In this document: positions 1 to 64,000 of the stretch, in pieces
Numbering within the stretch: position 1 is the first letter of the stretch
Layout of the letters: the number at the start of each line of letters is the position of its first letter
NCBI GenBank assembly: GCA_050011565.1
Contig: JBEKIW010000001.1
Span: 96,001-160,000 of the forward strand
DNA: 64,000 nt
Reading direction: 5' to 3'
From: Dehalococcoidia bacterium
GTDB taxonomy: Bacteria > Chloroflexota > Dehalococcoidia > GIF9 > UBA5629
The notes under the pieces: model-generated
The model's database searches: none
What the model was told of the DNA's origin: nothing
The model's input: the letters and a program-made list of their open reading frames with translations, nothing else
Made by a program: the position numbers and the translations under genes

Positions 1-2042
1 TAATCGGCGGACAGAAGCTGCCATCCAGGCTCAGCGATGATAGCCTGCCTGATTTTGCCGCCTAATTCGCTTCTTATGGGTATGTTCTGCATATTGGGCT
101 CACTGGAGGAAAGCCGGCCGGTGGTGGTACCGGTCTGGTTGAAGCTGGTATGGAGCCTGCCGGTCTTGGGGTTTACCAGCGCGCAGAAGGCATCCGTATA
201 AGTTGACTTCAGCTTGGCTAGCTGGCGGTATTGCAGGATAAGTTCAATGATGGGATGAGCCCCTTTTAACTCTTCGAGCATTGCAGCTTTGGTGGAGCTG
301 CTCTTCGTTTTGCGAGGCTTGTCAAGCTTTAGCTCTTCATAAAGGACTATGGACATTTGCTGTGGCGAGTTTATGTTGAACCTGTGGCCGAGGCTGTTGT
401 ATATTTCTGCTTCCAGCCTCAGCATATCCCTTCCCAGGCTGTGGGACATATCCTGCAGTAGTTCAACGTCTATAGCCACACCGTTTCTTTCCATAGATAC
501 CAGCACCGGGACTAAAGGCATCTCCACTTCGCTGAAAAGCTGCCACAATCCCTCTTCTCGCAGCTCTGTATCAAGCACACTTTTGAGCCTGAGGGTAATA
601 TCGGCATCGGCACAGGCGTAGTCGGCCACCTCTTCAATAGTCGCCATCGCCATAGAGAGCTGCTTGGGTCCCTTGCCGATTAAATCGGTAATGGGCGTCA
701 TTTCCACTCCCAGTCTATTGAAAGCCAACGCTTTAAGCCCCAGGGATTTTTCACCCAGTAAATAGGCGGCAAGCATGGTGTCGAAAGCCAGGTTCTCCAG
801 CTTTATGCCGTATTCAGCGAGTACCGTCATATCGAATTTGCCGTTTTGAGCTATTTTGGGGATTTTGGCATCTTCAAGCACCGGCTTAAGCCTGGCAGTA
901 ACTTGAGTTAGCGGCAGCTGGGATATCTGGCTTAGCCCGCGGTGTCCCAACGGTATGTAGTAGGCTTCACCCGGCGTTAATGATAGTGAGATGCCGACGA
1001 GCTCACAAGCCATAACTTCTTTGGCGGAAGTCTCCAGGTCAACCGCGAATTCTTTGGCAGCCAGCAGCTGGCTGATAAGCTTATCCAAATCCCGGTCGGT
1101 GCTAATTATGTGGTAGTCCTTGCTAATTATGGGCTTGGCGGGAACTAAAGCTGATTCCTTTTCTATCTCCTCGGGCAGCCTGGACAGCAACTGGACGAAT
1201 CCCAGTTCGCGAAAGAGTTCAACCACCTGATTTCTATCGTAGGCGGTGACATGGCAAGCATCCAGATTTAAGGTTATAGGCACATCGGTGACTATTGTGG
1301 CCAGCTCTTTATTTAGAAGAACCCGGTCTTTATAGTCGCGCAGCAAGGTCTGTAACCTTTCAGGGGTCGCTTGGTCAATGTGGGCGTAGATTCCCTCGAG
1401 GCTGCTGAACTGGCGCAGTAGCTTGGCGGCTGTCTTGTCGCCGATGCCGGGTACACCCGGTATGTTATCCGAGGGGTCGCCGGTGAGGGCTTTGAGGTCA
1501 GCTAGTTGACTGGCAGATATGCCGTATTTCTCTTCGACGCCAGCCTCGTCATAGATTACCGTATCGCTGAAGCTTCGCTTCGGCGACATTACTTTAGTGC
1601 TGGGAGATACAAGCTGGAGCATATCGTTGTCGCCGGTAACTACCAGGGTGTCTACGTTTTGCTTTTCGGCCTGCCGGCTCAGTGTACCCAGCACGTCATC
1701 AGCCTCGTAACCATCGATTTCGAAGGTGGGAATATGGAAGGTATCTACCAGTTGATGGACCCGGTGTATCTGGCTGATAAGCTCTTCGGGGGCTTTGGGG
1801 CGCTGGGCTTTGTAGTCCTCGAATTTTTCATGTCTGAAGGTCGGTCCGGGACGGTCGAAGGCAATAGCCCAGTGGGTTGGCTTGATTTCATTCAGCACCT
1901 TGAGCAAGGTGCTGGCGAAGCCCTGGACGGCATTGACCATTTCCCCGGTCTTGGATATGGTCAGCGGAGGGATGGCGTGGAAAGCCCGGTGGACCAGAGC
2001 ATTTCCGTCGAAGAGAAGCAGGAGTGGTTTTTCTTTGGCCAA
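1..2042 (-). CDS. polA: DNA polymerase I (3' part lies outside the window)
   Basis: Own translation of the minus strand from TTG 2042: MAKEKPLLLLFDGNALVHRAFHAIPPL...GYEADDVLGTL...GDPSDNIPGVPGIG..., followed by 3'-5' exonuclease and polymerase motifs. Missing from the ORF track because it runs off the edge. Confidence 0.97.
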   Translation of the reverse strand, partial: MAKEKPLLLLFDGNALVHRAFHAIPPLTISKTGEMVNAVQGFASTLLKVLNEIKPTHWAIAFDRPGPTFRHEKFEDYKAQRPKAPEELISQIHRVHQLVDTFHIPTFEIDGYEADDVLGTLSRQAEKQNVDTLVVTGDNDMLQLVSPSTKVMSPKRSFSDTVIYDEAGVEEKYGISASQLADLKALTGDPSDNIPGVPGIGDKTAAKLLRQFSSLEGIYAHIDQATPERLQTLLRDYKDRVLLNKELATIVTDVPITLNLDACHVTAYDRNQVVELFRELGFVQLLSRLPEEIEKESALVPAKPIISKDYHIISTDRDLDKLISQLLAAKEFAVDLETSAKEVMACELVGISLSLTPGEAYYIPLGHRGLSQISQLPLTQVTARLKPVLEDAKIPKIAQNGKFDMTVLAEYGIKLENLAFDTMLAAYLLGEKSLGLKALAFNRLGVEMTPITDLIGKGPKQLSMAMATIEEVADYACADADITLRLKSVLDTELREEGLWQLFSEVEMPLVPVLVSMERNGVAIDVELLQDMSHSLGRDMLRLEAEIYNSLGHRFNINSPQQMSIVLYEELKLDKPRKTKSSSTKAAMLEELKGAHPIIELILQYRQLAKLKSTYTDAFCALVNPKTGRLHTSFNQTGTTTGRLSSSEPNMQNIPIRSELGGKIRQAIIAEPGWQLLSAD

Positions 2043-2072
2043 GTTCTAAACTCTTGAAATCTTTTGATAGTT

Positions 2073-2170
2073 TGTCACTCTAAGCGTAGCGAAGAATCTG
2101 GCTAGCCTTCCGGCCTCGGAGAGTTTCCCCAAGCTAGTGTCTTCGTTCGCTTCGTTCCCTCAGAATGACA
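2073..2170. repeat. Palindromic REP-like element (TGTCA..CTGAGCG.AGCGAAGAATCT / CTTCG.TCGC..CCCTCAGAATGACA family)
   Basis: tgtcactctaagcgtagcgaagaatct...cttcgttcgcttcgttccctcagaatgaca; same family as 7492 and 35592. Confidence 0.85.
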
Positions 2171-2250
2171 TAAATAAAGGCGCAGGTTCATTATATATCA
2201 AGTTGACAGCCGTGGTATACTATTTGCTCATCTGGATAGGCAGTTTAGAA

Positions 2251-3180
2251 ATGAACAAAAAAGGCCTGCTTTCGGTAGCTGATTTAAGCGTTGCGGAAGT
2301 CGAGAAAATCATCGCTCAAGCCTTGAAAATCAAACAGGGGCCGGCACCGCAGTCGTTGTCCGGCAAGATACTAGTTCTATTGTTCGAGAAACCGTCTTTG
2401 CGGACAAGGGTCAGCTTTGAAGTGGCAATACATCAACTAGGCGGCTATTGCCTTTACTTATCGCCCGACGAGGTAGGGCTGGGCAAGCGAGAGCCGGTAT
2501 CTGACGTAGCCCGGGTGCTCAGCCGCTACGTACATGGCATCATAGCCCGCACCTTTGCTCACCAGACTTTGCAAGCCCTGGCGAGCCACTCGACTGTGCC
2601 GGTAATTAACGCTCTTTCAGATTCGGAACATCCCTGCCAGGCTTTGGCTGATGTAATGACTATTCGGGAGAAAAAGGGGAAGCTTAAGGGCTTAACACTG
2701 GCTTTTATCGGCGATGGTAATAATGTGGCTAACAGTTTACTGTTGGCGGCTGCATCTACGGGGATTAACTTTCGCATCGCCTCTCCACCCGGCTATGGGG
2801 TCAAGGACGAGATATTGCAGACGGCCAAAGGTTTAGCCGCTCACAGCGGCAGCCGGATCTTATTAACTGATAAGCCTGAGCAAGCGGTTAAGGACGCGGA
2901 TGTCGTTTACACCGATGTGTGGACGAGCATGGGGCAGGAAGTTGAGTCCGCCATACGCCGCAAAGCCTTCGCGCACTATCAGGTTGACGCCCGATTATTA
3001 TCTTTAGCCAGGAAGGACGCTATATTCATGCATCCTCTGCCAGCTCATCATGGGGAGGAGGTTGCTGCTGGAATACTGGAAGACCCACGCTCAGTGGTCT
3101 TTGACCAGGCAGAAAACAGGCTTCACCTGCAAAAAGCGCTGCTGATTGAGATGTTCGGCAAAGTTGGACGCGCCCGCTAA
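2251..3180 (+). CDS. argF: Ornithine carbamoyltransferase
   Basis: FEKPSLRTR, HPCQ, DVWTSMGQE and HPLP motifs. Start moved to ATG 2251 because the upstream ORF extension lies in the repeat. Confidence 0.95.
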   Translation: MNKKGLLSVADLSVAEVEKIIAQALKIKQGPAPQSLSGKILVLLFEKPSLRTRVSFEVAIHQLGGYCLYLSPDEVGLGKREPVSDVARVLSRYVHGIIARTFAHQTLQALASHSTVPVINALSDSEHPCQALADVMTIREKKGKLKGLTLAFIGDGNNVANSLLLAAASTGINFRIASPPGYGVKDEILQTAKGLAAHSGSRILLTDKPEQAVKDADVVYTDVWTSMGQEVESAIRRKAFAHYQVDARLLSLARKDAIFMHPLPAHHGEEVAAGILEDPRSVVFDQAENRLHLQKALLIEMFGKVGRAR

Positions 3181-3226
3181 CCAGTGGTATGCTTTATTGC
3201 AGCAATCATTTCGAGAGAGAAATTAT

Positions 3227-4555
3227 ATGAAACCCGTTGTAGCTATAGTTGGTCGAGCCAATGTCGGAAAGTCGACACTGTTTAATCGCCTGGCAGGCGA
3301 GTCGGTGGCTGTGGTCGAAGACTTGCCGGGGACGACGCGTGACCGCGTCTTTGCCGATGTTTCCAGGGAGGGGCATGAGGTCACTCTGGTTGATACCGGC
3401 GGCCTAGAGTTGAGGCCGGGCTCTTCGCTGGCCCAGAAAGTTAAAGAACAGGCCGAGGTAGCCATAGCCGAAGCTGATGTCATTATTTTTATGGTGGACG
3501 TTCGCGATGGGGTGATTGCTGCCGACTGCGAGATAGCTGACCTGCTTCGTATCTCCAGTAAGCCGGTCGTTTTGGTAGCGAATAAAGCGGATAACACTAA
3601 ATGGGAAACCCAATTAGGTGATTTCTATCAGTTAGGTGTCGGCACTCCACTGGCTGTTAGCGCTCAGCATAATCGGGGTATAAACGAGCTCTGGCAATTG
3701 ATAACTCCTCTTCTTCCCGAGGTTTCGGAAAGTCTTGCTGATTCAGACAGGCCTAAACTGGCTATTGTCGGCCGGCCAAATGTGGGGAAATCGATGTTAT
3801 TGAATGCTATTGTCGGTAAGGCCAGAGCTATCGTGGACCAGACGCCGGGTACAACACGGGACGCTGTGGATACTGTTTTCAATTTCCGGGGGCAGGAGCT
3901 GCTGTTAATAGATACCGCCGGTATAAGGCGACGTGGACGTATGTCTATCGGGGTAGAATATTACAGCTTGATTCGAGCGTTACGTGCTATTAATCGGTGC
4001 GATGTAGCACTGTTGGTTACGGATGCCACCGAATTCATTACTGCTCAGGACGTGCATATTGCCGGATATATCAAGCAGTCGGGCAAAGGTATGGTACTGG
4101 TGATTAATAAATGCGACCTTGTCTCCGAGCAGCCCAAAGAAGTATACTTTCAGCAAGTTCAGCAAAAGCTGAAGTTTATGTCTCACGCACCTGTTCTTTT
4201 CGTTTCGGCTAAATTTAAGCGCGGAGTAGATGAGGTGATACCCAAGGCCATGGAGGTCTGGCGGGAAGGGCAAAAGCAATTGTCTGACCCGGTAGTGGAT
4301 AAATTTATAAAGCAAGCGGTTATGGCCCATACGCGGCCCCGAAAAGGCTTAAAGCAACTCGAAGTTTTTCGTGCCTACCAGGCCGGCATCAGACCGCCCA
4401 GTTTCACGCTTCTGGTTAACGACCCGGAACTGGTGCACTTTTCCTATCAACGATATCTGGAGAATAAACTCCGGCAAACCTTTGGGTTTTCCGGCACCTC
4501 GGTGCGGCTCCTTTTTAGGAGGGCACCAAGGAGAAAGCTTCAAAAAGCGGGGTGA
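3227..4555 (+). CDS. der: Ribosome biogenesis GTPase Der (EngA)
   Basis: Two tandem G domains (GRANVGKS/DTGG/NKAD and GRPNVGKS/DTAG/NKCD) plus KH-like C-terminus. Confidence 0.96.
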   Translation: MKPVVAIVGRANVGKSTLFNRLAGESVAVVEDLPGTTRDRVFADVSREGHEVTLVDTGGLELRPGSSLAQKVKEQAEVAIAEADVIIFMVDVRDGVIAADCEIADLLRISSKPVVLVANKADNTKWETQLGDFYQLGVGTPLAVSAQHNRGINELWQLITPLLPEVSESLADSDRPKLAIVGRPNVGKSMLLNAIVGKARAIVDQTPGTTRDAVDTVFNFRGQELLLIDTAGIRRRGRMSIGVEYYSLIRALRAINRCDVALLVTDATEFITAQDVHIAGYIKQSGKGMVLVINKCDLVSEQPKEVYFQQVQQKLKFMSHAPVLFVSAKFKRGVDEVIPKAMEVWREGQKQLSDPVVDKFIKQAVMAHTRPRKGLKQLEVFRAYQAGIRPPSFTLLVNDPELVHFSYQRYLENKLRQTFGFSGTSVRLLFRRAPRRKLQKAG

Positions 4556-4561
4556 CAATTC

Positions 4562-5224
4562 ATGATAGTGGCTAAGTTCGTTCTTGTGGCGCTGATTGGT
4601 TATTTTACCGGTGCCATACCGGTTGCCTTGATAATCGGTAAGCGCATGGCGGGGATTGATATTTCCAAGCGCGGCAGCGGTAATATTGGCGGCACCAACG
4701 TGTTGCGTGTTGTAGGATTCAAGGCGGGAGTTATAACCATGGCTCTCGACCTGGCTAAGGCAATTGTGCCGGTGGTATTGGCCAGGTTCATCATAGGTGA
4801 CGGCGTACTCTCCATAGCCGGCTTCACTCTGGATTGGCGATGGGGTCAGGTCATAACCGCGTTGATGGTAATGGTGGGACACAACTGGTCAATATATATC
4901 AAATTCCGTGGCGGTAAAGGCGCGGCTGTTTATTATGGCAGCTGGTTTGCCATCTGGCCGGTAGTCGGCCTCTTCGGCGGCCTTATTTTGATAATAACGG
5001 TTTTACTGAGCAAATACATGTCCCTGGGTACCATACTCGGCTCGTTGAGTATACTATGCCTGTTTATCATAATGACATTAACTGACGCATCTCCACCGGT
5101 CTATTTAATCTACAGCGTATTGGCTGCCGCCTTGATTGTCTATCAGCATCGGAGCAATATAAGCAGACTGCAGACTGGAACCGAGAGCCGGATGGACCAG
5201 GGCCCTAATAAGATAGCCCTGTGA
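4562..5224 (+). CDS. plsY: Glycerol-3-phosphate acyltransferase PlsY
   Basis: GSGNIGGTN, GHNWSIY..FRGGKG and HRSNI motifs; der-plsY-gpsA synteny. Confidence 0.95.
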   Translation: MIVAKFVLVALIGYFTGAIPVALIIGKRMAGIDISKRGSGNIGGTNVLRVVGFKAGVITMALDLAKAIVPVVLARFIIGDGVLSIAGFTLDWRWGQVITALMVMVGHNWSIYIKFRGGKGAAVYYGSWFAIWPVVGLFGGLILIITVLLSKYMSLGTILGSLSILCLFIIMTLTDASPPVYLIYSVLAAALIVYQHRSNISRLQTGTESRMDQGPNKIAL

Positions 5225-5279
5225 TTTGCTGCTTCGAATCTGCGTGAAAATTCTCTGCCTTTTTTGAGGAGTAGTTTTT

Positions 5280-6269
5280 ATGTCCAAAGTTGCTGTTATC
5301 GGTTCTACTACCTGGGGCAATACCCTGGCCAGGTTGTTGGCGGTAAAAGGAGCTATGGTCTCCGTTTGGGCACGGACTGAGTCCAGAGCCGGCGAGCTGA
5401 GAGAAGAGGTCTTATCGGAAGGGGACTACAGCGAGCGCCTTTCCTTTACCGGCAGTATTGAAGAAGCGTTGGGTGCCGCTGAGTTTGTTATCTGCGCCGT
5501 ACCGGCTCAACGAATGAGGCAGAATTTGAGGTTGAGCAATCCTCATTTTATTCCTTCGGCAATATTGGTCAGCGCAGCTAAGGGGCTGGAAGCAGAAACC
5601 GGTAAAAGAATGTCAGAGGTCATCGCAGATGAGGTTAGCTCTGTTTCTCAGGACAGGATATGTGCTCTATCCGGACCGAATCTTTCCACGGAGATTAAGC
5701 AAGGCTTACCGGCTACGTCGGTGATAGCCAGCCGAGATATAGAGGTTGCCAGACAGGTGCAGGGACTACTGGACTCACCTGATTTTACCGTTTTTGTCAG
5801 CGATGACATTATCGGCGTCGAGCTATGTGGTGCCCTGAAGAATGTGATTGCCGTAGGGGCTGGAATTATGGATGGCCTAAACCTGGGCAACAACGCTAAA
5901 GCGGCGTTTATAACTTTAGGCTGGAAGGATGTTGTTTCGCTGGGGATAGCCCTGGGAGCCAGACCAGACACCTTTTATGGACTGGCTGGCCTGGGGGACC
6001 TAATAGCAACCGGTAACAGCCCGTTGAGCCGTAATCACTACGTAGGCTATGAACTGGGCAAGGGAAGACCTTTAAGCGATATAATCAAGTCCATGTCACA
6101 GGTGGCTGAGGGCGTCGATACCGCTGTGGCTGCTCACCGATTGGCCGCCAGAGTGAACCTGGAAGCGCCGATTGTGAATTTGGTGTACAGCGTATTATTC
6201 GAGTCTCTGCCGCCGGCTGAGATATCGACGCGTTTCAAGAACGGTCTGAAGCCTGAATCAATTGCTTGA
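5280..6269 (+). CDS. gpsA: NAD(P)H-dependent glycerol-3-phosphate dehydrogenase
   Basis: SGPNLS, GALKNVIA, GLAGLGDLIAT..S.LSRN motifs. Confidence 0.95.
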   Translation: MSKVAVIGSTTWGNTLARLLAVKGAMVSVWARTESRAGELREEVLSEGDYSERLSFTGSIEEALGAAEFVICAVPAQRMRQNLRLSNPHFIPSAILVSAAKGLEAETGKRMSEVIADEVSSVSQDRICALSGPNLSTEIKQGLPATSVIASRDIEVARQVQGLLDSPDFTVFVSDDIIGVELCGALKNVIAVGAGIMDGLNLGNNAKAAFITLGWKDVVSLGIALGARPDTFYGLAGLGDLIATGNSPLSRNHYVGYELGKGRPLSDIIKSMSQVAEGVDTAVAAHRLAARVNLEAPIVNLVYSVLFESLPPAEISTRFKNGLKPESIA

Positions 6270-6290
6270 GTCTAACGGGTATATTTCCGT

Positions 6291-7385
6291 CTACTCGACG
6301 ATTTCCTGGTCGTCAATTTCAGATGTTTTAGCGGCTGGTAAGGTTTTGGCCAATTCTTCAATAAGCCGGCGCTGACCGGCGTCCATAGATTGTGGCGTTA
6401 CCACCCGGACCACCACCAACTGGTCTCCCTTACCCCGGCCATGAAGGTGCGGAACACCTTTGCCCTTGATACGGAACGTCTTTCCAGTCTGAGTGCCCGG
6501 CGGTATCTTCATTGTCACCTTGCCGTCAAGTGCCGGCACTTCTATGTTATCCCCCAGGGCAGCTTGAGCGAAATTGACAGGCAACTCATAGAAGACGTCA
6601 TAGTCTTTACGGACAAAGAATTTATGGGGCTTCACGGAGAAATTGACGTAGATATCGCCCGGAGAGCCGCCATATTTACCGGCGTCACCTTCATTACTAA
6701 GGCGCATCTGATAGTTTTCGTCTATTCCTGCTGGAACGGTTACCGTGAGCTTGCGTTTTACTCTTTCCTTGCCGCTGCCTTTGCACTGACGGCAAGGGTT
6801 GTTAATAAGCGTGCCTTCGCCTTTACAGTGCGGGCAAGTGGCAGCATGAACAAAACGCCCGAAAAGGCTTTGCTGAATTCGACGAACTTCGCCATTGCCG
6901 TTGCAGTTTGGACATTTTTGCGGATTTGTCCCGGGCTGGCTGCCGACACCGTGACATATAGAGCAGTTTTCGATTCGCCAGGTTTCTAATTCCTTGCTGG
7001 CACCGAATACGGCTTCTTCGAAAGAGAGAGTCAAATTAGCCCGCAGGTCGCCCCCTTTTTGAGGGGAACGGCGTTGGGCTCTGGTCGTAGTAGCGCCGAA
7101 GAAAGCGTCGAATATGTCACCCAAGCCGCCAAAACCAATATCCTCGAAACCGAACAAATCGGCGGTGGCTACGCTGCCGAAGCGGTCATAGGAGGCACGC
7201 TTTTCAGCATTGGAGAGGACTTCATAGGCCTCGTTTATCTCTTTGAATTTCTCTTCGGCATCCGGCTCGCGGTTGTGGTCGGGATGATATTTGAAGGCTA
7301 ACCTTCGGAAAGCCTTTTTGATTTCCCCATCACTGGCGTTTCTCGGAACTCCAAGTAGCTTATAATAATCTCGATTGTTGGCCAT
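6291..7385 (-). CDS. dnaJ: Chaperone DnaJ (class A)
   Basis: J domain with HPD, G/F region, four CxxCxGxG repeats, C-terminal domain. Confidence 0.95.
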
Positions 7386-7491
7386 ATTAAAACAGACCTC
7401 AACATTTCAGTATAACTGATAGGTCAATTTCTTAGCAAATTTTAAATAGGCTATCCCGTCGAAGCTGTAAAATTGCTTGGCAAAGTTCTAA

Positions 7492-7585
7492 TGTCATCCT
7501 GAGCGAAGCGAAGGATCCAGTGTTAACTTCATTGAGTCTGGGTTAAGCTAGATTCTTCGGTCGCTTTTGCTCCCTCAGAATGACG
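7492..7585. repeat. Palindromic REP-like element
   Basis: tgtcatcctgagcgaagcgaaggatcc...agattcttcggtcgcttttgctccctcagaatgacg. Confidence 0.88.
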
Positions 7586-7656
7586 GATATTTTCATGACA
7601 GTGTCAAACTGCAGAGTTTGTTTTGCCCATAGTACTGATGTATGATGCATTGTTGA

Positions 7657-8226
7657 ATGAAAGAGAAACTCATACAGGCTTTAGCTTCGCGGCAGAGGAC
7701 TGGTTTAAACAGCATGGGGCTAACTGAAGCCGCAGTCCTTATTCCAATTTTCTGTAAAGACAGGGAATTCCACATACTCTTTACCCAGCGGAGCGACCTG
7801 GTGCCGCATCACAAAGGGCAGGTATCGTTTCCCGGTGGCGCGCGAAGCAAGGATGATACTACGCTTCAGGATACAGCCCTCAGGGAGAGCCGGGAAGAGA
7901 TCGGGCTGAAAGCTAAGGACGCGGAAATTGTGGGAGAGCTGGACGATACTCCAACGACAACATCAGGTTATAATATCTCACCCTTCGTAGCTTTTATCCC
8001 CTATCCCTACAAGTTTATCTTAAGCCCTTACGAGATAAGCGAAATTTTTAGCATACCTGTCTCAGCACTGCTGCACAAGGCTAACAGAAAAAAAGAGCGA
8101 TACACTTTTGGTGGTCAGGTTTTTGTCAATTACTCCTACGAATATGAGGGGAGAGTGATATGGGGGGCTACAGCTCGTATAGTCGAACAGTTACTTGAAA
8201 TCTGGCAATCAATTTGCAGAACCTAG
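7657..8226 (+). CDS. Nudix CoA pyrophosphatase (NudL/PCD1 type)
   Basis: AAVLIP, HKGQVSFPGG, Nudix box TALRESREEIGL, IWGATA. Confidence 0.9.
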   Translation: MKEKLIQALASRQRTGLNSMGLTEAAVLIPIFCKDREFHILFTQRSDLVPHHKGQVSFPGGARSKDDTTLQDTALRESREEIGLKAKDAEIVGELDDTPTTTSGYNISPFVAFIPYPYKFILSPYEISEIFSIPVSALLHKANRKKERYTFGGQVFVNYSYEYEGRVIWGATARIVEQLLEIWQSICRT

Positions 8227-8308
8227 AAATCAACACTATCTGAGATATACCTAATAAATATTGTGAAGTAATATCATATATTTGTAGTAAATATAATGTA
8301 GTAATTAC

Positions 8309-8337
8309 TTGACAATACTTATAAATGTTATTATAAT
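8309..8337 (+). promoter_or_regulatory. Perfect sigma70 consensus promoter of the cbpA/dnaJ2-hspR-orf-clp operon
   Basis: TTGACA (8309-8314), 17 bp spacer, TATAAT (8332-8337). Confidence 0.9.
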
Positions 8338-8363
8338 ATAGCTAAAAGTCGAGGGTGAAGGTT

Positions 8364-9347
8364 ATGCCGAAAAAAGATTACTATGCAATTTTGGGCGTAA
8401 GCCGTACTGCCACTGAAAAGGAGATAAAGCAGGCTTACCGTCGGCTTGCCCGGAAATACCATCCGGATGTCAATCCCGGGGACAAATCGGCCGAAACAAG
8501 GTTCAAAGAGATAAACGAAGCGCATGAGGTGCTTTCCGACCCGGAGAAACGAAAGAAGTACGACCGGTTTGGAGACCAATGGCAAAATGCCGAGCAGTTT
8601 GCCAAAGCCAGCCAGGGGGCTCAACGGGATTTCGGCAAAGGTGGGGCCTACACAACCTTTGATTTTGGTGACTTGGGTGATTTAGGGGACATATTCAGTG
8701 GTGCTTTTCAGGGCTTTGGCACAGGTGCGGGTACAGCTCGCCGAGCTGCCAGGCCTAGGAGCATAGAGCATCCTGTAGACGTAACTCTGGAAGAAGCTTA
8801 TCAGGGTACAAAGCGTGTCATTCAGCTTCAGTCTGAAGAAGCTTGCCCAACCTGTGGTGGCACCAGCAGGGTGGGTCGGGCGCGCTGCACTACCTGCGGA
8901 GGTTCCGGCAGGCTGTTGAAACCCAGGCGGCTTGAAGTAAAGATTCCACCCGGGGTCGGAGACGGCTCTAAGGTGCGGATTGCCGGTCAAGGCAGCCAGG
9001 ACTACGGCGGGTCTAAAGGTGACCTCTATCTGATAGTCAGGGTGCTGCCTCATCAAGTCTTTGAGCGCAAAGTTGACGACCTCCATACCGAGATAGCTAT
9101 ACCCCTGGTAACCGCCATGCTTGGCGGCGAGGTGGCAGTCCCCACACTGAAAGGGAAGGTAGCTTTAAAGGTGCCGCCGGAAACTCAAAATGGGAAGGTA
9201 TTTCGGCTAGCCGGACAAGGTATGCCGCACCTGAACGATTCCTCCCGTGGTGATTTATTTGCTAAGGTAAAGGTGCTGCTGCCGACAAGATTAACGCCGC
9301 AGGAGAGGCAGCTATTCGAGCAGCTAAGAACATATCGTCCCAACTAG
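8364..9347 (+). CDS. DnaJ/CbpA-like co-chaperone with a half zinc finger
   Basis: J domain with HPD, only two CxxC motifs ([14 protein letters not shown]), DnaJ C-terminal domain. Confidence 0.9.
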
Positions 9348-9383
9348 GTATTGTCATGGTATTATTGAGGTGATAAGATAGAA

Positions 9384-9737
9384 ATGAATTCGGCGAATTT
9401 AGAACCTAGATATGTGATAAGTATTGCGGCTCGAATAGTGGGCATTGAGACGTACACTTTACGATATTATGAAAGTATTGGCCTGGTGCAACCCTATCGT
9501 TCCAAAGGGCACATTCGCTACTACTCGGAAGCCGATATCGAACGCCTGCGTCATATCAAAACCTTGATGGGAGATCTGGGAATTAATCTAGCCGGAGTGG
9601 AAGTGGTAATACGCATGGCCCATAAAATGGTGGAGATGCAACACCGGATTAAGGAAATGGAATCTGAAATTGAACAGTTAAAACAGGTGGAGATGGGGGA
9701 AACAGAGAGGGAAAAGAAGGGAATTAATAATGCCTAG
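9384..9737 (+). CDS. hspR: MerR-family heat-shock repressor, HspR-like
   Basis: YVISIAARIVGI...TLRYYE.IGL..P.RS.G..R.YS..DIERL...GINLAGVEVV; located between a J protein and a Clp ATPase. Confidence 0.85.
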   Translation: MNSANLEPRYVISIAARIVGIETYTLRYYESIGLVQPYRSKGHIRYYSEADIERLRHIKTLMGDLGINLAGVEVVIRMAHKMVEMQHRIKEMESEIEQLKQVEMGETEREKKGINNA

Positions 9738-10014
9738 GACCAAAACAAAATTACAGCCTGCCAAGTGGCAGATTACGGCAACGACTATTAAATGTGATTT
9801 GGTAGACGACTTCGTCACTATAATGGTGTACAAGGATTGGTCGACAAAATGTGTTTGGTACGGTCGTTATAAGCAGAAAGCCGTTGAGGACAAAAACTAT
9901 AAAGTCGATAGGAAAATAAGGCCCAAAGTAGATAAATGCCAGGGGCCTGAATGCTCCTATGTTACCAGTTATAGAGGTAAGCTGGTTAAGGAAGAATTTG
10001 GGGAGAAGAAGTAG
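9730..10014 (+). CDS. Small 4-Cys hypothetical protein
   Basis: Overlaps hspR stop and ends 5 nt before clp; Cys22, Cys41, Cys70, Cys75. Confidence 0.75.
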   Translation: MPRTKTKLQPAKWQITATTIKCDLVDDFVTIMVYKDWSTKCVWYGRYKQKAVEDKNYKVDRKIRPKVDKCQGPECSYVTSYRGKLVKEEFGEKK

Positions 10015-10019
10015 ATAAT

Positions 10020-12452
10020 ATGAAACCTGAAAGATTTACTGAACAGGCCAGGGAGGTACTGGCCGCTTCGCAGGGCATTGCCAGTCGTTATCACCATGTC
10101 CAGTGGGACGTGGAGCATATCTTACTGGCCTTGCTGGAGCAGAAGGATGGTTTGACCTCGCAGATATTGGATAAGCTGGGTGCCAATGTGGAGGCAATTA
10201 AGGCGCGAGTTGAAGATAGTCTGGCGCGTGCTCCCAAAGCGACGAATGAGTCGGCGCAAATTTATGTCACTCCCAGGATCGCCGGGCTTATGGATAGTGT
10301 GGCGCATGAGGCCGACCGGCTTAAGGATGATTTCATCAGCACCGAGCACCTGCTGATTGCTATTGCCGGGGACGACAGAGGGGAGTCAGCAGCAATTTTG
10401 AAAGAGTTCGGCATTGACCGCGAGAAAATTTACCGGGCGCTTCAAGATATTAGAGGTGGTCATCGTGTGGACAGTCCCACCGCTGAGAGCAAGTATCGCT
10501 CTCTGGAGAAGTATGGCCGTGACCTTACCGAGTTAGCCCGCCAGGGCAAGCTCGATCCGGTTATTGGTCGCGACGAGGAGATAAAGCGGGTAATGCAGAT
10601 ATTGACCCGGCGCACCAAGAATAACCCGGTTATTATCGGTGAGGCCGGCGTCGGTAAAACGGCCATTGCCGAAGGTTTAGCCCAGAAGATTGCCGTCGGT
10701 GACGTACCCGATTCCCTTAAAAATAAGAGGGTCATCGGTCTTGATATGGGAGCGCTGGTTGCCGGCAGTAAGTTCCGTGGGGAATTTGAGGAAAGGCTGA
10801 AGGCGGTTATGGATGAGGTCCGCCAGGCCAGCGGTGAGATTATCCTATTTATTGACGAGCTGCATACTGTAGTTGGTGCCGGAGCTGCCGAAGGGGCTAT
10901 CGATGCCAGCAACATGTTGAAGCCGGCTCTGGCTCGCGGCGAGCTCCAATGCGTCGGTGCCACTACACTCGACGAGTATCGACAGCATATCGAGAAGGAT
11001 AAGGCGCTGGAACGAAGGCTGCAGCCGCTGTTTATTAACGAACCCAGTGTCGAGGCGACGGTTGAAATGCTGCGCGGGCTGCGCCCCAGGTATGAAGCTC
11101 ATCATAAGATAAAGATTGATGATTCTGCACTGGTGGCTGCTGCCAAACTCAGCCAACGTTATATCTCGGACAGGTTTTTACCGGACAAGGCAATTGACCT
11201 TATCGATGAGGCAGCAAGCAAGCTGCGTATAGACATGGAAAGCAAGCCGCCGGATATCAAAGAGCTGGACACGAAGATAAAAAATCTGTTGGATGAGGAA
11301 GACTCAGCCTCTCAGAGAGGCGATTATCAAAAAGCAGCCGAGCTAAAGTCAGAAAGGATAAAGCTTGAGCTCGAGCGTGATGGGAAAGAGGCCGAGTGGC
11401 GAACGGAGAAAAAAATCGACAGCGTTGTTGATGAAGAGACTATAGCCGAGCTGGTTTCCAAGTGGACAGGTGTTCCCGTGTCCCGGATGCTGGAAGGTGA
11501 GGCTGAAAAGTTAATGCACATGGAAGATAGGCTGCATGACAGGATTGTGAATCAGGAAGCGGCAGTTTCAGTCATCTCTGAGGCTATACGGCGGGGGCGA
11601 GCCGGGCTTAAAGACCCTAAGAGGCCCATAGGCAGCTTAATGTTCCTGGGACCCACCGGTGTCGGCAAGACGGAACTGGCCAAGGCTCTGACCCAATTCC
11701 TTTTCGATGACGAAGATGCCATGATACGGATAGACATGTCAGAATTTATGGAGAAGCATACCGTATCGCGGCTAATAGGTGCACCGCCGGGATACGTGGG
11801 TTATGAGGAAGCAGGGCAACTGACTGAAGCCGTGCGGAGGCGCCCGTTTCGAGTGATTCTTTTTGATGAGGTTGAGAAGGCGCATCCTGACGTTCTTAAA
11901 ATTCTGCTGCAGATACTGGAGGATGGTAGGCTGACTGACGGCCATGGCAGAACGGTCGACTTTAAAAATACCGTGGTGATAATGACCAGCAATCTGGGCA
12001 CTGAGATGTTCAAGCGCCAGGCTATCGGCTTCTCTCGCCAGGAGGGAGATGAGCAGCAGAAGCTGAAAAGTGATATAGAAAAGGAGCTCAAGCAAGCCTT
12101 TCGGCCCGAGTTCTTGAACAGGATAGACGATACCATAATTTTCCAGCCGCTTACTGAAGAGCACCTGAAGAAGATTGTTGACTTATTAATCCTGGAGGTG
12201 CAGAAGCGGCTAGCTGATAGGAATATCAAACTTGACCTGGACGATGAAGCTAGAGCCTGGCTGTTAAAAGAGGGCTATGAGCCGGCGTACGGAGCGCGTC
12301 CGCTGCGTCGGGCAATCCAGCGCTATGTTGAGAACCCTCTATCGAGCAAAATACTACAGGGTGAAATAAAAGACGGAGAGACGGCGGTTGTTGGCGTCAG
12401 TGGTGATGTGTTAAGCTTTAGCACCAAGAAAAAGGTCAAGGCAGCTAAGTAG
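10020..12452 (+). CDS. Clp/Hsp100 ATPase, ClpC-like (short UVR-type middle domain, IGF loop)
   Basis: Clp-N repeats, Walker A motifs GEAGVGKT and GPTGVGKT, short coiled coil, AIGF motif. Confidence 0.9.
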
Positions 12453-12476
12453 AAGTAGACGGAAAACACATCACTA

Positions 12477-13118
12477 ATGGATGCTATAACCGCAAAGAAA
12501 GAAGCTAAGCCTCGGGTATCCATAAGAGATATAACATTTGGTGTCCTGTCTTTACTGGTCACCATTGCTCTTTGTGTTGTCGCCATCTGCTACAAAGATT
12601 ACCTGCTGGGCATGGCGGCCTTAGCCACCTATGGCCTTTTAGGTATGCTCATAATTGCCTTCCTCGGCGGAAGTTTATTGAGCATGCTGGCCATACCGGT
12701 TCCATATTGGCTGTTAGTCTTCACGTTACCACCTATCCTGGCCGCTAAATACGGGATAGGTGCACCTATAGTGGTAGGTTTAATCTCAGGATTGGGGGCC
12801 AGTCTGGGGCAGCTACTCACTTTCACAATTGGTTGTGGCAGCAGGGACCTATCTCAGAAACTAGCCTACAGGGTAAATAGGAACTTTTATGATAGAGCTA
12901 TGAGCCTGGCACAGAAGCACGGTTCGCTGGCCGTCTTCCTTATGTCAGCCATCATAAATCCTTTTCATCTGCCGATGACCTTTGCCATGGCGTCGCTCCG
13001 CTATCCCAGTTGGAAATTCTTCCTTTTCTCTTTAATGGGTAACATAGTGAAAAGCTCATTTATAGCTTTTTGTGGCTATTTTGGCTTAACTTCGCTTTTC
13101 CGGTTTCTGGGAATCTAG
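12477..13118 (+). CDS. VTT/DedA (SNARE-associated) family membrane protein
   Basis: Hydrophobic; GLGASLGQL..F..G and AVFLMSAIINPF..MTFAMASLRY; paralog of 14569. Confidence 0.75.
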   Translation: MDAITAKKEAKPRVSIRDITFGVLSLLVTIALCVVAICYKDYLLGMAALATYGLLGMLIIAFLGGSLLSMLAIPVPYWLLVFTLPPILAAKYGIGAPIVVGLISGLGASLGQLLTFTIGCGSRDLSQKLAYRVNRNFYDRAMSLAQKHGSLAVFLMSAIINPFHLPMTFAMASLRYPSWKFFLFSLMGNIVKSSFIAFCGYFGLTSLFRFLGI

Positions 13119-13137
13119 AAGGGACTATAATTGCAAA

Positions 13138-13716
13138 GTGTTTATCTTCTTTTTCTGCATGGTCGGAATATCGGTGGGTGTAGTAGTCTGGCAATTAGTC
13201 GTCTGGTCCGGTGAGATTTCGCAAAAGAACAAGAGATATAAAGCTGCGGTTTCATGCTCCCGCAAACTTGGCAAGCCACTGCTGGTAGCCGGTGGGCCCT
13301 GGAGTAACACCGGAATCCGTCGATGGCTAAATATGCCGGCACACGGTGGTGGTGACGTTTGTCTCGACATAGCGCGCCGGGCATTCGAAGGACATCCTCG
13401 CGGGTTAATTGCCGATGTTACCCAGATTCCGTTCTTCGATAAGGCATTTGGGGCCGTTTTTGCCAGTCATTTGCTGGAACACCTGCCGTCGATTTCTTCT
13501 GCAAATAGAGCTCTGGATGAGCTTAATAGAGTGGCAGAGGCGGTGTTTCTCGTTTATCCTTCAAGGCAATCTGTAGGGGCATGGCTTCATAGCGGGCATC
13601 ACCTGTGGGTTTGGCAGAAGGGCAACACAATCTATATAAAGCAGAGGACCAATTCAAAGGGTGAGAAGAGCGCCAGGTATCTCATTGTTGATGCTTTCAG
13701 TGGAGTGCCTCATTGA
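13138..13716 (+). CDS. Membrane-anchored SAM-dependent methyltransferase-like protein
   Basis: N-terminal TM segment; ADVTQIPFFDKAFGAVFASHLLEHL resembles type-11 methyltransferase motifs; motif I is atypical. Confidence 0.6.
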   Translation: MFIFFFCMVGISVGVVVWQLVVWSGEISQKNKRYKAAVSCSRKLGKPLLVAGGPWSNTGIRRWLNMPAHGGGDVCLDIARRAFEGHPRGLIADVTQIPFFDKAFGAVFASHLLEHLPSISSANRALDELNRVAEAVFLVYPSRQSVGAWLHSGHHLWVWQKGNTIYIKQRTNSKGEKSARYLIVDAFSGVPH

Positions 13717-14537
13717 TTAAACTTCCCTTAAAGACTGGGAGTATCAATAGAGCACCGGACATTGCGGTTGCAGACATGAATTTACGGGAAGATGCCTATC
13801 GTCTGGCTCGGGAAATTATTAAGAGTGAGGAAGCGGCTGATAAGTTAGCCGGGCAAATTACAGATGTCTGTACTAGAGCCCAGGGCAAAGGCTTACTTAT
13901 TGTTCATAATCCTGGCGGTTGGGGGCATGCCCGCCTGGACCAATGCCTGGAGTGGGAAAGGGGGATAGTGGTCGGGGTAAAAGCCGCTGTACAAGAAATG
14001 GGACACAGTTTCTTTATGACCCAGTATTTCCGCAGTGGCGAGGGATGGCAGGAAGAGATGCGGGACTTGAAAGAACAGTTCCGCTTTTTTGAATCCAAGG
14101 CGAATATAATGGCAGCCTGGTTGCGATTCATCATTACACATGTCGATGGTATCAAGGTCATCTTAATAGGGGTAAGTCAGGGGGCGGCCTTCGGCAACTC
14201 GGTTCTGCAGCGACTGGGCGAGTATTACCCGGTATATAGCATTGAATTGGGCTTTCCTTTCCAGTATAAATCCCGGCGGGTAATTACCGAGAGGACATTA
14301 GCGATCGAGGGTAACGGGGTCAAGCCTGACGTGCTGGTACAAGGGAATATATGGGTTGGGGCTAGAATTCTTATGGCAGCTCCTTTCAAATGGATGTGGT
14401 ATCGTCTTAGAGGTAAAACGGTGGCGTTCGCACACTGTGTCACTGCCCCCGGTCACGAATACGATTGGAGCAATCCTGAGATTCAGCGGCGAATTCGGGA
14501 TTTACTCGAGGCTAATTTCGGCTCTAAAGATAGGTGA
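13713..14537 (+). CDS. Alpha/beta-hydrolase-like hypothetical protein
   Basis: Nucleophile elbow ILIGVSQGAA (GxSxG), NPGGWG oxyanion-like loop, late His (PGHEY). Confidence 0.55.
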   Translation: MIKLPLKTGSINRAPDIAVADMNLREDAYRLAREIIKSEEAADKLAGQITDVCTRAQGKGLLIVHNPGGWGHARLDQCLEWERGIVVGVKAAVQEMGHSFFMTQYFRSGEGWQEEMRDLKEQFRFFESKANIMAAWLRFIITHVDGIKVILIGVSQGAAFGNSVLQRLGEYYPVYSIELGFPFQYKSRRVITERTLAIEGNGVKPDVLVQGNIWVGARILMAAPFKWMWYRLRGKTVAFAHCVTAPGHEYDWSNPEIQRRIRDLLEANFGSKDR

Positions 14538-14568
14538 TATAACCGGCCCAACAGGAAAGTATTCGAAG

Positions 14569-15153
14569 GTGACGATTTCAGAAAAGGCACGCTCAAGAAG
14601 ACGAGAATATATTATAGGCGGTCTGGCGTTAGCACTAACCGTTGCCCTTTGCGTTGCTGTCGTTTTATACTGGGATTATATCAGGCAGGCTGAACATTAT
14701 GGTTACCTTGGCGCTTTTGTTATCAGCGTTCTGGCCGGCGCTACGGTTTTAGTGCCCATACCCGGTATTTTAGTCGTCTTTACTTTAGGCAGCGTGTTAA
14801 ACCCGGCTCTGGTTGGGATAGTGTCTGGCCTGGGGGAAGCAGTCGGCAGCATTGGCATTTACATAAGCGGTTGGGGTGGGCAGAAAGCGGTACAAAACCT
14901 TAATCATAGATTCGTTAACAGGTTTGTCGACTGGATACGTCATCGAGGTGAGATTGCTGTCTTTTTAATGTCGGCTATACTCAATCCATTCTTTTATCCA
15001 TTTACAGCCATTGCCGGCATGTTGCGTTTTGGACTGGTAAAATTCTTCTTCTTGTGCTGGGGAGGCAAAACCATAAAAAATACGGCAATTGCCTATCTTG
15101 GTTATTTCGGGTTACGTAATATATTGCGCTGGGTAGGCGTGGCAGGAATCTAA
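14569..15153 (+). CDS. VTT/DedA family membrane protein
   Basis: GYLGAFVISVLAGATVLVPIPG...GLGEAVG...AVFLMSAILNPFFYP. Start moved to GTG 14569 to avoid overlap. Confidence 0.8.
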   Translation: MTISEKARSRRREYIIGGLALALTVALCVAVVLYWDYIRQAEHYGYLGAFVISVLAGATVLVPIPGILVVFTLGSVLNPALVGIVSGLGEAVGSIGIYISGWGGQKAVQNLNHRFVNRFVDWIRHRGEIAVFLMSAILNPFFYPFTAIAGMLRFGLVKFFFLCWGGKTIKNTAIAYLGYFGLRNILRWVGVAGI

Positions 15154-15160
15154 TTAATCT

Positions 15161-15502
15161 ATGCCTAGATCTAAATCTGGACCTAAACCAAAAGCTGAAC
15201 TTGAACTCAGGCCCAAGCCTAAGCTTAGCCGCAAGCGTAGACCAAAAACTGAGTTTGAACTCCTACCGAAGCCTAAGCTTAGCCGCAAGCGTAGACCCAA
15301 GCCGAGAAGCTGGCGGGTAGCGCTTCTCCTGTCTCTTTTCCTTGGGCCATTCGGGGCGGACCGTTTTTACATCGGAAGAACTCGCTCGGCGGTTCTTAAG
15401 CTCGTTACCTTAAGCTGCTTTGGTGTCTGGTGGCTGACTGACTTTGTACTTATCGCCGGTGATTGGCGGCGGGATGCCTGGGGCCGGCGGCTGAAGCATT
15501 AA
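15161..15502 (+). CDS. TM2-domain protein with a basic repeated N-terminus
   Basis: ALLLSLFLGPFGADRFYIG...KLVTL..FGVWWLTDFVLI is a TM2 signature. Confidence 0.85.
   Translation: MPRSKSGPKPKAELELRPKPKLSRKRRPKTEFELLPKPKLSRKRRPKPRSWRVALLLSLFLGPFGADRFYIGRTRSAVLKLVTLSCFGVWWLTDFVLIAGDWRRDAWGRRLKH
15188..15295 (+). repeat. 54-bp tandem duplication in the TM2 gene
   Basis: Units 15188-15241 and 15242-15295 encode PKAELELRPKPKLSRKRR and PKTEFELLPKPKLSRKRR. Confidence 0.9.
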
Positions 15503-15546
15503 CGCCGTTTGAGTTTCAGCGAGCTTTTTGCTAGACTTTTCGGCGT

Positions 15547-15622
15547 GGGGCTGTAGCTCAATCGGGAGAGCGTTTGACTGGCAGTCAAAAGGTAGTGGGT
15601 TCGAATCCCATCAGCTCCACCA
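15547..15622 (+). tRNA. tRNA-Ala (GGC)
   Basis: 76-nt cloverleaf GGGGCTG...CAGCTCC-A-CCA; anticodon arm TTTGA-CTGGCAG-TCAAA; T arm GGTTCGAATCC; G3:U70 pair. Confidence 0.97.
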
Positions 15623-16605
15623 ATAACCCTTCTGAAGCTAACATCAATTCAAATCACCTTTCGACTAGCCAAGATTCTTACACGCAATTAGATATCCCAT
15701 TACACCGTTTGATTGAAGGATTTCTGTTATCCTGTAAGGTAGAAAACAAATCTCCAGCAACTATATCCTTCTATAAAAATATCCTGGATAAGTTCCAATG
15801 GTTCTTAACCAAATTCGGGATTAATACTATCGACGCCACAACGATAAGAAGCTTTCTCGGATACCTTAAGGATACAGCCAGTAGATGGGATAGTAACAAC
15901 ACACGTGCAAATAGGCCGGTATCGCCAACAACGGTTAAGAGCTATTACATTGGTCTATCTGCATTATTTACCTGGGCTATGGAAGAAGAGTTGATACAGG
16001 TTAATCCGATGGCGAATGTAAAGAAACCTAAGCTACCTAATAAAATAGTTAAAGGTTTAGAATCTGAAATCATAATAACATTGCTAAACGCATTTAGTGG
16101 TCGAAGCTTTAATGATCTGCGTAATAAGGCTATGCTTTTAATGTTTCTGGATACTGGCTTAAGGTTATCTGAACTTGCAGGTCTGACTTTATCTGATATC
16201 AATATTGAGAAAGGCATCATCAAAATCATTGGTAAAGGCAATAAAGAAAGATACGCTAGAATAGGAGTCAAGACACAGAAAGCATTATGGAATTATTTAG
16301 CTCATAGACCAGTAGAAAAGGAGTATGTATGGTTGGGAAAAGGCTATTGTAAAATGACAGTAGATGGCATTGCTCTGGTTATTCGAAACTTGGGTAAGAG
16401 ATTAGGGATTAGATTATCACCGCATAGGTTGAGACATAGTTTTGCTATTAGCTTCTTAAGAAATGGAGCTAATCCATTCGAGTTACAGATAGCGTTAGGG
16501 CATACCACATTGGAAATGACCAGGAGATACACTCAAGCATTAGGATTTGACGATGTGTTTAAGAGACATGTGTTGGCTAGTCCGGTGGATAGATTGATGC
16601 ATTAG
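15574..16605 (+). CDS. Tyrosine recombinase/integrase (start uncertain; frame is open back into the tRNA)
   Basis: SAM-like N domain; catalytic R (DTGLRLSEL), K (GKGNK), HxxR (HRLRH), LGH and Y (TRRY) all intact; first ATG only at 15979. Confidence 0.93.
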   Translation: MTGSQKVVGSNPISSTNNPSEANINSNHLSTSQDSYTQLDIPLHRLIEGFLLSCKVENKSPATISFYKNILDKFQWFLTKFGINTIDATTIRSFLGYLKDTASRWDSNNTRANRPVSPTTVKSYYIGLSALFTWAMEEELIQVNPMANVKKPKLPNKIVKGLESEIIITLLNAFSGRSFNDLRNKAMLLMFLDTGLRLSELAGLTLSDINIEKGIIKIIGKGNKERYARIGVKTQKALWNYLAHRPVEKEYVWLGKGYCKMTVDGIALVIRNLGKRLGIRLSPHRLRHSFAISFLRNGANPFELQIALGHTTLEMTRRYTQALGFDDVFKRHVLASPVDRLMH

Positions 16606-16746
16606 GGTACGAGGCGGTGGAGAGTAATAGGAAGTGTGGGCTGGTGGATATACTAAAATGAATTTTGTTTAATGTCTAAAGATGGCTTTCGCTGGGGGAC
16701 CTTGAACCTCATATTAACAGACTATGCGGCAATCGATGCCCTGGAA

Positions 16747-16902
16747 TTAAGTTACCTCGCCTGAAAGTGCCCTGCGCAATGTCTTATTTCCACATTTTGG
16801 ACAAGGGGCTTCTTTCACTAGTTTCCCCTTAGGAACAGCAACTTTGCCTTTAAAATCACAGTTCCCGCAAACGACTGCTTCTTGATAAGTTTCATCGCTC
16901 AC
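16747..16902 (-). CDS. 51-aa zinc-ribbon microprotein
   Basis: Own translation MSDETYQEAVVCGNCDFKGKVAVPKGKLVKEAPCPKCGNKTLRRALSGEVT; CxxC...CPxCG; SD AAGGAG upstream of GTG; absent from the ORF track. Confidence 0.75.
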   Translation of the reverse strand: MSDETYQEAVVCGNCDFKGKVAVPKGKLVKEAPCPKCGNKTLRRALSGEVT

Positions 16903-17099
16903 TTCTCTATCTCCTTGCCTTGGTCATAAATATTATATCATACTGATAATATCATTCCAGTGTCGATCGCTTTGTTAGCCCGAATGTATTACTCTAGATG
17001 AGTGCCAATTCAAAACCCAGATTTTTACCACCCGTATTGCACAATAGAAACGTTCTAGATCTTCATGACTTCTTGGCTATCCCCAGGCCTCCGATTCAG

Positions 17100-17570
17100 C
17101 TATCTATTATTTGAGGTTCCCTTAAGGAATTTTCTGAATATGATGAAGGGACTTGCGAAAACAATAGTGTATATAATCGCTGGAATCCACCAATATCCAT
17201 TAGCTGCAAAACAACTTAAGATTATTCCTGTAATAAATAGCAAAAGTCCGACTATAAAAACTATACAGGCAATGATTTTATTGCCTTCTTCAAACCACAA
17301 GAAACCTTCGAATATAAAAATAAGTGAAAAACTTGATATTTGTAATGCTGGCGTCTGTTTAATTTCTGATTTCGTGGCAAGGAATATCAAAGCAACCGCA
17401 ATAATAATGGTTCCATACATTAGAACAACTCTACTAAACAGTCTTCTCGTATTCCACCATTTGCGGGATTGGAATAAAAAAATAATACCAATACCTATTA
17501 TGGGTAGTTTAGGAGCAATAAGTGTTAGCCCGTTTATAAATAGTGTTAGCCCGTTTATCAACTCTGCCAT
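17100..17570 (-). CDS. Multi-TM hypothetical membrane protein
   Basis: Highly hydrophobic; SD GAGGT upstream; 21-bp tandem duplication (INGLTL twice) near the N-terminus. Confidence 0.65.
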   Translation of the reverse strand: MAELINGLTLFINGLTLIAPKLPIIGIGIIFLFQSRKWWNTRRLFSRVVLMYGTIIIAVALIFLATKSEIKQTPALQISSFSLIFIFEGFLWFEEGNKIIACIVFIVGLLLFITGIILSCFAANGYWWIPAIIYTIVFASPFIIFRKFLKGTSNNR

Positions 17571-17702
17571 TTCTGTTACCTCTATATTTGAGGCTATCCC
17601 AAATTGTTAAGTATGTCCCGTTTATTTCATTTTGAATGTATTTGTCTATAGTTAACCTTGGTTAAGTAATTACATATATATAGTTCAGGTCAGGATGACC
17701 AG

Positions 17703-17816
17703 CGATTACTTGGACATACAACATTGGAAATGACTAGGAGATATACACAAGCATTAGGTTTTGATGACGTGTTTAAGAGGCATGTGGTAGCGAGTCCCGT
17801 GGATAGGTTGTTGTAG
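17703..17816 (+). pseudogene. Integrase 3'-tail remnant 1
   Basis: RLLGHTTLEMTRRYTQALGFDDVFKRHVVASPVDRLL*, near-identical to the C-terminus of the 15574 integrase. Confidence 0.9.
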
Positions 17817-17840
17817 GACTGGTTTTCGGGGGCAGGTCAC

Positions 17841-17936
17841 CTACTTCTTGTCTCCTTTGCTCTTCCCCTTTTGCGCGTCGGCATACTTATTTTTATGCTC
17901 GTTCTTGGGATGCTTTTTCTTATTACGCTTACTCAT
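17841..17936 (-). CDS. 31-aa Lys-rich microprotein
   Basis: MSKRNKKKHPKNEHKNKYADAQKGKSKGDKK*, SD GAGGAG upstream. Confidence 0.55.
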   Translation of the reverse strand: MSKRNKKKHPKNEHKNKYADAQKGKSKGDKK

Positions 17937-17993
17937 CGTCTTACTCCTCTATCCAGAAAAATACGATAGGTCACTCATTCCGTCATTTATTAT

Positions 17994-18416
17994 ATCACTA
18001 TGGCTGATATTGACATTAAAAGAGGAATCATTAAGACAGTAGGTAAAGGCAATAAAGAAAGATACGCTAGAATAGGCGTAAAGACACAGAAAGCCTTATG
18101 GAATTATCTAGCACATAGACCAGTAGAAAAGGAGTATGTATGGTTGGGAAAAGGCTATGGTAAAATGACCAAGGATGGCATAGCTCTAATGGTACGGAAT
18201 CTCGGTAAGAGATTGGGTATGAAGTTATCACCACACAAATTGAGACATAGCTTTGCTATTAGCTTCTTAAGAAACGGAGCTAATCCGTTTGAGTTACAGA
18301 TAGCATTAGGGCATACTACACTGGAAATGACCAGGAGATATACTCAGGCATTAGGGTTTGATGATGTGTTTAAAAGACATATAATAGCATCACCGGTGGA
18401 TAGACTGGTTAAATAG
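17994..18416 (+). pseudogene. Integrase C-terminal half, remnant 2
   Basis: Near-identical to the second half of the 15574 integrase; lacks the N domain and first catalytic Arg. Confidence 0.9.
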
Positions 18417-18420
18417 CTTT

Positions 18421-18455
18421 GATAGTCCCTAGTGTAGAATGCTCTAGGGACTATC
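18421..18455. terminator. 12-bp stem-loop between convergent genes
   Basis: GATAGTCCCTAG-11 nt-CTAGGGACTATC. Confidence 0.6.
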
Positions 18456-18533
18456 GACTCACACATTTGTTTTTAGGCTACAGATTAAGTTAAAACGTGT
18501 GGTTAAAAAAGCCTTAAGTTGAAATTCTTGTTG

Positions 18534-18719
18534 TTAGACGGTCTTATCTTCAATTGCGGCTGAAGGTGCATCCTTCTTGACGGATTCTATCCCGTTTTTT
18601 GCATTCTCCTTGGTCGTGTATCCTTCACCCGAATTCGCAATCATTTGTCCATTGGATGCAATTAGTCTCCATCGAATTTCACCTTTTTTGTCTTTGAACA
18701 ATTCAAATTTCGCTGTCAT
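18534..18719 (-). CDS. YegP/DUF1508 (UPF0339) family protein
   Basis: KFELFKDKKGEIRWRLIASNGQMIANSGEGYTTKENAKNGIESVK; SD AGGAGG. Confidence 0.9.
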   Translation of the reverse strand: MTAKFELFKDKKGEIRWRLIASNGQMIANSGEGYTTKENAKNGIESVKKDAPSAAIEDKTV

Positions 18720-18851
18720 GACATTTACCTCCTATCTTTATTATTAAAGAGATACTAGCAGAGTCAGGTAGTGGGTCAATTTGAATCTGAAAAATTCTAA
18801 CTCAAATTGTGCGATGCTACACTGGCTCAATAAAGTAACTTCAAAGTGCCT

Positions 18852-18980
18852 TTATGAAATCAGTTGCGATAAAATCCAGAACGCTAATCCTAGGGCTATT
18901 AGGTTTACCTTATTCCAAATGTTAATAGTTGCTATGATGAAACAGACTAGCCCAAGTATCAGTAGGATTGTTGTTATCAT
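18852..18980 (-). CDS. 42-aa two-helix membrane microprotein
   Basis: MITTILLILGLVCFIIATINIWNKVNLIALGLAFWILSQLIS*, SD AAGGAG; absent from the ORF track. Confidence 0.65.
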   Translation of the reverse strand: MITTILLILGLVCFIIATINIWNKVNLIALGLAFWILSQLIS

Positions 18981-19422
18981 AATTTCTCCTTTTTCTGCGA
19001 TTCAATGTCAAGACTCTTCCTTAACCCACGGGTCTTCAACTATTAAGTGAATACTAGCAGAGTGAACATGTAGAAGTAATATAATCGAGGCACGATATGT
19101 TAAATAGTTATGATATTTATAGCGTCATCGGCGGATTGATTGATGAAATGACAGGACGGAGGTAATTCCAATGGGCCTATTTGTGCACCAAATGCAAGAA
19201 TCTTGGTGTTAGGATACTGGTACGCTCAAATGGATGAGAAGGGAAAAGTGTTGTTTAATACACCTTATAATAAAGGGGTAATAGCGTTACGATGGAAAGG
19301 GTATAACTAGCGGTGGCAGGAATTGGAACATCTCAGCCAGTGGGGAGATATCATAAATTGAATACACCGCTGACATACCTGCTATAATGCTAATTTAAGC
19401 GAATTTAATACGGAGGTCAGAC

Positions 19423-19524
19423 ATGGGAAGCAAAGGAAGAAAGAACGAGAAAAAGCCTAAGAAGCAAGTAAAAGCGAAGTCAGCAGCGAAGACACCGGAT
19501 AAGACAGAACGAAAGAAGAGATAA
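19423..19524 (+). CDS. 33-aa Lys/Arg-rich microprotein
   Basis: MGSKGRKNEKKPKKQVKAKSAAKTPDKTERKKR*, SD GGAGGT, extended -10 TGcTATAAT at 19380-19388. Confidence 0.6.
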   Translation: MGSKGRKNEKKPKKQVKAKSAAKTPDKTERKKR

Positions 19525-19553
19525 TAGTCCCGCTAGAAGGCAGGATTAGCGAT

Positions 19554-19769
19554 ATCGGCGATATAGAGCGTGTAAACATCAAACCAGGCTTGCGGGTTTC
19601 AATCGTAATAAAGGCAGATCAACGATCCGGAAAACTAACCGAAGGGATAGTCAAAGATATTTTGACACGCTCTCCGGTTCATCCGCATGGCATCAAGGTT
19701 CGCTTAGAAAACGGTCAAGTTGGGCGAGTCAAAGAGATAAAAGCTAAAGGTCTTTCTCCGCCGAGCTAG
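19554..19769 (+). CDS. YwbE (DUF2196) family protein with a non-canonical or mutated start (ATC)
   Basis: ERVNIKPGLRVSIVIKADQRSGKLTEGIVKDILTRSPVHPHGIKVRLENGQVGRVKEI; no ATG, GTG or TTG in frame near the N-terminus. Confidence 0.75.
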   Translation: MGDIERVNIKPGLRVSIVIKADQRSGKLTEGIVKDILTRSPVHPHGIKVRLENGQVGRVKEIKAKGLSPPS

Positions 19770-19813
19770 CTATGTGACGTGTCCATAATAAGTGTACCAT
19801 TTTTCGTTGGCCC

Positions 19814-20077
19814 TCACCCCAAAAATTGAACACCACCATTCATTATTGACCTGAGTTTACCTTCTCTTGTAAGCCTCTTAATTCTATGCTCCATTTTAGA
19901 GGCGAGCGATTTATCTTCATAATCCCACTTCCTGAGTAATTTAACAGGTCTTCTTCCTCTGGTATACTTAGAACCAATCCCTAAATTGTGCTCTCTTATG
20001 CGCTTAACAATATTATTGCTGATACCTGTATAAAGAGTTCCGTCACTGCACTCGACTATATAAACGTACCAGGCCAT
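19814..20077 (-). CDS. GIY-YIG nuclease family protein (UPF0213/YazA type)
   Basis: WYVYIVECSDGTLYTGIS...RIREHNLGIGSKYTRGRRPVKL. Confidence 0.9.
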   Translation of the reverse strand: MAWYVYIVECSDGTLYTGISNNIVKRIREHNLGIGSKYTRGRRPVKLLRKWDYEDKSLASKMEHRIKRLTREGKLRSIMNGGVQFLG

Positions 20078-20132
20078 TCTATTTTCCTTCAGCAGCTCTT
20101 ACCTGTAATTATAACGCCTTCAGGTTGTGGCC

Positions 20133-20182
20133 GTGGCTAGTCCGGTGGATAGGTTGATACGTTAGACTATGATGCGGTGGAG
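20133..20182 (+). pseudogene. Integrase 3'-tail remnant 3 plus downstream flank
   Basis: gtggctagtccggtggataggttgatacgttag (VASPVDRLIR*) then ..gcggtggag, matching 16574-16622. Confidence 0.75.
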
Positions 20183-20319
20183 GCACATAAGAGATTTAGT
20201 CCGGTGGCTGGGTTGAGGTAACAGCGGGATGGAGTAGGTTAAACATACCTATTGACTTTTTATAATCAGGCTAGTAAAATGCTGAACGTAAAAAACTAAT
20301 AATTAAGAGGAGGTTATTT

Positions 20320-20685
20320 ATGGTCAAAACTTGGGGATGGATCAGTTTCATACTATTTTGCCTTGGCGTCATACTAGCTGTTGTCGGAGGTTTAGTATTT
20401 CCAGAGAGCATAGTCATTGCATTAATACTTGTCATTTTCGGCCTTATAATCGGTATTATACATGTCAGTATTGACAAAGAAGGAAAAGGACTGGTTATTC
20501 TGCTCCTGGCCACGATAGCAATATTGGCAATGACGGCTGCCTTTTCTCCGGTTACATTTTTGGGCTTCGGTAAAATGGCGGCCAGCATATTAGTAAATTT
20601 TGCCGCGTTAATGGCACCTGTGGCCCTCGTCGCTGCAATAAAGGCGCTGCTGCAACTATTCCTCGGACCACAAGTTAAAATCTAG
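20320..20685 (+). CDS. 4-TM hypothetical membrane protein
   Basis: SD GAGGAGG; four hydrophobic segments. Confidence 0.75.
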   Translation: MVKTWGWISFILFCLGVILAVVGGLVFPESIVIALILVIFGLIIGIIHVSIDKEGKGLVILLLATIAILAMTAAFSPVTFLGFGKMAASILVNFAALMAPVALVAAIKALLQLFLGPQVKI

Positions 20686-20832
20686 CTAGTCTTAAATCAA
20701 CAAGACTAGATTGTCATTCATCTGAGACAGGTCGCTTTTACTTAAGTGTGAAAGATGGCCTGTCTCATTATTATTGACCACGTACGCGAGGTTTTCAAAT
20801 AAGCGAGAACAGGCAGGTGTTGTATTTAGACT

Positions 20833-20883
20833 GTTTGATTAGGAGTCAAAAGGTAGTGGGTTCGAATACCATCAGCTCCACCA
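20833..20883 (+). repeat. Degenerate att copy (tRNA-Ala 3' half)
   Basis: gtttgattaggagtcaaaaggtagtgggttcgaataccatcagctccacca compared with tRNA 15572-15622. Confidence 0.9.
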
Positions 20884-21029
20884 GACAATCCTATGAAGTT
20901 ATTCCAAATTTAGATATCTTTCCATACTACCGAATTCCTACCCATATCGCGTCACTAGTTTGTATTATAATATTATATACGTTATATACGCCGCTTATTA
21001 TGGTTGGTATGAAATGTTGAGGACACGCT

Positions 21030-22274
21030 GTGCCTAAGATTCCTGACCTGGTCAATGGTTTCAAGATGCTGAAGGAGGTGGACCTGAATACGGTCCGCGC
21101 GCAGGCTGAAATACCCCTGCATGTCATGGTTATCGGAGAGGCCGGGACAGGTAAGACTGCGCTGGTCGAACAGTTACTTGTCGGGCCAAGGTCGGAAGGG
21201 CCTCCGGATTTGGTCTCCATTACCATGTATCGGCCAGACCTGAATCTGCAAATTCCGGATAATACGCTGGTATTGCTGCTTCTGGATGTTAGGAAGACCG
21301 ACCTTCAAAACGAGCGGGCAATCTTTGACAGGCTCATTGGCAGGAAGATAGCGACGGTCGTCTGCTACAACAAATCATATCTGGCCCGCGAAGAAAACCT
21401 TACGCTGAACAGATCAATCTGGACTGGTGCCGAGACGGCTGTTATTACCGCCACCGACCGCGATACGCTGATGCGCGAGCTTGTACCTGCCATCTTACGC
21501 GTGTGCAAAGGCCGTGAGACCCGGTTAGCCCGTCACCTGCCGATGTTACGTGCGCCGGTCGCGCAAAAGCTGATTGACGACACCTGCTTTATCAATGCTA
21601 CCTATAGCCTGAGCACCGGCCTGGCGGAGATAGTGCCTATACTGGACCTGCCGCTGAATTTAGCAGATATCGTTATATTGACTAAAAACCAGGCTTTGAT
21701 GGCGTACACCATTACGCTGGCCATGGGAATGCAGGCCGAATGGCGCGATACCATGCCCAAATTAGCGGCTGTGGTTGGATCAGCCTTTCTCTGGCGGCAA
21801 CTAGCCCGTTATCTGGCCGGCCTCATACCAGTCATCGGCATCGTGCCAAAGGTAGTGATCGCCTACTCGGGAACCTACGTGATTGGCGAAGCTGTTTACC
21901 AGTGGTGCGCCAACGGCGAGAAGCTCAATCCGGAGGAATTAAAAGTTCTCTATGCTGAGGCCTTGAAGCGTGGCAGTGAGGTTGCCAGGGTGCTGATCGC
22001 GAAAAGGGGTGCAGCTCAGTACCAGGCGGCCGACAAATTCAAGGAGATAGCACAGCTCATCTCTAAGAGAAGCACCACTACTCAGGAGCAGGCCTCCAGC
22101 AGGTTTCAGGCGGTTATGTCCTTCATTGCCCGAAAAAGCCAGGATACACGTGAGCAAATTTTTTCTATTGCTGATAAAGTGTTCCAACCGGGGACTGCCT
22201 GCTTGGCTTGCGGCAAGAAGTCGCCCAAAGGTGCGGGCTTCTGCGCTTTCTGCGGCAAACCCCTGAATTCCTGA
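21030..22274 (+). CDS. P-loop (GTPase-like) + DUF697/YcjF-like + C-terminal zinc-ribbon protein
   Basis: GEAGTGKT, degenerate NK(SY), hydrophobic DUF697-like block, CLACG...CAFCG. Confidence 0.65.
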   Translation: MPKIPDLVNGFKMLKEVDLNTVRAQAEIPLHVMVIGEAGTGKTALVEQLLVGPRSEGPPDLVSITMYRPDLNLQIPDNTLVLLLLDVRKTDLQNERAIFDRLIGRKIATVVCYNKSYLAREENLTLNRSIWTGAETAVITATDRDTLMRELVPAILRVCKGRETRLARHLPMLRAPVAQKLIDDTCFINATYSLSTGLAEIVPILDLPLNLADIVILTKNQALMAYTITLAMGMQAEWRDTMPKLAAVVGSAFLWRQLARYLAGLIPVIGIVPKVVIAYSGTYVIGEAVYQWCANGEKLNPEELKVLYAEALKRGSEVARVLIAKRGAAQYQAADKFKEIAQLISKRSTTTQEQASSRFQAVMSFIARKSQDTREQIFSIADKVFQPGTACLACGKKSPKGAGFCAFCGKPLNS

Positions 22275-22347
22275 CGGGCGTCAGCATCAGTTGGCACAAA
22301 CCGGATTACATATGGAGAAAAGTATGACAAAAATGGTTTTGATCGAA

Positions 22348-22393
22348 ACTGGCAGTCAAAAGGTAGGGGGTTCGAATCCCATCAGCTCCACCA
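22348..22393 (+). repeat. Distal att copy (tRNA-Ala 3' half)
   Basis: 46-bp match to 15577-15622 with one mismatch. Confidence 0.93.
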
Positions 22394-22452
22394 AAGCGTG
22401 CCGCGTCTGTTGCCTTTGACACACCCATGATTGAACAGAATTATCTGTATTA

Positions 22453-23487
22453 CTATTTCGTCATATTATCAATAATAGCCCTGCCGGCGTACTTGCCTTC
22501 GTCCAACTCCTCGAGTACCTGGCTGATTTCCGATAAGCTGGCAACTCTACCTACGTGAGTTTTTACTTTACCATCTGCGGCCAATTGAATTAATTCCCTC
22601 ATTTCTTCTACTGTACCCACTGCCGACGACATTATAAGAGGGTCTCTGCCTAATAGTTCCAACGGCATTATCGATATTGGCCCTTCGCTCACGGGAGGCA
22701 TTCCCACTCCGACAAATACTCCTCCGCGCCTCATTAATTTTAATCCGAGTTCAAAGCCAGCTATCTTTGGTGAAAATGCGATGCTGGCGTACACGCCGCC
22801 GAACTTCTCCTTGACGAATTTTTCGGCTTCGCTTATATCCACGGCGTAGTCGGCACCCAGGCTCTTCACGAATTCTATTTTGTCCTGCCCTACATCGACT
22901 CCGACGACTTTATACCCGAATGCCTTGGCTGTCTGTACTGCGTAGTGCCCGAGCCCACCCGCCGCACCGATAATAGCTACCGGCTTACCCGGTAAAACGC
23001 CGAATTTGATTAGTTTTTTGACGGCGCTGTAGGCTGTTAAGCCGCCGCATGCCAGCGGGACTTCTCTGTCGCTTACTTCCTCAGGTAGTTTTACCAATGA
23101 TTTTACCCAAACTGAAATGTACTCAGCATAGGCGCCGATAATGCCCTTAGTCTGTTTGCATAGCCTGGGCCTGCCACTGAGGCAATATTCACAAGCACCA
23201 CACCAGTATCCTCCTCCTGAGCCACCGAGACCCAATATAACCCTATCGCCTTTCTGTATGAATTTCTCTGCTCCTGTACCTAACTCCTCGACTATCCCTA
23301 TGCCTTCATGACCCATCGGCATCGGAATTGGTGGGAGAAACCCGGGCCAATCCCCTTTAACCAAATGTACATCCGAGTGGCAAACGCCTGCGGTGGTAAT
23401 CTTGACCAGGGCTTCTTCGTGCCCGGGGGTGGGTTTAGGTATATCTTTAATAACTAATTTACCGTCGGCTAGGAAAACTGCGCGCAT
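22453..23487 (-). CDS. Zinc-dependent alcohol dehydrogenase
   Basis: GVCHSD, GHEG, CGACEYC...C, GAAGGLG; start at MRAVFL with SD GGAGG. Confidence 0.92.
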   Translation of the reverse strand: MRAVFLADGKLVIKDIPKPTPGHEEALVKITTAGVCHSDVHLVKGDWPGFLPPIPMPMGHEGIGIVEELGTGAEKFIQKGDRVILGLGGSGGGYWCGACEYCLSGRPRLCKQTKGIIGAYAEYISVWVKSLVKLPEEVSDREVPLACGGLTAYSAVKKLIKFGVLPGKPVAIIGAAGGLGHYAVQTAKAFGYKVVGVDVGQDKIEFVKSLGADYAVDISEAEKFVKEKFGGVYASIAFSPKIAGFELGLKLMRRGGVFVGVGMPPVSEGPISIMPLELLGRDPLIMSSAVGTVEEMRELIQLAADGKVKTHVGRVASLSEISQVLEELDEGKYAGRAIIDNMTK

Positions 23488-23707
23488 ATTTGTCTGCCTC
23501 CAACACACTATTCAATAACGGAATTATACCATTGGCTCAGGTACAGATGTCTGCCATTTTCTGTAGCCAATTGTACTCCTTGGTCAGGAGGTGTCAAACA
23601 AGGGGCAGAGGTTAAAGCAGCGCCAGACTGACGATTGTTCAGGTAATACGATTGCTCTATAATTGAGCTGCGTCAGTAATCTTAAATGAATGGAAGAGGA
23701 GTAAGCA

Positions 23708-24391
23708 ATGGCTTCTGTGAAAGACGTATTGGACAAACTCCAGAGCAAAGCCAGGCCAGACCAGTTGGCAGGAATGGCTAAATTCGGGATAGCAATTGAA
23801 GGAAGATTAGGGGTATCGGTTCCTGATATGAGGAAACTGGCGAAGGAGATAGGGAAAGACCACAAGCTGGCGTTAGAGTTGTGGAAGACGGGGATAGCTG
23901 AGGCCAGGATGGTGGCGGCGATGGTTGATGACCCGGATAAGCTAACTGAAGAGCAGATGGAGGACTGGGTGAAGGACTTCAACTCCTGGGATGTCTGCGA
24001 CCAGGTGTGCATGAATCTTTTCGAAGAGAACAGATTAGCCTGGAAGAAAATTATCGATTGGTCTGTGCGGAAAGAAGAGTTCGTCAAGAGGACTGCCTTT
24101 TCGCTAATAGCCTGTCTGGCGTGGCATGACAAGAAGGCGAACGATGAGAAATTTATCGAATTGCTACCGGTAATAATACGAGGAGCCACGGACGAGCGTA
24201 ACTTCGTCAAGAAAGCAGTCAACTGGGCTCTTAGAAACATAGGTAAAAGGAATCTCAACTTGAACCAAGCTGTAATAGATGCTGCAAAGGAAATCCAGCG
24301 ACTCGATTCGAAGGCTGCTCGCTGGGTTGCCTCCGATACTCTCCGGGAACTACAGAGTGAAGCTGTCCAGGCCAAGCTCAGAAAAGGTTGA
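23708..24391 (+). CDS. DNA alkylation repair protein (AlkD-like HEAT repeat)
   Basis: FNSWDVCDQVC, DERNFVKKAVNWALRNIGKR. Confidence 0.88.
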   Translation: MASVKDVLDKLQSKARPDQLAGMAKFGIAIEGRLGVSVPDMRKLAKEIGKDHKLALELWKTGIAEARMVAAMVDDPDKLTEEQMEDWVKDFNSWDVCDQVCMNLFEENRLAWKKIIDWSVRKEEFVKRTAFSLIACLAWHDKKANDEKFIELLPVIIRGATDERNFVKKAVNWALRNIGKRNLNLNQAVIDAAKEIQRLDSKAARWVASDTLRELQSEAVQAKLRKG

Positions 24392-24461
24392 GGTCGTAGC
24401 CTTGACTGAGAGGCGGCTGCGTGCTAACTTTCGTAAGCATTCACACTAAGGAGGAAAACAG

Positions 24462-25277
24462 ATGAACTTATCCAAGATATCTATGAAGGGCAAGGTGGCG
24501 TTGGTCAGCGGAGCCAGCCGAGGCATCGGTGAAGCCAGTGCCCTGGCTTTCGCCAGCGCCGGCGCCGATGTGGTGGTCGCCAGCCGGAAGCTGTCTGACC
24601 TGGAGAAGGTGGCCGAGAAGATAAAGGCTAAAGGCGTGAGAAGCCTGGCAGTGGCCGCCCATGTCGCCAAGATTGAAGACTCGAAGAATCTGGTCAACAC
24701 GGTGGTAAAAGAATTCGGCCGGATTGATATTCTGTTCAATAATGCCGGTACGAATCCCTATTTTGGACCCCTGCTGGATGCCGAGGAGTGGGCTTGGGAC
24801 ACGACCTTTAACGTTAACCTGAGAGGTCCTTTTTTCCTGGCACAGCTGGTAGCCAGGGTAATGAAAGAGCAGGGTGGCGGCTGTATGATCAATACCGCCT
24901 CAGTGGGTGCTTTAAGGGCCAGTGACCTCGCTATTTACAGCGTCACCAAGGCAGCCTATGTCATGCTGACTCAGGTCATGGCCAAGGAATGGGGCCAGTG
25001 GGGCATCAGGGTAAATGCCATTGCACCGGGGATAATAAAGACAAAACTCGCCGAAGCGCTGTGGAAAGACCCGGCAGCGGGCAAAGCTGCAACGGAAAGA
25101 ATTGCGCTGCTTCGCCTGGGTGAACCGGAGGATGTAGCCGGCGTCGTTCTTTTCCTCGCCTCCGACCTGGCTAAATACGTAACCGGCGAGACCGTCGTCG
25201 TGGATGGGGGCCAGATGCTTGGAGCGCCATCATTCCGTGGTGGGAAAAGCAACCCGGTCGCCGAGTTAGGAATATAA
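24462..25277 (+). CDS. Short-chain dehydrogenase/reductase
   Basis: SGASRGIG, NNAG, YSVTK. Confidence 0.92.
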   Translation: MNLSKISMKGKVALVSGASRGIGEASALAFASAGADVVVASRKLSDLEKVAEKIKAKGVRSLAVAAHVAKIEDSKNLVNTVVKEFGRIDILFNNAGTNPYFGPLLDAEEWAWDTTFNVNLRGPFFLAQLVARVMKEQGGGCMINTASVGALRASDLAIYSVTKAAYVMLTQVMAKEWGQWGIRVNAIAPGIIKTKLAEALWKDPAAGKAATERIALLRLGEPEDVAGVVLFLASDLAKYVTGETVVVDGGQMLGAPSFRGGKSNPVAELGI

Positions 25278-25512
25278 AACGCTACGGTCACCTGCTTCCG
25301 CTTTTAGTCGGTTAGTCACACATTGCCAACGGTTTGGTAGATTTGTGCCAAAATGTTACAGTTTTTAATGTTTCAGGTGCTCAATTTTATAACTTTTTAA
25401 TGAAACATTATATACAATCCGTGTGAAGGAGATGATAAATATTACGTCTGACTTTAACGCAATATTTACAAATTAGTCTCCCGGACTTCTATTTTTAGGT
25501 AAGGAGTTAAAA

Positions 25513-26826
25513 ATGACGTGGAAAGACATATACAAATCGAAGGTATGTAGTCATCAGGAAGCGGCGAGGCTTGTGCAATCAGGCGACCGGCTCTTTACCC
25601 CGCTTGGCCTGGGTGAACCTTCAACGGCCATGATGGATGCCATCGCCGACAGGAAAGACGAGCTGAAGGACGTCGATTACATATCATCGCTTGTGTTTCA
25701 TCCCTACAAGATTTTCAACCCCGAGTACAGAAAAGCATTCCGTTTGATTACCGGCTTTTACAGCATACTCACTATGTCGCAAAATGAAGCTGGTATTTCA
25801 ACATTTGTGCCAGTGCAGAGTTCCAACGTTGGCCGTGTGGCAGAGAAGCGACAAAAGCTCTTCCCGCGCAGGCAGGGCATTATTACACAGGTCACACCTC
25901 CGGACGAACACGGCTTTGTGTCGCTCGGTCTGGACCTGTTCTACACGCCGGATATCATTGACCAGGCCGACTACGTCATCGGTGAGGTAAATCCGAAGAT
26001 GCCGTGGACATACGGCGATACGAGCTATCATATCAGCCGGTTCGATAAATTCGTTGAAACAGAAGAACCACTTTTAGCGCTTCCGCTACCCGAGCCGTCG
26101 GACGTACATATAAAGATTGCTAAAAATGTCGTTAGTTTACTCAAGAACAGAGATTGTCTTCAAATAGGGATAGGCGCGGTTCCCGGTGAGATATCAAAAC
26201 TTCTGGCGGACAGCGGTCTTAAGGACCTGGGACTTCATACTGAGATGGCTCCCATGGGCACCCGCGAACTGGTGGAGAAGGGTGTAGTCACCTGTAAATT
26301 TAAACAAGCTCATCGAAACAAGATAGTTATGGCATTTACTATCGGCGACCAGGAACTCTACGATTTCCTGGGCAATAACCCCATGGTGGAGTTCTACTCC
26401 GCTTCATACTGCAACTCGATTCCTTTGCTGGTGCAGGAGAAAAACCTGGTGGCCATAAACGGCTCTATTGAAGTCGACCTTGTGGGAACCATCGCCTCGG
26501 AATCCATCGGTGATGCCATGTTCTCCGGCACAGGCGGGCAGCTCGACTTTGTAATAGGAGCTTTCTGGTCTGAAGGAGGCAGAGCTATCAATATTTTGCC
26601 CAGTACCGCTAAGGGTGGAACGGTATCACGCATCGTGCCTTACCTGACACAGGGAGCCCGGGTGACTGTGCCCAGACACTATGCCCAGTACATAGTCACC
26701 GAGTATGGAATTGCCGACCTTACCTCGCTGGATGAAAGAGAGCGAGCCCTGGCCCTCATTGAAATAGCACACCCCAAGTTCAGGGACGAACTGCTTAAGG
26801 CAGCCAAGAAGAGACTTAAGTTTTGA
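25513..26826 (+). CDS. Acetyl-CoA hydrolase/4-hydroxybutyrate CoA-transferase family
   Basis: LQIGIGAVP, HTEM, SGTGGQLDF, IVTEYGIA...IAHPKFR. Confidence 0.9.
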   Translation: MTWKDIYKSKVCSHQEAARLVQSGDRLFTPLGLGEPSTAMMDAIADRKDELKDVDYISSLVFHPYKIFNPEYRKAFRLITGFYSILTMSQNEAGISTFVPVQSSNVGRVAEKRQKLFPRRQGIITQVTPPDEHGFVSLGLDLFYTPDIIDQADYVIGEVNPKMPWTYGDTSYHISRFDKFVETEEPLLALPLPEPSDVHIKIAKNVVSLLKNRDCLQIGIGAVPGEISKLLADSGLKDLGLHTEMAPMGTRELVEKGVVTCKFKQAHRNKIVMAFTIGDQELYDFLGNNPMVEFYSASYCNSIPLLVQEKNLVAINGSIEVDLVGTIASESIGDAMFSGTGGQLDFVIGAFWSEGGRAINILPSTAKGGTVSRIVPYLTQGARVTVPRHYAQYIVTEYGIADLTSLDERERALALIEIAHPKFRDELLKAAKKRLKF

Positions 26827-27021
26827 CGTACCTGTAGACGAGACAGTTGCATGCACATTCGGTCGTGGTTTGTCTTTTTCCATATTATCCTTTAAATCTG
26901 CGCTGGTTACTTGGGTGCATTTTCTCGAGAATTAGTTTAAGATGTTAAGTGAAGCTTGTGCACGTTTGTATTGAAAAAAGAGACGGTCAGCGTTAAATAA
27001 AAACTTGAAATAGGAGGAGCT

Positions 27022-27630
27022 ATGTGGCGGTGCACGGTATGTCAGCATGTAGGCCTCGAAAAAACACCACCGGTTAAATGCCCGGTATGTGATTCTGCCA
27101 GCGAGAAATTTGTCGACTACAAGCCTCCGGTGGGAGGAGTGAAGACCTGGCAGAACTTAAGAGACGCCTTCGTCGGCGAGTCGCAAGCCCACTTCAGAGA
27201 CCTGGCATTCGCCAGGCAGGCTGTAGCGGAGGAATTGCCCCAGATTGCCAAGCTTTTCCGTGCCATCGCTGCTGCTGAAGAAGTACATGCCTACAATAGT
27301 CTCCGATTCCTGGGATTAGTTCGTGACACACAAGAGAACATAGATACCGCCTTTCAGAGAGAGAATCTGGCCGAGACCAAGATGTACCCGAAATTTATTG
27401 CCGACGCTAACGAGGAAGATGCGCCTGAAGTAGCTTTAAGCTTCAGTCAGGCTCGAGATGTGGACGGCGTGCATGGCAAGCTTTACCAAAAAGCGGCTCA
27501 ACATTTAACAGTGGATATGGAGACAACTTACTACGTGTGTCAGGTGTGTGGTTATGTCTCCGATGGCCTGCTGCCTGACCAGTGCCCTATTTGCGGGGCT
27601 CCTAAAGACAAGTTTAAGACCGTAGACTAG
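27022..27630 (+). CDS. Rubrerythrin with N- and C-terminal rubredoxin-like domains
   Basis: CTVC..CPVC, GESQA...EEVHA, CQVCGY...CPICGA. Confidence 0.88.
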   Translation: MWRCTVCQHVGLEKTPPVKCPVCDSASEKFVDYKPPVGGVKTWQNLRDAFVGESQAHFRDLAFARQAVAEELPQIAKLFRAIAAAEEVHAYNSLRFLGLVRDTQENIDTAFQRENLAETKMYPKFIADANEEDAPEVALSFSQARDVDGVHGKLYQKAAQHLTVDMETTYYVCQVCGYVSDGLLPDQCPICGAPKDKFKTVD

Positions 27631-27694
27631 AGATTTTTCGATTTATCTGTGGTTGGTCGGGTAGGCGACCGCACAGGCCGCTTCTATCGGAATT

Positions 27695-28387
27695 TTATAT
27701 CTTGCCAAAGCGCCGGTGGCGGCTCATATAAGTATCCAGGGCCTTATCAATTTCTGCCCTATTAAAATCAGGCCAGAGCACCTCGGTAAAGTAGAGTTCA
27801 CTGTAAGCAGCTTGCCACAGTAGAAAATTGCTCAGACGTGTCTCGCCGCCGGTGCGAATGATTAAGTCGGGGTCCGGTATGTCAGGCGCGTAAAGATATT
27901 TCTTGAACGAATCCTCATTAACGTCTTCCGCAGAAATCCGGGCAGATAGAAGACGGCGAGCTGCCCCCACAATCTCAGCTCTGCCACCGTAGTCGAAAGC
28001 CATACTGAGCGTCCCGCCGGTATTATTCTCGGTCAGTTCAATAGCCCGTTTTATCTTTTGCTGGAGCTTCGGAGATAGGGTGTCGAGCCTTCCCAGATGT
28101 CTAACCCGAATATTCTTCTCATGAAAACGATTGATTTCGGGGTCTAGCCTATCGCTTAAAATTTTTAACAGTCCCCTGACTTCGGCGCTGGGGCGCTTCC
28201 AGTTCTCGGTGGAGAAGGCAAACAGTGTAAGATACTTTATCTTATATTCAACAAAAATTTCGGAGACCAGACGGATATTTTCTGTACCGGCCCGGTGCCC
28301 TTCTAAACGAGGCAGGCCGCGCTGCTTCGCCCACCTGCCGTTACCATCCATGATAATCGCCACATGCTGTGGTAAATCATTTGCCAT
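27695..28387 (-). CDS. uppS: Isoprenyl transferase (undecaprenyl diphosphate synthase)
   Basis: HVAIIMDGNGRWA, FSTENWKR, RTGGETRLSNFLLWQ. Confidence 0.96.
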   Translation of the reverse strand: MANDLPQHVAIIMDGNGRWAKQRGLPRLEGHRAGTENIRLVSEIFVEYKIKYLTLFAFSTENWKRPSAEVRGLLKILSDRLDPEINRFHEKNIRVRHLGRLDTLSPKLQQKIKRAIELTENNTGGTLSMAFDYGGRAEIVGAARRLLSARISAEDVNEDSFKKYLYAPDIPDPDLIIRTGGETRLSNFLLWQAAYSELYFTEVLWPDFNRAEIDKALDTYMSRHRRFGKI

Positions 28388-28643
28388 GGTCAGTTTTTCT
28401 CACCTCTCGATTTTAAGCCAGATAAAATATTTCGGGCAGGCAATAGAAACCAAAATTTAGGAGAAATGCCCACAGATTGTTAAGTATACTATATCATTTT
28501 CATAATATAAAAAGTATGTAGCTACGAAACTCATAAATGCCTTAACATTCGGAGAAACTCGAGTTGCGAATCATGCCTCCGGCGATATATACTTTGATGT
28601 CGTTTTTCCGTTAAAATCAATAAATCTGTTTAGGAGGTAAGCA

Positions 28644-29411
28644 ATGGATTTTTCCCTGGATGAATTCTCTTTGAAAGGCAAAGTGGCGCTGGTAACCGGC
28701 GGCAGCCGGGGCATTGGGAAGGCTATTGTAATTGGACTGGCTAAGGCGGGTGCCGACGTGGCTTTAGCCAGTCGGAAATTGCCGGACCTCGAGGAAGTAG
28801 CCAAAGAGGTAAAAAGCACGGGTAGAAAGTCATTGGCTGTAGCGGCACATATAGGCAAGATTGAGGAAATAAACAATCTGGTCAATAAGGTCAAGGAAGA
28901 GTTTGGCAAAATCGATATACTGGTAAATAATGCAGCTACCAACCCGACCATGGACCAGGCTATTGATGTAGAGGAGCGTGCCTGGGACTCCATCATGAAT
29001 CTAAACATGAAGGGGCTGTTCTTTTTGAGCCAGGCGGTGGCCAGAGTGATGAAGGAACAAGGTGGCGGCAAGATTATCAATGTTGCCTCTGTAGCCGGTA
29101 TTAGCCCTGACTTACTGCCGATTTACTCCATAAGTAAAGCCGGCGTGATAATGGCCACAAAGGTCATGGCACAGCAATGGGCTCAGTACAATATAAGAGT
29201 GAACGCTATAGCACCGGGGCTGACCAGGACCCGCTTCAGCGAAGCGCTGTGGGGAAATCAGGATATTTTGCAAGGCGCCATGCTGGGAATTCCCCTGCGG
29301 CGCGTAGCTGAACCCGAGGAGATGGTTGGAGCTGTGATTTTCCTGGCTTCAGATGCTTCCAGCTATGTAACCGGTCAGGTTCTAGCCGTAGACGGCGGCG
29401 CAATGATATAA
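28644..29411 (+). CDS. Short-chain dehydrogenase/reductase (paralog of 24462)
   Basis: TGGSRGIG, NNAA, YSISK. Confidence 0.92.
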   Translation: MDFSLDEFSLKGKVALVTGGSRGIGKAIVIGLAKAGADVALASRKLPDLEEVAKEVKSTGRKSLAVAAHIGKIEEINNLVNKVKEEFGKIDILVNNAATNPTMDQAIDVEERAWDSIMNLNMKGLFFLSQAVARVMKEQGGGKIINVASVAGISPDLLPIYSISKAGVIMATKVMAQQWAQYNIRVNAIAPGLTRTRFSEALWGNQDILQGAMLGIPLRRVAEPEEMVGAVIFLASDASSYVTGQVLAVDGGAMI

Positions 29412-29416
29412 GGAGG

Positions 29417-30205
29417 ATGGTAATGAAATTCGAGACAATTCTTTATGAGAAAAAGGACAACGTTGCCTGGATAACTCTAAACCGGCCTGATAAGTATAAT
29501 GCTCAGAACCAGATATTACGAAACGAGGTTGTGGCTGCATTGGAGGACGCTAAGGACGACGACGCGGTGCTGGTTATCGTTCTCACCGGAGCCGGCGATA
29601 AGGCCTTCAGCGCCGGTGCCGATATCAGCAATTTTCTTGACTGGACAACAATCAGCGTCATCACATCGAACAAGGGTGCCAAGCGGCCGTATAATTTCAT
29701 AAGGGAAATTCCCAAGCCGGTCATAGCCATGGTTAACGGTATGGCTTTAGGCGGTGGCTGTGAACTGGCCATGTCATGTGACATGATTATAGCCTCGGAC
29801 AATGCTCGATTCGGGCAGCCGGAGATAAGCGTCGGTGTCATACCCGGCGGCACCGGGACACAGATTTTGCCCAGGCTGGTAGGTGAAAAGAAGGCGCGGG
29901 AGATGATTTTCACCGGCGACCCCATTTCCGCCGAAGAAGCTCTGCGCTTCGGGCTGGTGAATAAAGTTGTTCCCGCGGACAAGCTGAAAGAGACAGTTGA
30001 AGAGCTAATTAAGAAACTTAAAAGCAAGAGCCCGGCAATATTGAAATTCGCTAAACTGGCGGTCAATAAGTCTTTAGAGACGCCGCTTTCGGTCGGCATC
30101 GAGTGCGAAGCAGACCTGTTCGCCATGTGCTTTGGCACCCAGGACCAGAAAGAAGGCGCCAAGGCTTTCTTTGAGAAGCGGCCGGCCAAGTATACGGGGA
30201 AATAG
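29417..30205 (+). CDS. Enoyl-CoA hydratase/crotonase
   Basis: AFSAGADI, GGGCE, FGQPEI...PG. Confidence 0.92.
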   Translation: MVMKFETILYEKKDNVAWITLNRPDKYNAQNQILRNEVVAALEDAKDDDAVLVIVLTGAGDKAFSAGADISNFLDWTTISVITSNKGAKRPYNFIREIPKPVIAMVNGMALGGGCELAMSCDMIIASDNARFGQPEISVGVIPGGTGTQILPRLVGEKKAREMIFTGDPISAEEALRFGLVNKVVPADKLKETVEELIKKLKSKSPAILKFAKLAVNKSLETPLSVGIECEADLFAMCFGTQDQKEGAKAFFEKRPAKYTGK

Positions 30206-30213
30206 GTTTAAGT

Positions 30214-30274
30214 AAGATTACAGCGATTTGACAAGATTACAGCGATAATGGCACGAATAAAATCTCCGTAATCT
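30214..30274. repeat. Short direct plus inverted intergenic repeat
   Basis: AAGATTACAGCGAT twice (19-bp period), then inverted AATCTCCGTAATCT. Confidence 0.55.
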
Positions 30275-30284
30275 CAATATCAAA

Positions 30285-30671
30285 TTATTCGTCTCTTCTT
30301 AGTCTCTGTCTTTCTATCTTATACAGGGTGGCATCGCCGATGCCGAAGTGGTGGGCAATTTCGTGCTGAACCACCCTGCCGATTTCAGCTTCGATTTCTT
30401 TGTTGGAGCGGCACTGCAGCTCGATGGGCTTCTGAAATATGGTTATCTTGTCCGGCAGGACAAGGTTGTAGCCGCTGTCACGCTTTGTCTGAGGTACCCC
30501 TTCATAAAGGCCGAGCAATTGCGCCTTATTTCTGAGTTTTAGTTGACTGATTTGCTGCGGGCTGGGCCAGTCTTCAACCAGCACATCGACATTTTCCAGT
30601 TTGCTTTTGAACTCAGCCGGCAGTGTCTCGATGGCCCTGAAGACCAGTGTTTCAAATTCTTGCCTTTCCAT
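30285..30671 (-). CDS. Zincin-like metallopeptidase (DUF1025 type)
   Basis: LLGLYEGVP, PDKITIFQ, HEIAHHFG. Confidence 0.88.
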   Translation of the reverse strand: MERQEFETLVFRAIETLPAEFKSKLENVDVLVEDWPSPQQISQLKLRNKAQLLGLYEGVPQTKRDSGYNLVLPDKITIFQKPIELQCRSNKEIEAEIGRVVQHEIAHHFGIGDATLYKIERQRLRRDE

Positions 30672-30769
30672 ATAGCCATTATACACCGCTGTAATCTCAT
30701 AGCCTAACAATCAGCCGCTTGAGGGATAAGGTTGACTAGATAGTCTTTAGGGGATAAAATCAGCCTGTT

Positions 30770-33217
30770 ATGTCTGATGCTAAATACAATCCACATGAAA
30801 TAGAAAAGAAATGGCAGGATAAATGGACGGCTGACCGACTATATGAGGTCAAGGATGACGATAGCCGCCCTAAGTTTTATGCCCTAACCATGTTCCCATA
30901 TACCTCCGGCGACCTTCACATCGGACACTGGTATGCAATGGCGCCATCTGACGTCCAGGCTAGGTTCAAGCGGATGCAGGGATATAATGTGCTCCATCCT
31001 ATGGGTTTCGATGCCTTCGGACTGCCGGCGGAAAACGCGGCTATTAAACACGGCATTCATCCCTATATCTGGACGATGGAAAATGTCGAAAACATGCGGC
31101 GCCAACTCAGGAGCATCGGGGCCATCTATGACTGGAGCCGTGAGGTGGTTACCTGCCTTCCCGAATACTATAAGTGGACTGAGTGGTTTTTCCTCAAGCT
31201 ATACGAAGCGGGCCTGGCTTACCGGGCTAAGGCGCCCGTAAACTGGTGTCCCACATGCCAGACAGTACTGGCGAATGAACAGGTCGTCGGCGAAGGCGTG
31301 TGCGAACGCTGCGGCACTGCCGTTATCCGGAAGATGCTGGAGCAGTGGTTTTTCCGGATTACTAAGTATGCCGATGAGCTTCTGGATTTTAGCAAAATAG
31401 ACTGGCCCGAGCGCATAGAGATAATGCAAAACAACTGGATCGGCAAAAGCACGGGCGCCGAGATTTCCTTTGGGCTGGAGCATAAAGGCGTCGATACCAA
31501 AGAGATAAGAGTATTTACTACCCGTCCAGACACTATCTTTGGAGTTACCTTTTTTGTCCTGGCACCGGAGCATCCGCTGGTCCCGCTGCTGACTACACCG
31601 GAGCATAAGGCTGAAGTGGAGGACTATATCCTTCAGACGCAGAGAAAAACCGAGATAGAAAGAACTGCCGCGGAAAGAGAAAAGGCCGGTGTCTTCCTGG
31701 GTAGCTATGTCATTAACAAGCTGAACGGCCAGCCGGTGCCCATCTGGATTACCGATTACGTGCTGCTCAGCTACGGCACCGGTGCCGTCATGGGTGTGCC
31801 GGCACACGACCAGCGCGACTTCAAGTTTGCCAAAAAATACGGGCTGCCTATCCGGGTGGTTATCGCCCCTCCGGGGTGGTCCGGTGAGGAATTGGAATGC
31901 GCTTACACAGAAACCGGGACCATGGCAAACTCCGGACAGTTTGACGGCCTGCCCAGCGCCCAAGGGTTCGAGGCTATCTGCGATTACATGGAGAAAAAGG
32001 GTTTGGGGAAGCGGACTGTCACCTACAGGCTTCGTGATTGGCTTATCTCCCGACAGCGCTACTGGGGAGCTCCGATTCCCATGATTTATTGCGATAAATG
32101 TGGCATTGTCCCCGTGCCGGAGAAGGATTTACCCGTTTTGCTGCCGCCTGATGCCGAGTTCAAGCCCACGGGTGAGTCGCCGCTGAAATACTGCGAGTCT
32201 TTCGTTAACACCACCTGCCCGAAATGTTCCGAGCCGGCGAAGCGGGAGACTGACACCATGGACACCTTTATGTGCTCCTCGTGGTATTTCCTGCGCTACA
32301 CCAGTCCCGGTGTTGATAAACATCCCTTTGATAAGGCCAAGCTTAAACACTGGATGCCGGTTGACCTGTACACCGGCGGCGCCGAGCATGCGGTGATGCA
32401 CCTTCTCTATTCCCGCTTTTTTATCAAGGCGATTAGAGACATGGGGCTGGTTAATTTCGATGAGCCCTTCACAAAGCTGTTCAACCAAGGGACGATAATC
32501 TATCAGGGCGATAAGATGAGCAAGTCACGGGGCAATGTAGTCACGCCCGACGTCTACGTATCTGACATTGGGGCTGATGCTGTTCGGGCTTACCTCATGT
32601 TTATCGGGCCCTGGGAGCTGGGTGGTGAGTGGAGCGACCAGGGCATTGTGGGTATGAGCCGCTGGGTGAACCGCGTTTGGAACCTGGTAACAGCCGGTTA
32701 TGCGGTGAAAAAGCTTGACCCGGATGCGGAAAAAGAGCTGAGCCGGTTAATTCACCAGACCATCAAGAAAGTGACCAATGACATGGAGCGGTTCCGCTTC
32801 AATACCATGCTGGCGGCGCTGATGGAGTTTACCAACTATCTGGGCAAGGTGCAGGATGCAGGCACAGTTTCTGTTTCTTTATGGAACGAGGCTGTGGCCG
32901 ATTTGCTGCTGCTTCTGGCACCGACGGCACCGCACCTTACCGAGGAGCTGTGGGAAAAGACAAACCATGCTTACAGCATTCACAATCAGTCGTGGCCTAA
33001 ATGGGACGAGGAGCTGGCCAAAGAAGAAGAGGTGACGTTGGTCATTCAGGTCAACGGCAAGATAAGGGATAGGGTTACCGTTCCCGTATCCATCACCGAA
33101 GCTGAAGCCAAAGAGCTGGCCTTGAGCAGCGAGCGCATAAAAGATTACCTCAAAGACAACAACGTCGCCAAAATCATCTACGTCCCCCAGCGGCTGGTTA
33201 ATATAGTGGTGGGATAA
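30770..33217 (+). CDS. leuS: Leucine--tRNA ligase
   Basis: HIGH and KMSKS motifs, CP1 editing domain. Confidence 0.98.
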   Translation: MSDAKYNPHEIEKKWQDKWTADRLYEVKDDDSRPKFYALTMFPYTSGDLHIGHWYAMAPSDVQARFKRMQGYNVLHPMGFDAFGLPAENAAIKHGIHPYIWTMENVENMRRQLRSIGAIYDWSREVVTCLPEYYKWTEWFFLKLYEAGLAYRAKAPVNWCPTCQTVLANEQVVGEGVCERCGTAVIRKMLEQWFFRITKYADELLDFSKIDWPERIEIMQNNWIGKSTGAEISFGLEHKGVDTKEIRVFTTRPDTIFGVTFFVLAPEHPLVPLLTTPEHKAEVEDYILQTQRKTEIERTAAEREKAGVFLGSYVINKLNGQPVPIWITDYVLLSYGTGAVMGVPAHDQRDFKFAKKYGLPIRVVIAPPGWSGEELECAYTETGTMANSGQFDGLPSAQGFEAICDYMEKKGLGKRTVTYRLRDWLISRQRYWGAPIPMIYCDKCGIVPVPEKDLPVLLPPDAEFKPTGESPLKYCESFVNTTCPKCSEPAKRETDTMDTFMCSSWYFLRYTSPGVDKHPFDKAKLKHWMPVDLYTGGAEHAVMHLLYSRFFIKAIRDMGLVNFDEPFTKLFNQGTIIYQGDKMSKSRGNVVTPDVYVSDIGADAVRAYLMFIGPWELGGEWSDQGIVGMSRWVNRVWNLVTAGYAVKKLDPDAEKELSRLIHQTIKKVTNDMERFRFNTMLAALMEFTNYLGKVQDAGTVSVSLWNEAVADLLLLLAPTAPHLTEELWEKTNHAYSIHNQSWPKWDEELAKEEEVTLVIQVNGKIRDRVTVPVSITEAEAKELALSSERIKDYLKDNNVAKIIYVPQRLVNIVVG

Positions 33218-33256
33218 GGCTGGCAAGCCGTACCTGCGGAATCGATAATTATAGCG

Positions 33257-33898
33257 ATGAAGATCGTATTAATAATTATACTGGTCATTCTGGCCTTTCC
33301 TATCTTTTGGGTGACCGTGGCTAAGATAGTGAGGAAGCTGGTGCATTTTCCGGCGCCGGCGTTTATCGGACATCTGCTGGACAGTGGTTACCGAAGGAGG
33401 ATACAACCGCCGTCTCAGTTGATAGAGCGCAGCGGGATAAAGAAAGGTATGCAGGTTCTGGACCTCGGCTGCGGCAGCGGGGCTTTTACACCTTTTATTG
33501 CCCGGACGGTCGAAAAGAAGGGCAAGGTGTATGCTCTCGATATCCAGGCGGACATGTTGAAGCAGCTTGAAAGAAAGCTGTCCAAGCCTGAGAACAAGGA
33601 TATTAAGAACATTAAGCTTATCAAGGGCAATGCCTATGAGCTGCCGTTAGGTGACAACTCCCTGGATTTGGTTAATATGGTAACTGTTCTTCAGGAGATA
33701 CCCGATAGAAACAAGGCTTTGCAGGAAGTCAAAAGGGTATTGAAACCGGGAGGTTTATTGGCTGTTACCGAACTGTTCCCCGACCCGGACTATCCGTGGA
33801 AGTCTACTACCATCAAGTTAGGCGAGCGGTCCGGTTTTGTGGTAGATAAGGTGTCGGGGAATTTCTTTAATTACACCGTGCGGTTTAAGAAGCTGTAA
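33257..33898 (+). CDS. Class I SAM-dependent methyltransferase with N-terminal TM segment
   Basis: VLDLGCGSG, ALQEVKRVLKPGG. Confidence 0.88.
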   Translation: MKIVLIIILVILAFPIFWVTVAKIVRKLVHFPAPAFIGHLLDSGYRRRIQPPSQLIERSGIKKGMQVLDLGCGSGAFTPFIARTVEKKGKVYALDIQADMLKQLERKLSKPENKDIKNIKLIKGNAYELPLGDNSLDLVNMVTVLQEIPDRNKALQEVKRVLKPGGLLAVTELFPDPDYPWKSTTIKLGERSGFVVDKVSGNFFNYTVRFKKL

Positions 33899-34037
33899 GA
33901 TTGCCACGCGGAGTTTATCCTGAGCGGAAATTCTTCGACAAGCTCAGAATGAGCGGATTAAGGGCTCAGGATGACATGAGGCGAAGGGCTCGCAATGACG
34001 ATAGGGCATTTCACCCTCTTCCGTCGAGGGAGAGGGA
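33898..34037. repeat. Nested REP-like composite
   Basis: AGATTGCCACG...[ATCCTGAGC..CTTCGACAAGCTCAG..GCTCAGGATGACA]...CTCGCAATGAC, then CCCTCTTCC..GGGAGAGGG. Confidence 0.75.
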
Positions 34038-34077
34038 AATCGAAAAGTAGCTCTCTGGCGTGTTAGAATAAGGGGCG

Positions 34078-34743
34078 GTGGATATAGAGGCAAATATCCG
34101 GGAAGTGAAAAGGCGTATGGCGCGGGCTTGTGAGCGAAGCCGCAGGTCGCCTGATGAAATAACGCTGGTGGCGGTTACCAAGGCGTTTGAGTCGCAGGCA
34201 ATAAGGGCGGCTTTCGATTCGGGAATAAGAGATTTCGGCGAGAACCGGGTTCAGGAGGCAGAAGGGAAGATAGCACAGCTTTCAGACTTAAGGTCGTCTG
34301 TTACCTGGCATATGGTGGGGCATCTCCAGAGCAACAAGGCTAAGATTGCCGTGGAGCTATTTGACATAATCCACAGCGTGGATTCCGTAAATCTGGCTGG
34401 TATTTTAAGCCGGCGGCTGGACAGGCCATTGCCAGTCTTGCTCGAGGTCAATGTTTCCGGAGAAGTGACAAAGGTCGGGTTCTCTTTGGGCGAGCTTGTA
34501 GCGGCAGTAAAGGAGATAGGGCAGTTACCTAATCTAAAACTGATGGGGCTTATGACCGTGGCGCCCGTGGCGGCTGAGCCTGAAGCAGTCAGGCCTGTGT
34601 TCCGGAAGCTGCGAGAGCTTCGAGATTCTCTGGGACTTAAACATCTGTCCATGGGTATGACCGATGATTTTGAGGTGGCGGTTGAGGAGGGGGCGACCAT
34701 GCTCAGGATAGGTCGAGCTATTTTTGGTGAGAGGAGGCAATAA
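34078..34743 (+). CDS. yggS: YggS-family PLP homeostasis protein
   Basis: LVAVTK, FGENRVQE, GHLQSNK, LSMGMTDDF, RIGRAIFG. Confidence 0.95.
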   Translation: MDIEANIREVKRRMARACERSRRSPDEITLVAVTKAFESQAIRAAFDSGIRDFGENRVQEAEGKIAQLSDLRSSVTWHMVGHLQSNKAKIAVELFDIIHSVDSVNLAGILSRRLDRPLPVLLEVNVSGEVTKVGFSLGELVAAVKEIGQLPNLKLMGLMTVAPVAAEPEAVRPVFRKLRELRDSLGLKHLSMGMTDDFEVAVEEGATMLRIGRAIFGERRQ

Positions 34744-35543
34744 TGAAGATAAGTTTTATCGGCGGCGGCATGATGGGGGAAGCCATAATTAAGAGCCTGC
34801 TGGCAAAAAAAGTGGCTAAGCCTGCTGATATCACCGCCAGCGATGTTAGCCAAGTCCGGCGTGAGGTATTAAAAAAGAATTATGGTATCAAGACTGTGGC
34901 CAACAATAAAGAAGCGGTTAAGGGGGCTGAAGTGGTGCTCCTGGCAGTTAAGCCTCAGGAGCTGGGCAAAATGCTCGGCGAACTGAAAGGTCTATCGTCT
35001 CAGCAACTGGTATTGTCCATAGTGGCCGGGGCTACCTTGGAGACCCTGCATGAAGGGCTGGGCCATTCCCGCTTGGTCCGGGCGATGCCTAACATGCCGG
35101 CCCAGATCGGTGAAGGCATGACGGTGTGGACGGCTACCGCCGAGGTAAATCAGAAGCAGAAGGAGATGGCGCAGTCCATTCTGGCTGCTCTGGGTAAGGA
35201 AATCTATGTCAGCAGCGAGAAATACATAGATATGGCGACGGCATTGAGCGGCAGCGGTCCGGCGTATGTTTTCCTTATTATTGAGGCGCTGGTAGATGCC
35301 GGTGTACACATAGGTATGCCCCGTGACATGGCTGAAAAGCTAGTGGTACAGACCGTGCTGGGTTCAACACGAGCCGTAGAGGTAATGGGTAAGCATCCCG
35401 CCGAACTGAAAAACATGGTGACATCTCCTGGAGGGACCACCACAGAAGGACTATTGCAATTGGAGACGGGCGGATTGCGCTCATTGCTGCTACAGGCGGT
35501 CATTGCTGCCTACCACAAGGCTAAAAGTTTGGGCGGCAAATAA
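34743..35543 (+). CDS. proC: Pyrroline-5-carboxylate reductase
   Basis: GGGMMG, RAMPN, SGSGPAY, VTSPGGTT. Confidence 0.96.
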   Translation: MKISFIGGGMMGEAIIKSLLAKKVAKPADITASDVSQVRREVLKKNYGIKTVANNKEAVKGAEVVLLAVKPQELGKMLGELKGLSSQQLVLSIVAGATLETLHEGLGHSRLVRAMPNMPAQIGEGMTVWTATAEVNQKQKEMAQSILAALGKEIYVSSEKYIDMATALSGSGPAYVFLIIEALVDAGVHIGMPRDMAEKLVVQTVLGSTRAVEVMGKHPAELKNMVTSPGGTTTEGLLQLETGGLRSLLLQAVIAAYHKAKSLGGK

Positions 35544-35591
35544 GACAACAACCGTTCTATTTCCGCTATAAGTTATTTGTAGATATCCGCG

Positions 35592-35702
35592 TGTCATTCT
35601 GAGCGTAGCGAAGAATCTCATTAAATTTCTAATCTATCGAGATTCTTCGGTCACTTTGTTCCCTCAGAATGACAGACAGGGAAGGGCTCCCTTAGAATGA
35701 CA
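35592..35702. repeat. Palindromic REP-like element with an extra half-site
   Basis: tgtcattctgagcgtagcgaagaatctc...gagattcttcggtcactttgttccctcagaatgaca...cttagaatgaca. Confidence 0.88.
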
Positions 35703-35740
35703 ATTACGGAATTCAAAATGACACATAAAGTTTCAGAATT

Positions 35741-36568
35741 ATGGGAAGCAAAAGACTGAACGTTAAGGATCGCGGTCACAGCGGGCGTTCTCGGTTCGAC
35801 CTGGAATGGGATGACGAGCGACTTTTCCCCGAGGTGGTTTACCCCGATGCGGATTTCCTATTCCGGAGGATGAACGAAGCTACTCTGGAGAGCGTAGGAG
35901 CTATGCAGGGCGAAATGATACTGGATATCGGCTGCGGCAGAGGTATCGATGGCGTGGAGTTGGCTAAGAAAGGCGCCGTGATTGTCGGCCTCGAGCCGTC
36001 GATGGTGATGATAAGTCATGCCATGAACCACATTTCCGAAAACGGAGCCAACATGAGTCTGATCCGTGGGATAGGAGAAAATTTACCGTTCCGAGCTCAG
36101 TCTGCGGACAAGGTGGTGTGCAAGGGGGCCCTGGACCATTTTCCGGAGCCGGCCGTGGTCATAGAGCAGATTACTATGGTTCTTAAGCCCGAGGGGAAGG
36201 CGATAATAGCTATAGCTAACTTTGATAGCCTTGGATTCAGATTGGGTAGGGTGGTGTGGCGGCTCAGGAAAATGCTCGGTTTCAAACCACCGGCGGGTAG
36301 AATGCCCTGGGAGATACCGGAGGACCATACATACAGGTTCGATTATTCATTTCTTAAACGCCTGGTAGGTAATTGCCTTGAAGTGGAACAGATTTCCGGC
36401 GTTTCACTGCTTTTTGGGCTGCCCTGGTGGGGTATGTTTCTGGCTAAGTTCCCCCGGAATATGTCGCTTGCCATATTAAACTCGCTGGATAAAGTGGCTC
36501 GCCATCTTCCTTCGCTCAGCGATGTCATTGTGCTCAGGTGTAGACCGAGTAATGACAGAGGAAGGTAA
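35741..36568 (+). CDS. Class I SAM-dependent methyltransferase
   Basis: ILDIGCGRG, LPFR, ALDHF...VLKPEG. Confidence 0.85.
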   Translation: MGSKRLNVKDRGHSGRSRFDLEWDDERLFPEVVYPDADFLFRRMNEATLESVGAMQGEMILDIGCGRGIDGVELAKKGAVIVGLEPSMVMISHAMNHISENGANMSLIRGIGENLPFRAQSADKVVCKGALDHFPEPAVVIEQITMVLKPEGKAIIAIANFDSLGFRLGRVVWRLRKMLGFKPPAGRMPWEIPEDHTYRFDYSFLKRLVGNCLEVEQISGVSLLFGLPWWGMFLAKFPRNMSLAILNSLDKVARHLPSLSDVIVLRCRPSNDRGR

Positions 36569-36577
36569 TCGCCGTAA

Positions 36578-37297
36578 TCACGTTACAGTATGCACTTTGC
36601 GGGCGTAGAGGACCAGGCTTTTGGAAAAGAATTTATTGAGAAAGTTATCGATAAGGCGGACGGGTTTGGTGTTCTTGTATATGTCCCATACCAGGAACTT
36701 GTGGTACAGAGCAGGGATTAGTGCCTTTTCGTTTTCTACTCCGAAAAAAGAGCGGGATATCCAATAGAAGGAATGTAAGGCGTGTTTGCGGCGGACGGCG
36801 AAGAGGTAGAGATTGTGGTGCTTTAGCTTAGATACGATTTCACCAGCTTTGTATATCCTGATATGGCCTCCTGGCTTACCGTGATAATCTCCGGACAATT
36901 TCCAGCAGATGGTTTCGGGGAGATAGGAAGGCACGCTGACGGCGAGCGTGCCTCCGTCTTTCAACACTCTGACCAGCTCCTTAATAGCCTGGTGGTCATC
37001 GAGGATATGTTCCAGGACTTCGGAGCAGATGATTTTGTCGAAGGAGGCGTCCCTGAAGGGCAGGCTAGTTATATTCCCTCTGGTGAGAAGCCACTTTCCC
37101 CTGACCTCTCCCTTTTGTTCCATGAGATAAAGGGCATAGTGAGCTTTTTTGAGGTTCTCCTCCTCGATATCCAGGGCATAAACCAGGCAATCATTTCGCT
37201 TGCAGGCCTCCCAGCTGTGTCTGCCCTCGCCGCAGCCGACGTCTAGAACTCGCTCGCCATCTTTTATTCCCATGAGGTCATAATCGACGGTAAGCAT
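36578..37297 (-). CDS. Class I SAM-dependent methyltransferase (type 11)
   Basis: VLDVGCGEGRH, LPFRDASFDKIICSEVLEHI. Confidence 0.88.
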   Translation of the reverse strand: MLTVDYDLMGIKDGERVLDVGCGEGRHSWEACKRNDCLVYALDIEEENLKKAHYALYLMEQKGEVRGKWLLTRGNITSLPFRDASFDKIICSEVLEHILDDHQAIKELVRVLKDGGTLAVSVPSYLPETICWKLSGDYHGKPGGHIRIYKAGEIVSKLKHHNLYLFAVRRKHALHSFYWISRSFFGVENEKALIPALYHKFLVWDIYKNTKPVRLIDNFLNKFFSKSLVLYARKVHTVT

Positions 37298-37345
37298 TCA
37301 CGGTGTCCTTGGTGTACCAAGCGGTTGAGAATTTAACTTCCAGTA

Positions 37346-37457
37346 TGTCATTGCGAGCGAAGCAATCTGAATATTTCACCCTCACCCTAACCCTCTCCCG
37401 TCAAGGGAGAGGGAAAAGTGGAGAGTTTAGCTTTGTTGTTAGTAATTCTCGCAATGA
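37346..37457. repeat. TGTCATTGCGAG-type palindrome enclosing a CCCTCACCCTAACCCTCTCCC..GGGAGAGGG hairpin
   Basis: tgtcattgcgagcgaagcaatct...ccctcaccctaaccctctcccgtcaagggagaggg...ctcgcaatga. Confidence 0.8.
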
Positions 37458-37473
37458 TACAAGTGCGGTCTGG

Positions 37474-37740
37474 TTAAGTAGCTTCCGGAGTTTTGCCCGG
37501 ATTCTGTTTCTTCCACTTTTCCAGGAGCTGTTCCTTGCTTTCTTTATGAGCAGGGTCTGCAACGCAGCAGTCTACAGGACAAACCTCAGCACATTTAGAG
37601 GAAGCATACCAGCCAACGCACTCAGTGCACTTGGCAGGGTCGATGACATATATCGATTCCCCTTCTTTGATGGCCTGGTTTTTACATTCTGGTTCGCAGG
37701 CCCCGCAGCTAATGCATTCATCTGTGATTTTGTAAGCCAT
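37474..37740 (-). CDS. 2x[4Fe-4S] ferredoxin (YfhL type)
   Basis: CISCGACEPEC, CTECVG...CAEVCPVDC. Confidence 0.92.
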   Translation of the reverse strand: MAYKITDECISCGACEPECKNQAIKEGESIYVIDPAKCTECVGWYASSKCAEVCPVDCCVADPAHKESKEQLLEKWKKQNPGKTPEAT

Positions 37741-37819
37741 TTGTTAAACTTGACCTCCTTAGATTTTATTAAGACAACTATCTTCTATTGGCTTATTAAG
37801 CTGGGATACGTACGCGTTT

Positions 37820-38314
37820 TCAGGGCCGGGAAAATTCGGGTGCAAACTTCCTTTTCAGCGCTTTGGCGACATGGTCCGGTACCATTTGTTCAAGGCAGCC
37901 GCCCAGCTGGGCCACCTCTTTAAGCAGGCTGGAGCTAAGGAATTGATATTGCAAGCTTGCCATGAAACAGACCAGTTCCAGTTCGGGTGCCAGCTTTTTA
38001 TTCATCATGGCCATTTCAAACTCACGTTCAAAATCGGAACTCATCCTCAGCCCTCTGACCAAAACTTGCGCCCTCACCTTCTTAGCGAAATCGACGGTGA
38101 GCCCAGAATAAGGTTGGGCCTTGGCATTCTTTAAATGTGCTACGGACTGCTGAATCATTTGCACTCTCTCTTCAGTGGAGAAAAGAAGCCTTTTCTCAGG
38201 TCTGTCATAAACACCGACTATTAGTTCGTCGAATATCGCTGAAGCGCGTTTGATGATGTCCAGGTGTCCGAGAGTTATAGGGTCGAAGCTGCCGGGATAA
38301 ATTGCGATAGCCAA
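37820..38314 (-). CDS. coaD: Phosphopantetheine adenylyltransferase
   Basis: YPGSFDPITLGHLDII, RGLR..SDFE, SSS. Confidence 0.96.
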   Translation of the reverse strand: MAIAIYPGSFDPITLGHLDIIKRASAIFDELIVGVYDRPEKRLLFSTEERVQMIQQSVAHLKNAKAQPYSGLTVDFAKKVRAQVLVRGLRMSSDFEREFEMAMMNKKLAPELELVCFMASLQYQFLSSSLLKEVAQLGGCLEQMVPDHVAKALKRKFAPEFSRP

Positions 38315-38317
38315 TGT

Positions 38318-38881
38318 TTAACCTCCTTTTCCAAGGGCTTGTTTGTGGTATATGGAAATACAGGTATCACCGTATTTTTTTTCTTTTATACGAGATAGTC
38401 CGTCATAACTATCCTGAAGCGGAACTCGGCTAGCGTGTGAGATTACGACTAGCGATTCGCTATCTACGACTTTCGATACGGCCAGTTGTGTCGCCATTTG
38501 ATTTATCGACGGGTCTGAGTAAGGTGGGTCCATGAAGACAATGTCATAGTTGTCTTTTAGAAAAGTAAGAGCTTTGGCTGCGCTGCAGCAGTAGACATGA
38601 GCCTTTTGTGAAAATCCGACCTTTTGCAGATTCTGTTTAATGATAGCACAACATCTGGGTTCCTTTTCAACAAAATCGACCCACTCCGCGTCGCGGCTAA
38701 GGGCTTCAATGCCAAGTGCGCCGGTGCCGGCATACAGGTCTAGGCCCCGGAACCGGTCGGTAGTCAGGGGGGCGAGTATAGAGAAGATAGCTTCCCTGAC
38801 CTTATCTGTTGTCGGTCGAACAGGTCCGCTCTTGGGTACCATTAATTGTTGCCCTCTGGCAACGCCACCTGTAATACGCAT
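38318..38881 (-). CDS. rsmD: 16S rRNA m2G966 methyltransferase
   Basis: RPTTDKVREAIF, DLYAGTGALGIEALSR, DPPY. Confidence 0.93.
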   Translation of the reverse strand: MRITGGVARGQQLMVPKSGPVRPTTDKVREAIFSILAPLTTDRFRGLDLYAGTGALGIEALSRDAEWVDFVEKEPRCCAIIKQNLQKVGFSQKAHVYCCSAAKALTFLKDNYDIVFMDPPYSDPSINQMATQLAVSKVVDSESLVVISHASRVPLQDSYDGLSRIKEKKYGDTCISIYHKQALGKGG

Positions 38882-39097
38882 TTGTACCAGCCTTTGCCTG
38901 CATTATTATACATTGACTCGCCCTATAGTCAAGCTTTGCCCTTTCTTTTACGTGTGTGTTATACTTTCAAAGGCACTTTTGGTACTTACGAAGCATTGGT
39001 TTACCCTTTTCAAAAGCCTCACCGTTTAAAATAGGACTTTGGGACGTAGGAAAAGCCAGGCTTATCAGGGTAAACTAGACAGGGGAGGCTTGAGCAT

Positions 39098-39469
39098 TTG
39101 ATAGCTGACTTCGGTTATATTGGCATACTACTTATTGTCGGCATATTGTTCACAATTACCACTTTGCTTTTGCCTATCACTTTCAGGTTGTTCAAGATAG
39201 TTCCCAGGAAAAGCAGTCCGGCTAAGGAGTCCACTTACGAATGCGGCATGGAAACTATTGGCAAGACCTGGGTTCAATTTAACTTCCGCTATTACTTCTT
39301 CGCTGTTCTCTTCGTGGCGCTCGACGTGTTGACTGTTTTTCTGTACCCCTGGGCAGTTAACCTTAAGGGGCTTGGCCTGTACGGGCTTATTTCCGTAGCT
39401 GTTTTCTTCGCCATACTCATGGTCGGTTACGTTTATGCGTGGTATAAAGGTGCACTGGAATGGAAGTAG
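39098..39469 (+). CDS. nuoA: Complex I subunit A
   Basis: YECG, F..RYY, FLYPWA. Confidence 0.93.
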
Positions 39470-40050
39470 ATAAATATTCGATAGCACCTCCGAACGAGAT
39501 AGATATAGCTGAGGGGTTAAGGATTAACTCCTTAATTGCCGCCTCCCAGAATTCTATCCCGGACCCCGATAGCTGGATTGATGAGGAGATCAGGCGTAAT
39601 GTTCTGGTCACCTCGGTGGATTATGTGGTTGATTGGGCAAGGTCGCGGTCATTATTTCCGCTTATGTTCGGGTTGGCCTGCTGTGCTTTTGAGATGATTG
39701 GTATGGCAACTTCACGTTTTGACATCTCTCGCTTTGGTATGGATATTTTCCGCTGGTCGCCGCGCCAGGCGGACTTGATGATTGTTGCCGGGACACTTAC
39801 CTGGAAGATGGCACCGGCGGTGAAATTGGTCTATGACCAAATGGCTGAGCCTAAATGGGTTATAGCTATGGGGCAGTGCACCATCAGTGGCGGTCCTTTT
39901 AGAGAGTCCTATAGCGTGGTACCGGGCATCAATCGGATAATTCCCGTGGATGTCTATGTACCCGGGTGCCCGCCCAGACCTGAGGGATTGATACATGGCA
40001 TAACGAAACTGCATCAGAAAATCGTTAAGGAGAGCATAAATAAAGCGTGA
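39460..40050 (+). CDS. nuoB: Complex I subunit B
   Basis: [23 protein letters not shown]. Confidence 0.95.
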
Positions 40051-40487
40051 CCACAGCTTTAAATGGTGAGCAAGTATCCAGGAGAATAAACAAAGTATCC
40101 CCTGGTGCGGTGGTCGCTGCTGACAAGACAACTGTCATTGTTACCAGCGAGTCTCTGTTCAAGGCAGCGGAATTTCTAAAAAATACACCGGCGCTGGATT
40201 TTAACTATCTTACTGACCTCACTGCCGTTGATTATACGGACTATTTTGAAGTTGTTTACCAATTGGTGTCTTTGAAGCATAACCACAGTGTGGTTTTGAA
40301 GACAAGGTGCTATGACCGGGACAAACCCGTAGTACCCTCGGTGACCAGCCTGTGGCGCTCTGCCGATTTTTTGGAGCGCGAGACCTATGACCTTATGGGA
40401 ATTGTCTTTAACGGGCATCCTAATTTGAAGCGCTTATTGCTCTGGGAGGGCTTTGTCGGGCACCCGCTGCGGAGGGATTATCTATAG
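40047..40487 (+). CDS. nuoC: Complex I subunit C
   Basis: [16 protein letters not shown]...GHPLRRD. Confidence 0.94.
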
Positions 40488-41591
40488 ATGGCTATAAAGA
40501 CTGAGCCGTTTATTCTTAATATAGGTCCTCAGCACCCATCGACTCACGGCGTCTTTCGCATGAGGGTTACCCTTGACGGCGAAGTAGTAGTCGATATCGA
40601 GCCCGTTATCGGTTATCTCCATCGGGGAATAGAAAAGATGGGGGAGAACAGGACTTACGCACAGATAATCCCCTTGACCGACAGACTTGACTATTTAGCA
40701 TCTCTGACTAATAACCTTGCCTACGTGCTGGCAGTGGAGAAGTTAGCCGGCATAGAGATTCCGGAGCGGGCTGAGTACCTGAGGATTATCATGGCGGAGG
40801 CGATGCGGATTTCCAGCCATCTTATGGCAGTTGGCTTCTTTTTTAACGATCTCGGAGCCATGATGACCCCGGTATTATATATGTGGCGAGAAAGGGAGAA
40901 GCTTTTAGACCTTTTTGAGATGGTTTGCGGTCAGCGACTTACCTACAATTATATGCGCATCGGCGGTGTGAGCCATGACATACCTGAGGAATTCTTACCG
41001 GCCCTCAAGAAGTTTGTGGCTGAAATGCCGGGATTTATCGACGAATATGACCGGCTGCTATCTCAGAATGAGATTGTACTGGCCAGGACCAAGGGGGTCG
41101 GCATTTTACCTAAAGCTACTGCTATAAACACCGCAGCTAGCGGTCCGGTGCTCAGGGCTAGCGGTGTGAAGTGGGACCTGCGCAAGGTTGACCCCTATTC
41201 TATTTATGACCGCTTTGATTTCGAAGTACCGGTAGGAACTGTTGGGGACAACTACGACCGATACTGGGTGAGGATGCAGGAGATGAGGCAAAGCGTTCGT
41301 ATTTTGGAGCAGGCGATAGCGCAGTTGCCTGGCGGGGAGGTTTGGGCTGACGTGCCCCAGTTGTTACACCCTCCGGTCGGTGAGGTTTACGGACATATAG
41401 AATCCCCGCGAGGAGAGCTGGGTTTCTTTCTTGTTAGCGATAATTCTATCGCTCCTTATAGATTTCACATCCGCCCACCGACGCTGATTAATCTGACTGC
41501 ATTGAAAGATATGGTGGTCGGTTGGAAGGTAGCCGACTTGATAGTTACGTTCGGCAGCATCGATGTTGTGCTGGGGGAGATAGACCGGTAA
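40488..41591 (+). CDS. nuoD: Complex I subunit D
   Basis: GPQHPSTHGV, GYLHRGIEK, ESPRGE, GEIDR; no Ni-binding CxxC. Confidence 0.95.
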   Translation: MAIKTEPFILNIGPQHPSTHGVFRMRVTLDGEVVVDIEPVIGYLHRGIEKMGENRTYAQIIPLTDRLDYLASLTNNLAYVLAVEKLAGIEIPERAEYLRIIMAEAMRISSHLMAVGFFFNDLGAMMTPVLYMWREREKLLDLFEMVCGQRLTYNYMRIGGVSHDIPEEFLPALKKFVAEMPGFIDEYDRLLSQNEIVLARTKGVGILPKATAINTAASGPVLRASGVKWDLRKVDPYSIYDRFDFEVPVGTVGDNYDRYWVRMQEMRQSVRILEQAIAQLPGGEVWADVPQLLHPPVGEVYGHIESPRGELGFFLVSDNSIAPYRFHIRPPTLINLTALKDMVVGWKVADLIVTFGSIDVVLGEIDR

Positions 41592-42700
41592 TGACTATGC
41601 TGGAACAGTTTCGACTGTGGCTGGGTGGCACCTGGCCTGATTGGGCTGCTTATCTGGTGCCGGCCATAGTCGGTATAGTGGTTGTTCTGGCATTCGTCGT
41701 GGTTTTAGTTATTGTCTTTATCTGGTTCGAGCGGCGGTTGCTGGGCCGGTTTCAAATACGTTTAGGCCCGAATCGACTTGGCCCGGAGGGGATTTTCCAG
41801 CCGATTGCCACTGCTGTGAAAATATTACTAAAAGAGGATATCGTGCCGGCTAAAGCGGATAAAGTGATTCACTGGCTGGCACCGGTGATTGTCTTTGTGC
41901 CCGTCTTGATGATTTTTGCTGTAGTCCCGTTGGGCCAGCGTGCCATTTTAACCGACCTCAATGTAGGTATCGTTTATGTAGTGGCTGTCAGCGCTGTATC
42001 GGCAGTCGGCATATACGCGGCAGGTTGGGCATCCAATAACAAATACGCTTTGATAGCTGCCTTGAGGACGGTGGCCCAGATGGTGAGCTATGAGCTGCCG
42101 GTAGTGCTGGCGATTCTGGGTGTGGTACTAATGGCGGGGTCTCTATCGATGACTCGAATTGTGGAGTCGCAGAGTATTCCCTACCTGGTACTGCAGCCGC
42201 TCGGTTTTGTCATCTTTTTCCTGGGCGCTGTGGCCGAAATGAACCGCAGTCCGTTTGACCTTCTCGAGGCTGACTCTGAAATTGTTGCCGGCTACCATAT
42301 TGAATACTCCGGAATGAAGTTTGCCATGTTCTATCTGGGCGAGTACGGACATGCGCTGGCTTACTCCTGTATCATCACGACGCTATTCCTTGCCGGCTGG
42401 CAGGGCCCATTTTTGCCGCCGATTATATGGTTTTTAATTAAAGTCTTCGCAGTGTTTTCGGTTATTGTCTGGATGAGAGCCACTCTACCCAGGCTTCGTG
42501 TAGACCAGTTAATGACCTTCGCCTGGAAGGGCCTGCTGCCCATGGCTATAATAAACCTTTTCGTCATCGCTGCTGAAATGCTATGGCTGCCCGAAATTAA
42601 TCTATGGATATTAGTCGTAATCAATGTTGTCTCTGCCGGCGTTCTGGTCCTGTTATGGTCGAGACTGTTTAGCTTAGGAGGCGGTCGAGTTGAAGTTTGA
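41591..42700 (+). CDS. nuoH: Complex I subunit H
   Basis: ERR..GR.Q.R.GPNR, AEMNRSPFDL.EA.SE; start moved to ATG 41591. Confidence 0.95.
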   Translation: MTMLEQFRLWLGGTWPDWAAYLVPAIVGIVVVLAFVVVLVIVFIWFERRLLGRFQIRLGPNRLGPEGIFQPIATAVKILLKEDIVPAKADKVIHWLAPVIVFVPVLMIFAVVPLGQRAILTDLNVGIVYVVAVSAVSAVGIYAAGWASNNKYALIAALRTVAQMVSYELPVVLAILGVVLMAGSLSMTRIVESQSIPYLVLQPLGFVIFFLGAVAEMNRSPFDLLEADSEIVAGYHIEYSGMKFAMFYLGEYGHALAYSCIITTLFLAGWQGPFLPPIIWFLIKVFAVFSVIVWMRATLPRLRVDQLMTFAWKGLLPMAIINLFVIAAEMLWLPEINLWILVVINVVSAGVLVLLWSRLFSLGGGRVEV

Positions 42701-43235
42701 GAGATACGGAATCGGCATAGCAAAGGGGATGGCTTTAACCTTCAAGCATCTGTTCCGTCCGCCTATTACGCTGCAGTATCCTGAAGAAAAGTTAGTTGTT
42801 TCCCGGCGCATAAGAGGCAATGAGCTGGTCTGGTATCTGGATAGATGCACCGGCTGCGCCACTTGCGCCAAGGCTTGCCCGCAGGGGAATATAGAAATTA
42901 TCACTCATGTCGGCAGCGAGAATAATTACGTGGTTGATAAATTTGAGGTAGATTGCGGGCGTTGTATGTTCTGCGGCTTGTGTGTTGAGGCTTGCCCTTA
43001 TGACGCTCTGGCTATGGGTCGCAGCTACGAACGGTCTCAGTACCGGCGTAGTGACGTTATACTGAGTAAAGAACAGCTTCAACTATCTGACATCAGACAG
43101 CCAAGCGGCTATGCTCGGCCGCTGATTGAAGCAAGCTTACCAAAACAGAGCTTGCTGGTTTATTGGAACAAGAAGGAAGGCGGACAAAAATTGAGCTGGC
43201 TGGGGCTTAGTAAAAAGAGAGGTCGCGGTGTCTAG
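42690..43235 (+). CDS. nuoI: Complex I subunit I
   Basis: TLQYPEE, two CxxCxxCxxxCP motifs. Confidence 0.94.
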   Translation: MKFERYGIGIAKGMALTFKHLFRPPITLQYPEEKLVVSRRIRGNELVWYLDRCTGCATCAKACPQGNIEIITHVGSENNYVVDKFEVDCGRCMFCGLCVEACPYDALAMGRSYERSQYRRSDVILSKEQLQLSDIRQPSGYARPLIEASLPKQSLLVYWNKKEGGQKLSWLGLSKKRGRGV

Positions 43236-43713
43236 TATTGTCTTCTGGTTATTAGCCGTGCTGACCGTAGGCGCAGCCTTAGCTGTCGTCGTACTTCGCG
43301 ATGTTTTTCGGGCAGCTCTGTCTCTGGTTCTGCTTTTCTTGACTATAGCCGTACTATATATAACCCTTTACGCCGACTTTCTGGCAGTTGTGCAGATACT
43401 TATTTATGTTGGAGCTATCTCAATATTGATTATCGTGGCAGTCATGCTTACGCGCGAAGTCTGGCACGGTAGTCCGCCGGGCAAGTTGCGTATTCCTGCA
43501 CTGGTGGTGAGCTTGCTGCTTTTAGGGACGATGGTCTTCACCGTGGTTAGCACTCAATGGGAAACGAGTGGTGAACCGCCTCAACAGCCGACAACCGCAG
43601 CCATAGGTACCAATCTATTCAGCCAGGGCGGCTTTATACTGCCGGTGGAAATTAGCGCTGTGTTGCTTTTAGCGGCCATACTCGGCGCTATCGTGCTGAT
43701 GAGGGAGAAATAG
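43228..43713 (+). CDS. nuoJ: Complex I subunit J
   Basis: QILIYVGAI, PVEI.AVLLL. Confidence 0.92.
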   Translation: MSSIVFWLLAVLTVGAALAVVVLRDVFRAALSLVLLFLTIAVLYITLYADFLAVVQILIYVGAISILIIVAVMLTREVWHGSPPGKLRIPALVVSLLLLGTMVFTVVSTQWETSGEPPQQPTTAAIGTNLFSQGGFILPVEISAVLLLAAILGAIVLMREK

Positions 43714-43714
43714 A

Positions 43715-44026
43715 ATGGCGGTTGGACTGAATCATTACCTCGTTTTATCGGCGGTACTTTTCTGCATCGGGTTTTATGGGGTTCTGGCCAAACGAAATGC
43801 GGTAGTCATTTTGATGTGCATTGAGATTATGCTCAATGCGGTGAATATCGCACTGGTTGCCTTCTCCCGCTACGTTGTGCCGATGTTACTTACCGGGCAG
43901 ATATTTGCCATATTCGTCATAGTTGTAGCTGCGGCGGAGGCTGCTGTGGGCATAGCTATAATAATCACTATTTATCGCCGACGTGAATCTGTTGATGTCG
44001 ATAAATTCGATTTAATGAAGTGGTAG
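43715..44026 (+). CDS. nuoK: Complex I subunit K
   Basis: MCIEIMLNA, AAAEAAVG. Confidence 0.94.
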   Translation: MAVGLNHYLVLSAVLFCIGFYGVLAKRNAVVILMCIEIMLNAVNIALVAFSRYVVPMLLTGQIFAIFVIVVAAAEAAVGIAIIITIYRRRESVDVDKFDLMKW

Positions 44027-44037
44027 CGAGCAGATAA

Positions 44038-44235
44038 ATGTGGGTTCAAGTTAAAAGCGCACCCAATTTGATAATGGCCGAGATGTGGAAGGAATACTTT
44101 GAAGGCGAGGGTATTCCGACGCGTATCCTGCCTGACCCGGACAAGAAGCCGGACAGCGGCGAATTGGCCAGCTACCGCATCTATGTATCTAAGGAGAAAG
44201 TACATGTTGTCGAGGAGGTCTTGAGGAAACTGTGA
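44038..44235 (+). CDS. Small DUF2007-like putative signal-transducing protein
   Basis: AEMWKEYFEGEGIP...YRIYV; overlaps the nuoL start. Confidence 0.7.
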   Translation: MWVQVKSAPNLIMAEMWKEYFEGEGIPTRILPDPDKKPDSGELASYRIYVSKEKVHVVEEVLRKL

Positions 44236-46151
44236 TGCCGCATCAGGTTCCCTGGCTTATATTTCTGTTACCCTTTTTCTCGCTTATCATCATTTCCTTT
44301 ATTCTCCGGCCTTTCTTTAATAACCGTCCCAAGTTAGGCGGCTATGTAACCATCGGTGCTATTGGCATTTCTTTCCTGCTCTCTTTGTGGGTGCTGGTGG
44401 AAGTCCTGGCTGCACCCGGTCATCAGCTGCAAATACCTGACATACAGTGGGTTGTGATTGGCAACCTTAGCGTCCATGTCGGGCTTTTAGTTGATTCTCT
44501 TACAGCAGTAATGGTGGTGGTGGTCAGCTTTGTCAGCTTGATGGTCCAGATCTATTCTCAGGGATATATGCGTGATGACCCCGGCTATCATCGCTATTTC
44601 GCCTTCATGTCTCTTTTTACTGCCTGCATGTTGGGCCTGGTTATGGCCAATAATCTGGTTTTTCTGTTTCTCTTCTGGGAGGGCGTCGGCTTGGGCTCTT
44701 ATCTGCTCATCGGCTTCTGGTTTCATCGGCCATCTGCTGCCAATGCCGCTAAGAAAGCATTCATTGTCACACGTTTCGGTGATTTCGGTTTTCTGGCCGC
44801 TATCCTGTTACTTTTCTACAATACGGGGACCTTTGACATCGGGCAGTTGCACAGCTTAGCCATTACAGGAGTCCTGGCCGGGTCAACTTTGACCTGGGCG
44901 GCTATCGGCATTTTCTCCGGTGCCGTGGGTAAATCAGCGCAATTTCCCTTGCACGTCTGGCTGCCTGATGCTATGGAAGGCCCGACGCCGGTGAGTGCCT
45001 TGATTCATGCGGCGACAATGGTGGCAGCGGGGGTCTTCCTGGTGGCTAGATTCTTTCCATTGTTTGAGCATTCTCAGGCGGCTCTAACTACCGTAGCCGT
45101 TATCGGTGGTTTTACGGCTATTTTCGCTGCCACCATGGGCCTGGTGATGACTGATATTAAGCGTGTACTGGCCTATTCCACAATCAGCCAGCTCGGCTAT
45201 ATGATGCTGGGTCTTGGCGTCGGCGGTGTCGCCGTCGGCATCTTTCATCTGTTCAACCATGCTTTCTTTAAGGCGCTGCTGTTTCTTGGGGCTGGCAGTG
45301 TAAATCATAGCACCGGGACTTTCGACATGCGGGAGATGGGCGGCTTACGCAAAGCGATGCCGTGGACTTTTATTACCTTTCTCATCGCTTCAATCAGCAT
45401 AGCCGGTATCTGGCCGCTGGCCGGGTTCTGGAGCAAGGACGAAATACTGGCCTACTCCCTGGCCAACAATCCGATATTGTTCTACCTGGCCATGATAACC
45501 GTTTTTATAACAGCCTTTTATATGTTCCGTGCCGTGTTTCTAACCTTCGGCGGTGAGTACCGGGGTGGAGCCGTATCGAGCCACGGCGGGCATAGCGGTA
45601 AAAAACTTCACGAATCGCCGATGGTGATGGTGGTTCCGATGGCCATTCTGGCGGTCCTGTCTATTGTGTCAGGCTGGCTTAACGTTACCGGCTCATTCGG
45701 ACAATTTTTAGGTCATGGTATTAGTGGTGAAGCGCCTGGCTTTTTCCAGGGTTTCTTTGGTGTCCTCGCCCATCCGCTGCCTTTAATATCGCTGATATTA
45801 GCCGGTTTGGGCATTTTCCTGGCCTACGCCATGTACAGCGCCAAATGGCTATCGGCTGAAGCTGTAGGCAGGGTTTTCAAACCTGTCTATAACCTGTTTT
45901 ATCATAAATACTGGTTCGATGAGCTTTATGAGAAGGTCATTGTGGTCAAGGTTCTGGTTGATGGAATTTTTTGGGCGCTCAGTGTCTTTGACTCCCGTGT
46001 AGTTGATGGCGCAGTCAATGGTGTAGCCACCGGCACTGCCGAGGCTGGCGGAGCTATACGCAGGACGCAGACAGGGCAATTGCAGGCTTACGGCATAGCT
46101 ATTGCAGTAGGCATAATAGCCATCGCCGTCTGTTTTTATGTATTTGGCTGA
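44232..46151 (+). CDS. nuoL: Complex I subunit L
   Basis: GKSAQFPLHVWLPDAMEGPTPVSALIHAATMV, HAFFKALLF. Confidence 0.96.
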   Translation: MMPHQVPWLIFLLPFFSLIIISFILRPFFNNRPKLGGYVTIGAIGISFLLSLWVLVEVLAAPGHQLQIPDIQWVVIGNLSVHVGLLVDSLTAVMVVVVSFVSLMVQIYSQGYMRDDPGYHRYFAFMSLFTACMLGLVMANNLVFLFLFWEGVGLGSYLLIGFWFHRPSAANAAKKAFIVTRFGDFGFLAAILLLFYNTGTFDIGQLHSLAITGVLAGSTLTWAAIGIFSGAVGKSAQFPLHVWLPDAMEGPTPVSALIHAATMVAAGVFLVARFFPLFEHSQAALTTVAVIGGFTAIFAATMGLVMTDIKRVLAYSTISQLGYMMLGLGVGGVAVGIFHLFNHAFFKALLFLGAGSVNHSTGTFDMREMGGLRKAMPWTFITFLIASISIAGIWPLAGFWSKDEILAYSLANNPILFYLAMITVFITAFYMFRAVFLTFGGEYRGGAVSSHGGHSGKKLHESPMVMVVPMAILAVLSIVSGWLNVTGSFGQFLGHGISGEAPGFFQGFFGVLAHPLPLISLILAGLGIFLAYAMYSAKWLSAEAVGRVFKPVYNLFYHKYWFDELYEKVIVVKVLVDGIFWALSVFDSRVVDGAVNGVATGTAEAGGAIRRTQTGQLQAYGIAIAVGIIAIAVCFYVFG

Positions 46152-46162
46152 GGTAATGTGAT

Positions 46163-47650
46163 TTGAGTTTTCCCTATCTATCAACCATATTATTCCTGCC
46201 GGTGGTCGGGCTGGTAATTATTGCTTTGTGGCCTAAGCCGCAACAAAAGACCGTAAGGCTTACAGCCTTGATATTCACCCTGGCTTCATTTGCTCTGTCA
46301 ATCGCTGTCTTTTGCATTTTCAACCGTTCCAGCGCAGCTATAGGACAAATTCAATTCGAGGAAAAGCTTTCCTGGATTCCAGCCATCAATGCTTTCTACC
46401 ATGTCGGTGTTGATGGCCTCAGCTTGCCTCTGGTTATTCTAATGACTTTTCTTGGTGTGCTGGCGGTGCTGGTGTCGTGGAATGTCCAGCTAAGGCCAAA
46501 GGAATATTTCACCTGGTTATTGCTTCTGGAGACGAGCATACTGGGAGTCTTTTCTTCCCTAGACCTCGTCCTATTCTTCCTTTTCTGGGAATTGGAGCTA
46601 ATCCCAATGTATTTCCTCATCTCCGTCTGGGGGAGCGGCAGAAAAGAATACTCAGCTATTAAGTATGTGATATATACCTTGGTCGGCAGCGCACTTATGC
46701 TGGCCGGCATTTTAAGCATCTATTTCACGACCGGCAGCCTGAACATGATGGAACTGGCCGGCATGTCTTCTGCGAAAGCAGTAATTCCGCTGGCGGCTAT
46801 GTTCTTCTTGCTTTTAACCGGTTTCGCTATCAAGCTGCCCGTGTTTCCTCTGCACACCTGGTTACCCGACGCCCACACCGATGCGCCGACAGCAGCCAGC
46901 TTGATTCTGGCCGGGGCATTGCTTAAGATGGGCGGTTACGGGATGATTCGCCTTTGCGTCTCCATTTTCCCCCAGGTTGCTTTGCAGTATGCTCCGTTAC
47001 TGGTGGTCCTGGCGGTTGTCAGTGTGCTTTATGGAGCCGCGGTGACCTTAAGGCAGAAGGATTTGAAGCGGCTGATTGCGTACAGCAGCGTCAGCCATAT
47101 GGGCTATGTTCTTCTGGGCGTTTTCGCTTTGAGCCAGATAAGCCTGACCGGCGCTGTTTTGCAGATGTTCAGTCACGGCATTATAACGGGACTTCTGTTT
47201 GCCATGGTCGGGCTGGTTTACGATAAATCTCATGAGCGCAATCTGGATAATCTAGGCGGGCTAGCTCGACAGATGCCGGTTATAGTGGTGGTCTTCAGCA
47301 TAGCCGGGCTGGCATCTTTGGGGTTGCCGGGTACAAGCGGTTTTGCGGCTGAGTTTATCACCTTTGTTGGCAGCTACTCGAGTCCGGCCGTTCCCTGGAT
47401 TCAGTTATATACCATTCTTGGTGTCTTCGGCATTGTCTTAACTGCCGGCTATATTTTATGGATGCTGCAGCGCGTTTTTTATGGCCCGCCGTTGGAGAAA
47501 TTCAGCAAAGTACCTGATGCCAACAATGTCGACAAGATTTGTATCTTCTCTTTCGTGGCTGCCATTATGTTGGTAGGCATCTATCCGGCTATCCTGACCA
47601 ATGTCATCCAGATGGGCGTTGAGCCGATAGCCAGATTGTTAGGTTCATGA
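46163..47650 (+). CDS. nuoM: Complex I subunit M
   Basis: FWELELIPM, PLHTWLPDAH, LIAYSSVSHMG. Confidence 0.95.
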   Translation: MSFPYLSTILFLPVVGLVIIALWPKPQQKTVRLTALIFTLASFALSIAVFCIFNRSSAAIGQIQFEEKLSWIPAINAFYHVGVDGLSLPLVILMTFLGVLAVLVSWNVQLRPKEYFTWLLLLETSILGVFSSLDLVLFFLFWELELIPMYFLISVWGSGRKEYSAIKYVIYTLVGSALMLAGILSIYFTTGSLNMMELAGMSSAKAVIPLAAMFFLLLTGFAIKLPVFPLHTWLPDAHTDAPTAASLILAGALLKMGGYGMIRLCVSIFPQVALQYAPLLVVLAVVSVLYGAAVTLRQKDLKRLIAYSSVSHMGYVLLGVFALSQISLTGAVLQMFSHGIITGLLFAMVGLVYDKSHERNLDNLGGLARQMPVIVVVFSIAGLASLGLPGTSGFAAEFITFVGSYSSPAVPWIQLYTILGVFGIVLTAGYILWMLQRVFYGPPLEKFSKVPDANNVDKICIFSFVAAIMLVGIYPAILTNVIQMGVEPIARLLGS

Positions 47651-47667
47651 TACGGATGGTTTAATCT

Positions 47668-49140
47668 ATGACGGTAAACGAGTTTCGTTTTCTGACCCCG
47701 GAACTCAGCCTGCTGGGTTTTGCTATAGCGGTGATATTGCTTGACCTGTTTATCAAGCAAAAGAGAGTTTTGGCCGGCATTAGCGTAGCCGGAGTTGTGG
47801 TTTCCGCAGGCTTTACGGTAGCTATGTGGGGCGAACCGGGTGTAGCTATTTTCGGCCGGATGCTGGCGGTTGACAACTTCGCCCTTTTCTTCAAGCTCCT
47901 GATGCTGGCGGCTGCCGGACTCATTATACTGGCATCTCAAGACTACGTGAGGAAATTTGAGAGATTCCAGGGTGAATATTATGCGCTGGTACTTCTCTCG
48001 GCCGTAGGCATGATATTACTGGTGGCGGCGTCAGACCTGATTTCTATCTATGTATCCTTGGAATTAACCGGCATCTCCTTATACGTACTGGCCAGCTTCT
48101 TAAAAGACCGGAAGTCGTCCGAGGCCGGACTGAAGTACCTGCTTCTGGGTGCCGTGGCTTCGGCGGTGCTTCTGTACGGTATGGCCCTGTTATTCGGCTT
48201 TACGGGAAGGACTTGCCTGATGTGCATTGCCGAGTATGTTCAGGGTATGCCCGGCGCCGGCCTGCTGAATAATCCGGCTCTGCTTTTGGCCATGGTGCTT
48301 TTAGCTGCCGGTTTCGGCTTTAAGATTGCCTGTTTTCCCTTCCAGATGTGGGTTCCCGACGTTTATGAAGGCGCACCGACGCCGGTTACTGCCTATCTTT
48401 CGGTAGCCAGCAAGGCGGCGGGCTTCGCCGTTATACTTCGTGTTTTCTTCGTTGCCCTCGGCTCCCCTGAATGGCTTAGCCTTAATTGGGGCATGATGTT
48501 TGCCGTTTTGAGCGCTATCACCATGACGGTGGGCAATGTGGCAGCTATTCTTCAAACCAATATCAAGCGCATGCTCGGTTACTCCAGCATAGCTCAAGCC
48601 GGCTACCTCATGGTGGGGCTGGCCACAGTGGGGATGGCGCTGGGAAATGACGCTCTGGGGCAAAGCGGCCTTATTTTCTTCCTCATGAGCTACGCCGTCA
48701 CCAATTTGGGAGCCTTTATCGCCGTAATTGCCATCTCTAACAAAATTGATAGCGATGAGATTAACAAATATACCGGTATGGGCAAACGCGCACCGCTTCT
48801 GTCAGCCGCCTTAACTTTAAGTTTGATTTCCTTGATTGGCTTGCCGCCGACAGCGGGGCTTATTGCCAAGATTTACATTTTCAGTGGAGCAGTGCAACAT
48901 GGCTTGCTGTGGCTGGTTATCGTGGCGGTGATAAATAGTGCCATTTCTGCTTTCTACTACTTGAGGGTTGTGAAAGTGATGTGGTCAGGTACTCCGGCTT
49001 CTGAGGAGAAGGTGCCTTCGTCCTGGGCACTGCGCACTGCTTTAGCCCTGTGCTGTCTCTTCGTCGTGCTGTTAGGCGTCATCCCTGGTGGTTTTGTAGG
49101 CATTGCTCAAGCTGCTGCCAAAATCTTCGCTGGCTTATAG
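47668..49140 (+). CDS. nuoN: Complex I subunit N
   Basis: EAGLKYLLLG, PFQMWVPDVYEGAP, KRMLGYSSIAQAGY. Confidence 0.95.
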   Translation: MTVNEFRFLTPELSLLGFAIAVILLDLFIKQKRVLAGISVAGVVVSAGFTVAMWGEPGVAIFGRMLAVDNFALFFKLLMLAAAGLIILASQDYVRKFERFQGEYYALVLLSAVGMILLVAASDLISIYVSLELTGISLYVLASFLKDRKSSEAGLKYLLLGAVASAVLLYGMALLFGFTGRTCLMCIAEYVQGMPGAGLLNNPALLLAMVLLAAGFGFKIACFPFQMWVPDVYEGAPTPVTAYLSVASKAAGFAVILRVFFVALGSPEWLSLNWGMMFAVLSAITMTVGNVAAILQTNIKRMLGYSSIAQAGYLMVGLATVGMALGNDALGQSGLIFFLMSYAVTNLGAFIAVIAISNKIDSDEINKYTGMGKRAPLLSAALTLSLISLIGLPPTAGLIAKIYIFSGAVQHGLLWLVIVAVINSAISAFYYLRVVKVMWSGTPASEEKVPSSWALRTALALCCLFVVLLGVIPGGFVGIAQAAAKIFAGL

Positions 49141-49198
49141 GCCGCTCGTATTCAATCTATTATGCCTCGTGCCCCAATTTGACACTCTCTCGCTACGG

Positions 49199-50041
49199 AT
49201 GATAGACTCATTTGCTGTGAAACGGGTCGGCATTCTATATCATCCCAAAATTGAGAAAGCTAAGGCTTTCAGCGGTGAGCTTGAGAAGTTCTTAAGCGCT
49301 AGAAATATCTCGTTCTGGACATGCTCGGCATGGGAAGAGGACAAGGCAAAACCGAGGATAGCCGGGTCGGACTTAATTTTAAGTATTGGCGGCGACGGCA
49401 CCATTCTCAGGGCGGTACGTGCCATTGTGCCCGGTGAAGTACCGGTGGTGGGCATAAATCTGGGTAATCTGGGGTTTATGACTGAGCTTAAGGCTGATGA
49501 GGCTTTCGATAAGCTGCCCCGTCTGCTGGGTGGTGAAGGTTGGATTGAAAAAAGGGCCATGCTTGAAGCCGAATTGCCGTCTCAGGGTAAGGTTTTTCAG
49601 GCCTTGAATGACGTTTTTGTCGGCCGGAGGAGCCTGTCCCGGCTGGTCCAGATTGAGACCAGGGTTGACGGTGAAATTCTGGCCAATCACCGGGCGGATG
49701 GCGTTATAGTGGCCACGGCTACCGGTAGCACCGGCTATTTACTGGCGGCCGACGGGCCCATTCTTTATCCGGAGGCTAAGCAAATCGTGTTTAAGCCGGT
49801 TTGTCCTCACCTGGCGCCCGATAATGCAGTGGTTTTGCCGCCCGAGGCTCAAATTCAGTTGAAGGTAACTACAACCCATGAAGCTATGCTCAGCATTGAC
49901 GCCCAGGTGGAATTGCCGCTAGCCAGTGGAGACGAGGTTAGAGTTAAGCTTAGCCGTTATGTGGGGTGCTTCCTGAGGATTCGTCCCAGGGCTTATTTTT
50001 ACAGTTATCTGGAATCTAGACTTAAAGGAAAGAAATCATGA
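49199..50041 (+). CDS. nadK: NAD kinase
   Basis: GGDGT, GNLGF, ND, DG...ATATGSTGY; start approximate. Confidence 0.93.
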   Translation: MIDSFAVKRVGILYHPKIEKAKAFSGELEKFLSARNISFWTCSAWEEDKAKPRIAGSDLILSIGGDGTILRAVRAIVPGEVPVVGINLGNLGFMTELKADEAFDKLPRLLGGEGWIEKRAMLEAELPSQGKVFQALNDVFVGRRSLSRLVQIETRVDGEILANHRADGVIVATATGSTGYLLAADGPILYPEAKQIVFKPVCPHLAPDNAVVLPPEAQIQLKVTTTHEAMLSIDAQVELPLASGDEVRVKLSRYVGCFLRIRPRAYFYSYLESRLKGKKS

Positions 50042-50508
50042 AGGTAGAGAAAGCTAAAATAAATGACGCTCAGCGGATACATGAGTTGGTCAACAGTTTC
50101 GCCGACAAAGGCGAGATGCTGCCGCGGGCACTAAGCGAGATATACGAGAACCTGCGCGACTTCTTCGTCGTCAGAGATAAAAATAGTCAGCTAATCGGCT
50201 GTGTGGCGCTTCATATTAACTGGGCTGATTTAGCTGAAGTTAAGTCTTTAGCCGTAAGTGAAGATAAGCAGGCTAAGGGCTTGGGCTCAGTGCTTATTAA
50301 AGCTTGTCTTGATGAAGCCAAAGAGTTGGGGATTCCTACGGTATTTTGTCTCAGCTACAAGCCAGGTTTCTTCGAGAAATACAATTTCCGCAGGGTTGAT
50401 AAAATGGAACTGCCGCGCAAGGTATGGTCGGAATGCTACCGCTGTCCCAAGTTTCCGGATTGCGATGAGGTGGCCCTTATCTATAATTTTAAATCAGGTG
50501 TTATTTGA
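50038..50508 (+). CDS. GNAT N-acetyltransferase (short ArgA-like)
   Basis: MLPR.LSEIYENLRDF, AEVKSLAV, LP.KVWSEC..CPKF..CDE. Confidence 0.85.
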   Translation: MKVEKAKINDAQRIHELVNSFADKGEMLPRALSEIYENLRDFFVVRDKNSQLIGCVALHINWADLAEVKSLAVSEDKQAKGLGSVLIKACLDEAKELGIPTVFCLSYKPGFFEKYNFRRVDKMELPRKVWSECYRCPKFPDCDEVALIYNFKSGVI

Positions 50509-50594
50509 TGTAGAATTACTTTGAAGGTGGCTACACAAAGCTAAAGAGCAAAGAAGAAGGCGAATATGCCGTTGATTGTAAGGAGAAGACGAAA

Positions 50595-50984
50595 GTGAAT
50601 AAGACGAACGTCCCACTAGTAGCGCTAATAATTAGCCTGATTATGCTAGCTCAGCTTATTGGAGGAATCGGTTGTCTGGTCAGGAAATCTGAATCTGTGC
50701 CTCTTATTGACACAGCGCGCGAGGCTGTAAATGCCCGGATAAAATGGCTGGACGAGCAGAAATTTGAAGGACCTGATCCACTAGCTCCCCTCGAGGTCAA
50801 CGTAGACAACGTGGAGTCCGAGAAAAGCAGGATAGGCAGAGATGGTGATGTACATGCAGGTTTACCTGCAGGTATAGATATAGGTGGAGGTGGAGGTATA
50901 GGTATAGGTGCAGGTATAGATGGAGGTGGAGGTATAGGTGGTATAGGTGGAGGTGGAGGCGGAGGCTGAGGTTGTGGAGGTTAA
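50595..50984 (+). CDS. Gly-rich lipoprotein, candidate selenoprotein (UGA 50967-50969 read as Sec; otherwise ends at 50969)
   Basis: Signal peptide with lipobox-like GIGC; poly-Gly tail continues past UGA as G-C-G-G-TAA; SECIS-like hairpin follows. Confidence 0.65.
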
Positions 50985-51013
50985 CTGACCGTGCAGTCAG
51001 TACACTATCCTCA
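50967..51013 (+). promoter_or_regulatory. Putative bacterial SECIS element
   Basis: Upper stem ACTGAC/GTCAGT with loop CGTGCA 20 nt after UGA; lower pairing TGAGG/CCTCA includes the UGA. Confidence 0.55.
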
Positions 51014-51027
51014 AATGGAGGTCGAAA

Positions 51028-51765
51028 ATGAAGAAGCCAATTCTAAAGATTTTGTTAATATCGCTCATGCTACTTAGCATATCAACTGGCTGTGTGTCCA
51101 AAAAGGCTATCACGGACGAGTTTGTTGATTGTTTGCTAAAGACGAATGCCGGCACTGTAGACAAGGTAGATTCGGATTTACAGATTATAGACCAGAATCT
51201 GTATATTACTGAAGAGAAGTTATTGAAACTGGAGCAAGTGATGGTTCCGGCGCTAGAATGGATAGAGAATCAGAAGGTCAAGTTGCTCGAGGAGCATAAG
51301 TATGGTTCATGGCATAGTCGGGTGACACCGGAAAGTTTATCTGAATTCAAAAATGACCAGTACGAGGTAACGGCACTGGAACTTTTTGTCCATGGAATCG
51401 GTACTCCAAATCAGGAGTTCGACACCGTAATTAAGGTTACGGATTTATCCACAAAAATACAGAGCGATCAGGAAACGATTGAGAATGAACTTAAATGGCG
51501 GAAGTCAACTCTTGAGCAACAGAGGCAGGTAGAATTAGAAGAGGGACACCTATCCACGTCAACCCTCCTAAGTGTCATTGAGCACTCGGGGGACTGGGAG
51601 ATACGGGAGATTAACAGCACCACTTACAGCATCAGCGGTCCTGGTTTAGGAATGGACGGAAAACTTACTACAGGTAAGTGGACCTACGACAGAACCTCGA
51701 AAGAAATTATACCCGCCGATACCCAGAGTGCGGCGCTACAGGACGTACTCTCGGGTGGATTGTAG
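51028..51765 (+). CDS. Hypothetical lipoprotein
   Basis: MKK + hydrophobic stretch + ISTGC lipobox; SD GGAGG; coiled-coil-like segments. Confidence 0.75.
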   Translation: MKKPILKILLISLMLLSISTGCVSKKAITDEFVDCLLKTNAGTVDKVDSDLQIIDQNLYITEEKLLKLEQVMVPALEWIENQKVKLLEEHKYGSWHSRVTPESLSEFKNDQYEVTALELFVHGIGTPNQEFDTVIKVTDLSTKIQSDQETIENELKWRKSTLEQQRQVELEEGHLSTSTLLSVIEHSGDWEIREINSTTYSISGPGLGMDGKLTTGKWTYDRTSKEIIPADTQSAALQDVLSGGL

Positions 51766-51893
51766 TTCCTGGCAATCTCTTTAAGACGATGATGCAAACA
51801 ATTAATGAACCCTATTCGACAAGTCTATCTGAAGATATCATGAGAGATACGGCAGCATAGCCTGCGTTATATGCTTAAGAGGTGCGAGGCGAT

Positions 51894-52427
51894 ATGGAGA
51901 AGACTTTAACAAGTCAGCGGATTTATGAAGGTCAGGCGGTGAAACTGAGGGTCGATACGGTACGGAAACCCAGCGGCAAGATAACCACCAGGGAAATTGT
52001 GGAGCACAGCGATGCTGTGGCGGTAGTGGTTCTGGACTCTAGGGACAGAGTTATTCTGGTCCGTCAGTATCGCAAAGCCGTGGGCAAGACGCTCTTAGAA
52101 ATCCCCGCCGGCGGCGTCGATCCCGGTGAGCAACCTATCGGCAGTGTCCGCCGTGAGTTACAGGAAGAGATAGGTTATTTGCCCAATAAGATAGATAAAC
52201 TCGGAGGATTCTATTCAGCTCCCGGATATTGCACAGAATATCTGCACCTGTATCTGGCTACATACCTTATACCCAGCCGGCTCGAGGCTGAGGACACCGA
52301 TGAGATTGAGGTCGTTAGAGTGCCACTGGCCAAAATATCTGATCTTATTGCCTCAGGTGAAATTGCCGATGCCAAGAGCGTTGCCGGCTTACTTAGAGTT
52401 ATGTCACTAGGACTGAAAGGCAGCTAG
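51894..52427 (+). CDS. Nudix ADP-ribose pyrophosphatase (NudF-like)
   Basis: REIVEH, RQYR, EIPAG...RRELQEEIG, FYSAPG, DAKS. Confidence 0.9.
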   Translation: MEKTLTSQRIYEGQAVKLRVDTVRKPSGKITTREIVEHSDAVAVVVLDSRDRVILVRQYRKAVGKTLLEIPAGGVDPGEQPIGSVRRELQEEIGYLPNKIDKLGGFYSAPGYCTEYLHLYLATYLIPSRLEAEDTDEIEVVRVPLAKISDLIASGEIADAKSVAGLLRVMSLGLKGS

Positions 52428-52436
52428 CTGCGAAAG

Positions 52437-52994
52437 TTACGCCTTAATCTGATACTTTGCCTTGCCCTGCTCGTATAAGTCGCTGCCATAGATATCGTTA
52501 ATGACAGTGGCTGGGAAGTTTTCTATCTCCAGCCGGCGTATGGCTTCGGCACCCAAATCTTCGTAGGCTATTACCTCTGCCTTCTTGATGCTCTTGGAAA
52601 TGAGTGCTCCAGCCCCACCGATAGCAGCAAAGTACACTGCTTTATATTTTTTAAGGGCATCTTTCACCGCTGGTGACCGGTTACCTTTGCCTATCATTCC
52701 TTTGAGGCCGGCAGCCATAAGACGAGGAGCATAGCTGTCCATCCGGCCGCTGGTTGTCGGTCCCGCCGAGCCGATGACCTGCCCCGGTTTAGCTGGAGAC
52801 GGACCCATATAGTAAACCGTCTGATTGGTGAGGTCAACGGGCAGCTTTTCGCCCTTATCCAGAGTTTCAACCAGGCGTTTGTGGGCGGTGTCTCGGGCCG
52901 TATAAATCACACCCGTAATGAACACCTGGTCGCCGGCTTTCAATTTCTTGACGGTTTCTTCATCAAGCGGCGTTTTTATATTTATAGTTGCCAT
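52437..52994 (-). CDS. Class I fumarate hydratase, beta subunit
   Basis: TARDTAHKR, GPTTSGRMD, MIGKG. Confidence 0.92.
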   Translation of the reverse strand: MATINIKTPLDEETVKKLKAGDQVFITGVIYTARDTAHKRLVETLDKGEKLPVDLTNQTVYYMGPSPAKPGQVIGSAGPTTSGRMDSYAPRLMAAGLKGMIGKGNRSPAVKDALKKYKAVYFAAIGGAGALISKSIKKAEVIAYEDLGAEAIRRLEIENFPATVINDIYGSDLYEQGKAKYQIKA

Positions 52995-53020
52995 TATTAC
53001 TCCTCCGTAGCCATGTTCGC

Positions 53021-53848
53021 TTAGCCCTGTTTCACGGTGAATTCAGGGAAAGGAAGCTTGGGTTTAGCCTGTGCAGATGGCCGCACCGTAGAAGCGGGCG
53101 GCTCCTTTTTACCAAGTCCTAAAGTCCGGGACATCACACGCCTTTTAAGCAGTTGAATAGCCAGAGCCGGGTCTACTCCTTTGGGGCAGGATTCTGAGCA
53201 GGCGCCGGCGAGGTGGCAGTGCCACACACCATGGTCGGTGCCCACCACCGGGAATCTTTCGAGTTCACCGGCATCACGGTTGTCTGCACAGTAGCGATAA
53301 CACTGAGCCAGTGCCTGAGGGCCGTGAAACAGCTTGTCGCTGGCTGAAGTCGGGCAGGCCGAGACACATATACCGCACTTAATGCAGTAGGTGAACTGCA
53401 GGAAGCTCTCTAATGTCTGGTGTGACTGGCCAAATTCAGCAGTAGGATTTTCCATTTCATTAGAATCATTGCGGAGCATGTAAGGCTTAACAGATTTGTG
53501 GATTTCGAAGAACGGAATCAAATCAACCACCAGGTCTTTGATTATGGGGAAGTTTGGTAACGGCTTAATGGTTAATCTGTTCGAATGGAACTCTTCTATC
53601 TGAGTGTGGCAGGCTAGGTGAGGATAGTTGTTGATAAGCATGCCGCACGAGCCGCATATTGCCATACGGCAGGAGGTGCGGAAGGCGATGGTGCTGTCCA
53701 GGTTTTCTTTTATGTAAATGAGACCGTCGAGCACCGTCAGGCCTCTACTGGACGGCACTGTGAATTCTTGAAAATGGGGATTGCTGCCCTTTTCCGGGTC
53801 GTATCTCCGGACTCTGAATGTTATCTGCTCAGTTTTTTGTGTATCCAC
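53021..53848 (-). CDS. sdhB: Succinate dehydrogenase/fumarate reductase Fe-S subunit
   Basis: SCRMAICGSC...C, CIKCGICVSACP, CHLAGACSESCP; start GTG 53848. Confidence 0.93.
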   Translation of the reverse strand: MDTQKTEQITFRVRRYDPEKGSNPHFQEFTVPSSRGLTVLDGLIYIKENLDSTIAFRTSCRMAICGSCGMLINNYPHLACHTQIEEFHSNRLTIKPLPNFPIIKDLVVDLIPFFEIHKSVKPYMLRNDSNEMENPTAEFGQSHQTLESFLQFTYCIKCGICVSACPTSASDKLFHGPQALAQCYRYCADNRDAGELERFPVVGTDHGVWHCHLAGACSESCPKGVDPALAIQLLKRRVMSRTLGLGKKEPPASTVRPSAQAKPKLPFPEFTVKQG

Positions 53849-53856
53849 AATATCTC

Positions 53857-54222
53857 CTATCGGGACAGCAGGGCGATCGGCACATAGCTGGCCCAGACAA
53901 ATATGATTATGCCAAAAGCCAGGATAGCCCAAGTCACCACACGTTCAGTCCTGGCCGACGGTGTCAATTCGAGTATAACGTTGCGCAGCCCGTTGAGGGC
54001 GTGATACAGGACAACCGCCAGTAAAGCTATATATATGCCGGCCCATATGACCTGGCGGGACCTTTCTATCATGGAATTCCACGAAGCCGGGTCATTTAAA
54101 TTGACGCCGAAAAAGCGGAGGATATCTTCGAGGTGCTGCATAACCATGTGTATGCCAAGTAACACTGCTATCAGAACGCCGGTGACCAGTTGCATCAACC
54201 ACAGGTAGGTATAGCGCCGCAT
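53857..54222 (-). CDS. sdhD: Succinate dehydrogenase membrane anchor
   Basis: QLVTG..IH, YHALNGLR; three TM segments. Confidence 0.8.
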   Translation of the reverse strand: MRRYTYLWLMQLVTGVLIAVLLGIHMVMQHLEDILRFFGVNLNDPASWNSMIERSRQVIWAGIYIALLAVVLYHALNGLRNVILELTPSARTERVVTWAILAFGIIIFVWASYVPIALLSR

Positions 54223-54665
54223 TACCAGCCTCCCACGATGAAGTCATAAAAGAACATCAGGCACAGGACTATGATTATGCCGATAATTGCCATTGTCCAG
54301 GAACGCTTTTTACGCAGCGAATCACTATAGGGATAAATCGGCGGAATCGGCTTTGCCATCAGAAAACCGAGTTCTTGCAAGATGAGGCGCAGGCCGTTTA
54401 ACGCATGAAAGGAGAAGGCGACAGCCACCAGATATTCGCCGGTTTTAAACAACGGATTGCTAAGAAATCTCATGGCGGTCTCCCACACTGCCTGACCTTG
54501 AATCCGGAAAAAGGTGGTCACAATCAGATGGACAAGCAGGAAGAGCAGGATTCCCAGGCCGGTGACGCGGTGCAATATATAGAGGTAACGTTCCAGCTTA
54601 TAGTTGCCAGCCCAAACCCAGCCACCGGCTCCCAGGTAGTTTGGTCGCGGCCGTATCTGTCTCAT
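54222..54665 (-). CDS. sdhC: Succinate dehydrogenase cytochrome b subunit
   Basis: LHRVTG..VH, FHALNGLR. Confidence 0.85.
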   Translation of the reverse strand: MRQIRPRPNYLGAGGWVWAGNYKLERYLYILHRVTGLGILLFLLVHLIVTTFFRIQGQAVWETAMRFLSNPLFKTGEYLVAVAFSFHALNGLRLILQELGFLMAKPIPPIYPYSDSLRKKRSWTMAIIGIIIVLCLMFFYDFIVGGW

Positions 54666-54675
54666 AGTTAGCTTC

Positions 54676-56385
54676 CTAATATTTCCTTTCTACCGGTCGC
54701 CACATGGTGATATTTACCGGAATGTAGTCCAGCCGTGGCCCTTTTGGCGTGTAATGAGCCAGGGTGTGTTTGAGCCAGTCGACATCGTCACGCTTGGGAA
54801 AATCTCTTCGGGAGTGAGCCCCGCGGGACTCATTGCGGGCTATAGCTCCGGTGACGATGATTTCAGCCAGATCAAGCAGGTTATCGACTTCCAGACAACT
54901 GAGCAGGTCGGTGTTATATATGTGTCCGTGGTCTTCGACCTTTACACCCGGCAGACGCTGCTTTAGTTCCTGGATCTTGTCAAGTGCTGTTTTCAAACCT
55001 GACCCGGTACGGAAGACGCCTACCTGACTGTCCATTGTCTTCTGCAGCTCCTTGCGCAAAGCATAGGCACTTTCCCGTCCTTTAGGGCTGAATCTGTTGA
55101 AGACTCTAGCCTCCTCGTCTTTCAATCTTGTTTCTTTTGGCGGTGGAGGCATGACTTTTTGCCTGGAAGCATATTTAGTGGCTTCATCTCCGGTTATCTT
55201 GCCCCAGACGAGGCATTCGGCGGTGGAGTTGGAACCGAGGCGGTTGGCGCCGTGTAGTGAGACACAGGCCGCTTCTCCGGCTGCCCAGATGCCTTCCACC
55301 GGTGTGGCTCCTTTAATGTCGGTATGGACGCCGCCCATGAAATAGTGAGCCGCGGCTCGAACAGGTATCGGCTCGAAAATAGGGTCGATGAAGTTGAATT
55401 TCATGGCGACCTCTCGAATCATGGGCAGACGGTCGTTGATTTTAGCAGCGCCCAGATGACGCAGGTCGATGTGAACATAGTCGAGGCCTTGGGGGCCAGA
55501 AAATCCCCTGCCTTCCTCTATTTCAGTCATCTCCGAACGCGACACGATATCTCGAGGAGCTACTTCCATCTTGGATGGAGCGTATTTTTCCATAAATCTT
55601 TCGCCTTTGTTATTGAGCAGGTAGCCGCCTTCGCCTCGTGCCGCTTCTGTAATCAATATTCCCGAGGGTACCAGTCCGGTAGGATGGAACTGGACGAATT
55701 CCAGGTCCTTGATGGGCAGTCCGGCGCGGTAAGCCATAGCTAAACCATCGCCTGTGGCAGTCAGTGAATAGGTGGTGAACCCGAACATGCGGCAGGCGCC
55801 GCCGGTGGCTATGATTAGAGCTTTGCCTTGCATTAAGAAGAACTCGCCGCTGGTCAGGTCCCAGGCGGTTAAGCCGCAGAATACGTTGTCTTTTATTATT
55901 ATGGAACTGACGTAGCATTCGTCATATCTACTTATATTGTCATATCTCTGCAACGTGTCGTAAAGGGCCTGCATTTCGGCGAAGCCCGTCTTATCGGCAG
56001 CGAACACGGCGCGGTCATAGGAATGGCCGCCGAATGGTCGTTGCGCTATACGTCCGTCCGGGCGGCGCGACCAGGGTATACCCCAATGCTCCAGCAGGAG
56101 TATTTCTTTAGGCGCTTCTTCAACGAAGCGCTTCACTACGTCCTGGTCGCAGAGGAAGTCGGCGCCGCGTACCGTGTCCCAGGCATGTAATTCGAAACTA
56201 TCTCCTTCTTCCGGCTGCATGACTGCCGCAGTGCCACCCTCGGCGCAGACTGAATGGGAACGCATCAACTGGACCTTGGAGATGATGGCAACATCTAGGT
56301 CCGGATTTCGGGCAGCTTCGATGGCAGCACGCAGTCCGGCAAGTCCTGAGCCCAGAACTATAACATCGTGTTTTCTCCCCGTCAC
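54676..56385 (-). CDS. sdhA: Succinate dehydrogenase/fumarate reductase flavoprotein
   Basis: GSGLAG, RSHSVCAEGG, QFHPT, HGANRLGSNS. Confidence 0.95.
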   Translation of the reverse strand: MTGRKHDVIVLGSGLAGLRAAIEAARNPDLDVAIISKVQLMRSHSVCAEGGTAAVMQPEEGDSFELHAWDTVRGADFLCDQDVVKRFVEEAPKEILLLEHWGIPWSRRPDGRIAQRPFGGHSYDRAVFAADKTGFAEMQALYDTLQRYDNISRYDECYVSSIIIKDNVFCGLTAWDLTSGEFFLMQGKALIIATGGACRMFGFTTYSLTATGDGLAMAYRAGLPIKDLEFVQFHPTGLVPSGILITEAARGEGGYLLNNKGERFMEKYAPSKMEVAPRDIVSRSEMTEIEEGRGFSGPQGLDYVHIDLRHLGAAKINDRLPMIREVAMKFNFIDPIFEPIPVRAAAHYFMGGVHTDIKGATPVEGIWAAGEAACVSLHGANRLGSNSTAECLVWGKITGDEATKYASRQKVMPPPPKETRLKDEEARVFNRFSPKGRESAYALRKELQKTMDSQVGVFRTGSGLKTALDKIQELKQRLPGVKVEDHGHIYNTDLLSCLEVDNLLDLAEIIVTGAIARNESRGAHSRRDFPKRDDVDWLKHTLAHYTPKGPRLDYIPVNITMWRPVERKY

Positions 56386-57227
56386 AATATCGACTCCTTA
56401 TGACGGGCGCACCAGCATTGAATATTGACGGCAACCGGCATGCTGGCGATATGGGCCGGAAAGACTTCAGCATGGACGGCCAGTGCGGTGGTCCGGCCGC
56501 CGTAACCCATCGGCCCTATACCCAGGTTGTTGACGCGTTTCAGGATTTCTTTCTCCAACTCGGCAACCTCGGGGTCGGGATTCGGTTCGCCGACTTTACG
56601 CAGTAGCGCTTTCTTGGCCATGGCCATAGTTTTATCTGTAGTTCCGCCTATGCCCAGGCCGATAATGATTGGCGGACATGGGTTGCTGCCCGACTCTTCG
56701 ACAAGATTGACCACAAAATCTATAATTCCCTGACGCCCTTTGGCTGGAGGCATCACAGTCAGGCGAGAGCAGTTTTCCGAGCCGCCTCCTTTGGGCAGCA
56801 CACTGATTTTGAGTTTATCGCCGGGTACAATATCGGTGTGGATGATTGCCGGCGTATTATCTTTGGTGTTGACGCGGGCGGAGAATGGCTGACGGACCAT
56901 GGATTTGCGCAGATAGCCTTTCTCGTATCCCTGACGGACTCCCTCATTTATACAGTCATAAAGTTCACCGCCGTTTATATGGACTTCCTGCCCTAGCTCC
57001 AGCATGACCACCGCGGCGCCGGTATCCTGACATAGAGGAATTTTTTCCCGCTTAGATACTTCTGTGTTTTCGATAATCTTATCCAGCACATCCCTGGCCA
57101 CCGGAGACTCTTCCTTTTCTCTGGCCTGCTTAATAGCAACCAGCACATCTTCCGGTAGATAAAGGCAACCTTCCTGGAAGAGACTGGATACGGTTTCGGT
57201 TATCTGTTTGCAGTCGATATCCCGCAT
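56382..57227 (-). CDS. Class I fumarate hydratase, alpha subunit
   Basis: PLCQDTG, KGGGSEN, NPCPP, CWCARH. Confidence 0.92.
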   Translation of the reverse strand: MRDIDCKQITETVSSLFQEGCLYLPEDVLVAIKQAREKEESPVARDVLDKIIENTEVSKREKIPLCQDTGAAVVMLELGQEVHINGGELYDCINEGVRQGYEKGYLRKSMVRQPFSARVNTKDNTPAIIHTDIVPGDKLKISVLPKGGGSENCSRLTVMPPAKGRQGIIDFVVNLVEESGSNPCPPIIIGLGIGGTTDKTMAMAKKALLRKVGEPNPDPEVAELEKEILKRVNNLGIGPMGYGGRTTALAVHAEVFPAHIASMPVAVNIQCWCARHKESIL

Positions 57228-57234
57228 TGGACAA

Positions 57235-58164
57235 TTACTCCAACTTCATTATTTTGATAAGCTCCCGTACGGCTTCGGCTGATTTCTTGAGTGCCGAACT
57301 TTCCTCTGCAGTCAGCTTTAATTCGATTACCTGCTCCATGCCGTTTTTACCTATCTTGGCTGGCACGCCGACTACTACGCCTTTTATACCGTATTCGCCT
57401 TCGAGGCGAACGGCGCAGGGTAAGATTCTCTTCTTGTCCAGTAGTATGGATTCCACCATTTGAGCCGTAGCCGCCGCCGGTGCATAAAAAGCGCTTCCCG
57501 TCTTTAGCAGGGCAACTATTTCCCCTCCGCCTTTTACCGTTCGCTCCACGATTTTGTTTACGGTCTCCTGGGGTAAAAGCTCGGTTATGGGTATGCCGCC
57601 GACAGTGGTCAATCTGGGGATGGCAACCATGGTGTCACCATGCCCGCCGAGAACACAGGCATTAACATCTTCGACTGAGACATTGAGTTCCCGGGCGATA
57701 AAAGTTCTGAATCTGGAAGAATCTAAAATGCCTGATTGGCCGATTACACGTTTTCGGGGGAATTTACTTACGGCAAGTGCCAGCTGGGTCATGGCATCCA
57801 GCGGATTAGCTACCATGATAAGTATGCTCTTGGGCGAGTATTTGACCACCTGCTCGGTGACCGATTTCACAATATTCATATTTGTCAATACCAGGTCATC
57901 GCGGCTCATGCCCGGCTTTCTAGGCACACCGGAGGTGATGGCTACGATGTCGGAATTGGCGGTCTCCTCATAGGAATTAGTTCCGATGACGCTGGCATCC
58001 GAACGCGTAATCGGGCCGGTCTGCAGCATGTCCAATCCTTTGCCCTGAGGCAAGCCTTCAACGATGTCCACAAGCACTACATCGGCGTATCCCCATTCGG
58101 CGATTCGCTGTGCCAGCGTGGCTCCTACGTTTCCTGCACCGATAACACTAACCTTACTTCGCAT
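57235..58164 (-). CDS. mdh: Malate dehydrogenase
   Basis: [27 protein letters not shown]. Confidence 0.95.
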
Positions 58165-58165
58165 T

Positions 58166-59254
58166 TCAGCCTCCTTGCCTTTTCAATTTTTTAATCACGG
58201 CATCAGCGACTTCTAAGGTCGTTGCTGCAAGTTGATTCCGGTCAGTTTTTAAGTCGTAGGTTACGCTCTTGCCTTCAGCAATGACACCAGCTATAGCTTT
58301 TTCCAGACTGTTTGCGGCTTTAATTTCACCGAGGTGGCGCAGCATCATAGTCGCAGAGAGCATCATGGCCATGGGATTAACTCTATTCTGTCCGGCGTAT
58401 TTTGGAGCACTGCCATGCGTGGGCTCAAAAACCGCTATATTATCACCTATGTTAGCCCCTGGTGCAACCCCCAATCCGCCAACTAATCCGGCACACAGGT
58501 CGGATACGATATCTCCGTAGAGATTAGGCAGTACGATAACATCGTATTGTTGTGGATTCCGGACAAGGCGCATGCATAGTGCATCTATAACTACGTCTTC
58601 GAACTCTATAGATGGATATTCCTTAGCCACCTCGCGGGCGGCGTCCAGAAAGATGCCGTCGGAGAACTTAAGTATGTTAGCTTTGTGAGCAGCGGTGACC
58701 TTTTTTCTATTATTAGCGCGAGCGTATTCAAAGGCAAACCTAATGATACGCCGGGAGGCTTTTTCCGAAATCACCTTTATGCTGAAGCCGGAATCTTCTT
58801 TAACTTTTATCTGTGTAGTCTCGAGAATAAACCTTGTTAGGGAGGCACTTCCCAGGGTATCTCTGGCAAATTCAATGCCGCTGTAAAGGTCTTCCGTATT
58901 CTCGCGAACTATTACGATATCTACGTTTTTAAAAGGCGTAGGCGCGCCCTGGTAGGTTTTGCACGGGCGGAGGCAGGCATAGAGGTCTAAACGCTGGCGC
59001 AATGCCACGTTTACGCTTCTGAAGCCGGTGCCTATCGGTGTGGTCACCGGACCTTTTAGAGCTACCTTATTCTTTCTAATAGATTCGAGAACAGAATCGG
59101 GTAAAGGCGTGCCGAATTTGTCCTCAGCTTTTTGACCGACTATCCCAACATCCCACTCGAATTTGACACCGGTGGCTTCTAATGCACGCTTAGTCGCCTC
59201 GATAATCTCAGGGCCGATTCCATCGCCGGGGATAAGAGTTACTCTATAAGGCAT
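58166..59254 (-). CDS. Isocitrate/isopropylmalate dehydrogenase family (likely isocitrate dehydrogenase)
   Basis: [40 protein letters not shown]. Confidence 0.88.
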
Positions 59255-59277
59255 AATATTTTTCGTCTTCAGACAGG

Positions 59278-59787
59278 TCAGAGCTCGAAGTCGCCGTGCT
59301 TGCTTATATAAGGGATAAGCCCGCCTTCGTTGAGTATGTCTACCATCACCTTCGGGATTTTACCAAAGGTAAGTTTGGTATTTTTGGTCAGGTCAATGAT
59401 ACTACTTTCGCTCAAATTTACTTCTATTTCATCGCCGGCGCCAATTTTATCGGTGTCGCAAATCAGCACGGGCAGTCCCTGATTTATAGCATTTCTGAAA
59501 AAGATGCGGGCGACCGATTTTGCCAGTATGGCGCTCACTCCAGCCATTTTAATGACCAACGCCGCATGTTCACGGCTGGAACCGAGCCCGAAGTTCTTGC
59601 CGGCAACGATAAAGTCACCCGGTTTTACTTTGTCGACGAAAGTCGGGTCGGCGTCTTCCATAACGTGTTTGGCCAGTTCCGGCAGGTCGCTTCTCAAATT
59701 TGCGTATTTGCCGGGTATAATATGGTCGGTGGAAATGTTGTCGCCGAACTTGAAAGCTCTGCCTCTAAGAACCGCGTCAGGCATCAT
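59278..59787 (-). CDS. Aconitase-family small subunit (LeuD/HacB type)
   Basis: DNISTDHIIPG, NFGLGSSREHA, RIFFRNAIN.GL. Confidence 0.9.
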   Translation of the reverse strand: MMPDAVLRGRAFKFGDNISTDHIIPGKYANLRSDLPELAKHVMEDADPTFVDKVKPGDFIVAGKNFGLGSSREHAALVIKMAGVSAILAKSVARIFFRNAINQGLPVLICDTDKIGAGDEIEVNLSESSIIDLTKNTKLTFGKIPKVMVDILNEGGLIPYISKHGDFEL

Positions 59788-61037
59788 GCCACCTCTCTCG
59801 GGTCGGTGATTTCGCCGGTCAGTGCCGAGGCAGCGGCAGTGGCCGGGCTGGCCAGATATATCGAAGCTTCAGGGTTGCCCATGCGGCCTTTGAAATTACG
59901 ATTGGCCGTGGACAAGCAGACCTCATTATCTCCGAGTACGCCTTGATGCACGCCGAGGCAGGCGGCGCATCCCGGCGGCAGTATCACGGCTCCGGCATTG
60001 ACAAAAATCTGGATGTAGCCGATTCTCATAGCTTTGCTCAGGACTTGCTGCGATGCCGGAGCTACGATTAATCTGACCATCGGATTACGCTTCTTACCTT
60101 TGAGTATGGCAGCGGCGGCGGCCAGGTCTTCGAGTCGACCGTTGGTACAGGTACCGATAAAAACCTGGTCGATTTTGGTGCCGGCCAGCATCTTTACCGG
60201 ATTGACATTGTTCACGGCGTGAGGCATGGCTACCATGGGTTCCAGCTCTGAGGCGTCGAGGGCAATAGCCCTCTCGTATTCGGCATCGGCATCGGGTTGC
60301 AGCGCCTGGTATTTGCTACCTCTGCCCTGAGCTGCCAGGTACCTCCTGGTTATATTATCGCTGGGGAAAATGCCGACCTTAGCGCCGGCTTCCACCGCCA
60401 TATTGGCTACGGTCAGGCGCTGAGGTAAGGTCATGTTAGCTACAGCGTTGCCGTCGAATTCCAGCGCTTTATAAGTGGCGCCGTCGGCACCGAGCACCCC
60501 GATAAGATGGAGGACAAGGTCCTTGGCGCCCACCCATTTTTGAAATTTGCCGTTTATGCTGATTTTGAATGTTTCCGGCACTCGAAACCACGTTTTGCCC
60601 AGTGCGAAAACGACGGCAATGTCGCTGGAGCCCATTCCGGTGGCGAAGGCACCTAGACCGCCGGCAGTGACCGTATGGGAGTCAGCACCGACGATGATAT
60701 CCCCCGGGTTGGCGAACTTTTCCGCCACAAGCTGGTGACATATACCGCTGCCGCCTTCAAAAATCTGGCAGCCGGTCTCCTCAGCAAAGCGACGCAGGAG
60801 CTGATGATCATTGGATAGCTGCCGGTTGGGGCTGGGTATGGCGTGGTCGAGAAAGATGGCTGTCCGCTGCGGATTGGCCAATATGCCGTGTTTGACCTCT
60901 TTAAACTGCCGTACAGTCAAGGGGCCGGTGGTGTCCTGAACAAAGGCTAAATCTACAGGGGCAATTACAATATCGCCGGCTCTGGCGTCGGTCCCCGATT
61001 TGTCACCTAGTATCTTCTCACTGAGGGTTTTCCCCAT
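59784..61037 (-). CDS. Aconitase-family large subunit (LeuC/HacA type)
   Basis: DH, GICHQ, DSHT, GTCTNGR, CAACLG, NRNFKGRMG. Confidence 0.92.
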   Translation of the reverse strand: MGKTLSEKILGDKSGTDARAGDIVIAPVDLAFVQDTTGPLTVRQFKEVKHGILANPQRTAIFLDHAIPSPNRQLSNDHQLLRRFAEETGCQIFEGGSGICHQLVAEKFANPGDIIVGADSHTVTAGGLGAFATGMGSSDIAVVFALGKTWFRVPETFKISINGKFQKWVGAKDLVLHLIGVLGADGATYKALEFDGNAVANMTLPQRLTVANMAVEAGAKVGIFPSDNITRRYLAAQGRGSKYQALQPDADAEYERAIALDASELEPMVAMPHAVNNVNPVKMLAGTKIDQVFIGTCTNGRLEDLAAAAAILKGKKRNPMVRLIVAPASQQVLSKAMRIGYIQIFVNAGAVILPPGCAACLGVHQGVLGDNEVCLSTANRNFKGRMGNPEASIYLASPATAAASALTGEITDPREVA

Positions 61038-61043
61038 TGGAGC

Positions 61044-62978
61044 CTAACCGATTATGGCGAGTACGGCGCCGCCGCTTACTTTGTCGCCGGGCTTGTAACT
61101 TATGGATTTAATCTTGCCCGAGGCTGGAGCCACTATTTCATTTTCCATCTTCATGGCTTCAAGTATAACTATGCCTGCGTTTGTCTTGACGTCATCGCCT
61201 TCTTTTACCAGGTAGCGGACAATTGTGCCCGGTATGGGAGCCAGGACTGCGGTCTCGCCGGCAGCCGCGGCTGCCTTGGCGAGTGCCGGAGCCTCCTTTT
61301 TCTCGGCTCGTGCCGGAGGCGCTTCCGGTTTAGGCGATGGTGCTGCGGGCTGTGGTGGGGCGTAGGCTGGAGGTGGGGCAAAGGCAACCGGTCCACCTGC
61401 AGGCTCGACCTCGACTTTATAATATTCATCGCCGACAAAGACATTGAACGTCCTGGCGGCCGGGCCTTTGGCGGGTGCTTTCGCCTCAGTCTTCTCCATC
61501 AGCTTGCCGACCTTAGCCTGGGCAATGAGCTCATCTTCTCTCTTTACATCTTCCAGAGTCTTGGGTTTGGTTTCCGGTGGTGGCGTTTCCAGGCCGTATT
61601 TCCATTTCAGAAATCGCATACCGGTCTGAGGATAGAGTGCATAAACAAGCACGTCGCCGATGTCTTTCGCAATATCTTTGGTCGCCTCTTTAGCTTTTTC
61701 CAGTTCCGGCTGGAGAATATCCGCCGGCCGCGAGGTTATAGGTTTCTCCCCGCGTTCGTAGCCTTTGAGCACTATTTTTTGTATTTCTTTGTCAATGGAT
61801 GCCGGCGGCTTGCCATACAGGCCGAAGACGTAGTCTTTGACTTCTTTGGATATCATTTTGTATCTGCCGAAGAGGACGTTTTGGACCGCCTGAACGCCCA
61901 CAATCTGGCTGGTGGGAGTGACCAGAGGCGGATAGCCCAGTTCTTTTCTGGTTCGGGGTAACTCGGCATAGACTTCCTGGAGGCGGTTGAGAGCATTAGC
62001 CTCCCTTAACTGGGCAACCATATTGCTGAACATGCCGCCTGGGATTTGATGCCACAGCACACCGGTATCGATAACCGATATCTTGGTGGTGTCCAGGAAA
62101 TCCCTGTATTTAGGTGCGATGGACTCGAAGTATTCGCTCAGTTTGAGCAGGTGCTGCAAATCGAGGCCCGTGTCTCTGGGACCGCCGCTGAGAGCGACCA
62201 CAATTGGCTCTAGTGCCGGGTGTGCGGTACGCAGAGCGAATGGAGCGATGCAGGTATCGATGAAATCGACGCCGGCTTCTATGGCTTTTTGGTAGCTCAT
62301 ATAGGCCATGCCGCTGGTGAAGTGGCTGTGCAGGTTAACCGGTATCTTCAGTGCCTGCTTCAGCGCTTTGATCAGTTCAAAAGCATCATCCGGGGAAATA
62401 AGCCCGGCCATATCCTTAATACACAGGCTATCTGCTCCCATGTCTTGAATGATAAGTGCCTTGTTTACAAAATAATCGATGTTGTATACCGGGCCGCCCA
62501 GCTTGGGTTCTGTAAGCGAATAGCACAAAGAGCCCTGAATATGTTTCTTTTTGTCCTTTATGGCTTTGAAGGCGGTTATGAAGTTTCTTTCGTCATTAAC
62601 GGCATCGAAGACGCGGAAGACATCGATGCCGCAGTCAGCGGCGTGATGAACGAAGGCAGTGACTACATCATCGGCGTAGTTGCGATAGCCGACTAAATTC
62701 TGGCCGCGCAGCAGCATTTGTAATCTGGTATCCGGCATCAACTTTTTTAAGATGCGTATTCTTTCCCACGGGTCTTCATTCAGAAACCGGGTCATGACGT
62801 CGAAGGTGGCGCCGCCCCAGACTTCCATAGACCAGAATCCGGTTTTGTTCATCTCCGGGGCAATTGGCTCCATGTCGGCAGTCCGCATCCTGGTGGCGAA
62901 AAGTGACTGGTGGCCGTCACGCAGGGTAAGGTCGGTAATTTTTAACCGATTTTTGCCGCTTCCCTTGGTTGGGCTCAT
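61044..62978 (-). CDS. Pyruvate/oxaloacetate carboxyltransferase fused to a biotin carrier (PycB/OadA/transcarboxylase 5S type)
   Basis: LRDGHQSL.ATR, WGGATFD, IKDMAG, VTPTSQ, Pro/Ala linker, EAMKM. Confidence 0.92.
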   Translation of the reverse strand: MSPTKGSGKNRLKITDLTLRDGHQSLFATRMRTADMEPIAPEMNKTGFWSMEVWGGATFDVMTRFLNEDPWERIRILKKLMPDTRLQMLLRGQNLVGYRNYADDVVTAFVHHAADCGIDVFRVFDAVNDERNFITAFKAIKDKKKHIQGSLCYSLTEPKLGGPVYNIDYFVNKALIIQDMGADSLCIKDMAGLISPDDAFELIKALKQALKIPVNLHSHFTSGMAYMSYQKAIEAGVDFIDTCIAPFALRTAHPALEPIVVALSGGPRDTGLDLQHLLKLSEYFESIAPKYRDFLDTTKISVIDTGVLWHQIPGGMFSNMVAQLREANALNRLQEVYAELPRTRKELGYPPLVTPTSQIVGVQAVQNVLFGRYKMISKEVKDYVFGLYGKPPASIDKEIQKIVLKGYERGEKPITSRPADILQPELEKAKEATKDIAKDIGDVLVYALYPQTGMRFLKWKYGLETPPPETKPKTLEDVKREDELIAQAKVGKLMEKTEAKAPAKGPAARTFNVFVGDEYYKVEVEPAGGPVAFAPPPAYAPPQPAAPSPKPEAPPARAEKKEAPALAKAAAAAGETAVLAPIPGTIVRYLVKEGDDVKTNAGIVILEAMKMENEIVAPASGKIKSISYKPGDKVSGGAVLAIIG

Positions 62979-63015
62979 ATTTATATCTCCTCTCAATAAG
63001 TGTTGGTCCAATACA

Positions 63016-63201
63016 CTATCGATTGCGTCTGCTGGCCTGCCAGCGGCTTCTGGCTCTAATCAATTCCTGGCGTCCGAAAACCCGCCATGCACTGATTTCA
63101 GGGAGTGGCATGACTCTAGAAAGAAACGCTTTGGCTGGCTCCTCCTGTTCCATATAGGCATTGACTGCCGCCGCGACTGCAACTATAACAGCTTTGTTCA
63201 T
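63016..63201 (-). CDS. Small accessory subunit (acyl-CoA carboxylase epsilon/OadG-like)
   Basis: VAVAAAVNAY...SAWRVFGR; lies between two carboxyltransferase genes. Confidence 0.6.
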   Translation of the reverse strand: MNKAVIVAVAAAVNAYMEQEEPAKAFLSRVMPLPEISAWRVFGRQELIRARSRWQASRRNR

Positions 63202-63213
63202 ATCTATTAATTC

Positions 63214-64000
63214 CTAAAGTGGTATGTTGCCGTGCTTCTTGGGCGGATTGGTATCGGTTTTGTTCCGGAGCATTTCCAGGGCTTTTATCAATTTAGGTCG
63301 TGTGCTTATGGGGTCGATAACGTCGTCAATGTATCCCTTGCTGGCGGCGATATAAGGATTGGCGAACTTATCTCTATATTCGGCAATTAGTTTCTGTCGA
63401 GTCTCCTCCGGCTTTGCCGACTTATCAATGGTGTCTTTGAATATGATGTTTACAGCGCCATCCGGTCCCATTACGGCGATCTCGGCTGTCGGCCAGGCGT
63501 AGTTGATATCACCACGAAGGTTTTTGCTGCTCATGACTATAAAAGCTCCGCCGTAAGCTTTACGTGTGATGACGCTTACCTTGGGTACGGTGGCTTCAGC
63601 ATAGGCATAGAGAAACTTGGCGCCGTGCCTGATAATCCCCCGGTACTCCTGGTCGCTGCCCGGCATGTAACCGGGTACGTCGACGAATGTGACCAGTGGA
63701 ATGTTGAAGCAGTCGCAGAACCGGACAAACCTGGCGCCCTTATCTGCAGCGTCGACATCGATGACGCCGGCATACACTAAAGGCTGTTGGGCGACTACAC
63801 CGACGCTATGCCCGCCCATTCTGGCGAAGCCGACAATGAGGTTTTTGGCAAAATTCTCATGCACCTCCATGAAATCGCCGTTGTCTATTATTTTGAGTAT
63901 GACTTTTTTCATGTCATACGTTTTGTTCGGGTCGTCGGGGATAAGGTGAATAAGTTCCTCATCCGTTCGGTTTGGGTCGTCGCCGGTATCTACGAACGGC
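63214..64000 (-). CDS. Acyl-CoA (propionyl/methylmalonyl-CoA) carboxyltransferase beta subunit, 5' part outside the window
   Basis: ARFVRFCD.FNIP, DVPG, RKAYGGA, AVMG, KKHGNIPL; frame is open to the window edge. Confidence 0.93.
   Translation of the reverse strand, partial: PFVDTGDDPNRTDEELIHLIPDDPNKTYDMKKVILKIIDNGDFMEVHENFAKNLIVGFARMGGHSVGVVAQQPLVYAGVIDVDAADKGARFVRFCDCFNIPLVTFVDVPGYMPGSDQEYRGIIRHGAKFLYAYAEATVPKVSVITRKAYGGAFIVMSSKNLRGDINYAWPTAEIAVMGPDGAVNIIFKDTIDKSAKPEETRQKLIAEYRDKFANPYIAASKGYIDDVIDPISTRPKLIKALEMLRNKTDTNPPKKHGNIPL

What the first reader, a model, noticed from the sequence alone, without database searches (positions are those of the whole stretch)
15564..22393. Integrase whose translation start appears to be supplied by the other end of the island (split, excision-activated int)
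Seen: the integrase frame is open through the tRNA 3' half (TGSQKVVGSNPISST-NNPSEA...). It has no ATG until 15979, which is inside the core-binding domain, and the TTG at 15709 has no SD. At the distal att copy, GGAG (22314) and ATG (22324) read MTKMVLIE-TGSQKVGGSNPISST in exactly the same frame and stop soon after the att. The middle att copy is also entered in that frame from GTG/TTG 20817/20820 (MLYLDCLIR-SQKVVGSNTISST). Inference: circularisation (attP) fuses SD and start to the integrase body, so full Int is made mainly from the excised form and integration switches it down. Known analogues: SSV1-type archaeal integrases split into intN/intC by attP, and Mx8 int altered on integration. 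Here intN is only about 8 codons. In the integrated state the only SD-like start is GGGAG + TTG inside the tRNA itself (15564-15576), which would make the tRNA precursor the mRNA leader.
Basis: partly seen in the sequence, partly recalled or inferred. Interest (0 to 1): 0.8.

Follow-up and report, generated by a model that had tools for sequence, protein, structure and literature searches.

The report
Integrase gene split by its attachment site
In this Dehalococcoidia genomic island the integrase reading frame runs across the attachment site, so its ribosome-binding site and ATG sit at the island's far end and rejoin the gene only when the two ends are joined, a layout so far described mainly for archaeal viruses.

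Summary
A tyrosine integrase (15709-16605) lies directly after tRNA-Ala(GGC). Its frame is open back through the tRNA 3' half. No ATG or Shine-Dalgarno (SD) site lies between the att and the first folded domain. The distal att copy (22348-22393) is preceded by GGAG, 6 nt, then ATG (22324), 8 codons upstream and in frame.

The same layout recurs elsewhere:
- 6 of 6 distal att copies of related islands carry an in-frame ATG with no stop; 4 of 6 have a canonical SD.
- The spacer is open in 31 of 32 homologs, and every length is a multiple of three.
- Contiguous "far end-att-int" reading frames exist in metagenome contigs and protein databases.
- A contig from an unrelated sediment sample joins 22393 back to 15652.
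- Sister integrase lineages put an HTH domain on the far side of the att, and one natural HTH-att-Int fusion exists.

Three points cut the other way. A TTG at 15709 is invariant (42 of 42), so a short Int is probably still made when integrated. The extension is predicted disordered. Excision and translation are not shown.

Verdict: a bacterial, 5'-side variant of attP-spanning integrases.

The parts
15547..15622 (+). tRNA-Ala(GGC), the integration target, rebuilt at attL
   Evidence: ARAGORN. The same tRNA precedes the close int homologs.
15577..15622 (+). attL identity block (46 nt, anticodon loop to CCA). In the int frame it reads TGSQKVVGSNPISST.
   Evidence: Direct-repeat family D3; translation.
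15623..15708 (+). Spacer between the tRNA end and the conserved TTG. It is open in the int frame and has no ATG, GTG or SD.
   Evidence: In 32 homologs the lengths are 87, 78 or 99 nt (all multiples of 3), and 31 of 32 have no stop. Codon-position divergence is only weakly periodic.
15709..15711 (+). Invariant TTG, candidate internal start of the short Int (298 aa)
   Evidence: TTG in 42 of 42 non-duplicate loci, CTG in pseudogene L013. It is position 1 of the Pfam SAM-like domain. NCBI-annotated homologs of 298 aa exist.
15709..16605 (+). Integrase body: SAM-like core-binding domain plus tyrosine-recombinase catalytic domain
   Evidence: PF00589 at 1.3e-31, plus PF13102, PF13495 and PF02899. 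The columns of the recalled catalytic motif (R, HxxR, H) are invariant and the Tyr nearly so in alignment A2.
17712..17813 (+). Remnant of an int 3' end
   Evidence: Repeat family D2; 89% identity to residues 305-342.
17997..18416 (+). C-terminal half of a second, decayed integrase copy
   Evidence: Repeat family D1; PF00589 at 8.1e-21; 86% identity to residues 203-342.
20134..20207 (+). Third remnant: int 3' end plus the sequence downstream of it
   Evidence: Repeat family D4, 76%.
20844..20883 (+). Middle att copy (1 mismatch), followed by a decayed copy of the spacer. It marks a former tandem element.
21030..22274 (+). Last cargo gene (P-loop ATPase-like, 414 aa). It is co-oriented with the far-end start and ends 40 nt before the SD.
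   Evidence: AAA_16 at 3.1e-6, below the Pfam cutoff.
22314..22347 (+). Far-end translation start: GGAG (22314-22317), 6 nt, ATG 22324 and 8 leader codons (MTKMVLIE)
   Evidence: The same layout occurs at the distal att of G024, L079 and L090 (SD plus ATG) and of G019 and G005 (ATG).
22348..22393 (+). Distal att copy (attR, 1 mismatch). The frame stops at 22417-22419 in host DNA.
   Evidence: A contig of run X4 joins 22393 back to 15652.

Best explanation
The integrase gene of this tRNA-Ala(GGC) island spans its own attachment site. When the two ends are joined, either as an excised circle or at the junction of a tandem array, the far end supplies an SD (GGAG), an ATG and 8 codons. These read through the 46-nt att, which is translated as TGSQKVVGSNPISST, then through an 87-nt spacer into the integrase. 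The product is a long Int of about 350 aa.

Integration into the tRNA moves the SD, ATG and leader to attR. There they encode only a 31-residue dead-end peptide. The integrase body stays behind the rebuilt tRNA without an SD or ATG. In that state the gene can probably be translated only poorly, from the invariant TTG at 15709. That would give a 298-aa Int that keeps both folded domains, most likely on read-through transcripts from the tRNA.

The effect would be a switch that depends on the element's state: much Int while the ends are joined, favouring integration, and little Int once integrated, favouring a stable island.

Shown: the geometry, its conservation and the existence of joined forms. 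Inferred: which starts are used, the expression levels and the recombination activity of the two forms.
For: 1. Far-end starts. All 6 distal att copies found in islands with close int homologs have an in-frame ATG 4-14 codons before the att and no stop: G000, G005, G019, G024 and L079, L090. Four of the 6 have GGAG 6-9 nt before the ATG. The background rate is about 0.008 per site. Beyond about 30 nt the sequences upstream do not align.

2. Spacer frame. In 32 homologs the spacer is 87 nt (28 loci), 78 nt (3) or 99 nt (1), always a multiple of 3, and 31 of 32 have no stop. No spacer contains an ATG in that set.

3. Natural joined reading frames.
- L081 has AAGGAG, 7 nt, TTG, 7 codons, the att 3' half and int, with no tRNA 5' half.
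- The gene just upstream in L081 is 70% identical to the last gene of the G024 island.
- Database proteins P0002, P0003 (8 member sequences), P0018 (NCBI-annotated) and P0033 begin with 5-8 far-end-type residues followed by TGSQK....

4. Independent sample. In sediment run X4, one 560-nt contig lies on 22087-22393 and then on 15652-15860 ('goes back 6742'). By my reading, the 20 letters between keep the frame.

5. Sister lineages.
- G047 and G132 carry an int about 35% identical at the same tRNA, open in the same att frame. Their far end has an HTH_3 ORF reading in frame into the att.
- P0165 is a natural HTH_3 plus att-encoded segment plus Phage_integrase protein at a different tRNA.

6. Far-end gene orientation. 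In G000, G024, L081 and L090 the far end carries a co-oriented gene just upstream of the start. The joined form would therefore be one transcription unit across the att.
Against: - The TTG at 15709 and the roughly 30 nt around it are invariant even at synonymous sites. An internal start, or a DNA site there, is under selection. NCBI annotation starts several homologs there (298 aa).
- The spacer shows only weak coding periodicity. Divergence by codon position is 0.32/0.23/0.36, against 0.16/0.13/0.41 in the body (7 sequences).
- AlphaFold2 gives pLDDT below 50 for residues 1-42 of the long form. The extension is not a folded domain.
- G019 has a TAA in the spacer although its distal att has an ATG.
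- One junction (L078) and the window's middle att have no ATG.
- Of the 7 loci with about 7-10 kb of sequence downstream of int, WIN, L079 and L090 gave a distal att, and L057, L088, L094 and L145 did not. The fragment loci L061 and L068 also gave none. L056 and L060 are G005 and G024, already counted.
- Joined contigs are short or may be tandem arrays. No circle, transcript or protein has been observed.
- More distant family members at tRNA-Pro, Val and Met are self-contained: 8 of 11 have a stop after the tRNA and their own ATG.
Confidence: 0.62

Rival explanations
1. Int always starts at the conserved TTG 15709 (298 aa) in every state. The open frame through the att and spacer, and the far-end SD and ATG, do not contribute to Int. 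They would be remnants, a small separate ORF, or selected for another reason such as Int or host-factor binding sites in the att arms.
For: - TTG is invariant in 42 of 42 loci, with suppressed synonymous change around it.
- It coincides with the start of the Pfam domain and lies 3 residues inside the first predicted helix.
- The extension is predicted disordered.
- Spacer periodicity is weak.
- G019 tolerates a stop in the spacer.
- Automatic annotation-aa proteins.
Against: This does not explain several results.
- 6 of 6 distal att copies carry in-frame ATGs, 4 with a canonical SD.
- Spacer indels are all multiples of three and 31 of 32 spacers lack stops.
- The HTH-att-Int architecture occurs in sister lineages.
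- The TTG has no SD, although this organism uses SD sites (many GGAG-ATG gene starts).
Confidence: 0.2
2. This is a true 'suicidal' integrase as in SSV-type archaeal elements. Only the long form is made or active. After integration the gene is dead and the island is trapped unless a second, joined copy supplies Int in trans.
For: - There is no SD or ATG in the integrated state.
- The window holds three decayed int fragments and a tandem-array scar. Many homologs are pseudogenes or fragments. Both fit frequent trapping and decay.
- The sister lineage loses a whole HTH domain on integration.
Against: - The body after the TTG keeps both complete folded domains. The lost part is about 50 disordered residues.
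- The invariance of the TTG argues that it is used.
- Intact int genes are maintained in the integrated state across several genera at 72-87% identity with strong purifying selection.
Confidence: 0.13
3. Chance. The tRNA-derived att happens to lack stops, and the rest is coincidence.
For: Two of the three frames through the att are open (my reading). Frame +1 has TAG, as seen in L146 and L147.
Against: See the counts above. The far-end SD-ATG result alone has a probability of order 1e-7 if the sites were independent, though they are only partly independent.
Confidence: 0.03

Closest known systems
SSV-type 'suicidal' integrases of archaeal viruses and plasmids (SSV1, pTN3, pT26-2)
   Same: attP lies inside the int reading frame near its 5' side. 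Integration separates an N part from the catalytic C part, and the att is a tRNA-gene piece that gets translated. I read passages of the review PMC8371274 and the abstract of PMC7253208.
   Different: - The host is a bacterium (Dehalococcoidia).
- The protein is a XerC/D-like PF00589 plus SAM-like integrase, not PF16795.
- In the window's lineage only the SD, the ATG and about 8 codons are separated. The body keeps both domains and an invariant internal TTG.
- The review states that self-disrupting recombinases are found exclusively in Archaea.
Myxophage Mx8 IntP/IntX
   Same: A bacterial integrase whose reading frame extends across attP, so that integration alters the gene. It is cited in the Islander paper PMC4383910 (passage read).
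   Different: In Mx8 the att lies in the 3' end and integration changes the C-terminus. That detail comes from the title of the reference cited there; the rest is recalled. Here the 5' end and the translation start are moved.
State-dependent promoter switching of int in ICEKp1, ICEclc and ICEEc1
   Same: The int next to the tRNA is driven by the host tRNA promoter when integrated, and by a promoter at the element's other end when the ends are joined. This biases the element toward the integrated state (abstract of PMC13023037).
   Different: There only transcription switches. Here the ribosome-binding site, the start codon and the first codons are also supplied by the other end. No promoter was identified here.
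Phage lambda sib retroregulation, Bertani's split-operon idea for P2 int, and integration-dependent immunity of mycobacteriophages (all recalled, not read here)
   Same: Control elements or gene parts on the far side of attP make expression depend on whether the element is integrated.
   Different: These involve other molecular parts: an RNase III site, a promoter, or a degradation tag on the repressor. None moves the int start codon.
tRNA-Ala genomic islands of Dehalococcoides
   Same: tRNA-Ala is a recombination hotspot there, with several repeated 3' fragments and a recombinase gene beside the tRNA (passages of PMC2764846). The window shows the same tandem, decaying arrays.
   Different: The passages I read say nothing about an int frame crossing the att. 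I did not test whether those recombinases are homologous to this one.

Membership tests
Tyrosine recombinase / phage integrase (PF00589) | Catalytic domain match above the curated cutoff | tested here: met
   PF00589 at 110 bits against a cutoff of 27.1, with SAM-like N-domain families above cutoff.
Tyrosine recombinase / phage integrase (PF00589) | Catalytic residues R...HxxR...H...Y (motif recalled) | tested here: met
   In alignment A2 of 45 sequences, R204, H291, R294 and H317 are invariant and Y326 is nearly invariant (L081 numbering).
tRNA-targeting integrative island | Complete tRNA at one end, direct repeat of its 3' part at the other, int beside the tRNA | tested here: met
   The same holds in G005, G019, G024, L079 and L090.
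SSV-type suicidal integrase | attP inside the int reading frame, so that integration splits the gene | tested here: met
   Met by geometry and conservation. Use of the far-end start is not shown.
SSV-type suicidal integrase | Phage_integr_3 (PF16795) domain and archaeal host, as given in PMC8371274 | tested here: not met
   No PF16795 hit. Related loci are Dehalococcoidia MAGs. It works like this family but is not a member.
Mx8 IntP type | att within the 3' end of int, with the C-terminus replaced on integration | tested here: not met
   The int 3' end (16605) is 6 kb from attR and about 1 kb from attL. The att lies 5' of the body.
ICE-type promoter switching (ICEKp1/ICEclc) | Outward promoter at the far end and tRNA-promoter read-through at attL | not testable with these tools
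   The consensus scan found no sigma-70-like site upstream of the SD, and no terminator after the tRNA. No RNA run was listed.
Chromosomal XerC/XerD dimer resolvase (the name given by JGI annotation) | Conserved housekeeping gene not flanked by att repeats | tested here: not met
   The distribution is patchy: 25 of 61 related genomes at E<=1e-30, G000 included, often as fragments. The gene lies inside a repeat-bounded island.

The most novel reading that the evidence does not exclude
Integrase genes that span attP and are split by integration are not confined to Archaea. In Dehalococcoidia several lineages of XerC/D-like integrases keep their translation start on the far side of the att. Some keep only an SD, an ATG and 5-14 codons there; others keep a whole HTH DNA-binding domain. 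The tRNA-derived att is translated as a disordered linker. In the window's lineage an invariant internal TTG provides a second, weak start. The element would then toggle between a strongly made long Int (ends joined, integration-prone) and a scarce short Int (integrated, rarely excising). This is a translational counterpart of ICE promoter switching.
Probability: 0.5. Interest if true: 0.8.

Novelty: new variant of a known kind. Interest (0 to 1): 0.72.

Why it matters
A 2021 review states that recombinases which disrupt their own gene occur only in Archaea (PMC8371274, passage read). This locus and its relatives would be a bacterial, 5'-side counterpart, built from an ordinary XerC/D-like integrase.

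It gives a simple physical basis for direction control without a separate excision factor: the start of the gene is present only when the ends are joined.

It also has practical consequences.
- Gene callers give these integrases four or more different N-termini: a TTG or GTG inside the tRNA, the internal TTG, or the far-end ATG.
- Island finders that reject tRNA fragments overlapping coding sequence need the exception that Islander already makes for Mx8 and SSV.
- tRNA-Ala islands carry cargo in Dehalococcoidia. Reductive dehalogenase genes are reported in cultured Dehalococcoides, and defence-like genes appear here. How their mobility is switched therefore matters for that group.

Tried and rejected
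- Viral contigs held no relative of the integrase. Phage and plasmid collections held only matches of 34% identity or less, of XerD type. No free-form reference genome was found.
- No RNA holder was listed among the sequencing runs.
- Read laying worked on contigs only, so no reads could count circles against integrated copies.
- The joints 15572->22361 and 15572->22367 are other tRNA-Ala isoacceptors, not empty sites.
- The joint 15622->15674 (X4, side 28, not a multiple of 3) was set aside as low-confidence.
- The consensus promoter and terminator scans found nothing useful.
- A Nei-Gojobori dN/dS calculation on the spacer could not be run, because the script machine was lost. Only the 7-sequence codon-position table exists.
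- I considered and rejected the TTG at 15574 with GGGAG as a start. It is CTG in G024, G017, G019 and L079, and it lies inside the mature tRNA.
- I did not pursue a second class of int-proximal sequence, a degenerate T-arm with no tRNA found in L059, L076, L093, L105, L130, L143 and L149. Most of those loci are int fragments.
- Rows dropped before the 32-locus spacer count:
  - L059, L062, L076, L084, L093, L105, L130 and L149 had no tRNA-type att end or too little upstream sequence.
  - L068 and L143 are fragments with a stop in the spacer.
  - L146 and L147 are a pseudogene with the tRNA in frame +1.
  - L082 is a duplicate.
  - L109-L112 and L115 are a 47%-identity clade at another tRNA.
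Supplementary files of papers were not consulted.
- No complex-prediction job was sent.

Full report
WHAT IS IN THE WINDOW

A tRNA-Ala(GGC) gene lies at 15547-15622. Directly after it, on the same strand, is a tyrosine integrase. Pfam finds the catalytic domain PF00589 (1.3e-31) and SAM-like core-binding domains. The SAM-like profile starts at residue 46 of the listed ORF, which is the TTG at 15709.

The frame has no stop back through the spacer and the whole tRNA. The first ATG is at 15979, and no SD precedes the TTG at 15709.

The tRNA 3' part from the anticodon loop to CCA (15577-15622) is repeated at 20844-20883 and at 22348-22393, each with one mismatch. Three int remnants lie between them, at 17712-17813, 17997-18416 and 20134-20207. 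The middle att is followed by a decayed copy of the spacer. The region is therefore a decaying tandem array of islands, about 6.8 kb in all.

Before the distal att come GGAG (22314), 6 nt, ATG (22324) and 8 codons in the att frame. The frame stops in host DNA at 22417-22419.

IS IT MORE THAN CHANCE?

By my reading, two of the three frames through the att have no stop, so that part carries no weight by itself. The test has to come from relatives.

The window belongs to a 2.0-Mb genome. Related loci carry titles of Dehalococcoidia MAGs. Integrases 72-87% identical lie behind the same tRNA in other genera: G024, G005, G017 and G019, plus pseudogenes in G033.

From genome and metagenome contigs I compared 32 non-redundant loci that have a tRNA-type att end.
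- The spacer is 87 nt in 28 loci, 78 nt in 3 and 99 nt in 1. All are multiples of three.
- 31 of 32 spacers have no stop in the int frame. G019 has a TAA.
- The rows dropped before this count are listed under Tried and rejected. They include two fragments with stops and one frame-shifted pseudogene.

The first dozen spacer codons vary freely and are rich in K, T, N and S. The last 17 are conserved as protein: (Y/H)LS(T/I)..NSYTQLAIPL.R. In 7 sequences, codon-position divergence in the spacer is 0.32/0.23/0.36, against 0.16/0.13/0.41 in the body. Selection on the spacer as protein is therefore weak.

THE FAR-END STARTS

I located distal att copies by pattern search. All 6 carry an in-frame ATG with no intervening stop.
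- G000: GGAG, 6 nt, ATG, 8 codons.
- G024: AAAGGAG, 9 nt, ATG, 8 codons.
- L079: AGGAGG, 6 nt, ATG, 8 codons.
- L090: AGGAGG, 6 nt, ATG, 5 codons.
- G019: AGGA, 5 nt, ATG, 14 codons.
- G005: ATG with a poor SD.

GGAG-N4-10-ATG occurs 66 times in the window's 128,000 strand positions. An in-frame one within 15 codons of a given site is therefore expected about 0.8% of the time. Four of six would be of order 1e-7 if the sites were independent.

They are only partly independent. The 8-codon leaders resemble each other, though the DNA further upstream does not align. A different island at tRNA-Ala(TGC) in G024 has no such start.

Misses must also be counted. Of the 7 loci with about 7-10 kb of sequence downstream of int, WIN, L079 and L090 gave a distal att, and L057, L088, L094 and L145 gave none. 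The fragment loci L061 and L068 also gave none. L056 and L060 are G005 and G024, already counted. G017 gave none in its genome.

JOINED FORMS EXIST IN NATURE

Contig L081 (2.8 kb) has AAGGAG, 7 nt, TTG and 7 codons, then the att 3' half and a complete int as one 350-aa ORF. It has no tRNA 5' half. The gene just upstream is 70% identical (E 6e-33) to the last gene of the G024 island. This is exactly what a circular permutation of such an element predicts.

Of the 25 database homologs I fetched, out of 120 listed and 279 found, four begin with far-end-type leaders followed by TGSQK...:
- P0002, identical in type to L081.
- P0003, 350 aa, 8 member sequences.
- P0018, 344 aa, an NCBI annotation.
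- P0033, 347 aa.

I also laid contigs of four public runs on 15400-22600. One 560-nt contig of a freshwater-sediment run (X4, not the likely source) lies on 22087-22393 and then on 15652-15860 ('goes back 6742'). It has 20 other letters in place of 29 spacer bases. By my reading this is a 9-nt, frame-keeping difference without a stop. I could not see whether that contig keeps the ATG.

These forms may be circles or junctions of tandem arrays. The contig holding P0018 carries a second int (P0093), and the window itself is a tandem scar.

One junction speaks against generality. In L078, a tRNA, a 2.4-kb element, an att and then int follow each other, and no start lies before the second att.

SISTER LINEAGES

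A search for att 3' halves not preceded by the tRNA, in 202 genomes of the order, found 6 genomes. Three were new: G047, G132 and G137.

In G047 and G132 a 2.5-kb island sits at the same tRNA-Ala(GGC). Its integrase is different, about 35% identical, with PF00589 at 2.9e-20. It is also open through the att in the same frame.

At the far end of the G047 island an 80-codon ORF with an HTH_3 domain (7e-5) reads in frame into the att. In G132 that ORF is shortened. Joining the ends would therefore give HTH, then the att-encoded linker, then Int.

Of the 120 listed homologs of that integrase, out of 597 found, one (P0165, 324 aa) carries HTH_3 (5.5e-9) plus PF00589.
- Its HTH is 49% identical to the G047 far-end ORF (E 4e-9).
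- Its linker segment is shared with five relatives whose N-termini look like a tRNA read on the opposite strand (the tRNA reading is my inference).

The architecture 'N-part, att, Int' thus recurs at two different tRNA targets.

More distant family members at tRNA-Pro, Val and Met are self-contained. In 8 of 11, a stop follows the tRNA, and their own ATG lies 12-17 codons before the conserved L(I/V)xGF motif.

WHAT SPEAKS FOR AN INTERNAL START

The TTG at 15709 is TTG in 42 of 42 non-duplicate loci, and CTG only in pseudogene L013. The codon before it is CGT in 39 of 42. The two Leu codons a few positions later use many synonyms.

AlphaFold2 on the natural long ORF of L081, with 45 aligned homologs, gives a mean pLDDT of 80. 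Residues 1-42 are below 50, and no secondary structure appears before residue 50. The extension is thus a disordered leader, and the 298-aa body keeps all folded parts.

The most economical reading is two starts. A strong SD-ATG is available only when the ends are joined. A weak TTG without an SD is available always.

It would also be removed with the tRNA during processing, which is inference from general tRNA maturation.

HOW IT PROBABLY WORKS

Shown: the geometry, its conservation and the existence of joined forms.

Inferred:
- In the joined state a far-end gene and int form one unit across the att. Co-oriented genes end 30-60 nt before the start in G000, G024 and L081, and one lies about 140 nt upstream in L090. 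Int is then made efficiently and the element integrates.
- After integration the start drives a dead-end peptide at attR. Int is made at a low level from the TTG on tRNA read-through transcripts; no terminator follows the tRNA. This would give rare excision.
- The many int fragments here and elsewhere show that the integrated copies often decay.

COMPARISON WITH WHAT IS KNOWN

- SSV-type archaeal integrases carry attP in their own ORF and are split into Int(N) and Int(C). A review says this is exclusive to Archaea and tied to the PF16795 domain. The present protein has no PF16795 match and is bacterial. It works like that family but is not a member.
- Mx8 is the bacterial case of an int extending across attP, at the 3' end.
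- ICEKp1, ICEclc and ICEEc1 switch int promoters between the tRNA promoter and a far-end promoter (abstract). Here the translation start moves as well.
- tRNA-Ala islands with repeated 3' fragments are known in Dehalococcoides.
- My searches for a bacterial 5'-split integrase in print (listings and abstracts only) found none. The library lacks most subscription journals, and supplements were closed.

VERDICT

The main interpretation is well supported by comparison but unproven by experiment, and one side claim is rejected. I rate the finding a new variant of a known kind, with interest 0.72.

Noticed in passing
L059, L076, L093, L105, L130, L143, L149 (about 110-145 nt upstream of the int TTG): A second conserved int-proximal sequence class keeps the CAAAAG and AGCTCCACCA ends of the att but replaces the T-arm with an unrelated stretch about 2 nt shorter. 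No tRNA is found in these loci. Most are int fragments, and some database ORFs start with an ATG before the stretch (P0045, P0051).
   Followed up: partly
L079:1140-8776: The 9-kb sister island carries defence-like cargo on the minus strand: an 840-aa HD-CE (1.2e-43) plus HATPase_c_3 protein, a 758-aa HATPase_c_3-like protein, and a DUF5906/AAA protein (below cutoff).
   Followed up: partly
L081:1154-1447 and L165:15000-15323: A conserved protein of about 100 aa (70% identical between the two elements, no Pfam family) has a coiled-coil-like N part and a Lys-rich tail. It is the last far-end gene, just before the long int start. It could be an excision or regulatory factor co-transcribed with int in the joined state.
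   Followed up: no
window 15725 to 17755: Contigs of runs X4 and X6 join 15725 to 17755, skipping 2029 nt with one letter between. Relatives therefore carry an int with an internal deletion that fuses its 5' end to the 3' remnant seen at 17712-17813.
   Followed up: no
L013 (G033:C32) and protein P0032: Members of the same int clade sit behind tRNA-Ala(TGC)-type genes, with the frame again open through the tRNA. This suggests target switching between Ala isoacceptors.
   Followed up: no
window 15161-15502: A TM2-domain protein (9e-18) lies just upstream of the tRNA. Its N-terminus is made of repeated basic 'RPKPKLSRKRRPK' units.
   Followed up: no
window 19814-20077 (-) and 18534-18719 (-): The island cargo includes a small GIY-YIG nuclease-domain protein (5.4e-17) and several short ORFs with canonical SD sites.
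   Followed up: no
window 15678-15720: About 40 nt around the TTG are conserved at the DNA level in all homologs, including two TTACAC/TTAGAC motifs 22 nt apart. These may be Int arm-type binding sites overlapping the start region.
   Followed up: no

Follow-up and report, generated by a model that had tools for sequence, protein, structure and literature searches.

A composite island of very small elements, probably accreted at a tRNA-Ala(GGC) gene in a Dehalococcoidia genome

We analyzed a 64,000-nt stretch of DNA from a Dehalococcoidia bacterium (the window), in which a tRNA-Ala(GGC) gene is directly adjoined by an intact tyrosine recombinase gene (PF00589, 1.3e-31) and followed by short cargo units interspersed with integrase remnants (Table 1). 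The 3' half of the tRNA is present three times (15572-15622, 20833-20883, and 22348-22394), the copies being spaced by 5261 and 1510 nt. In a self-BLASTN of 15000-23000, 15572-15622 matched 20833-20883 at 92.2% and 15577-15623 matched 22348-22394 at 97.9%, so that the 3' part of the tRNA recurs as a direct repeat at the distal end, as in other tRNA-targeting islands. The att repeats start with the anticodon stem, and in related sites homology breaks within the 17-nt core. The window holds no core-type sites besides these three att copies, and none at any of the three integrase tails. The G+C content is 37-42% at 16000-21000 versus ~50% in the flanks, and the arrays differ among relatives (G005, G012, G019, G024, and G004) in content and order while sharing tails, as the first-pass annotation had anticipated; both variable content and deviant composition are thus found, as in other tRNA islands. 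To the right of att3 there is no conserved synteny in the genus, so the outer boundary of the island is set by att3 by itself.

The integrase reading frame is open from 15574, with TTG 15709 as the likely start, and its translation shows the motifs LRLSE, GKGNKER, HRLRHS, GH, and RRY. The best NCBIfam models are XerA, XerD, and XerC (150-171 bits, all below cut-off), and family searches with Pfam and NCBIfam found no arm-binding domain. The leader ends in ACCGTTTGAT, a copy of the left half-site of the core. The first GGTGGA box lies within the last integrase codons and the other two 3' of the stop; this stretch is kept in nine sequences, among which we found no conserved RNA fold. The stretch from 20884 to ~20945, previously read in part (20884-20930) as a decayed integrase 5' end, instead matches the conserved leader, and among the 13 related loci compared it best resembles the G187/L045 leader type. 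As its position is upstream of the likely start, it is better regarded as a probable leader or P'-arm remnant than as demonstrated coding sequence.

Table 1. Features of the tRNA-Ala(GGC) locus (window coordinates)
Feature	Position	Strand	Basis or remark
tRNA-Ala(GGC)	15547..15622	+	presumed integration target, attL side; ARAGORN; Rfam tRNA 69.5 bits
Core site = anticodon arm TTTGAC-TGGCAGT... (stem, 7-nt loop, stem)	15573..15589	+	probable crossover region
Conserved leader, tRNA end to integrase start	15623..15708	+	kept in 13 related loci
Xer-like tyrosine integrase, intact, 298 aa from TTG 15709	15709..16605	+	Pfam Phage_integrase 1.3e-31 + SAM-like N-domains
Three GGTGGA boxes, ~27-29 nt apart	16579..16655	+	sequence
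Zinc-ribbon protein, 51 aa	16747..16902	-	Pfam Zn_ribbon_8 8e-4, below cut-off
ORF of 156 aa with hydrophobic segments	17100..17570	-	ORF list; no Pfam/NCBIfam match
Integrase tail 2, last ~37 codons of another allele	17703..17816	+	85.3% to 16498-16599
Integrase C-terminal half, residues 159-297, third allele	17994..18416	+	Pfam 8e-21
DUF1508 / HVO_2922-family protein, 61 aa	18534..18719	-	Pfam 4e-22; NCBIfam 91 bits, cut-off 90
~300-nt sub-unit, 42-aa ORF (18852-18980, minus strand)	18742..19063	.	23-nt flanking direct repeats, family D10
DUF2196 / YwbE-family protein, 59 aa	19590..19769	+	Pfam 3e-27; NCBIfam 95 bits
Stand-alone GIY-YIG domain protein, 87 aa	19814..20077	-	Pfam 5e-17
Integrase tail 4 (last 10 codons + stop) + GGTGGA-box stretch	20134..20215	+	TM121 cassette left end
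121-aa ORF with hydrophobic stretches	20320..20685	+	ORF list; no family match (Pfam, NCBIfam)
att2, tRNA 3' half copy, core 20834-20850	20833..20883	+	Rfam tRNA 26 bits
Probable integrase leader (P' arm) remnant of a fifth element	20884..20945	+	comparison with 13 leaders
P-loop protein, 414 aa, C-terminal CxxC pairs	21030..22274	+	Pfam AAA_16 3e-6, below cut-off
att3, distal tRNA 3' half copy	22348..22394	+	core without left stem

The self-BLASTN bore out that the integrase 3' end occurs four times in one orientation: 16193-16596 matched 18004-18407 at 84.4% over 404 nt, 16498-16599 matched 17712-17813 at 85.3%, 17712-17806 matched 18309-18403 at 81.1%, and 16574-16622 matched 20134-20182 at 85.7%. 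The fourth tail is present where it had been annotated but extends further, its similarity continuing to ~20215 through conserved non-coding sequence that contains three GGTGGA boxes, and 20133-20195 is 92% identical to the integrase end of G005. The C-terminal half is without the first catalytic Arg region, and no further integrase copies were found elsewhere in the 2.0-Mb genome. Of 138 codons compared between the full gene and the C-terminal half, 34 differ synonymously and 17 non-synonymously, and NG86 dN/dS was 0.10, 0.01, and 0.04 for three pairs (0.01 for tail 2, 0.10 for the C-terminal half), with dS of 0.8-1.7. Since the differences are mainly synonymous (dN/dS far below 1), the sequences indicate that the copies are separate alleles or lineages and not a recent duplication, in line with the earlier proposal of related but independent elements.

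The cargo ORFs lie on both strands. The sub-unit at 18742-19063 is missing from other populations (joint 18742->19043 in X4 and X6 contigs), and the GIY-YIG gene has a 79% match beside a tail in G005. The unit between att2 and att3 (1.5 kb, 54% G+C) houses the P-loop protein, which was found in none of the 40 relatives searched.

The same tRNA and integrase occur in G024, G005, G017, and G019 (72-87% amino acid identity), and extra tails were found (E<=1e-3) in G005 (three), G019 (eight), and G012 (two). We detected 30 C-terminal integrase fragments, a count that does not equal 30 independent events, as the C-terminus, being well conserved, is more readily detected and many tails share ancestry; 21 of the fragments start at residue 260 or later. 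A counterpart of the C-terminal half (window 17994-18416) is found in G012 at 13165-13547, with adjoining cargo that is 96% identical. It retains 19 nt of att together with integrase nt 1-92 and 813-974, and the window retains nt 571-983. That the counterpart of the 17994-19039 unit carries an att fragment and both ends of the integrase gene shows that the remnants arose by independent deletions. Compared with G012, the proximal integrase (93%) and the zinc-ribbon unit (90.6%) are as divergent as the flank (91%), whereas identity rises to 96% and 99% in the distal units, the block at 20136-20838 being shared at 99.0%; the claim that the newest unit lies next to the tRNA is not supported. The zinc-ribbon unit (16576-17040) is in turn 97.6% identical to L044:14257-14721 (L044 = G004). 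Nor do the data support the assumption that every unit was once an integrase-plus-cargo element, given that two relatives carry the fourth as a cassette that lacks an integrase but has a core site of its own.

Overall, these findings make it probable that 15623-22394 is a composite genomic island formed by repeated integration of small elements at tRNA-Ala(GGC), followed by deletions. We propose that very small elements, all from one family and consisting either of a Xer-like tyrosine integrase and one to three small genes or of an integrase-less derivative, would have integrated repeatedly and site-specifically at this tRNA. The most likely site of recombination by the integrase is the anticodon arm (5-bp stem, 7-nt loop, 5-bp stem), so that each event would leave a copy of the tRNA 3' half behind. 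Later deletions would take internal att sites along with the 5' parts of older integrase genes, leaving the cargo and a short 3' stub per old integrase. Because only three core sites survive in the window (tRNA, att2, and att3), the inner units (tails 2-4) would be fixed in place, and the only blocks that the intact integrase could still move would be 15623-20883 (5.26 kb) and 20884-22393 (1.5 kb). The data show the repeats and how they diverge, the varying arrays of relatives, separate deletions within one unit, and the reshuffled arms at the core in relatives; where the crossover falls, that the integrase is active, and in which order the events took place are inferred. Several observations speak against the scheme: the tail lengths are unlike simple random deletion (29 of the 30 fragments begin in the last quarter of the gene, from residue 227 of 298 onwards), and the identity gradient towards G012 and G004 contradicts a simple newest-at-tRNA order. 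The lack of conserved synteny to the right of att3, and of an empty site or an unambiguous circular junction (see below), also count against it.

As to why the tails persist, they could well be a mere by-product, although we lean slightly against this. Arrays with internal att sites would lose DNA through excision, long integrase repeats would collapse by homologous recombination, and streamlining would trim the leftover junk to ordinary intergenic length, the integrase 3' end being the last to go because the cargo signals start just past its stop codon. Such trimming fits the variable left ends of the tails, the small gaps between upstream gene and tail in the window (132, 57, and 56 nt), and one junction family in which two G005 tails (6678 and 9176) have ~60 nt of upstream flank in common with L051 but start later. 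Remnants of the integrase 5' end also exist, albeit more rarely (6 versus 30), and a contig linking integrase nt ~103 to a tail at ~residue 277 was seen in two other samples. Repeated trimming needs time, yet only 3 of the 30 fragments contain stops or frameshifts, and a by-product leaves unexplained that one conserved core-linker-tail arm stands before different cargos.

This arm belongs to a pattern in some relatives, where single-gene cassettes lie between anticodon-arm-like 17-nt sites whose arms are reshuffled. In G004 (L044), G012, and the metagenome contig L061, units of 0.57-1.34 kb lie between core-like sites in a single orientation. Pairs of sites have a common left arm (0.80-0.98 identity) and unrelated right arms (0.20-0.46), or the converse, as exemplified by att2 of the window and G012:21079, which fits recombination at the core as proposed for the island. 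The conserved right arm (core, 16-nt linker, and last ~10 integrase codons; 0.77-0.91 identity) precedes at least five different cargos with unrelated left arms. Its mini-tails match different integrase alleles along with the downstream cargo (97.6% L044, 92% G005), and cassettes reach 97-99% identity between genomes with a backbone identity of 85-91%. These observations raise the possibility, which we hold only tentatively, of an active cassette system similar to dif modules or integrons, with core-bounded single-gene cassettes moved in trans by the Xer-like integrase. Just as tentatively, the tail (anchor AGTCCGGTGGATAG plus GGTGGA boxes) may serve integrase-less cassettes as a functional arm or as an anchor for recombination, and persist for that reason; the breakpoints at tail edges are compatible with the tails as candidate homology anchors, as first suggested. 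The 33 nt from core to anchor equal the spacing from TTTGA (16546) to the anchor (16579) within the integrase gene, although this match may be chance. Several findings argue against such a system: the three window tails are without a core, the eight tails of G019 have none within one mismatch, and tail left ends are scattered over ~140 nt with no single site. The lack of a conserved RNA fold and of an arm-binding domain in the searches above points the same way, as do the absence of an integrase match in G004 (E<=1e-30, window integrase as query, 90% completeness) and the finding of the exact conserved-arm pattern in only one metagenome contig. A cassette system would extend the composite-island explanation without excluding it.

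The arrangement is not an obvious misassembly. Short-read contigs from run X1 (a possible source) cover 15400-22600 with 0 differences and break only at 16260-16318 and 18071-18129, within the repeat shared by the integrase and the C-terminal half, as they would at any repeat. Single contigs free of differences run through 16318-18071 and 19638-22377, including the tail 2, tail 4, and att2 junctions, and read depth is even (38-53 over the region versus 39-41 in the flanks). Together with the dS between copies and the same kind of array in independent assemblies, this makes a recent internal duplication, an assembly collapse, or a strain-variant chimera very improbable. It is likewise very improbable that the tails are kept because their translation yields small peptides of the integrase C-terminus with a modulating effect on recombination: their amino acid sequence is very well kept and tail 2 has a 30-codon ORF from TTG, but in 22 of 34 tails an in-frame stop lies at most 30 nt upstream, with no consistent start codon or Shine-Dalgarno sequence among them. 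In four runs we found neither an empty site nor an unambiguous circular junction. Joints 15572->22361/22367, considered as an empty site, were rejected because they carry other anticodon arms and so represent other tRNA-Ala genes. One X4 contig (joint 22393->15652) links att3 to an integrase leader, which could reflect a circle or a different tandem order.

In integrons, small cassettes are stacked behind a primary site that has a tyrosine recombinase gene beside it, and the same layout is seen here; the integrase-free arrays of G004 are reminiscent of CALINs. The first-pass description as integron-like stands as an analogy only, since the Xer-like integrase scores 54.2 bits with the NCBIfam integron integrase model (cut-off 265) and the cargo, rather than forming co-oriented, mostly promoterless cassettes ending in attC, lies on both strands with its own signals and no attC hairpins. 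Plasmid dif sites alternate in orientation, unlike the sites described here, which are chromosomal direct repeats resembling a tRNA anticodon arm. As far as the available parts of the sources describe them, dif modules of Acinetobacter plasmids are small accessory-gene modules between short Xer-type sites, shuffled among replicons, and the arm reshuffling here looks alike (PMC6449649, PMC13141974); they use host XerCD (PMC12907356), whereas the Xer-like enzyme here is element-encoded. Modules bounded by Xer-type sites with reassorted arms are seen in the relatives, and within the window only at 20884-22393 and at the right end of 20134-20883.

Tandem ssrA islands each end in a direct repeat of the ssrA 3' end. 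The ssrA-specific islands of Dehalococcoides, from what the accessible text reports, likewise arise in the same group by integration at a small RNA gene, namely at its 3' end, but they target tmRNA, are larger, and have conserved integration modules (McMurdie et al. 2011, PMC3146451). The tRNA-Ala-associated islands in high-plasticity region 1 of Dehalococcoides mccartyi, in the portion of the paper at hand, have in common with our locus the bacterial class, the tRNA-Ala target, repeated tRNA 3' fragments, a truncated relative of the site-specific recombinase encoded next to it, and poor synteny past the tRNA (McMurdie et al. 2009, PMC2764846). The D. mccartyi islands are large, with rdhA and phage-type genes on board, and that portion mentions one truncated recombinase, whereas here units of 0.5-2 kb carry tiny genes and an array of 3' stubs (PMC2764846). 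In Prochlorococcus, tycheposons are described, in the part of the study available, as growing islands by serial tRNA integration at the proximal end, where degenerated elements, fragmented integrases, and partial tRNAs pile up and useful cargo alone is kept in streamlined genomes, which matches our locus in another phylum and with another integrase family (Hackl et al., 10.1101/2020.12.28.424599). The window has the tandem and degenerate tRNA-associated copies of a tycheposon, no replication module (helicase, primase) among its cargo in Pfam and NCBIfam searches, and a 3'-stub bias that, like the core-bounded single-gene cassettes of relatives, goes without mention in that part of the tycheposon study (10.1101/2020.12.28.424599). 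This kind of island has already been described, for Dehalococcoides and for the tycheposons of Prochlorococcus, and the locus would represent a known bacterial route of gene collection, here with unusually small pieces.

The island is anchored at a tRNA-Ala(GGC) in a genome (G000) of 2.0 Mb in 8 contigs, and an open frame that begins within this tRNA encodes a tyrosine recombinase, likely translated from TTG 15709 into a product of 298 amino acids. The best NCBIfam models for this integrase are XerA, XerD, and XerC (150-171 bits, each under its cut-off), and the integron-integrase model gives only 54 bits, with a cut-off of 265. G+C content is 37-42% over 16000-21000, in surroundings of about 50%, and reaches 54% in 21000-22000. 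Just 5' of the tRNA lies a TM2-domain gene with two tandem 54-nt copies (15184-15291, 85% alike) that encode a repeated K/R/P-rich stretch. In the anticodon-arm core (17 nt: stem, 7-nt loop, stem), the left half-site is matched at 9 of 11 nt by ACCGTTTGAT at the integrase start (15704-15713). The motif recurs, in some copies with a substitution, in aligned leaders that retain the integrase start, and it could reflect coding constraint or be a candidate binding site of the integrase at its own start codon.

Self-BLASTN of 15000-23000 recovered, in the same orientation, all repeats listed by the first-pass annotation, namely the 3' ends ('tails') of related integrase genes and two repeats of the 3' half of the tRNA (att2 and att3) that start at the anticodon stem; no further tail copies were found elsewhere in the 2.0-Mb genome. 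We compared the four integrase copies in their BLAST registers, as MAFFT put the shortest tail in the wrong place. Of 138 codons compared between the full gene and the C-terminal half, 34 differ synonymously and 17 non-synonymously, and NG86 dN/dS is 0.10 for this pair (dS 0.81), 0.01 for the full gene and the ~37-codon tail, and 0.04 for the half and that tail. These ratios bear out the annotation's view that the differences are mostly synonymous, and they indicate that the copies diverged as working genes rather than by recent duplication. What it had called a decayed integrase 5' end after att2 is indeed an integrase-proximal remnant, but one that lies 5' of the probable start codon: from 20884 to about 20945, it resembles the conserved leader 3' of the tRNA in 13 related loci.

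Features of the tRNA-Ala island and of related loci (window coordinates unless a genome or locus is named; identities from self-BLASTN)
Feature	Position	Detail
tRNA-Ala(GGC)	15547-15622	ARAGORN; single tRNA of the window
Integrase gene	frame to 16605	Pfam Phage_integrase 1.3e-31, SAM-like N-domains
~37-codon integrase tail	17712-17813	85.3%
Integrase C-terminal half	18004-18407	84.4% over 404 nt
10-codon integrase tail with flank	20134-20182	85.7%
tRNA 3' half copy, att2	20833-20883	92%
tRNA 3' half copy, att3	22348-22394	98%
GGTGGA boxes	16579-16655; 20139-20215	first box in last integrase codons
Cassettes with conserved arm	L061:269; L061:1142; L061:2483 (= G005:12953); G012:20351 (= L044:15930); L044:14227	
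Integrase fragments without C-terminus (residues)	G012 1-157; L042 1-117; L045 63-121; L055 1-68; L047 1-36; G187 63-95	
G-rich hairpin repeat	L044 ~9900-10000; L049 ~9900-10000; L052 ~10000-10085	

The assembly of the region is matched by short-read contigs of run X1, which tile 15400-22600 with zero differences, although this run is possibly the source sample itself and hence non-independent. Its contigs break only at 16260-16318 and 18071-18129, both within the repeat shared by the integrase and its C-terminal half; single contigs cover 16318-18071 and 19638-22377, and depth is 38-53 across the region and 39-41 in the flanks. In runs from other studies (X3, X4, and X6), contigs match portions of the region at 90-99% and show differing joints. 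Specifically, tails are joined to tails (16581 to 18393 and 18392 to 20142), the first ~100 nt of the integrase are fused to a tail (15725 to 17755), and att3 is followed by an integrase leader (22393 to 15652). These joints, which do not tell a circle from a linear arrangement, show other arrangements in other populations. Two other samples have a joint from 18742 to 19043 that lacks a ~300-nt sub-unit, found in the window at 18742-19063, where 23-nt direct repeats (TATTAA..ATACTAGCAGAGT) enclose it and its 42-aa hydrophobic ORF; it is a presence/absence variant with a boundary type of its own. Joints from 15572 to 22361/22367 were rejected as empty sites because their anticodon arms differ and belong to other tRNA-Ala genes.

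The locus is a real composite tRNA-Ala island built by serial integration and deletion. The main inference of the first-pass annotation, serial integration at the tRNA, describes a process already known. In McMurdie et al., 2009 (PMC2764846), a tRNA-Ala of Dehalococcoides is the recombination site that opens a high-plasticity region, where 3' fragments of the tRNA recur and a recombinase homolog is truncated, and the tycheposon preprint (10.1101/2020.12.28.424599) has islands growing by serial tRNA integration that leaves fragmented integrases and partial tRNAs. Like the Dehalococcoides high-plasticity region, the region of the window beyond the island is poorly syntenic.

Deletion is seen in the unit that holds the integrase C-terminal half and a DUF1508 gene, where 18246-19039 of the window is 96% identical to 13387-14179 of a relative's genome (G012). 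On the 5' side of this match, G012 retains 19 nt of the tRNA end and integrase nt 1-92 and 813-974, and the window retains integrase nt 571-983; these are two distinct deletions of one ancestral integrase gene. Additional internal deletions adjoin the tRNA in G187, G074, G004, and L047. In three genomes, a G-rich hairpin repeat (..GGAGAGGGGGCWGGGGG..GAGGTCA..) similar to a small element of the MITE or REP type sits exactly on integrase deletion junctions.

The annotated order of arrival, with the newest unit standing next to the tRNA, is not supported. Identity to G012 is 90.5-91% in the left flank, 93% in the 5' part of the integrase, and 90.6% in the tRNA-proximal zinc-ribbon unit, versus 96% in the half/DUF1508 unit and 99% in the fourth unit (20136-20838); to G004, it is 85.6-89% in the flank, 97.6% in the zinc-ribbon unit, and 98.7% in the fourth unit. 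By this measure, the tRNA-proximal unit is no younger than the distal ones, and inner cores or the exchange of single units evidently offer new material a way in. On the right side, an ADH gene and its neighbour 3' of att3 (22395-24400) occupy separate loci in genus relatives, none of them next to a tRNA fragment. Since the relatives' ADH gene has no att fragment at its side, the empty site is not definable from this flank. None of the 40 relatives searched yielded a match to the 414-aa P-loop gene that lies between att2 and att3.

Among relatives, the tRNA and integrase pair also occurs in G024 (87% amino acid identity), G005 (86%), G017 (76%), and G019 (72%, one stop), and the G012 integrase copy is broken. 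The integrase family has matches at E<=1e-30 in 18 of 41 genomes, G000 counted, and a 95-nt tail probe matches 22 of 202 genomes of the order (at most four matches scored per genome). In G005 (locus L028), a tRNA-Ala(TGC) (3352-3425) lies ~860 nt 5' of the tRNA-Ala(GGC) (4287-4362); the window locus has the GGC gene only. TBLASTN with the 298-aa query covered 21 sequences, made up of 6 assembled arrays plus 15 loci, and another 4 loci that include 2 duplicates. Six full genes aside, 30 fragments reach the C-terminus (E<=1e-3, at least 68% identity), and about 12 shorter tails were detected solely by BLASTN or motif. Fragments start at residue 227 or later in 29 of the 30 and at 260 or later in 21, most commonly directly past the catalytic Tyr, with left ends spread across ~140 nt and stops or frameshifts in only three. 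Six fragments lack the C-terminus and a seventh is truncated by a contig end; some lie 3' of a full tRNA and others 3' of only its last 6-19 nt. No part of the integrase is better conserved than the C-terminus, so short fragments from this end are the easiest to detect, and several tails are of common descent, as their flanks are shared. The dominance of short, well-kept integrase 3' ends among the remnants carries these two caveats; it is a lineage-wide question rather than one peculiar to the window. None of the titles and abstracts listed by literature searches on integrase fragments in tandem or degenerate tRNA islands and on Dehalococcoides tRNA-Ala islands concerned integrase-tail arrays. 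A conserved ~110-nt element (..CCTATTTGTGCACCAAATGCAAGAAT..) adjoins integrase tails in G012, L044, L046, L051, L055, and G019; in the window (19165-19310), it reads like a small gene split across two frames (ATG 19172, TTG 19203), possibly frameshifted.

Five distinct cassettes, all with different cargos, open with one arm: the core, a 16-nt linker NGGTYARATTRMAGYY, and AGTCCGGTGGATAG with the remainder of the last ~10 integrase codons. The fourth unit of the window corresponds to the G012:20351 cassette (99.0% to G012, 98.7% to L044, the G004 locus), with similarity that begins exactly at GC|TAGTCCGG, where a GIY-YIG spacer replaces core and linker. The end of the window's intact integrase, together with the zinc-ribbon gene, has a 97.6% identical counterpart in cassette L044:14257-14721. 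One arm is therefore joined, at the tail edge, to the ends of various integrase alleles and their cargo, and such joints would fit, without proving, recombination within or at the tail. A stretch of ~95 nt 3' of the integrase stop is common to nine sequences and has three GGTGGA boxes ~27-29 nt apart, which may bind a protein. A metagenome scan for the conserved-arm pattern yielded one contig, too few for a broad cargo count.

It is the arms around the cores that are reshuffled. Sites of the form TWTGAYT-NNNN-AATCAAA are many, and in one orientation, in the arrays of G012, G004, G005, and the metagenome contig L061, and the arms flanking these 17-nt cores assort independently. Att2 of the window and G012:21079 agree in the left arm (identity 0.98) and not in the right (0.20), as do G012:6433 and G012:20351 (0.87 and 0.40) and G012:22005 and L061:1142 (0.98 and 0.37); in many converse pairs, the right arm is common (0.77-1.00) and the left arms are unrelated. 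Homology between att2 and G012:21079 breaks within the core loop, the outcome expected of a reciprocal exchange at the anticodon-arm core. On the plus strand of the 64-kb window, the right-half motif is confined to the three att copies, so the inner units have no remaining site. With the window integrase as query, the genome G004 gave no integrase match at E<=1e-30. Just 5' of the first core-bounded cassette of the G004 array, L044 encodes a 57-aa HTH_17 protein (13921-14094, minus strand), and HTH_17 is the fold family of many excisionases.

We tentatively propose, as a possibility we consider rather unlikely, a distinct kind of cassette system, anchored in this lineage at tRNA-Ala(GGC), in which a small Xer-like integrase would act in trans to shuffle single-gene cassettes of 0.5-1.3 kb, bounded by anticodon-arm mimics, between genomes, and in which the last ~10 integrase codons and the three GGTGGA boxes would now serve, by co-option, as right arm or recombination anchor of integrase-less cassettes. 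Another route to the tails, integrase-mediated recombination between the core and a TTTGA-N7-TTTAA pseudo-core within the tail, is unsupported as a general one because the 16-nt linker is not integrase-like and most tail flanks lack a P-arm. Translated tail peptides were rejected, with a stop within 30 nt upstream in 22 of 34 tails and no consistent start or SD, and conserved RNA structure was rejected, with 0 pairs in the tail and 3' stretch by RNAalifold on 9 sequences. Rfam at E<=1 gave, over 15000-23000, tRNA-like matches and three weak chance-level ones. Synonymous variation shows no clear dip at the integrase 3' end (sliding fraction 0.35-0.59; 0.45 for codons 271-290); the Phe280 codon is TTT in 31 of 31 sequences, which are related, and we infer nothing from it. 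A phage or satellite origin was dismissed, as the integrase has no relative in viral_contigs, and PADLOC on the cargo returned only one weak P-loop match.

If the tail was co-opted as an arm, the abundance of well-preserved integrase tails in the arrays would be explained. If tails and anticodon-arm mimics work, they would constitute a third cassette-capture architecture, based on a tRNA gene, beside integrons and dif modules, and one testable with a single 298-aa enzyme and 17-bp sites. If they do not, the locus remains a clear example of the published serial-integration model. Dehalococcoidia genomes are small and streamlined, and to our knowledge little is known of gene exchange in this class beyond the dehalogenase islands of Dehalococcoides. 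Units that are 97-99% identical across genomes differing by 9-15% elsewhere argue that exchange is recent and fine-grained, and this locus and its relatives present gene accretion at a tRNA in which the unit is a single small gene.

Follow-up and report, generated by a model that had tools for sequence, protein, structure and literature searches.

The two-gene unit and the anatomy of its first gene

The window analysed here is a 64,000-nucleotide stretch from a Dehalococcoidia bacterium (contig JBEKIW010000001.1, positions 96,001 to 160,000 of the forward strand), and all positions below are counted from its first letter. At 50595-50984 (+) it carries a small gene whose open reading frame, as called, ends on a TGA (50595-50969) and yields a product of 124 amino acids. 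Reading on in frame gives 129 codons followed by TAA, with the TGA as codon 125 and a product of 129 amino acids. Positions 50958-50984, read directly from the sequence, are GGC GGA GGC TGA GGT TGT GGA GGT TAA, exactly as a first-pass annotation had claimed when it described Gly codons that continue through the TGA to the TAA. With the TGA read as Sec (U), the C-terminus becomes ...GGGGGGG-U-G-C-G-G, and we refer to the gene as the selenoprotein candidate.

The anatomy of the unit is shown by the sequence itself, and the activities attached to its parts are in several cases inferred. Upstream lies a promoter-like site (TTGCGA, 16 nt, TATAAT; 50460-50487, +) that matches the consensus at 10 of 12 positions and whose promoter activity is inferred. 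A ribosome-binding site, AAGGAG (50580-50585, +), can be read 9 nt ahead of the GTG start. The gene then encodes a lipoprotein signal peptide with the lipobox LIGGIG-C (50595-50675, +; Cys27 at 50673-50675), and a segment with conserved columns (50700-50837, +) made of a helix at about residues 36-60 (motif IKWLDEQKF) and a strand at about residues 70-81 (NVDNVESEKSRIG). This is followed by a low-complexity tether of about 40 residues rich in Gly, Ile and Val (50847-50966, +), built from tandem repeats of 6-24 nt, which leads into the putative Sec codon UGA (50967-50969, +), the codons GGT TGT GGA GGT for G-C-G-G (50970-50981, +; Cys codon at 50973-50975) and the true stop TAA (50982-50984, +). 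The final A of this stop is the first base of the stem of a SECIS-like hairpin (50984-51001, +), behind which CCUCA (51009-51013, +) could form an optional lower stem with UGAGG at the Sec codon. The second gene of the unit (51028-51765, +) encodes a 245-aa lipoprotein of no known family, here called the partner, and it stands directly downstream in every relative whose contig extends that far. Judged by translation, the other neighbours in the window include a NAD kinase, an acetyltransferase and a Nudix hydrolase. Within the window, the candidate has no gene for metal transport or metal resistance beside it. Contigs of RNA run X20 cover parts of 50579-50926 only and leave the TGA region uncovered, so that they may hint at transcription at best and are uninformative on that region.

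The candidate meets the criteria for a lipoprotein. Cys27 of the lipobox is invariant, a lipobox-like pattern was present in 59 of 65 database relatives (counted with an ad hoc regular expression and not with a signal-peptide predictor), and the genome encodes the lipoprotein pathway genes lgt (148 bits) and lspA (107 bits). Cleavage and lipidation themselves are inferred. The tether differs in length among relatives and populations, with the frame kept; tail variants in the populations of other runs carry an in-frame 6-nt insertion or a 9-nt deletion.

The in-frame TGA, the Sec machinery and the hairpin

We compared the end of the gene in 13 related DNA sequences in which it is visible, namely the window, G004, G005, L029-L036, G091 and G060. 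TGA was the first stop in all 13, and the same TGA recurs across three genera of the family and across metagenomes of several habitats, while over the genome TGA closes only 430 of the 1429 open frames of at least 200 codons (30%). About 50 more relatives are known as proteins only and so lie outside the stop-codon count. The 13 sequences do not amount to 13 separate observations: G091 and L036 are not independent of each other because they are identical over the stretch read, and neither are the close relatives. In contigs of three other, independent runs (X3, X4 and X5) no alternative letter was seen at 50967-50984, which speaks against a sequencing error at the TGA.

Past the TGA, the codons GGY TGY (Gly-Cys) follow in 10 of the 13 sequences. 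Changes in them are restricted to the two third positions, with T or C at each in varied combinations, and after them come 0-2 further codons and then an in-frame TAA, TGA or TAG. With only 1-5 residues beyond U, the test of similarity past it is a short one. Furthermore, close relatives show high conservation across the entire spacer of 43 nt ahead of the next gene, so that the 6 conserved nt behind the TGA count for less than would appear. Among the three remaining sequences, L034 reads S-C-G-U-G-G-G, with the Cys moved to position -2 in a protein whose N-terminal half is nearly identical to that of L033. G091, a distant relative (35% identity) that retains the TGA, and L036 read U-R followed by TGA, with no Cys after the Sec site. 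Five database proteins end in xCG, i.e. they also carry Cys at -2, and 49 of 59 relatives have no second Cys after that of the lipobox. A Cys-for-Sec member of the close family was not found among 65 proteins. This pattern of conservation is shown; the insertion of Sec is inferred from it and from what follows.

The genome has the machinery to insert Sec. The first-pass annotation had found no selABCD genes in the window, and this held for the sel genes as a whole; the genome check placed tRNA-Sec (72.1 bits against a cut-off of 47), selA (572 bits), selB (368 bits) and selD (396 bits, with its own in-frame TGA) on contig C4, and all four scores exceed the curated cut-offs. The genome also encodes ArsS (TIGR04167, 384 bits), with a match that runs through the Sec site. 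Both selB and selD are present in 4 of 4 genomes carrying the candidate, compared with 36 of 76 genomes of the family, a co-occurrence that adds little because the carrier genomes are kin.

The hairpin was found as the earlier annotation had described it: a 6-bp stem of ACTGAC (50984-50989) and GTCAGT (50996-51001) around the loop CGTGCA (50990-50995), with a gap of 20 nt between the UGA and the loop and with G-U at loop positions 2-3. Counted from the U of the UGA, the loop CGUGCA begins at 23 nt; relatives have CGGGCA or CGGGUA as their loop, starting at 20 nt. The hairpin resembles the SECIS elements of the genome's own selenoprotein genes. The selD element combines a stem of 7 with the loop CGGGA, which begins 19 nt downstream of the U; in ArsS a stem of 6 carries the loop CGUGUA, which begins at 20 nt, and the hairpin encloses the true stop. 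Common to all three are a CGKG(N)A loop and C-G as the closing pair. The loops of the FdhA and FlpD-like SECIS elements (GGUCU and GGA) begin at 21 and 26 nt, so that the spacing of the candidate is within range. In 3.99 Mb of strand we counted 21 hairpins of the CGKG(N)A type, and only selD, ArsS and the candidate carry one behind the TGA of a long frame, where 0.07 would be expected by chance (1220 TGA-ended frames). The pattern used for this count was defined after all three hairpins had been seen. Other TGA-plus-hairpin cases were judged to be chance, namely the pstB/phoU junction and two short frames nested in other long frames.

The hairpin is retained in all TGA-form relatives, with a different 6-bp hairpin at the same position in G091. 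Support from folding statistics is lacking: the hairpin folds, and its energy is not better than chance (z = 0.19 for 81 nt, with 107 of 200 shuffles folding as well), no covariation of the stem was detected within the close group, and an Rfam scan of 50400-51200 (E <= 10) returned only a chance miRNA match. The claim of a longer lower stem, TGAGG paired with CCTCA, held only in part. It forms when the 60 nt starting at the UGA are folded for minimum free energy but is absent from the 81-nt fold, and CCTCA is conserved in 7 of the 11 aligned sequences. We rejected a terminator reading, since the hairpin has no T tail and was not listed by a terminator scan.

Set against the criteria for bacterial selenoprotein calls in the preprint of Haft and Gwadz (10.1101/2022.07.06.499078), the candidate satisfies the requirement for at least 10 examples, every one of which must have TGA at the site (13/13). 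Similarity through and past U is met by G-C in 10/13, the others being U-R (2/13) and C-G-U-G-G-G (1/13). Beyond the criteria of that preprint, the SECIS requirement is fulfilled as well, by an apical loop that contains G and is suitably spaced (6-bp stem, loop 20-23 nt from U).

Counterparts, the partner lipoprotein and known systems

The read-through protein matched no family at E <= 1 in Pfam-A or NCBIfam release 20. It thus matched none of the Pfam- or NCBIfam-modelled selenoprotein families in the table of a 2026 review (PMC13188914); the families defined there by CDD (cd...) models were outside the scan. The earlier view that this architecture lies outside the known selenoprotein families therefore holds as far as these models can test it, and within those limits the family is likely to be undescribed, although an earlier listing in the BSepDB family tables is not excluded. 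The small protein is also rare. An order-level search found it in 4 of 201 other genomes, and a scan of genome contigs returned only G005, which was already known. Two matches were discarded, one to an unrelated 358-aa protein (G057/L028) and one to a coiled-coil protein of 660 aa (P0067) that arose by chance.

Directly upstream of paralogs of the partner gene we found 16 small membrane-anchored proteins with Gly-rich tails, 11 of which end in G-G-C-x-C plus 1-2 residues. In the three of these Cys-form counterparts whose DNA was read, the stop is TAG and no comparable hairpin was seen, as judged by reading the folds and the sequence. The remaining 5 of the 16, and the paralogous small protein L075, lack C-x-C; proteins of the L075 type end in Gly or Glu. 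Thus the U/C dyad is not universal, as G091 and L036 also illustrate. MAFFT sets C-G-C of the counterparts under U-G-C of the candidate, although the sequence homology between the two forms is weak: hhalign gave a probability of 15-17% (E ~1.5e-3) over the N-terminal 53-61 columns only. The correspondence of Sec and Cys therefore rests on synteny and shared architecture, and these weakly homologous counterparts are the only candidates for the homologs with TGA aligned to a Cys codon that the first-pass annotation had proposed to look for. The Cys forms also contain an additional mid-protein cluster, C-x-CC...CP-x-C...C, with weak matches to Pfam families of the zinc-finger type (E 0.03-0.09, all under the cut-off). 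Inferred from sequence alone, this cluster could be a metal site.

The fold of the partner consists of two repeats of a long helix and a four-stranded sheet (AF2 model, pLDDT 92.3). In a model of the complex, the helix and strand of the candidate dock onto the partner with a score of 0.85 against 0.64 for the best control; the mark used for this score is reached by 58 of 80 solved complexes and by 2 of 110 mismatched pairs. The runs have at least 93% of contacts in common, with a pLDDT of at least 76 for the partner. Docking is thus predicted by a model and is supported, not shown. A Foldseek search with the partner gave no match in the PDB at E <= 1e-3, and a wide search with its fold (VIA; best Z 8.1) matched long-helix hairpins only and was uninformative. 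A class-level search over 400 other sampled genomes turned up the partner in 1. In some relatives the partner domain is fused through a membrane segment to a cytoplasmic FHA domain, which suggests sensing. Cys35 of the partner was considered as a fixed redox mate and dropped, as it is conserved among close relatives only.

Several known systems share parts of this architecture. SaoC (NF040734) of the SAO system is a (lipo)protein ending Cys-Cys-COOH or Cys-Sec-COOH (10.1101/2022.07.06.499078). Like the candidate, it is small and exported, is a lipoprotein in most cases and once counted as 'dark matter'; the reactive Cys/Sec pair sits at the extreme C-terminus, gene calls stop at the UGA, and a G-loop SECIS hairpin lies past the coding end. 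The two proteins have no sequence likeness (no NCBIfam match at E <= 1), and SaoC has an adjacent CU motif and no poly-Gly tether, whereas the candidate has U-x-C. Moreover, SaoC belongs to a nine-gene ABC-transport neighbourhood of Clostridia and most of its members are Cys forms, in contrast to a two-gene unit of Dehalococcoidia with unrelated neighbours, where all close relatives whose DNA was read have the TGA form. ArsS, the arsenosugar biosynthesis radical SAM (seleno)protein, serves as the in-genome reference for what SelB reads. Its Sec also follows a Gly run near the C-terminus (...GCTAGGGGS-U-FGKTLPV), and its SECIS shares the 6-bp stem, the closing C-G, the type of loop (CGUGUA, 20 nt from the UGA) and the overlap with the true stop, but the protein is a cytoplasmic 334-aa radical SAM enzyme of unrelated sequence.

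The SoxY subunit of the SoxYZ sulfur carrier has a carboxy-terminal GGCGG swinging arm (PMC6067878, PMC5336275); this carrier subunit is exported, forms a pair with another small protein and bears a single reactive, Gly-flanked Cys on a mobile C-terminal arm. Against the G-U-G-C-G-G end of the candidate only the last four residues are alike, SoxY has neither Sec nor a lipid anchor, its arm is short and not of about 40 residues, and the candidate did not match the SoxY family model in Pfam or NCBIfam at E <= 1. We use the likeness as a functional analogy only. Cys-Xaa-Cys units act as minimal redox catalysts, as in the H-Cys-Gly-Cys-NH2 peptide and designed CXC-linker-anchor peptides; the disulfide potential of CGC is near that of PDI, it catalyses disulfide formation, cleavage and rearrangement, and on a flexible linker its thiol pKa is high, ~8.5 (10.64898/2026.01.27.701630). 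Sec might overcome this high pKa, which is an inference on our part. The candidate has the same elements in sequence (anchor, linker and a C-G-C-type dyad), but the peptides are synthetic, work in the yeast ER and carry the dyad at the N-terminus, and there are no activity data for the natural protein. Among eukaryotic proteins, SELENOK and SELENOS combine a membrane anchor with a disordered, Gly-rich segment and place Sec 2-3 residues before the C-terminus, and the C-terminal GCUG arm of thioredoxin reductase is a flexible Cys/Sec redox element. These differ from the candidate in SECIS type, orientation and compartment, and have no sequence relation to it (0 Pfam families).

Probable Sec decoding, rival readings and the possible role of the tip

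We consider it likely that the UGA at 50967-50969 is decoded as Sec, without evidence at the protein level or from labelling. The first-pass annotation had proposed a novel selenoprotein and had named what would refute it: a genome without Sec machinery, homologs with TAA or TAG at the site or no conserved residues past the UGA, and a read error at the TGA. Each of these tests favoured the Sec reading, and the proposal is supported. In the mechanism that we infer, the hairpin would recruit SelB with Sec-tRNA(Sec); most of it falls into the short spacer ahead of the next gene, its first base being the last of the true stop, an arrangement that ArsS shares. Once exported and lipidated at Cys27, the mature protein (about 100 residues) would be held at the outer surface of the cytoplasmic membrane, where residues ~36-81 would dock onto the co-transcribed partner and the Gly-rich tether would present the tip -G-U-G-C-G-G. 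The Sec-x-Cys dyad at this tip could form a selenenylsulfide.

The main rival is that the TGA is an ordinary stop after a poly-Gly end, that the hairpin is an intercistronic RNA element acting in mRNA stability, processing or control of downstream translation, and that GGY TGY is conserved spacer derived from Gly-repeat DNA. In its favour are the conservation of the whole spacer in close relatives, the unremarkable folding energy (z = 0.19) and missing Rfam match, the lack of a Cys-for-Sec member in the close family, the absence of Cys after the TGA in G091, and the paralogous small proteins such as L075 that end in Gly or Glu without Cys. In addition, the next gene has the ribosome-binding site GGAGG, a possible pairing partner for the CCUCA on the 3' side of the hairpin. 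Against it, TGA comes first in 13/13 sequences compared with a genomic share of 30%, variation in the next two codons is confined to wobble positions, the Cys has moved to -2 in L034 and five database proteins, and counterparts end in G-G-C-x-C. The hairpin, moreover, is of a rare type common to the selD and ArsS SECIS elements, is not terminator-like and was not seen after the TAG-ended counterparts. On balance we regard this rival as unlikely. A further reading, in which the TGA is a recent GGA-to-TGA mutation in a slippery Gly-repeat tract and the 3' end of the gene is decaying, could draw on the 6- to 24-nt tandem repeats of the tail, on its variable length between relatives and within populations, and on the GGN periodicity that goes on past the TGA. 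It is contradicted by the conservation of the TGA, which is the same in three genera and in metagenomes of several habitats; the indels are in frame, and conservation extends to the N-terminal domain and the partner gene, both of them intact. We regard it as all but excluded.

A rival of another kind accepts Sec insertion and assigns the tip to binding of a soft metal (Cu(I), Hg(II), Ni(II), Zn(II) or similar), so that the protein would be a membrane-tethered metallochaperone or, with its partner, a metal sensor. Selenolate-thiolate and C-x-C pairs are good soft-metal ligands, and several metal-linked selenoproteins in the 2026 review table have UxC, UxxU or CU motifs (PMC13188914). The extra cluster of the Cys-form counterparts looks like a metal site, and the FHA fusions of the partner domain in some relatives suggest sensing. 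On the other side, no metal transporter or resistance gene lies beside the candidate in the window, and two ligands on a floppy arm would make a weak site by themselves. This reading remains possible, and the present evidence does not separate metal binding from redox chemistry at the tip. The redox or metal-binding role put forward by the first-pass annotation is thus still an inference, as that annotation itself had stated.

For a Sec-containing tip, the chemistry that we infer is that of a tethered minimal redox or covalent-carrier arm that takes up or exchanges thiol/disulfide, sulfane-sulfur or similar soft electrophiles, the role that we favour, although with reserve and at slightly less than even odds. 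A bolder reading is possible as well: the candidate may represent a new class of surface selenoproteins whose sole functional group is Sec-x-Cys on a poly-Gly tether, working like an anchor-linker-CXC catalyst or a SoxY-like arm. It would be a subunit of a two-lipoprotein module with a new-fold partner, which in sister lineages is linked across the membrane to a cytoplasmic FHA domain; the module would report or process an extracellular redox or chalcogen species and relay the signal to phospho-threonine signalling.

If Sec insertion is true, the gene adds an unusual family of selenoproteins, with a lipid anchor, a low-complexity Gly arm and Sec four residues from the end. Such genes escape the usual gene callers and homology-based selenoprotein searches, because there is little sequence past the UGA, the tail is of low complexity and the SECIS lies mostly outside the coding sequence. 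The family would offer a natural test case for how minimal a protein around a Sec/Cys dyad can be and still perform useful chemistry, and for SECIS function past the true stop in bacteria. Some of the most selenoprotein-rich bacteria are Dehalococcoidia (2026 database paper, PMC13326102), and the candidate would point to a two-lipoprotein module, of unknown role, in the Dehalococcoidia of peat and sediment.

Selenocysteine capacity and the UGA hairpin

The first-pass annotation had read a small lipoprotein gene on the forward strand (50595-50984) through a UGA (50967-50969) as encoding a protein that ends U-G-C-G-G, and had left the capacity of the organism for selenocysteine (Sec) unverified. 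We consider it likely that this UGA is decoded as Sec, an inference that rests on sequence, conservation and hairpin likeness and is without protein-level data. A genome-wide search (8 contigs, 2.0 Mb, 99% complete) found tRNA-Sec (72 bits, cut-off 47), selA, selB and selD, all on contig C4, and selD has an in-frame TGA of its own. Further selenoprotein genes encode FdhA, an FlpD/MvhD-like protein and ArsS. The FdhA gene (contig C1:400992-402248, locus L050) has the Sec context HCARL-U-HSP and SECIS loop GGUCU, and the FlpD/MvhD-like gene (C1:336343-336711, locus L053) has VCG-U-HPGECH and loop GGA. The radical SAM protein ArsS (C1:490204-491208, equivalent to L044:305-1309, outside the window) carries Sec 8 residues from its C-terminus; it matches TIGR04167 at 384 bits across the Sec site, ends ...GCTAGGGGS-U-FGKTLPV, and its true stop, TAG, lies inside its SECIS hairpin.

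The candidate gene starts with GTG at 50595, with AAGGAG 9 nt ahead of it, and encodes 124 residues up to the TGA or 129 with the TGA read through. Its N-terminus is a lipoprotein-type signal (...LAQLIGGIG-C) and its C-terminal ∼40 residues are Gly/Ile/Val, encoded by short tandem repeats. What had been claimed of the sequence held exactly: GGC GGA GGC TGA GGT TGT GGA GGT TAA at 50958-50984, the hairpin ACTGAC/CGTGCA/GTCAGT at 50984-51001, a gap of 20 nt between UGA and loop, and G-U at loop positions 2-3. Contigs of three other runs from different studies cover 50967-50984 without a listed difference, so the TGA is not an assembly error. Contigs of runs X4 and X5 carry in-frame variants of the Gly tail, +6 nt (an AGGTAT insertion) and -9 nt, at 50893 and 50931; natural populations are polymorphic for tether length. 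Parts of the gene turn up in one RNA library, a mere hint of transcription.

Taken purely as a structure, the region of the hairpin is ordinary: its folding energy is not above chance (z-score 0.19 versus shuffles), nothing in Rfam matches it and it is not terminator-like. Its likeness is to the SECIS elements of the same genome. The hairpins of selD, ArsS and the candidate have a closing C-G pair in common; selD has a 7-bp stem and loop CGGGA starting 19 nt from the U of UGA, ArsS a 6-bp stem and CGUGUA at 20 nt, and the candidate a 6-bp stem and CGUGCA at 23 nt, while its relatives have a 6-bp stem and CGGGCA or CGGGUA at 20 nt. Since the FdhA and FlpD-like loops start at 21 and 26 nt, the spacing of the candidate is inside the range of the organism. 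Hairpins with such a closing C-G pair, a stem of at least 5 bp and the loop CGKG(N)A number only 21 in 3.99 Mb of strand. There are eight pairings of a TGA with such a hairpin in which the TGA is 16-26 nt ahead of the loop, and only three of these, selD, ArsS and the candidate, are in long frames, against a chance expectation of 0.07 (1220 TGA-ended frames of at least 100 codons); the remaining matches sit inside frames of other genes. The pattern was set after the three hairpins were known, which weakens the figure of 0.07 but leaves the likeness unaffected.

Relatives and cysteine-ended counterparts

The candidate family is narrow. Four of the 76 other genomes in the taxonomic family proved to have it (one false match was dropped), as did four of 201 others in the order, and we found it at 8 metagenomic loci and as 56 proteins in a set of 5.8 billion, with 13 clusters at 50% clustering (E ≤ 1e-10). 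The 3' end is visible in 13 related DNA sequences (12, plus the later find in genome G060), and TGA is the first stop in all 13, whereas genome-wide it ends 30% (430/1429) of open frames of at least 200 codons. In 10 of the 13, GGY TGY follows the TGA, varying solely at both third positions (GGT/GGC, TGT/TGC) in several combinations, and 0-2 more codons (GG, G, P or none) then lead to a stop in frame. Locus L034 ends S-C-G-U-G-G-G and L033, with an N-terminal half almost the same, U-G-C-G-G; thus in L034 the Cys has shifted to the opposite side of the TGA with unchanged spacing. The distant pair G091/L036 (35% identity) has U-R and then TGA, and in G091 a hairpin of entirely different stem sequence occupies the equivalent place. 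As called, the C-termini of 65 database relatives are GGG in 55 and, like that of L034 before its TGA, xCG in five; in 49 of the 59 lipobox-bearing relatives the mature part, again as called, contains no further Cys. A helix segment of ∼31 residues (GKSE...V.WLGEQIGYRG; alignment A2, columns 40-72) is duplicated internally in L024:1333-1743, L033:303-731 and L034:431-859, so that the helix predicted to dock on the partner is there twice. In the 52-residue protein P0066 the first ∼40 residues of the small lipoprotein run straight into the last ∼12 of the downstream partner; a deletion variant or an assembly chimera is the probable explanation.

Among 25 loci where we inspected the DNA upstream of paralogs of this partner, five have a small Gly-tailed ORF immediately upstream, each with TAG as stop: ...SGGGG-C-G-C-N-D (L077), ...GG-C-S-D-S-C-G-Q (L067), ...GGGGGGGGE (L075), ...GGGDGY, TGA, TCT (L083) and ...GGGGGGGGGG, TGA GGC TGC, with the hairpin again after the stop (L074). 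These proteins have a membrane-helix anchor, not a lipobox, and the common order helix, strand, Gly tail. Of the 16 proteins made up by L077 and its 15 database relatives, 11 end G-G-C-x-C plus 1-2 residues, two end with a single Cys and three without Cys. By analogy, a U-x-C end that lacks Sec would be expected to read G-G-C-x-C, the homology of the two groups not being established. At three TAG-ended loci whose DNA was inspected, our reading of folds and sequence found no G-loop hairpin. Comparison of TGA forms with Cys forms by hhalign was weak (probability 15-17%, E about 1.5e-3, N-terminal part only); the correspondence therefore depends on synteny, the partner genes being clearly homologous, and on the common architecture. 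The Cys forms (alignment A6, columns ∼78-107; L077, P0141-P0155) conserve C-x-CC ... C-P-x-C ... C between helix and strand, possibly a metal or disulfide module, which the TGA forms lack. At L083:2333-2695 (minus strand; G019 contig C13), TGA TCT TAG precedes a hairpin of 14 bp whose loop is 12 nt long and A/U-rich; whether this is a further Sec form (U-S) or an ordinary stop we leave undecided. L074 (G060 contig C32) keeps TGA GGC TGC TAG and the hairpin; its small ORF lacks signal peptide and helix, its partner match is limited to positions 2-85, and the locus is likely degenerate.

The partner lipoprotein

A gene for a 245-residue lipoprotein (51028-51765, forward strand) directly follows the small gene, as it does in every relative whose contig is long enough. 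Its model (pLDDT 92.3) has two repeats of a long helix and a four-stranded sheet, and the PDB offers nothing informative that matches this fold. The modelled complex of candidate and partner scored 0.85 versus 0.64 for the best control; 58 of 80 solved complexes attained the score mark, as did 2 of 110 mismatched pairs, and the runs had at least 93% of contacts in common, with partner pLDDT at least 76. Residues ∼36-81 of the candidate are thus predicted to dock on the two long helices and the sheet edge of the partner, which is supported but not shown. With the partner as query, 17 of the 76 other genomes in the taxonomic family proved to have paralogs. A single TGA is listed within the open frame of each of four paralogs, its position and meaning unassigned (G077:C1:858700-859443, G076:C3:95655-96401, G075:C18:7245-7982 and G024:C2:273429-274178). 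In P0130, P0133, P0135, P0139, P0140, L061, L062, L063 and L079 an N-terminal FHA domain (PF00498, PF16697) is fused via a hydrophobic membrane segment to the partner domain; from these fusions we infer that the extracytoplasmic domain may be able to feed a phospho-threonine signalling protein.

Proposed function and novelty

In the mechanism we propose, SelB would recognise the hairpin, which opens with the final base of the true stop in an arrangement like that of ArsS, and Sec would be inserted at codon 125. Export and lipidation at Cys27 would follow (the genome has lgt and lspA), and the Gly tether would present the tip -U-G-C-(G)(G).

The main rival to Sec decoding is a plain stop followed by a conserved intercistronic hairpin. 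It can draw on the entire 43-nt spacer, which is well conserved too; because of this, and because the relatives share descent and the close ones are non-independent, the evidence from relatives is suggestive and not decisive. Set against the conserved codons after the TGA and the likeness to the selD and ArsS hairpins, we consider this rival unlikely. Sec decoding remains our reading: the first-pass observation is confirmed and its selenoprotein interpretation supported, while the function of the tip, which had been proposed to be redox or metal binding, stays undecided. Two analogies lead us to prefer a tethered arm with a redox or covalent-carrier role, but only tentatively, as this reading may more readily prove wrong than right; the chemistry is inferred and there are no activity data. 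In SoxY, sulfur intermediates are borne on the Cys of a carboxy-terminal GGCGG arm within the SoxYZ heterodimer (PMC6067878, PMC5336275). The potential of a Cys-Gly-Cys peptide is similar to that of PDI, and the peptide catalyses disulfide exchange; in yeast, designed peptides of the form CXC-linker-anchor can take the place of PDI (10.64898/2026.01.27.701630). The main alternative, that the tip binds a soft metal, is possible and has no binding data. For the redox or carrier arm, CXC peptides on flexible linkers have a high thiol pKa (same study), which Sec might offset.

No family in Pfam-A or NCBIfam, which includes the models cited for most families in a 2026 review table (PMC13188914), matches the read-through protein, the partner or the Cys forms. 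In the parts of that table that were consulted, the UGC motif is listed only for a DUF1573 protein and a TlpA-like protein; nearest in kind is SaoC (C-U-COOH; 10.1101/2022.07.06.499078). The literature searched describes no such protein, so the first-pass view that the architecture is unrecognised among known selenoprotein families held as far as these sources go. Although a prior listing is not excluded, either in Haft and Tolstoy 2025 or among the families tabulated in the supplement to BSepDB (PMC13326102), the candidate likely represents a new selenoprotein family of unusual architecture.
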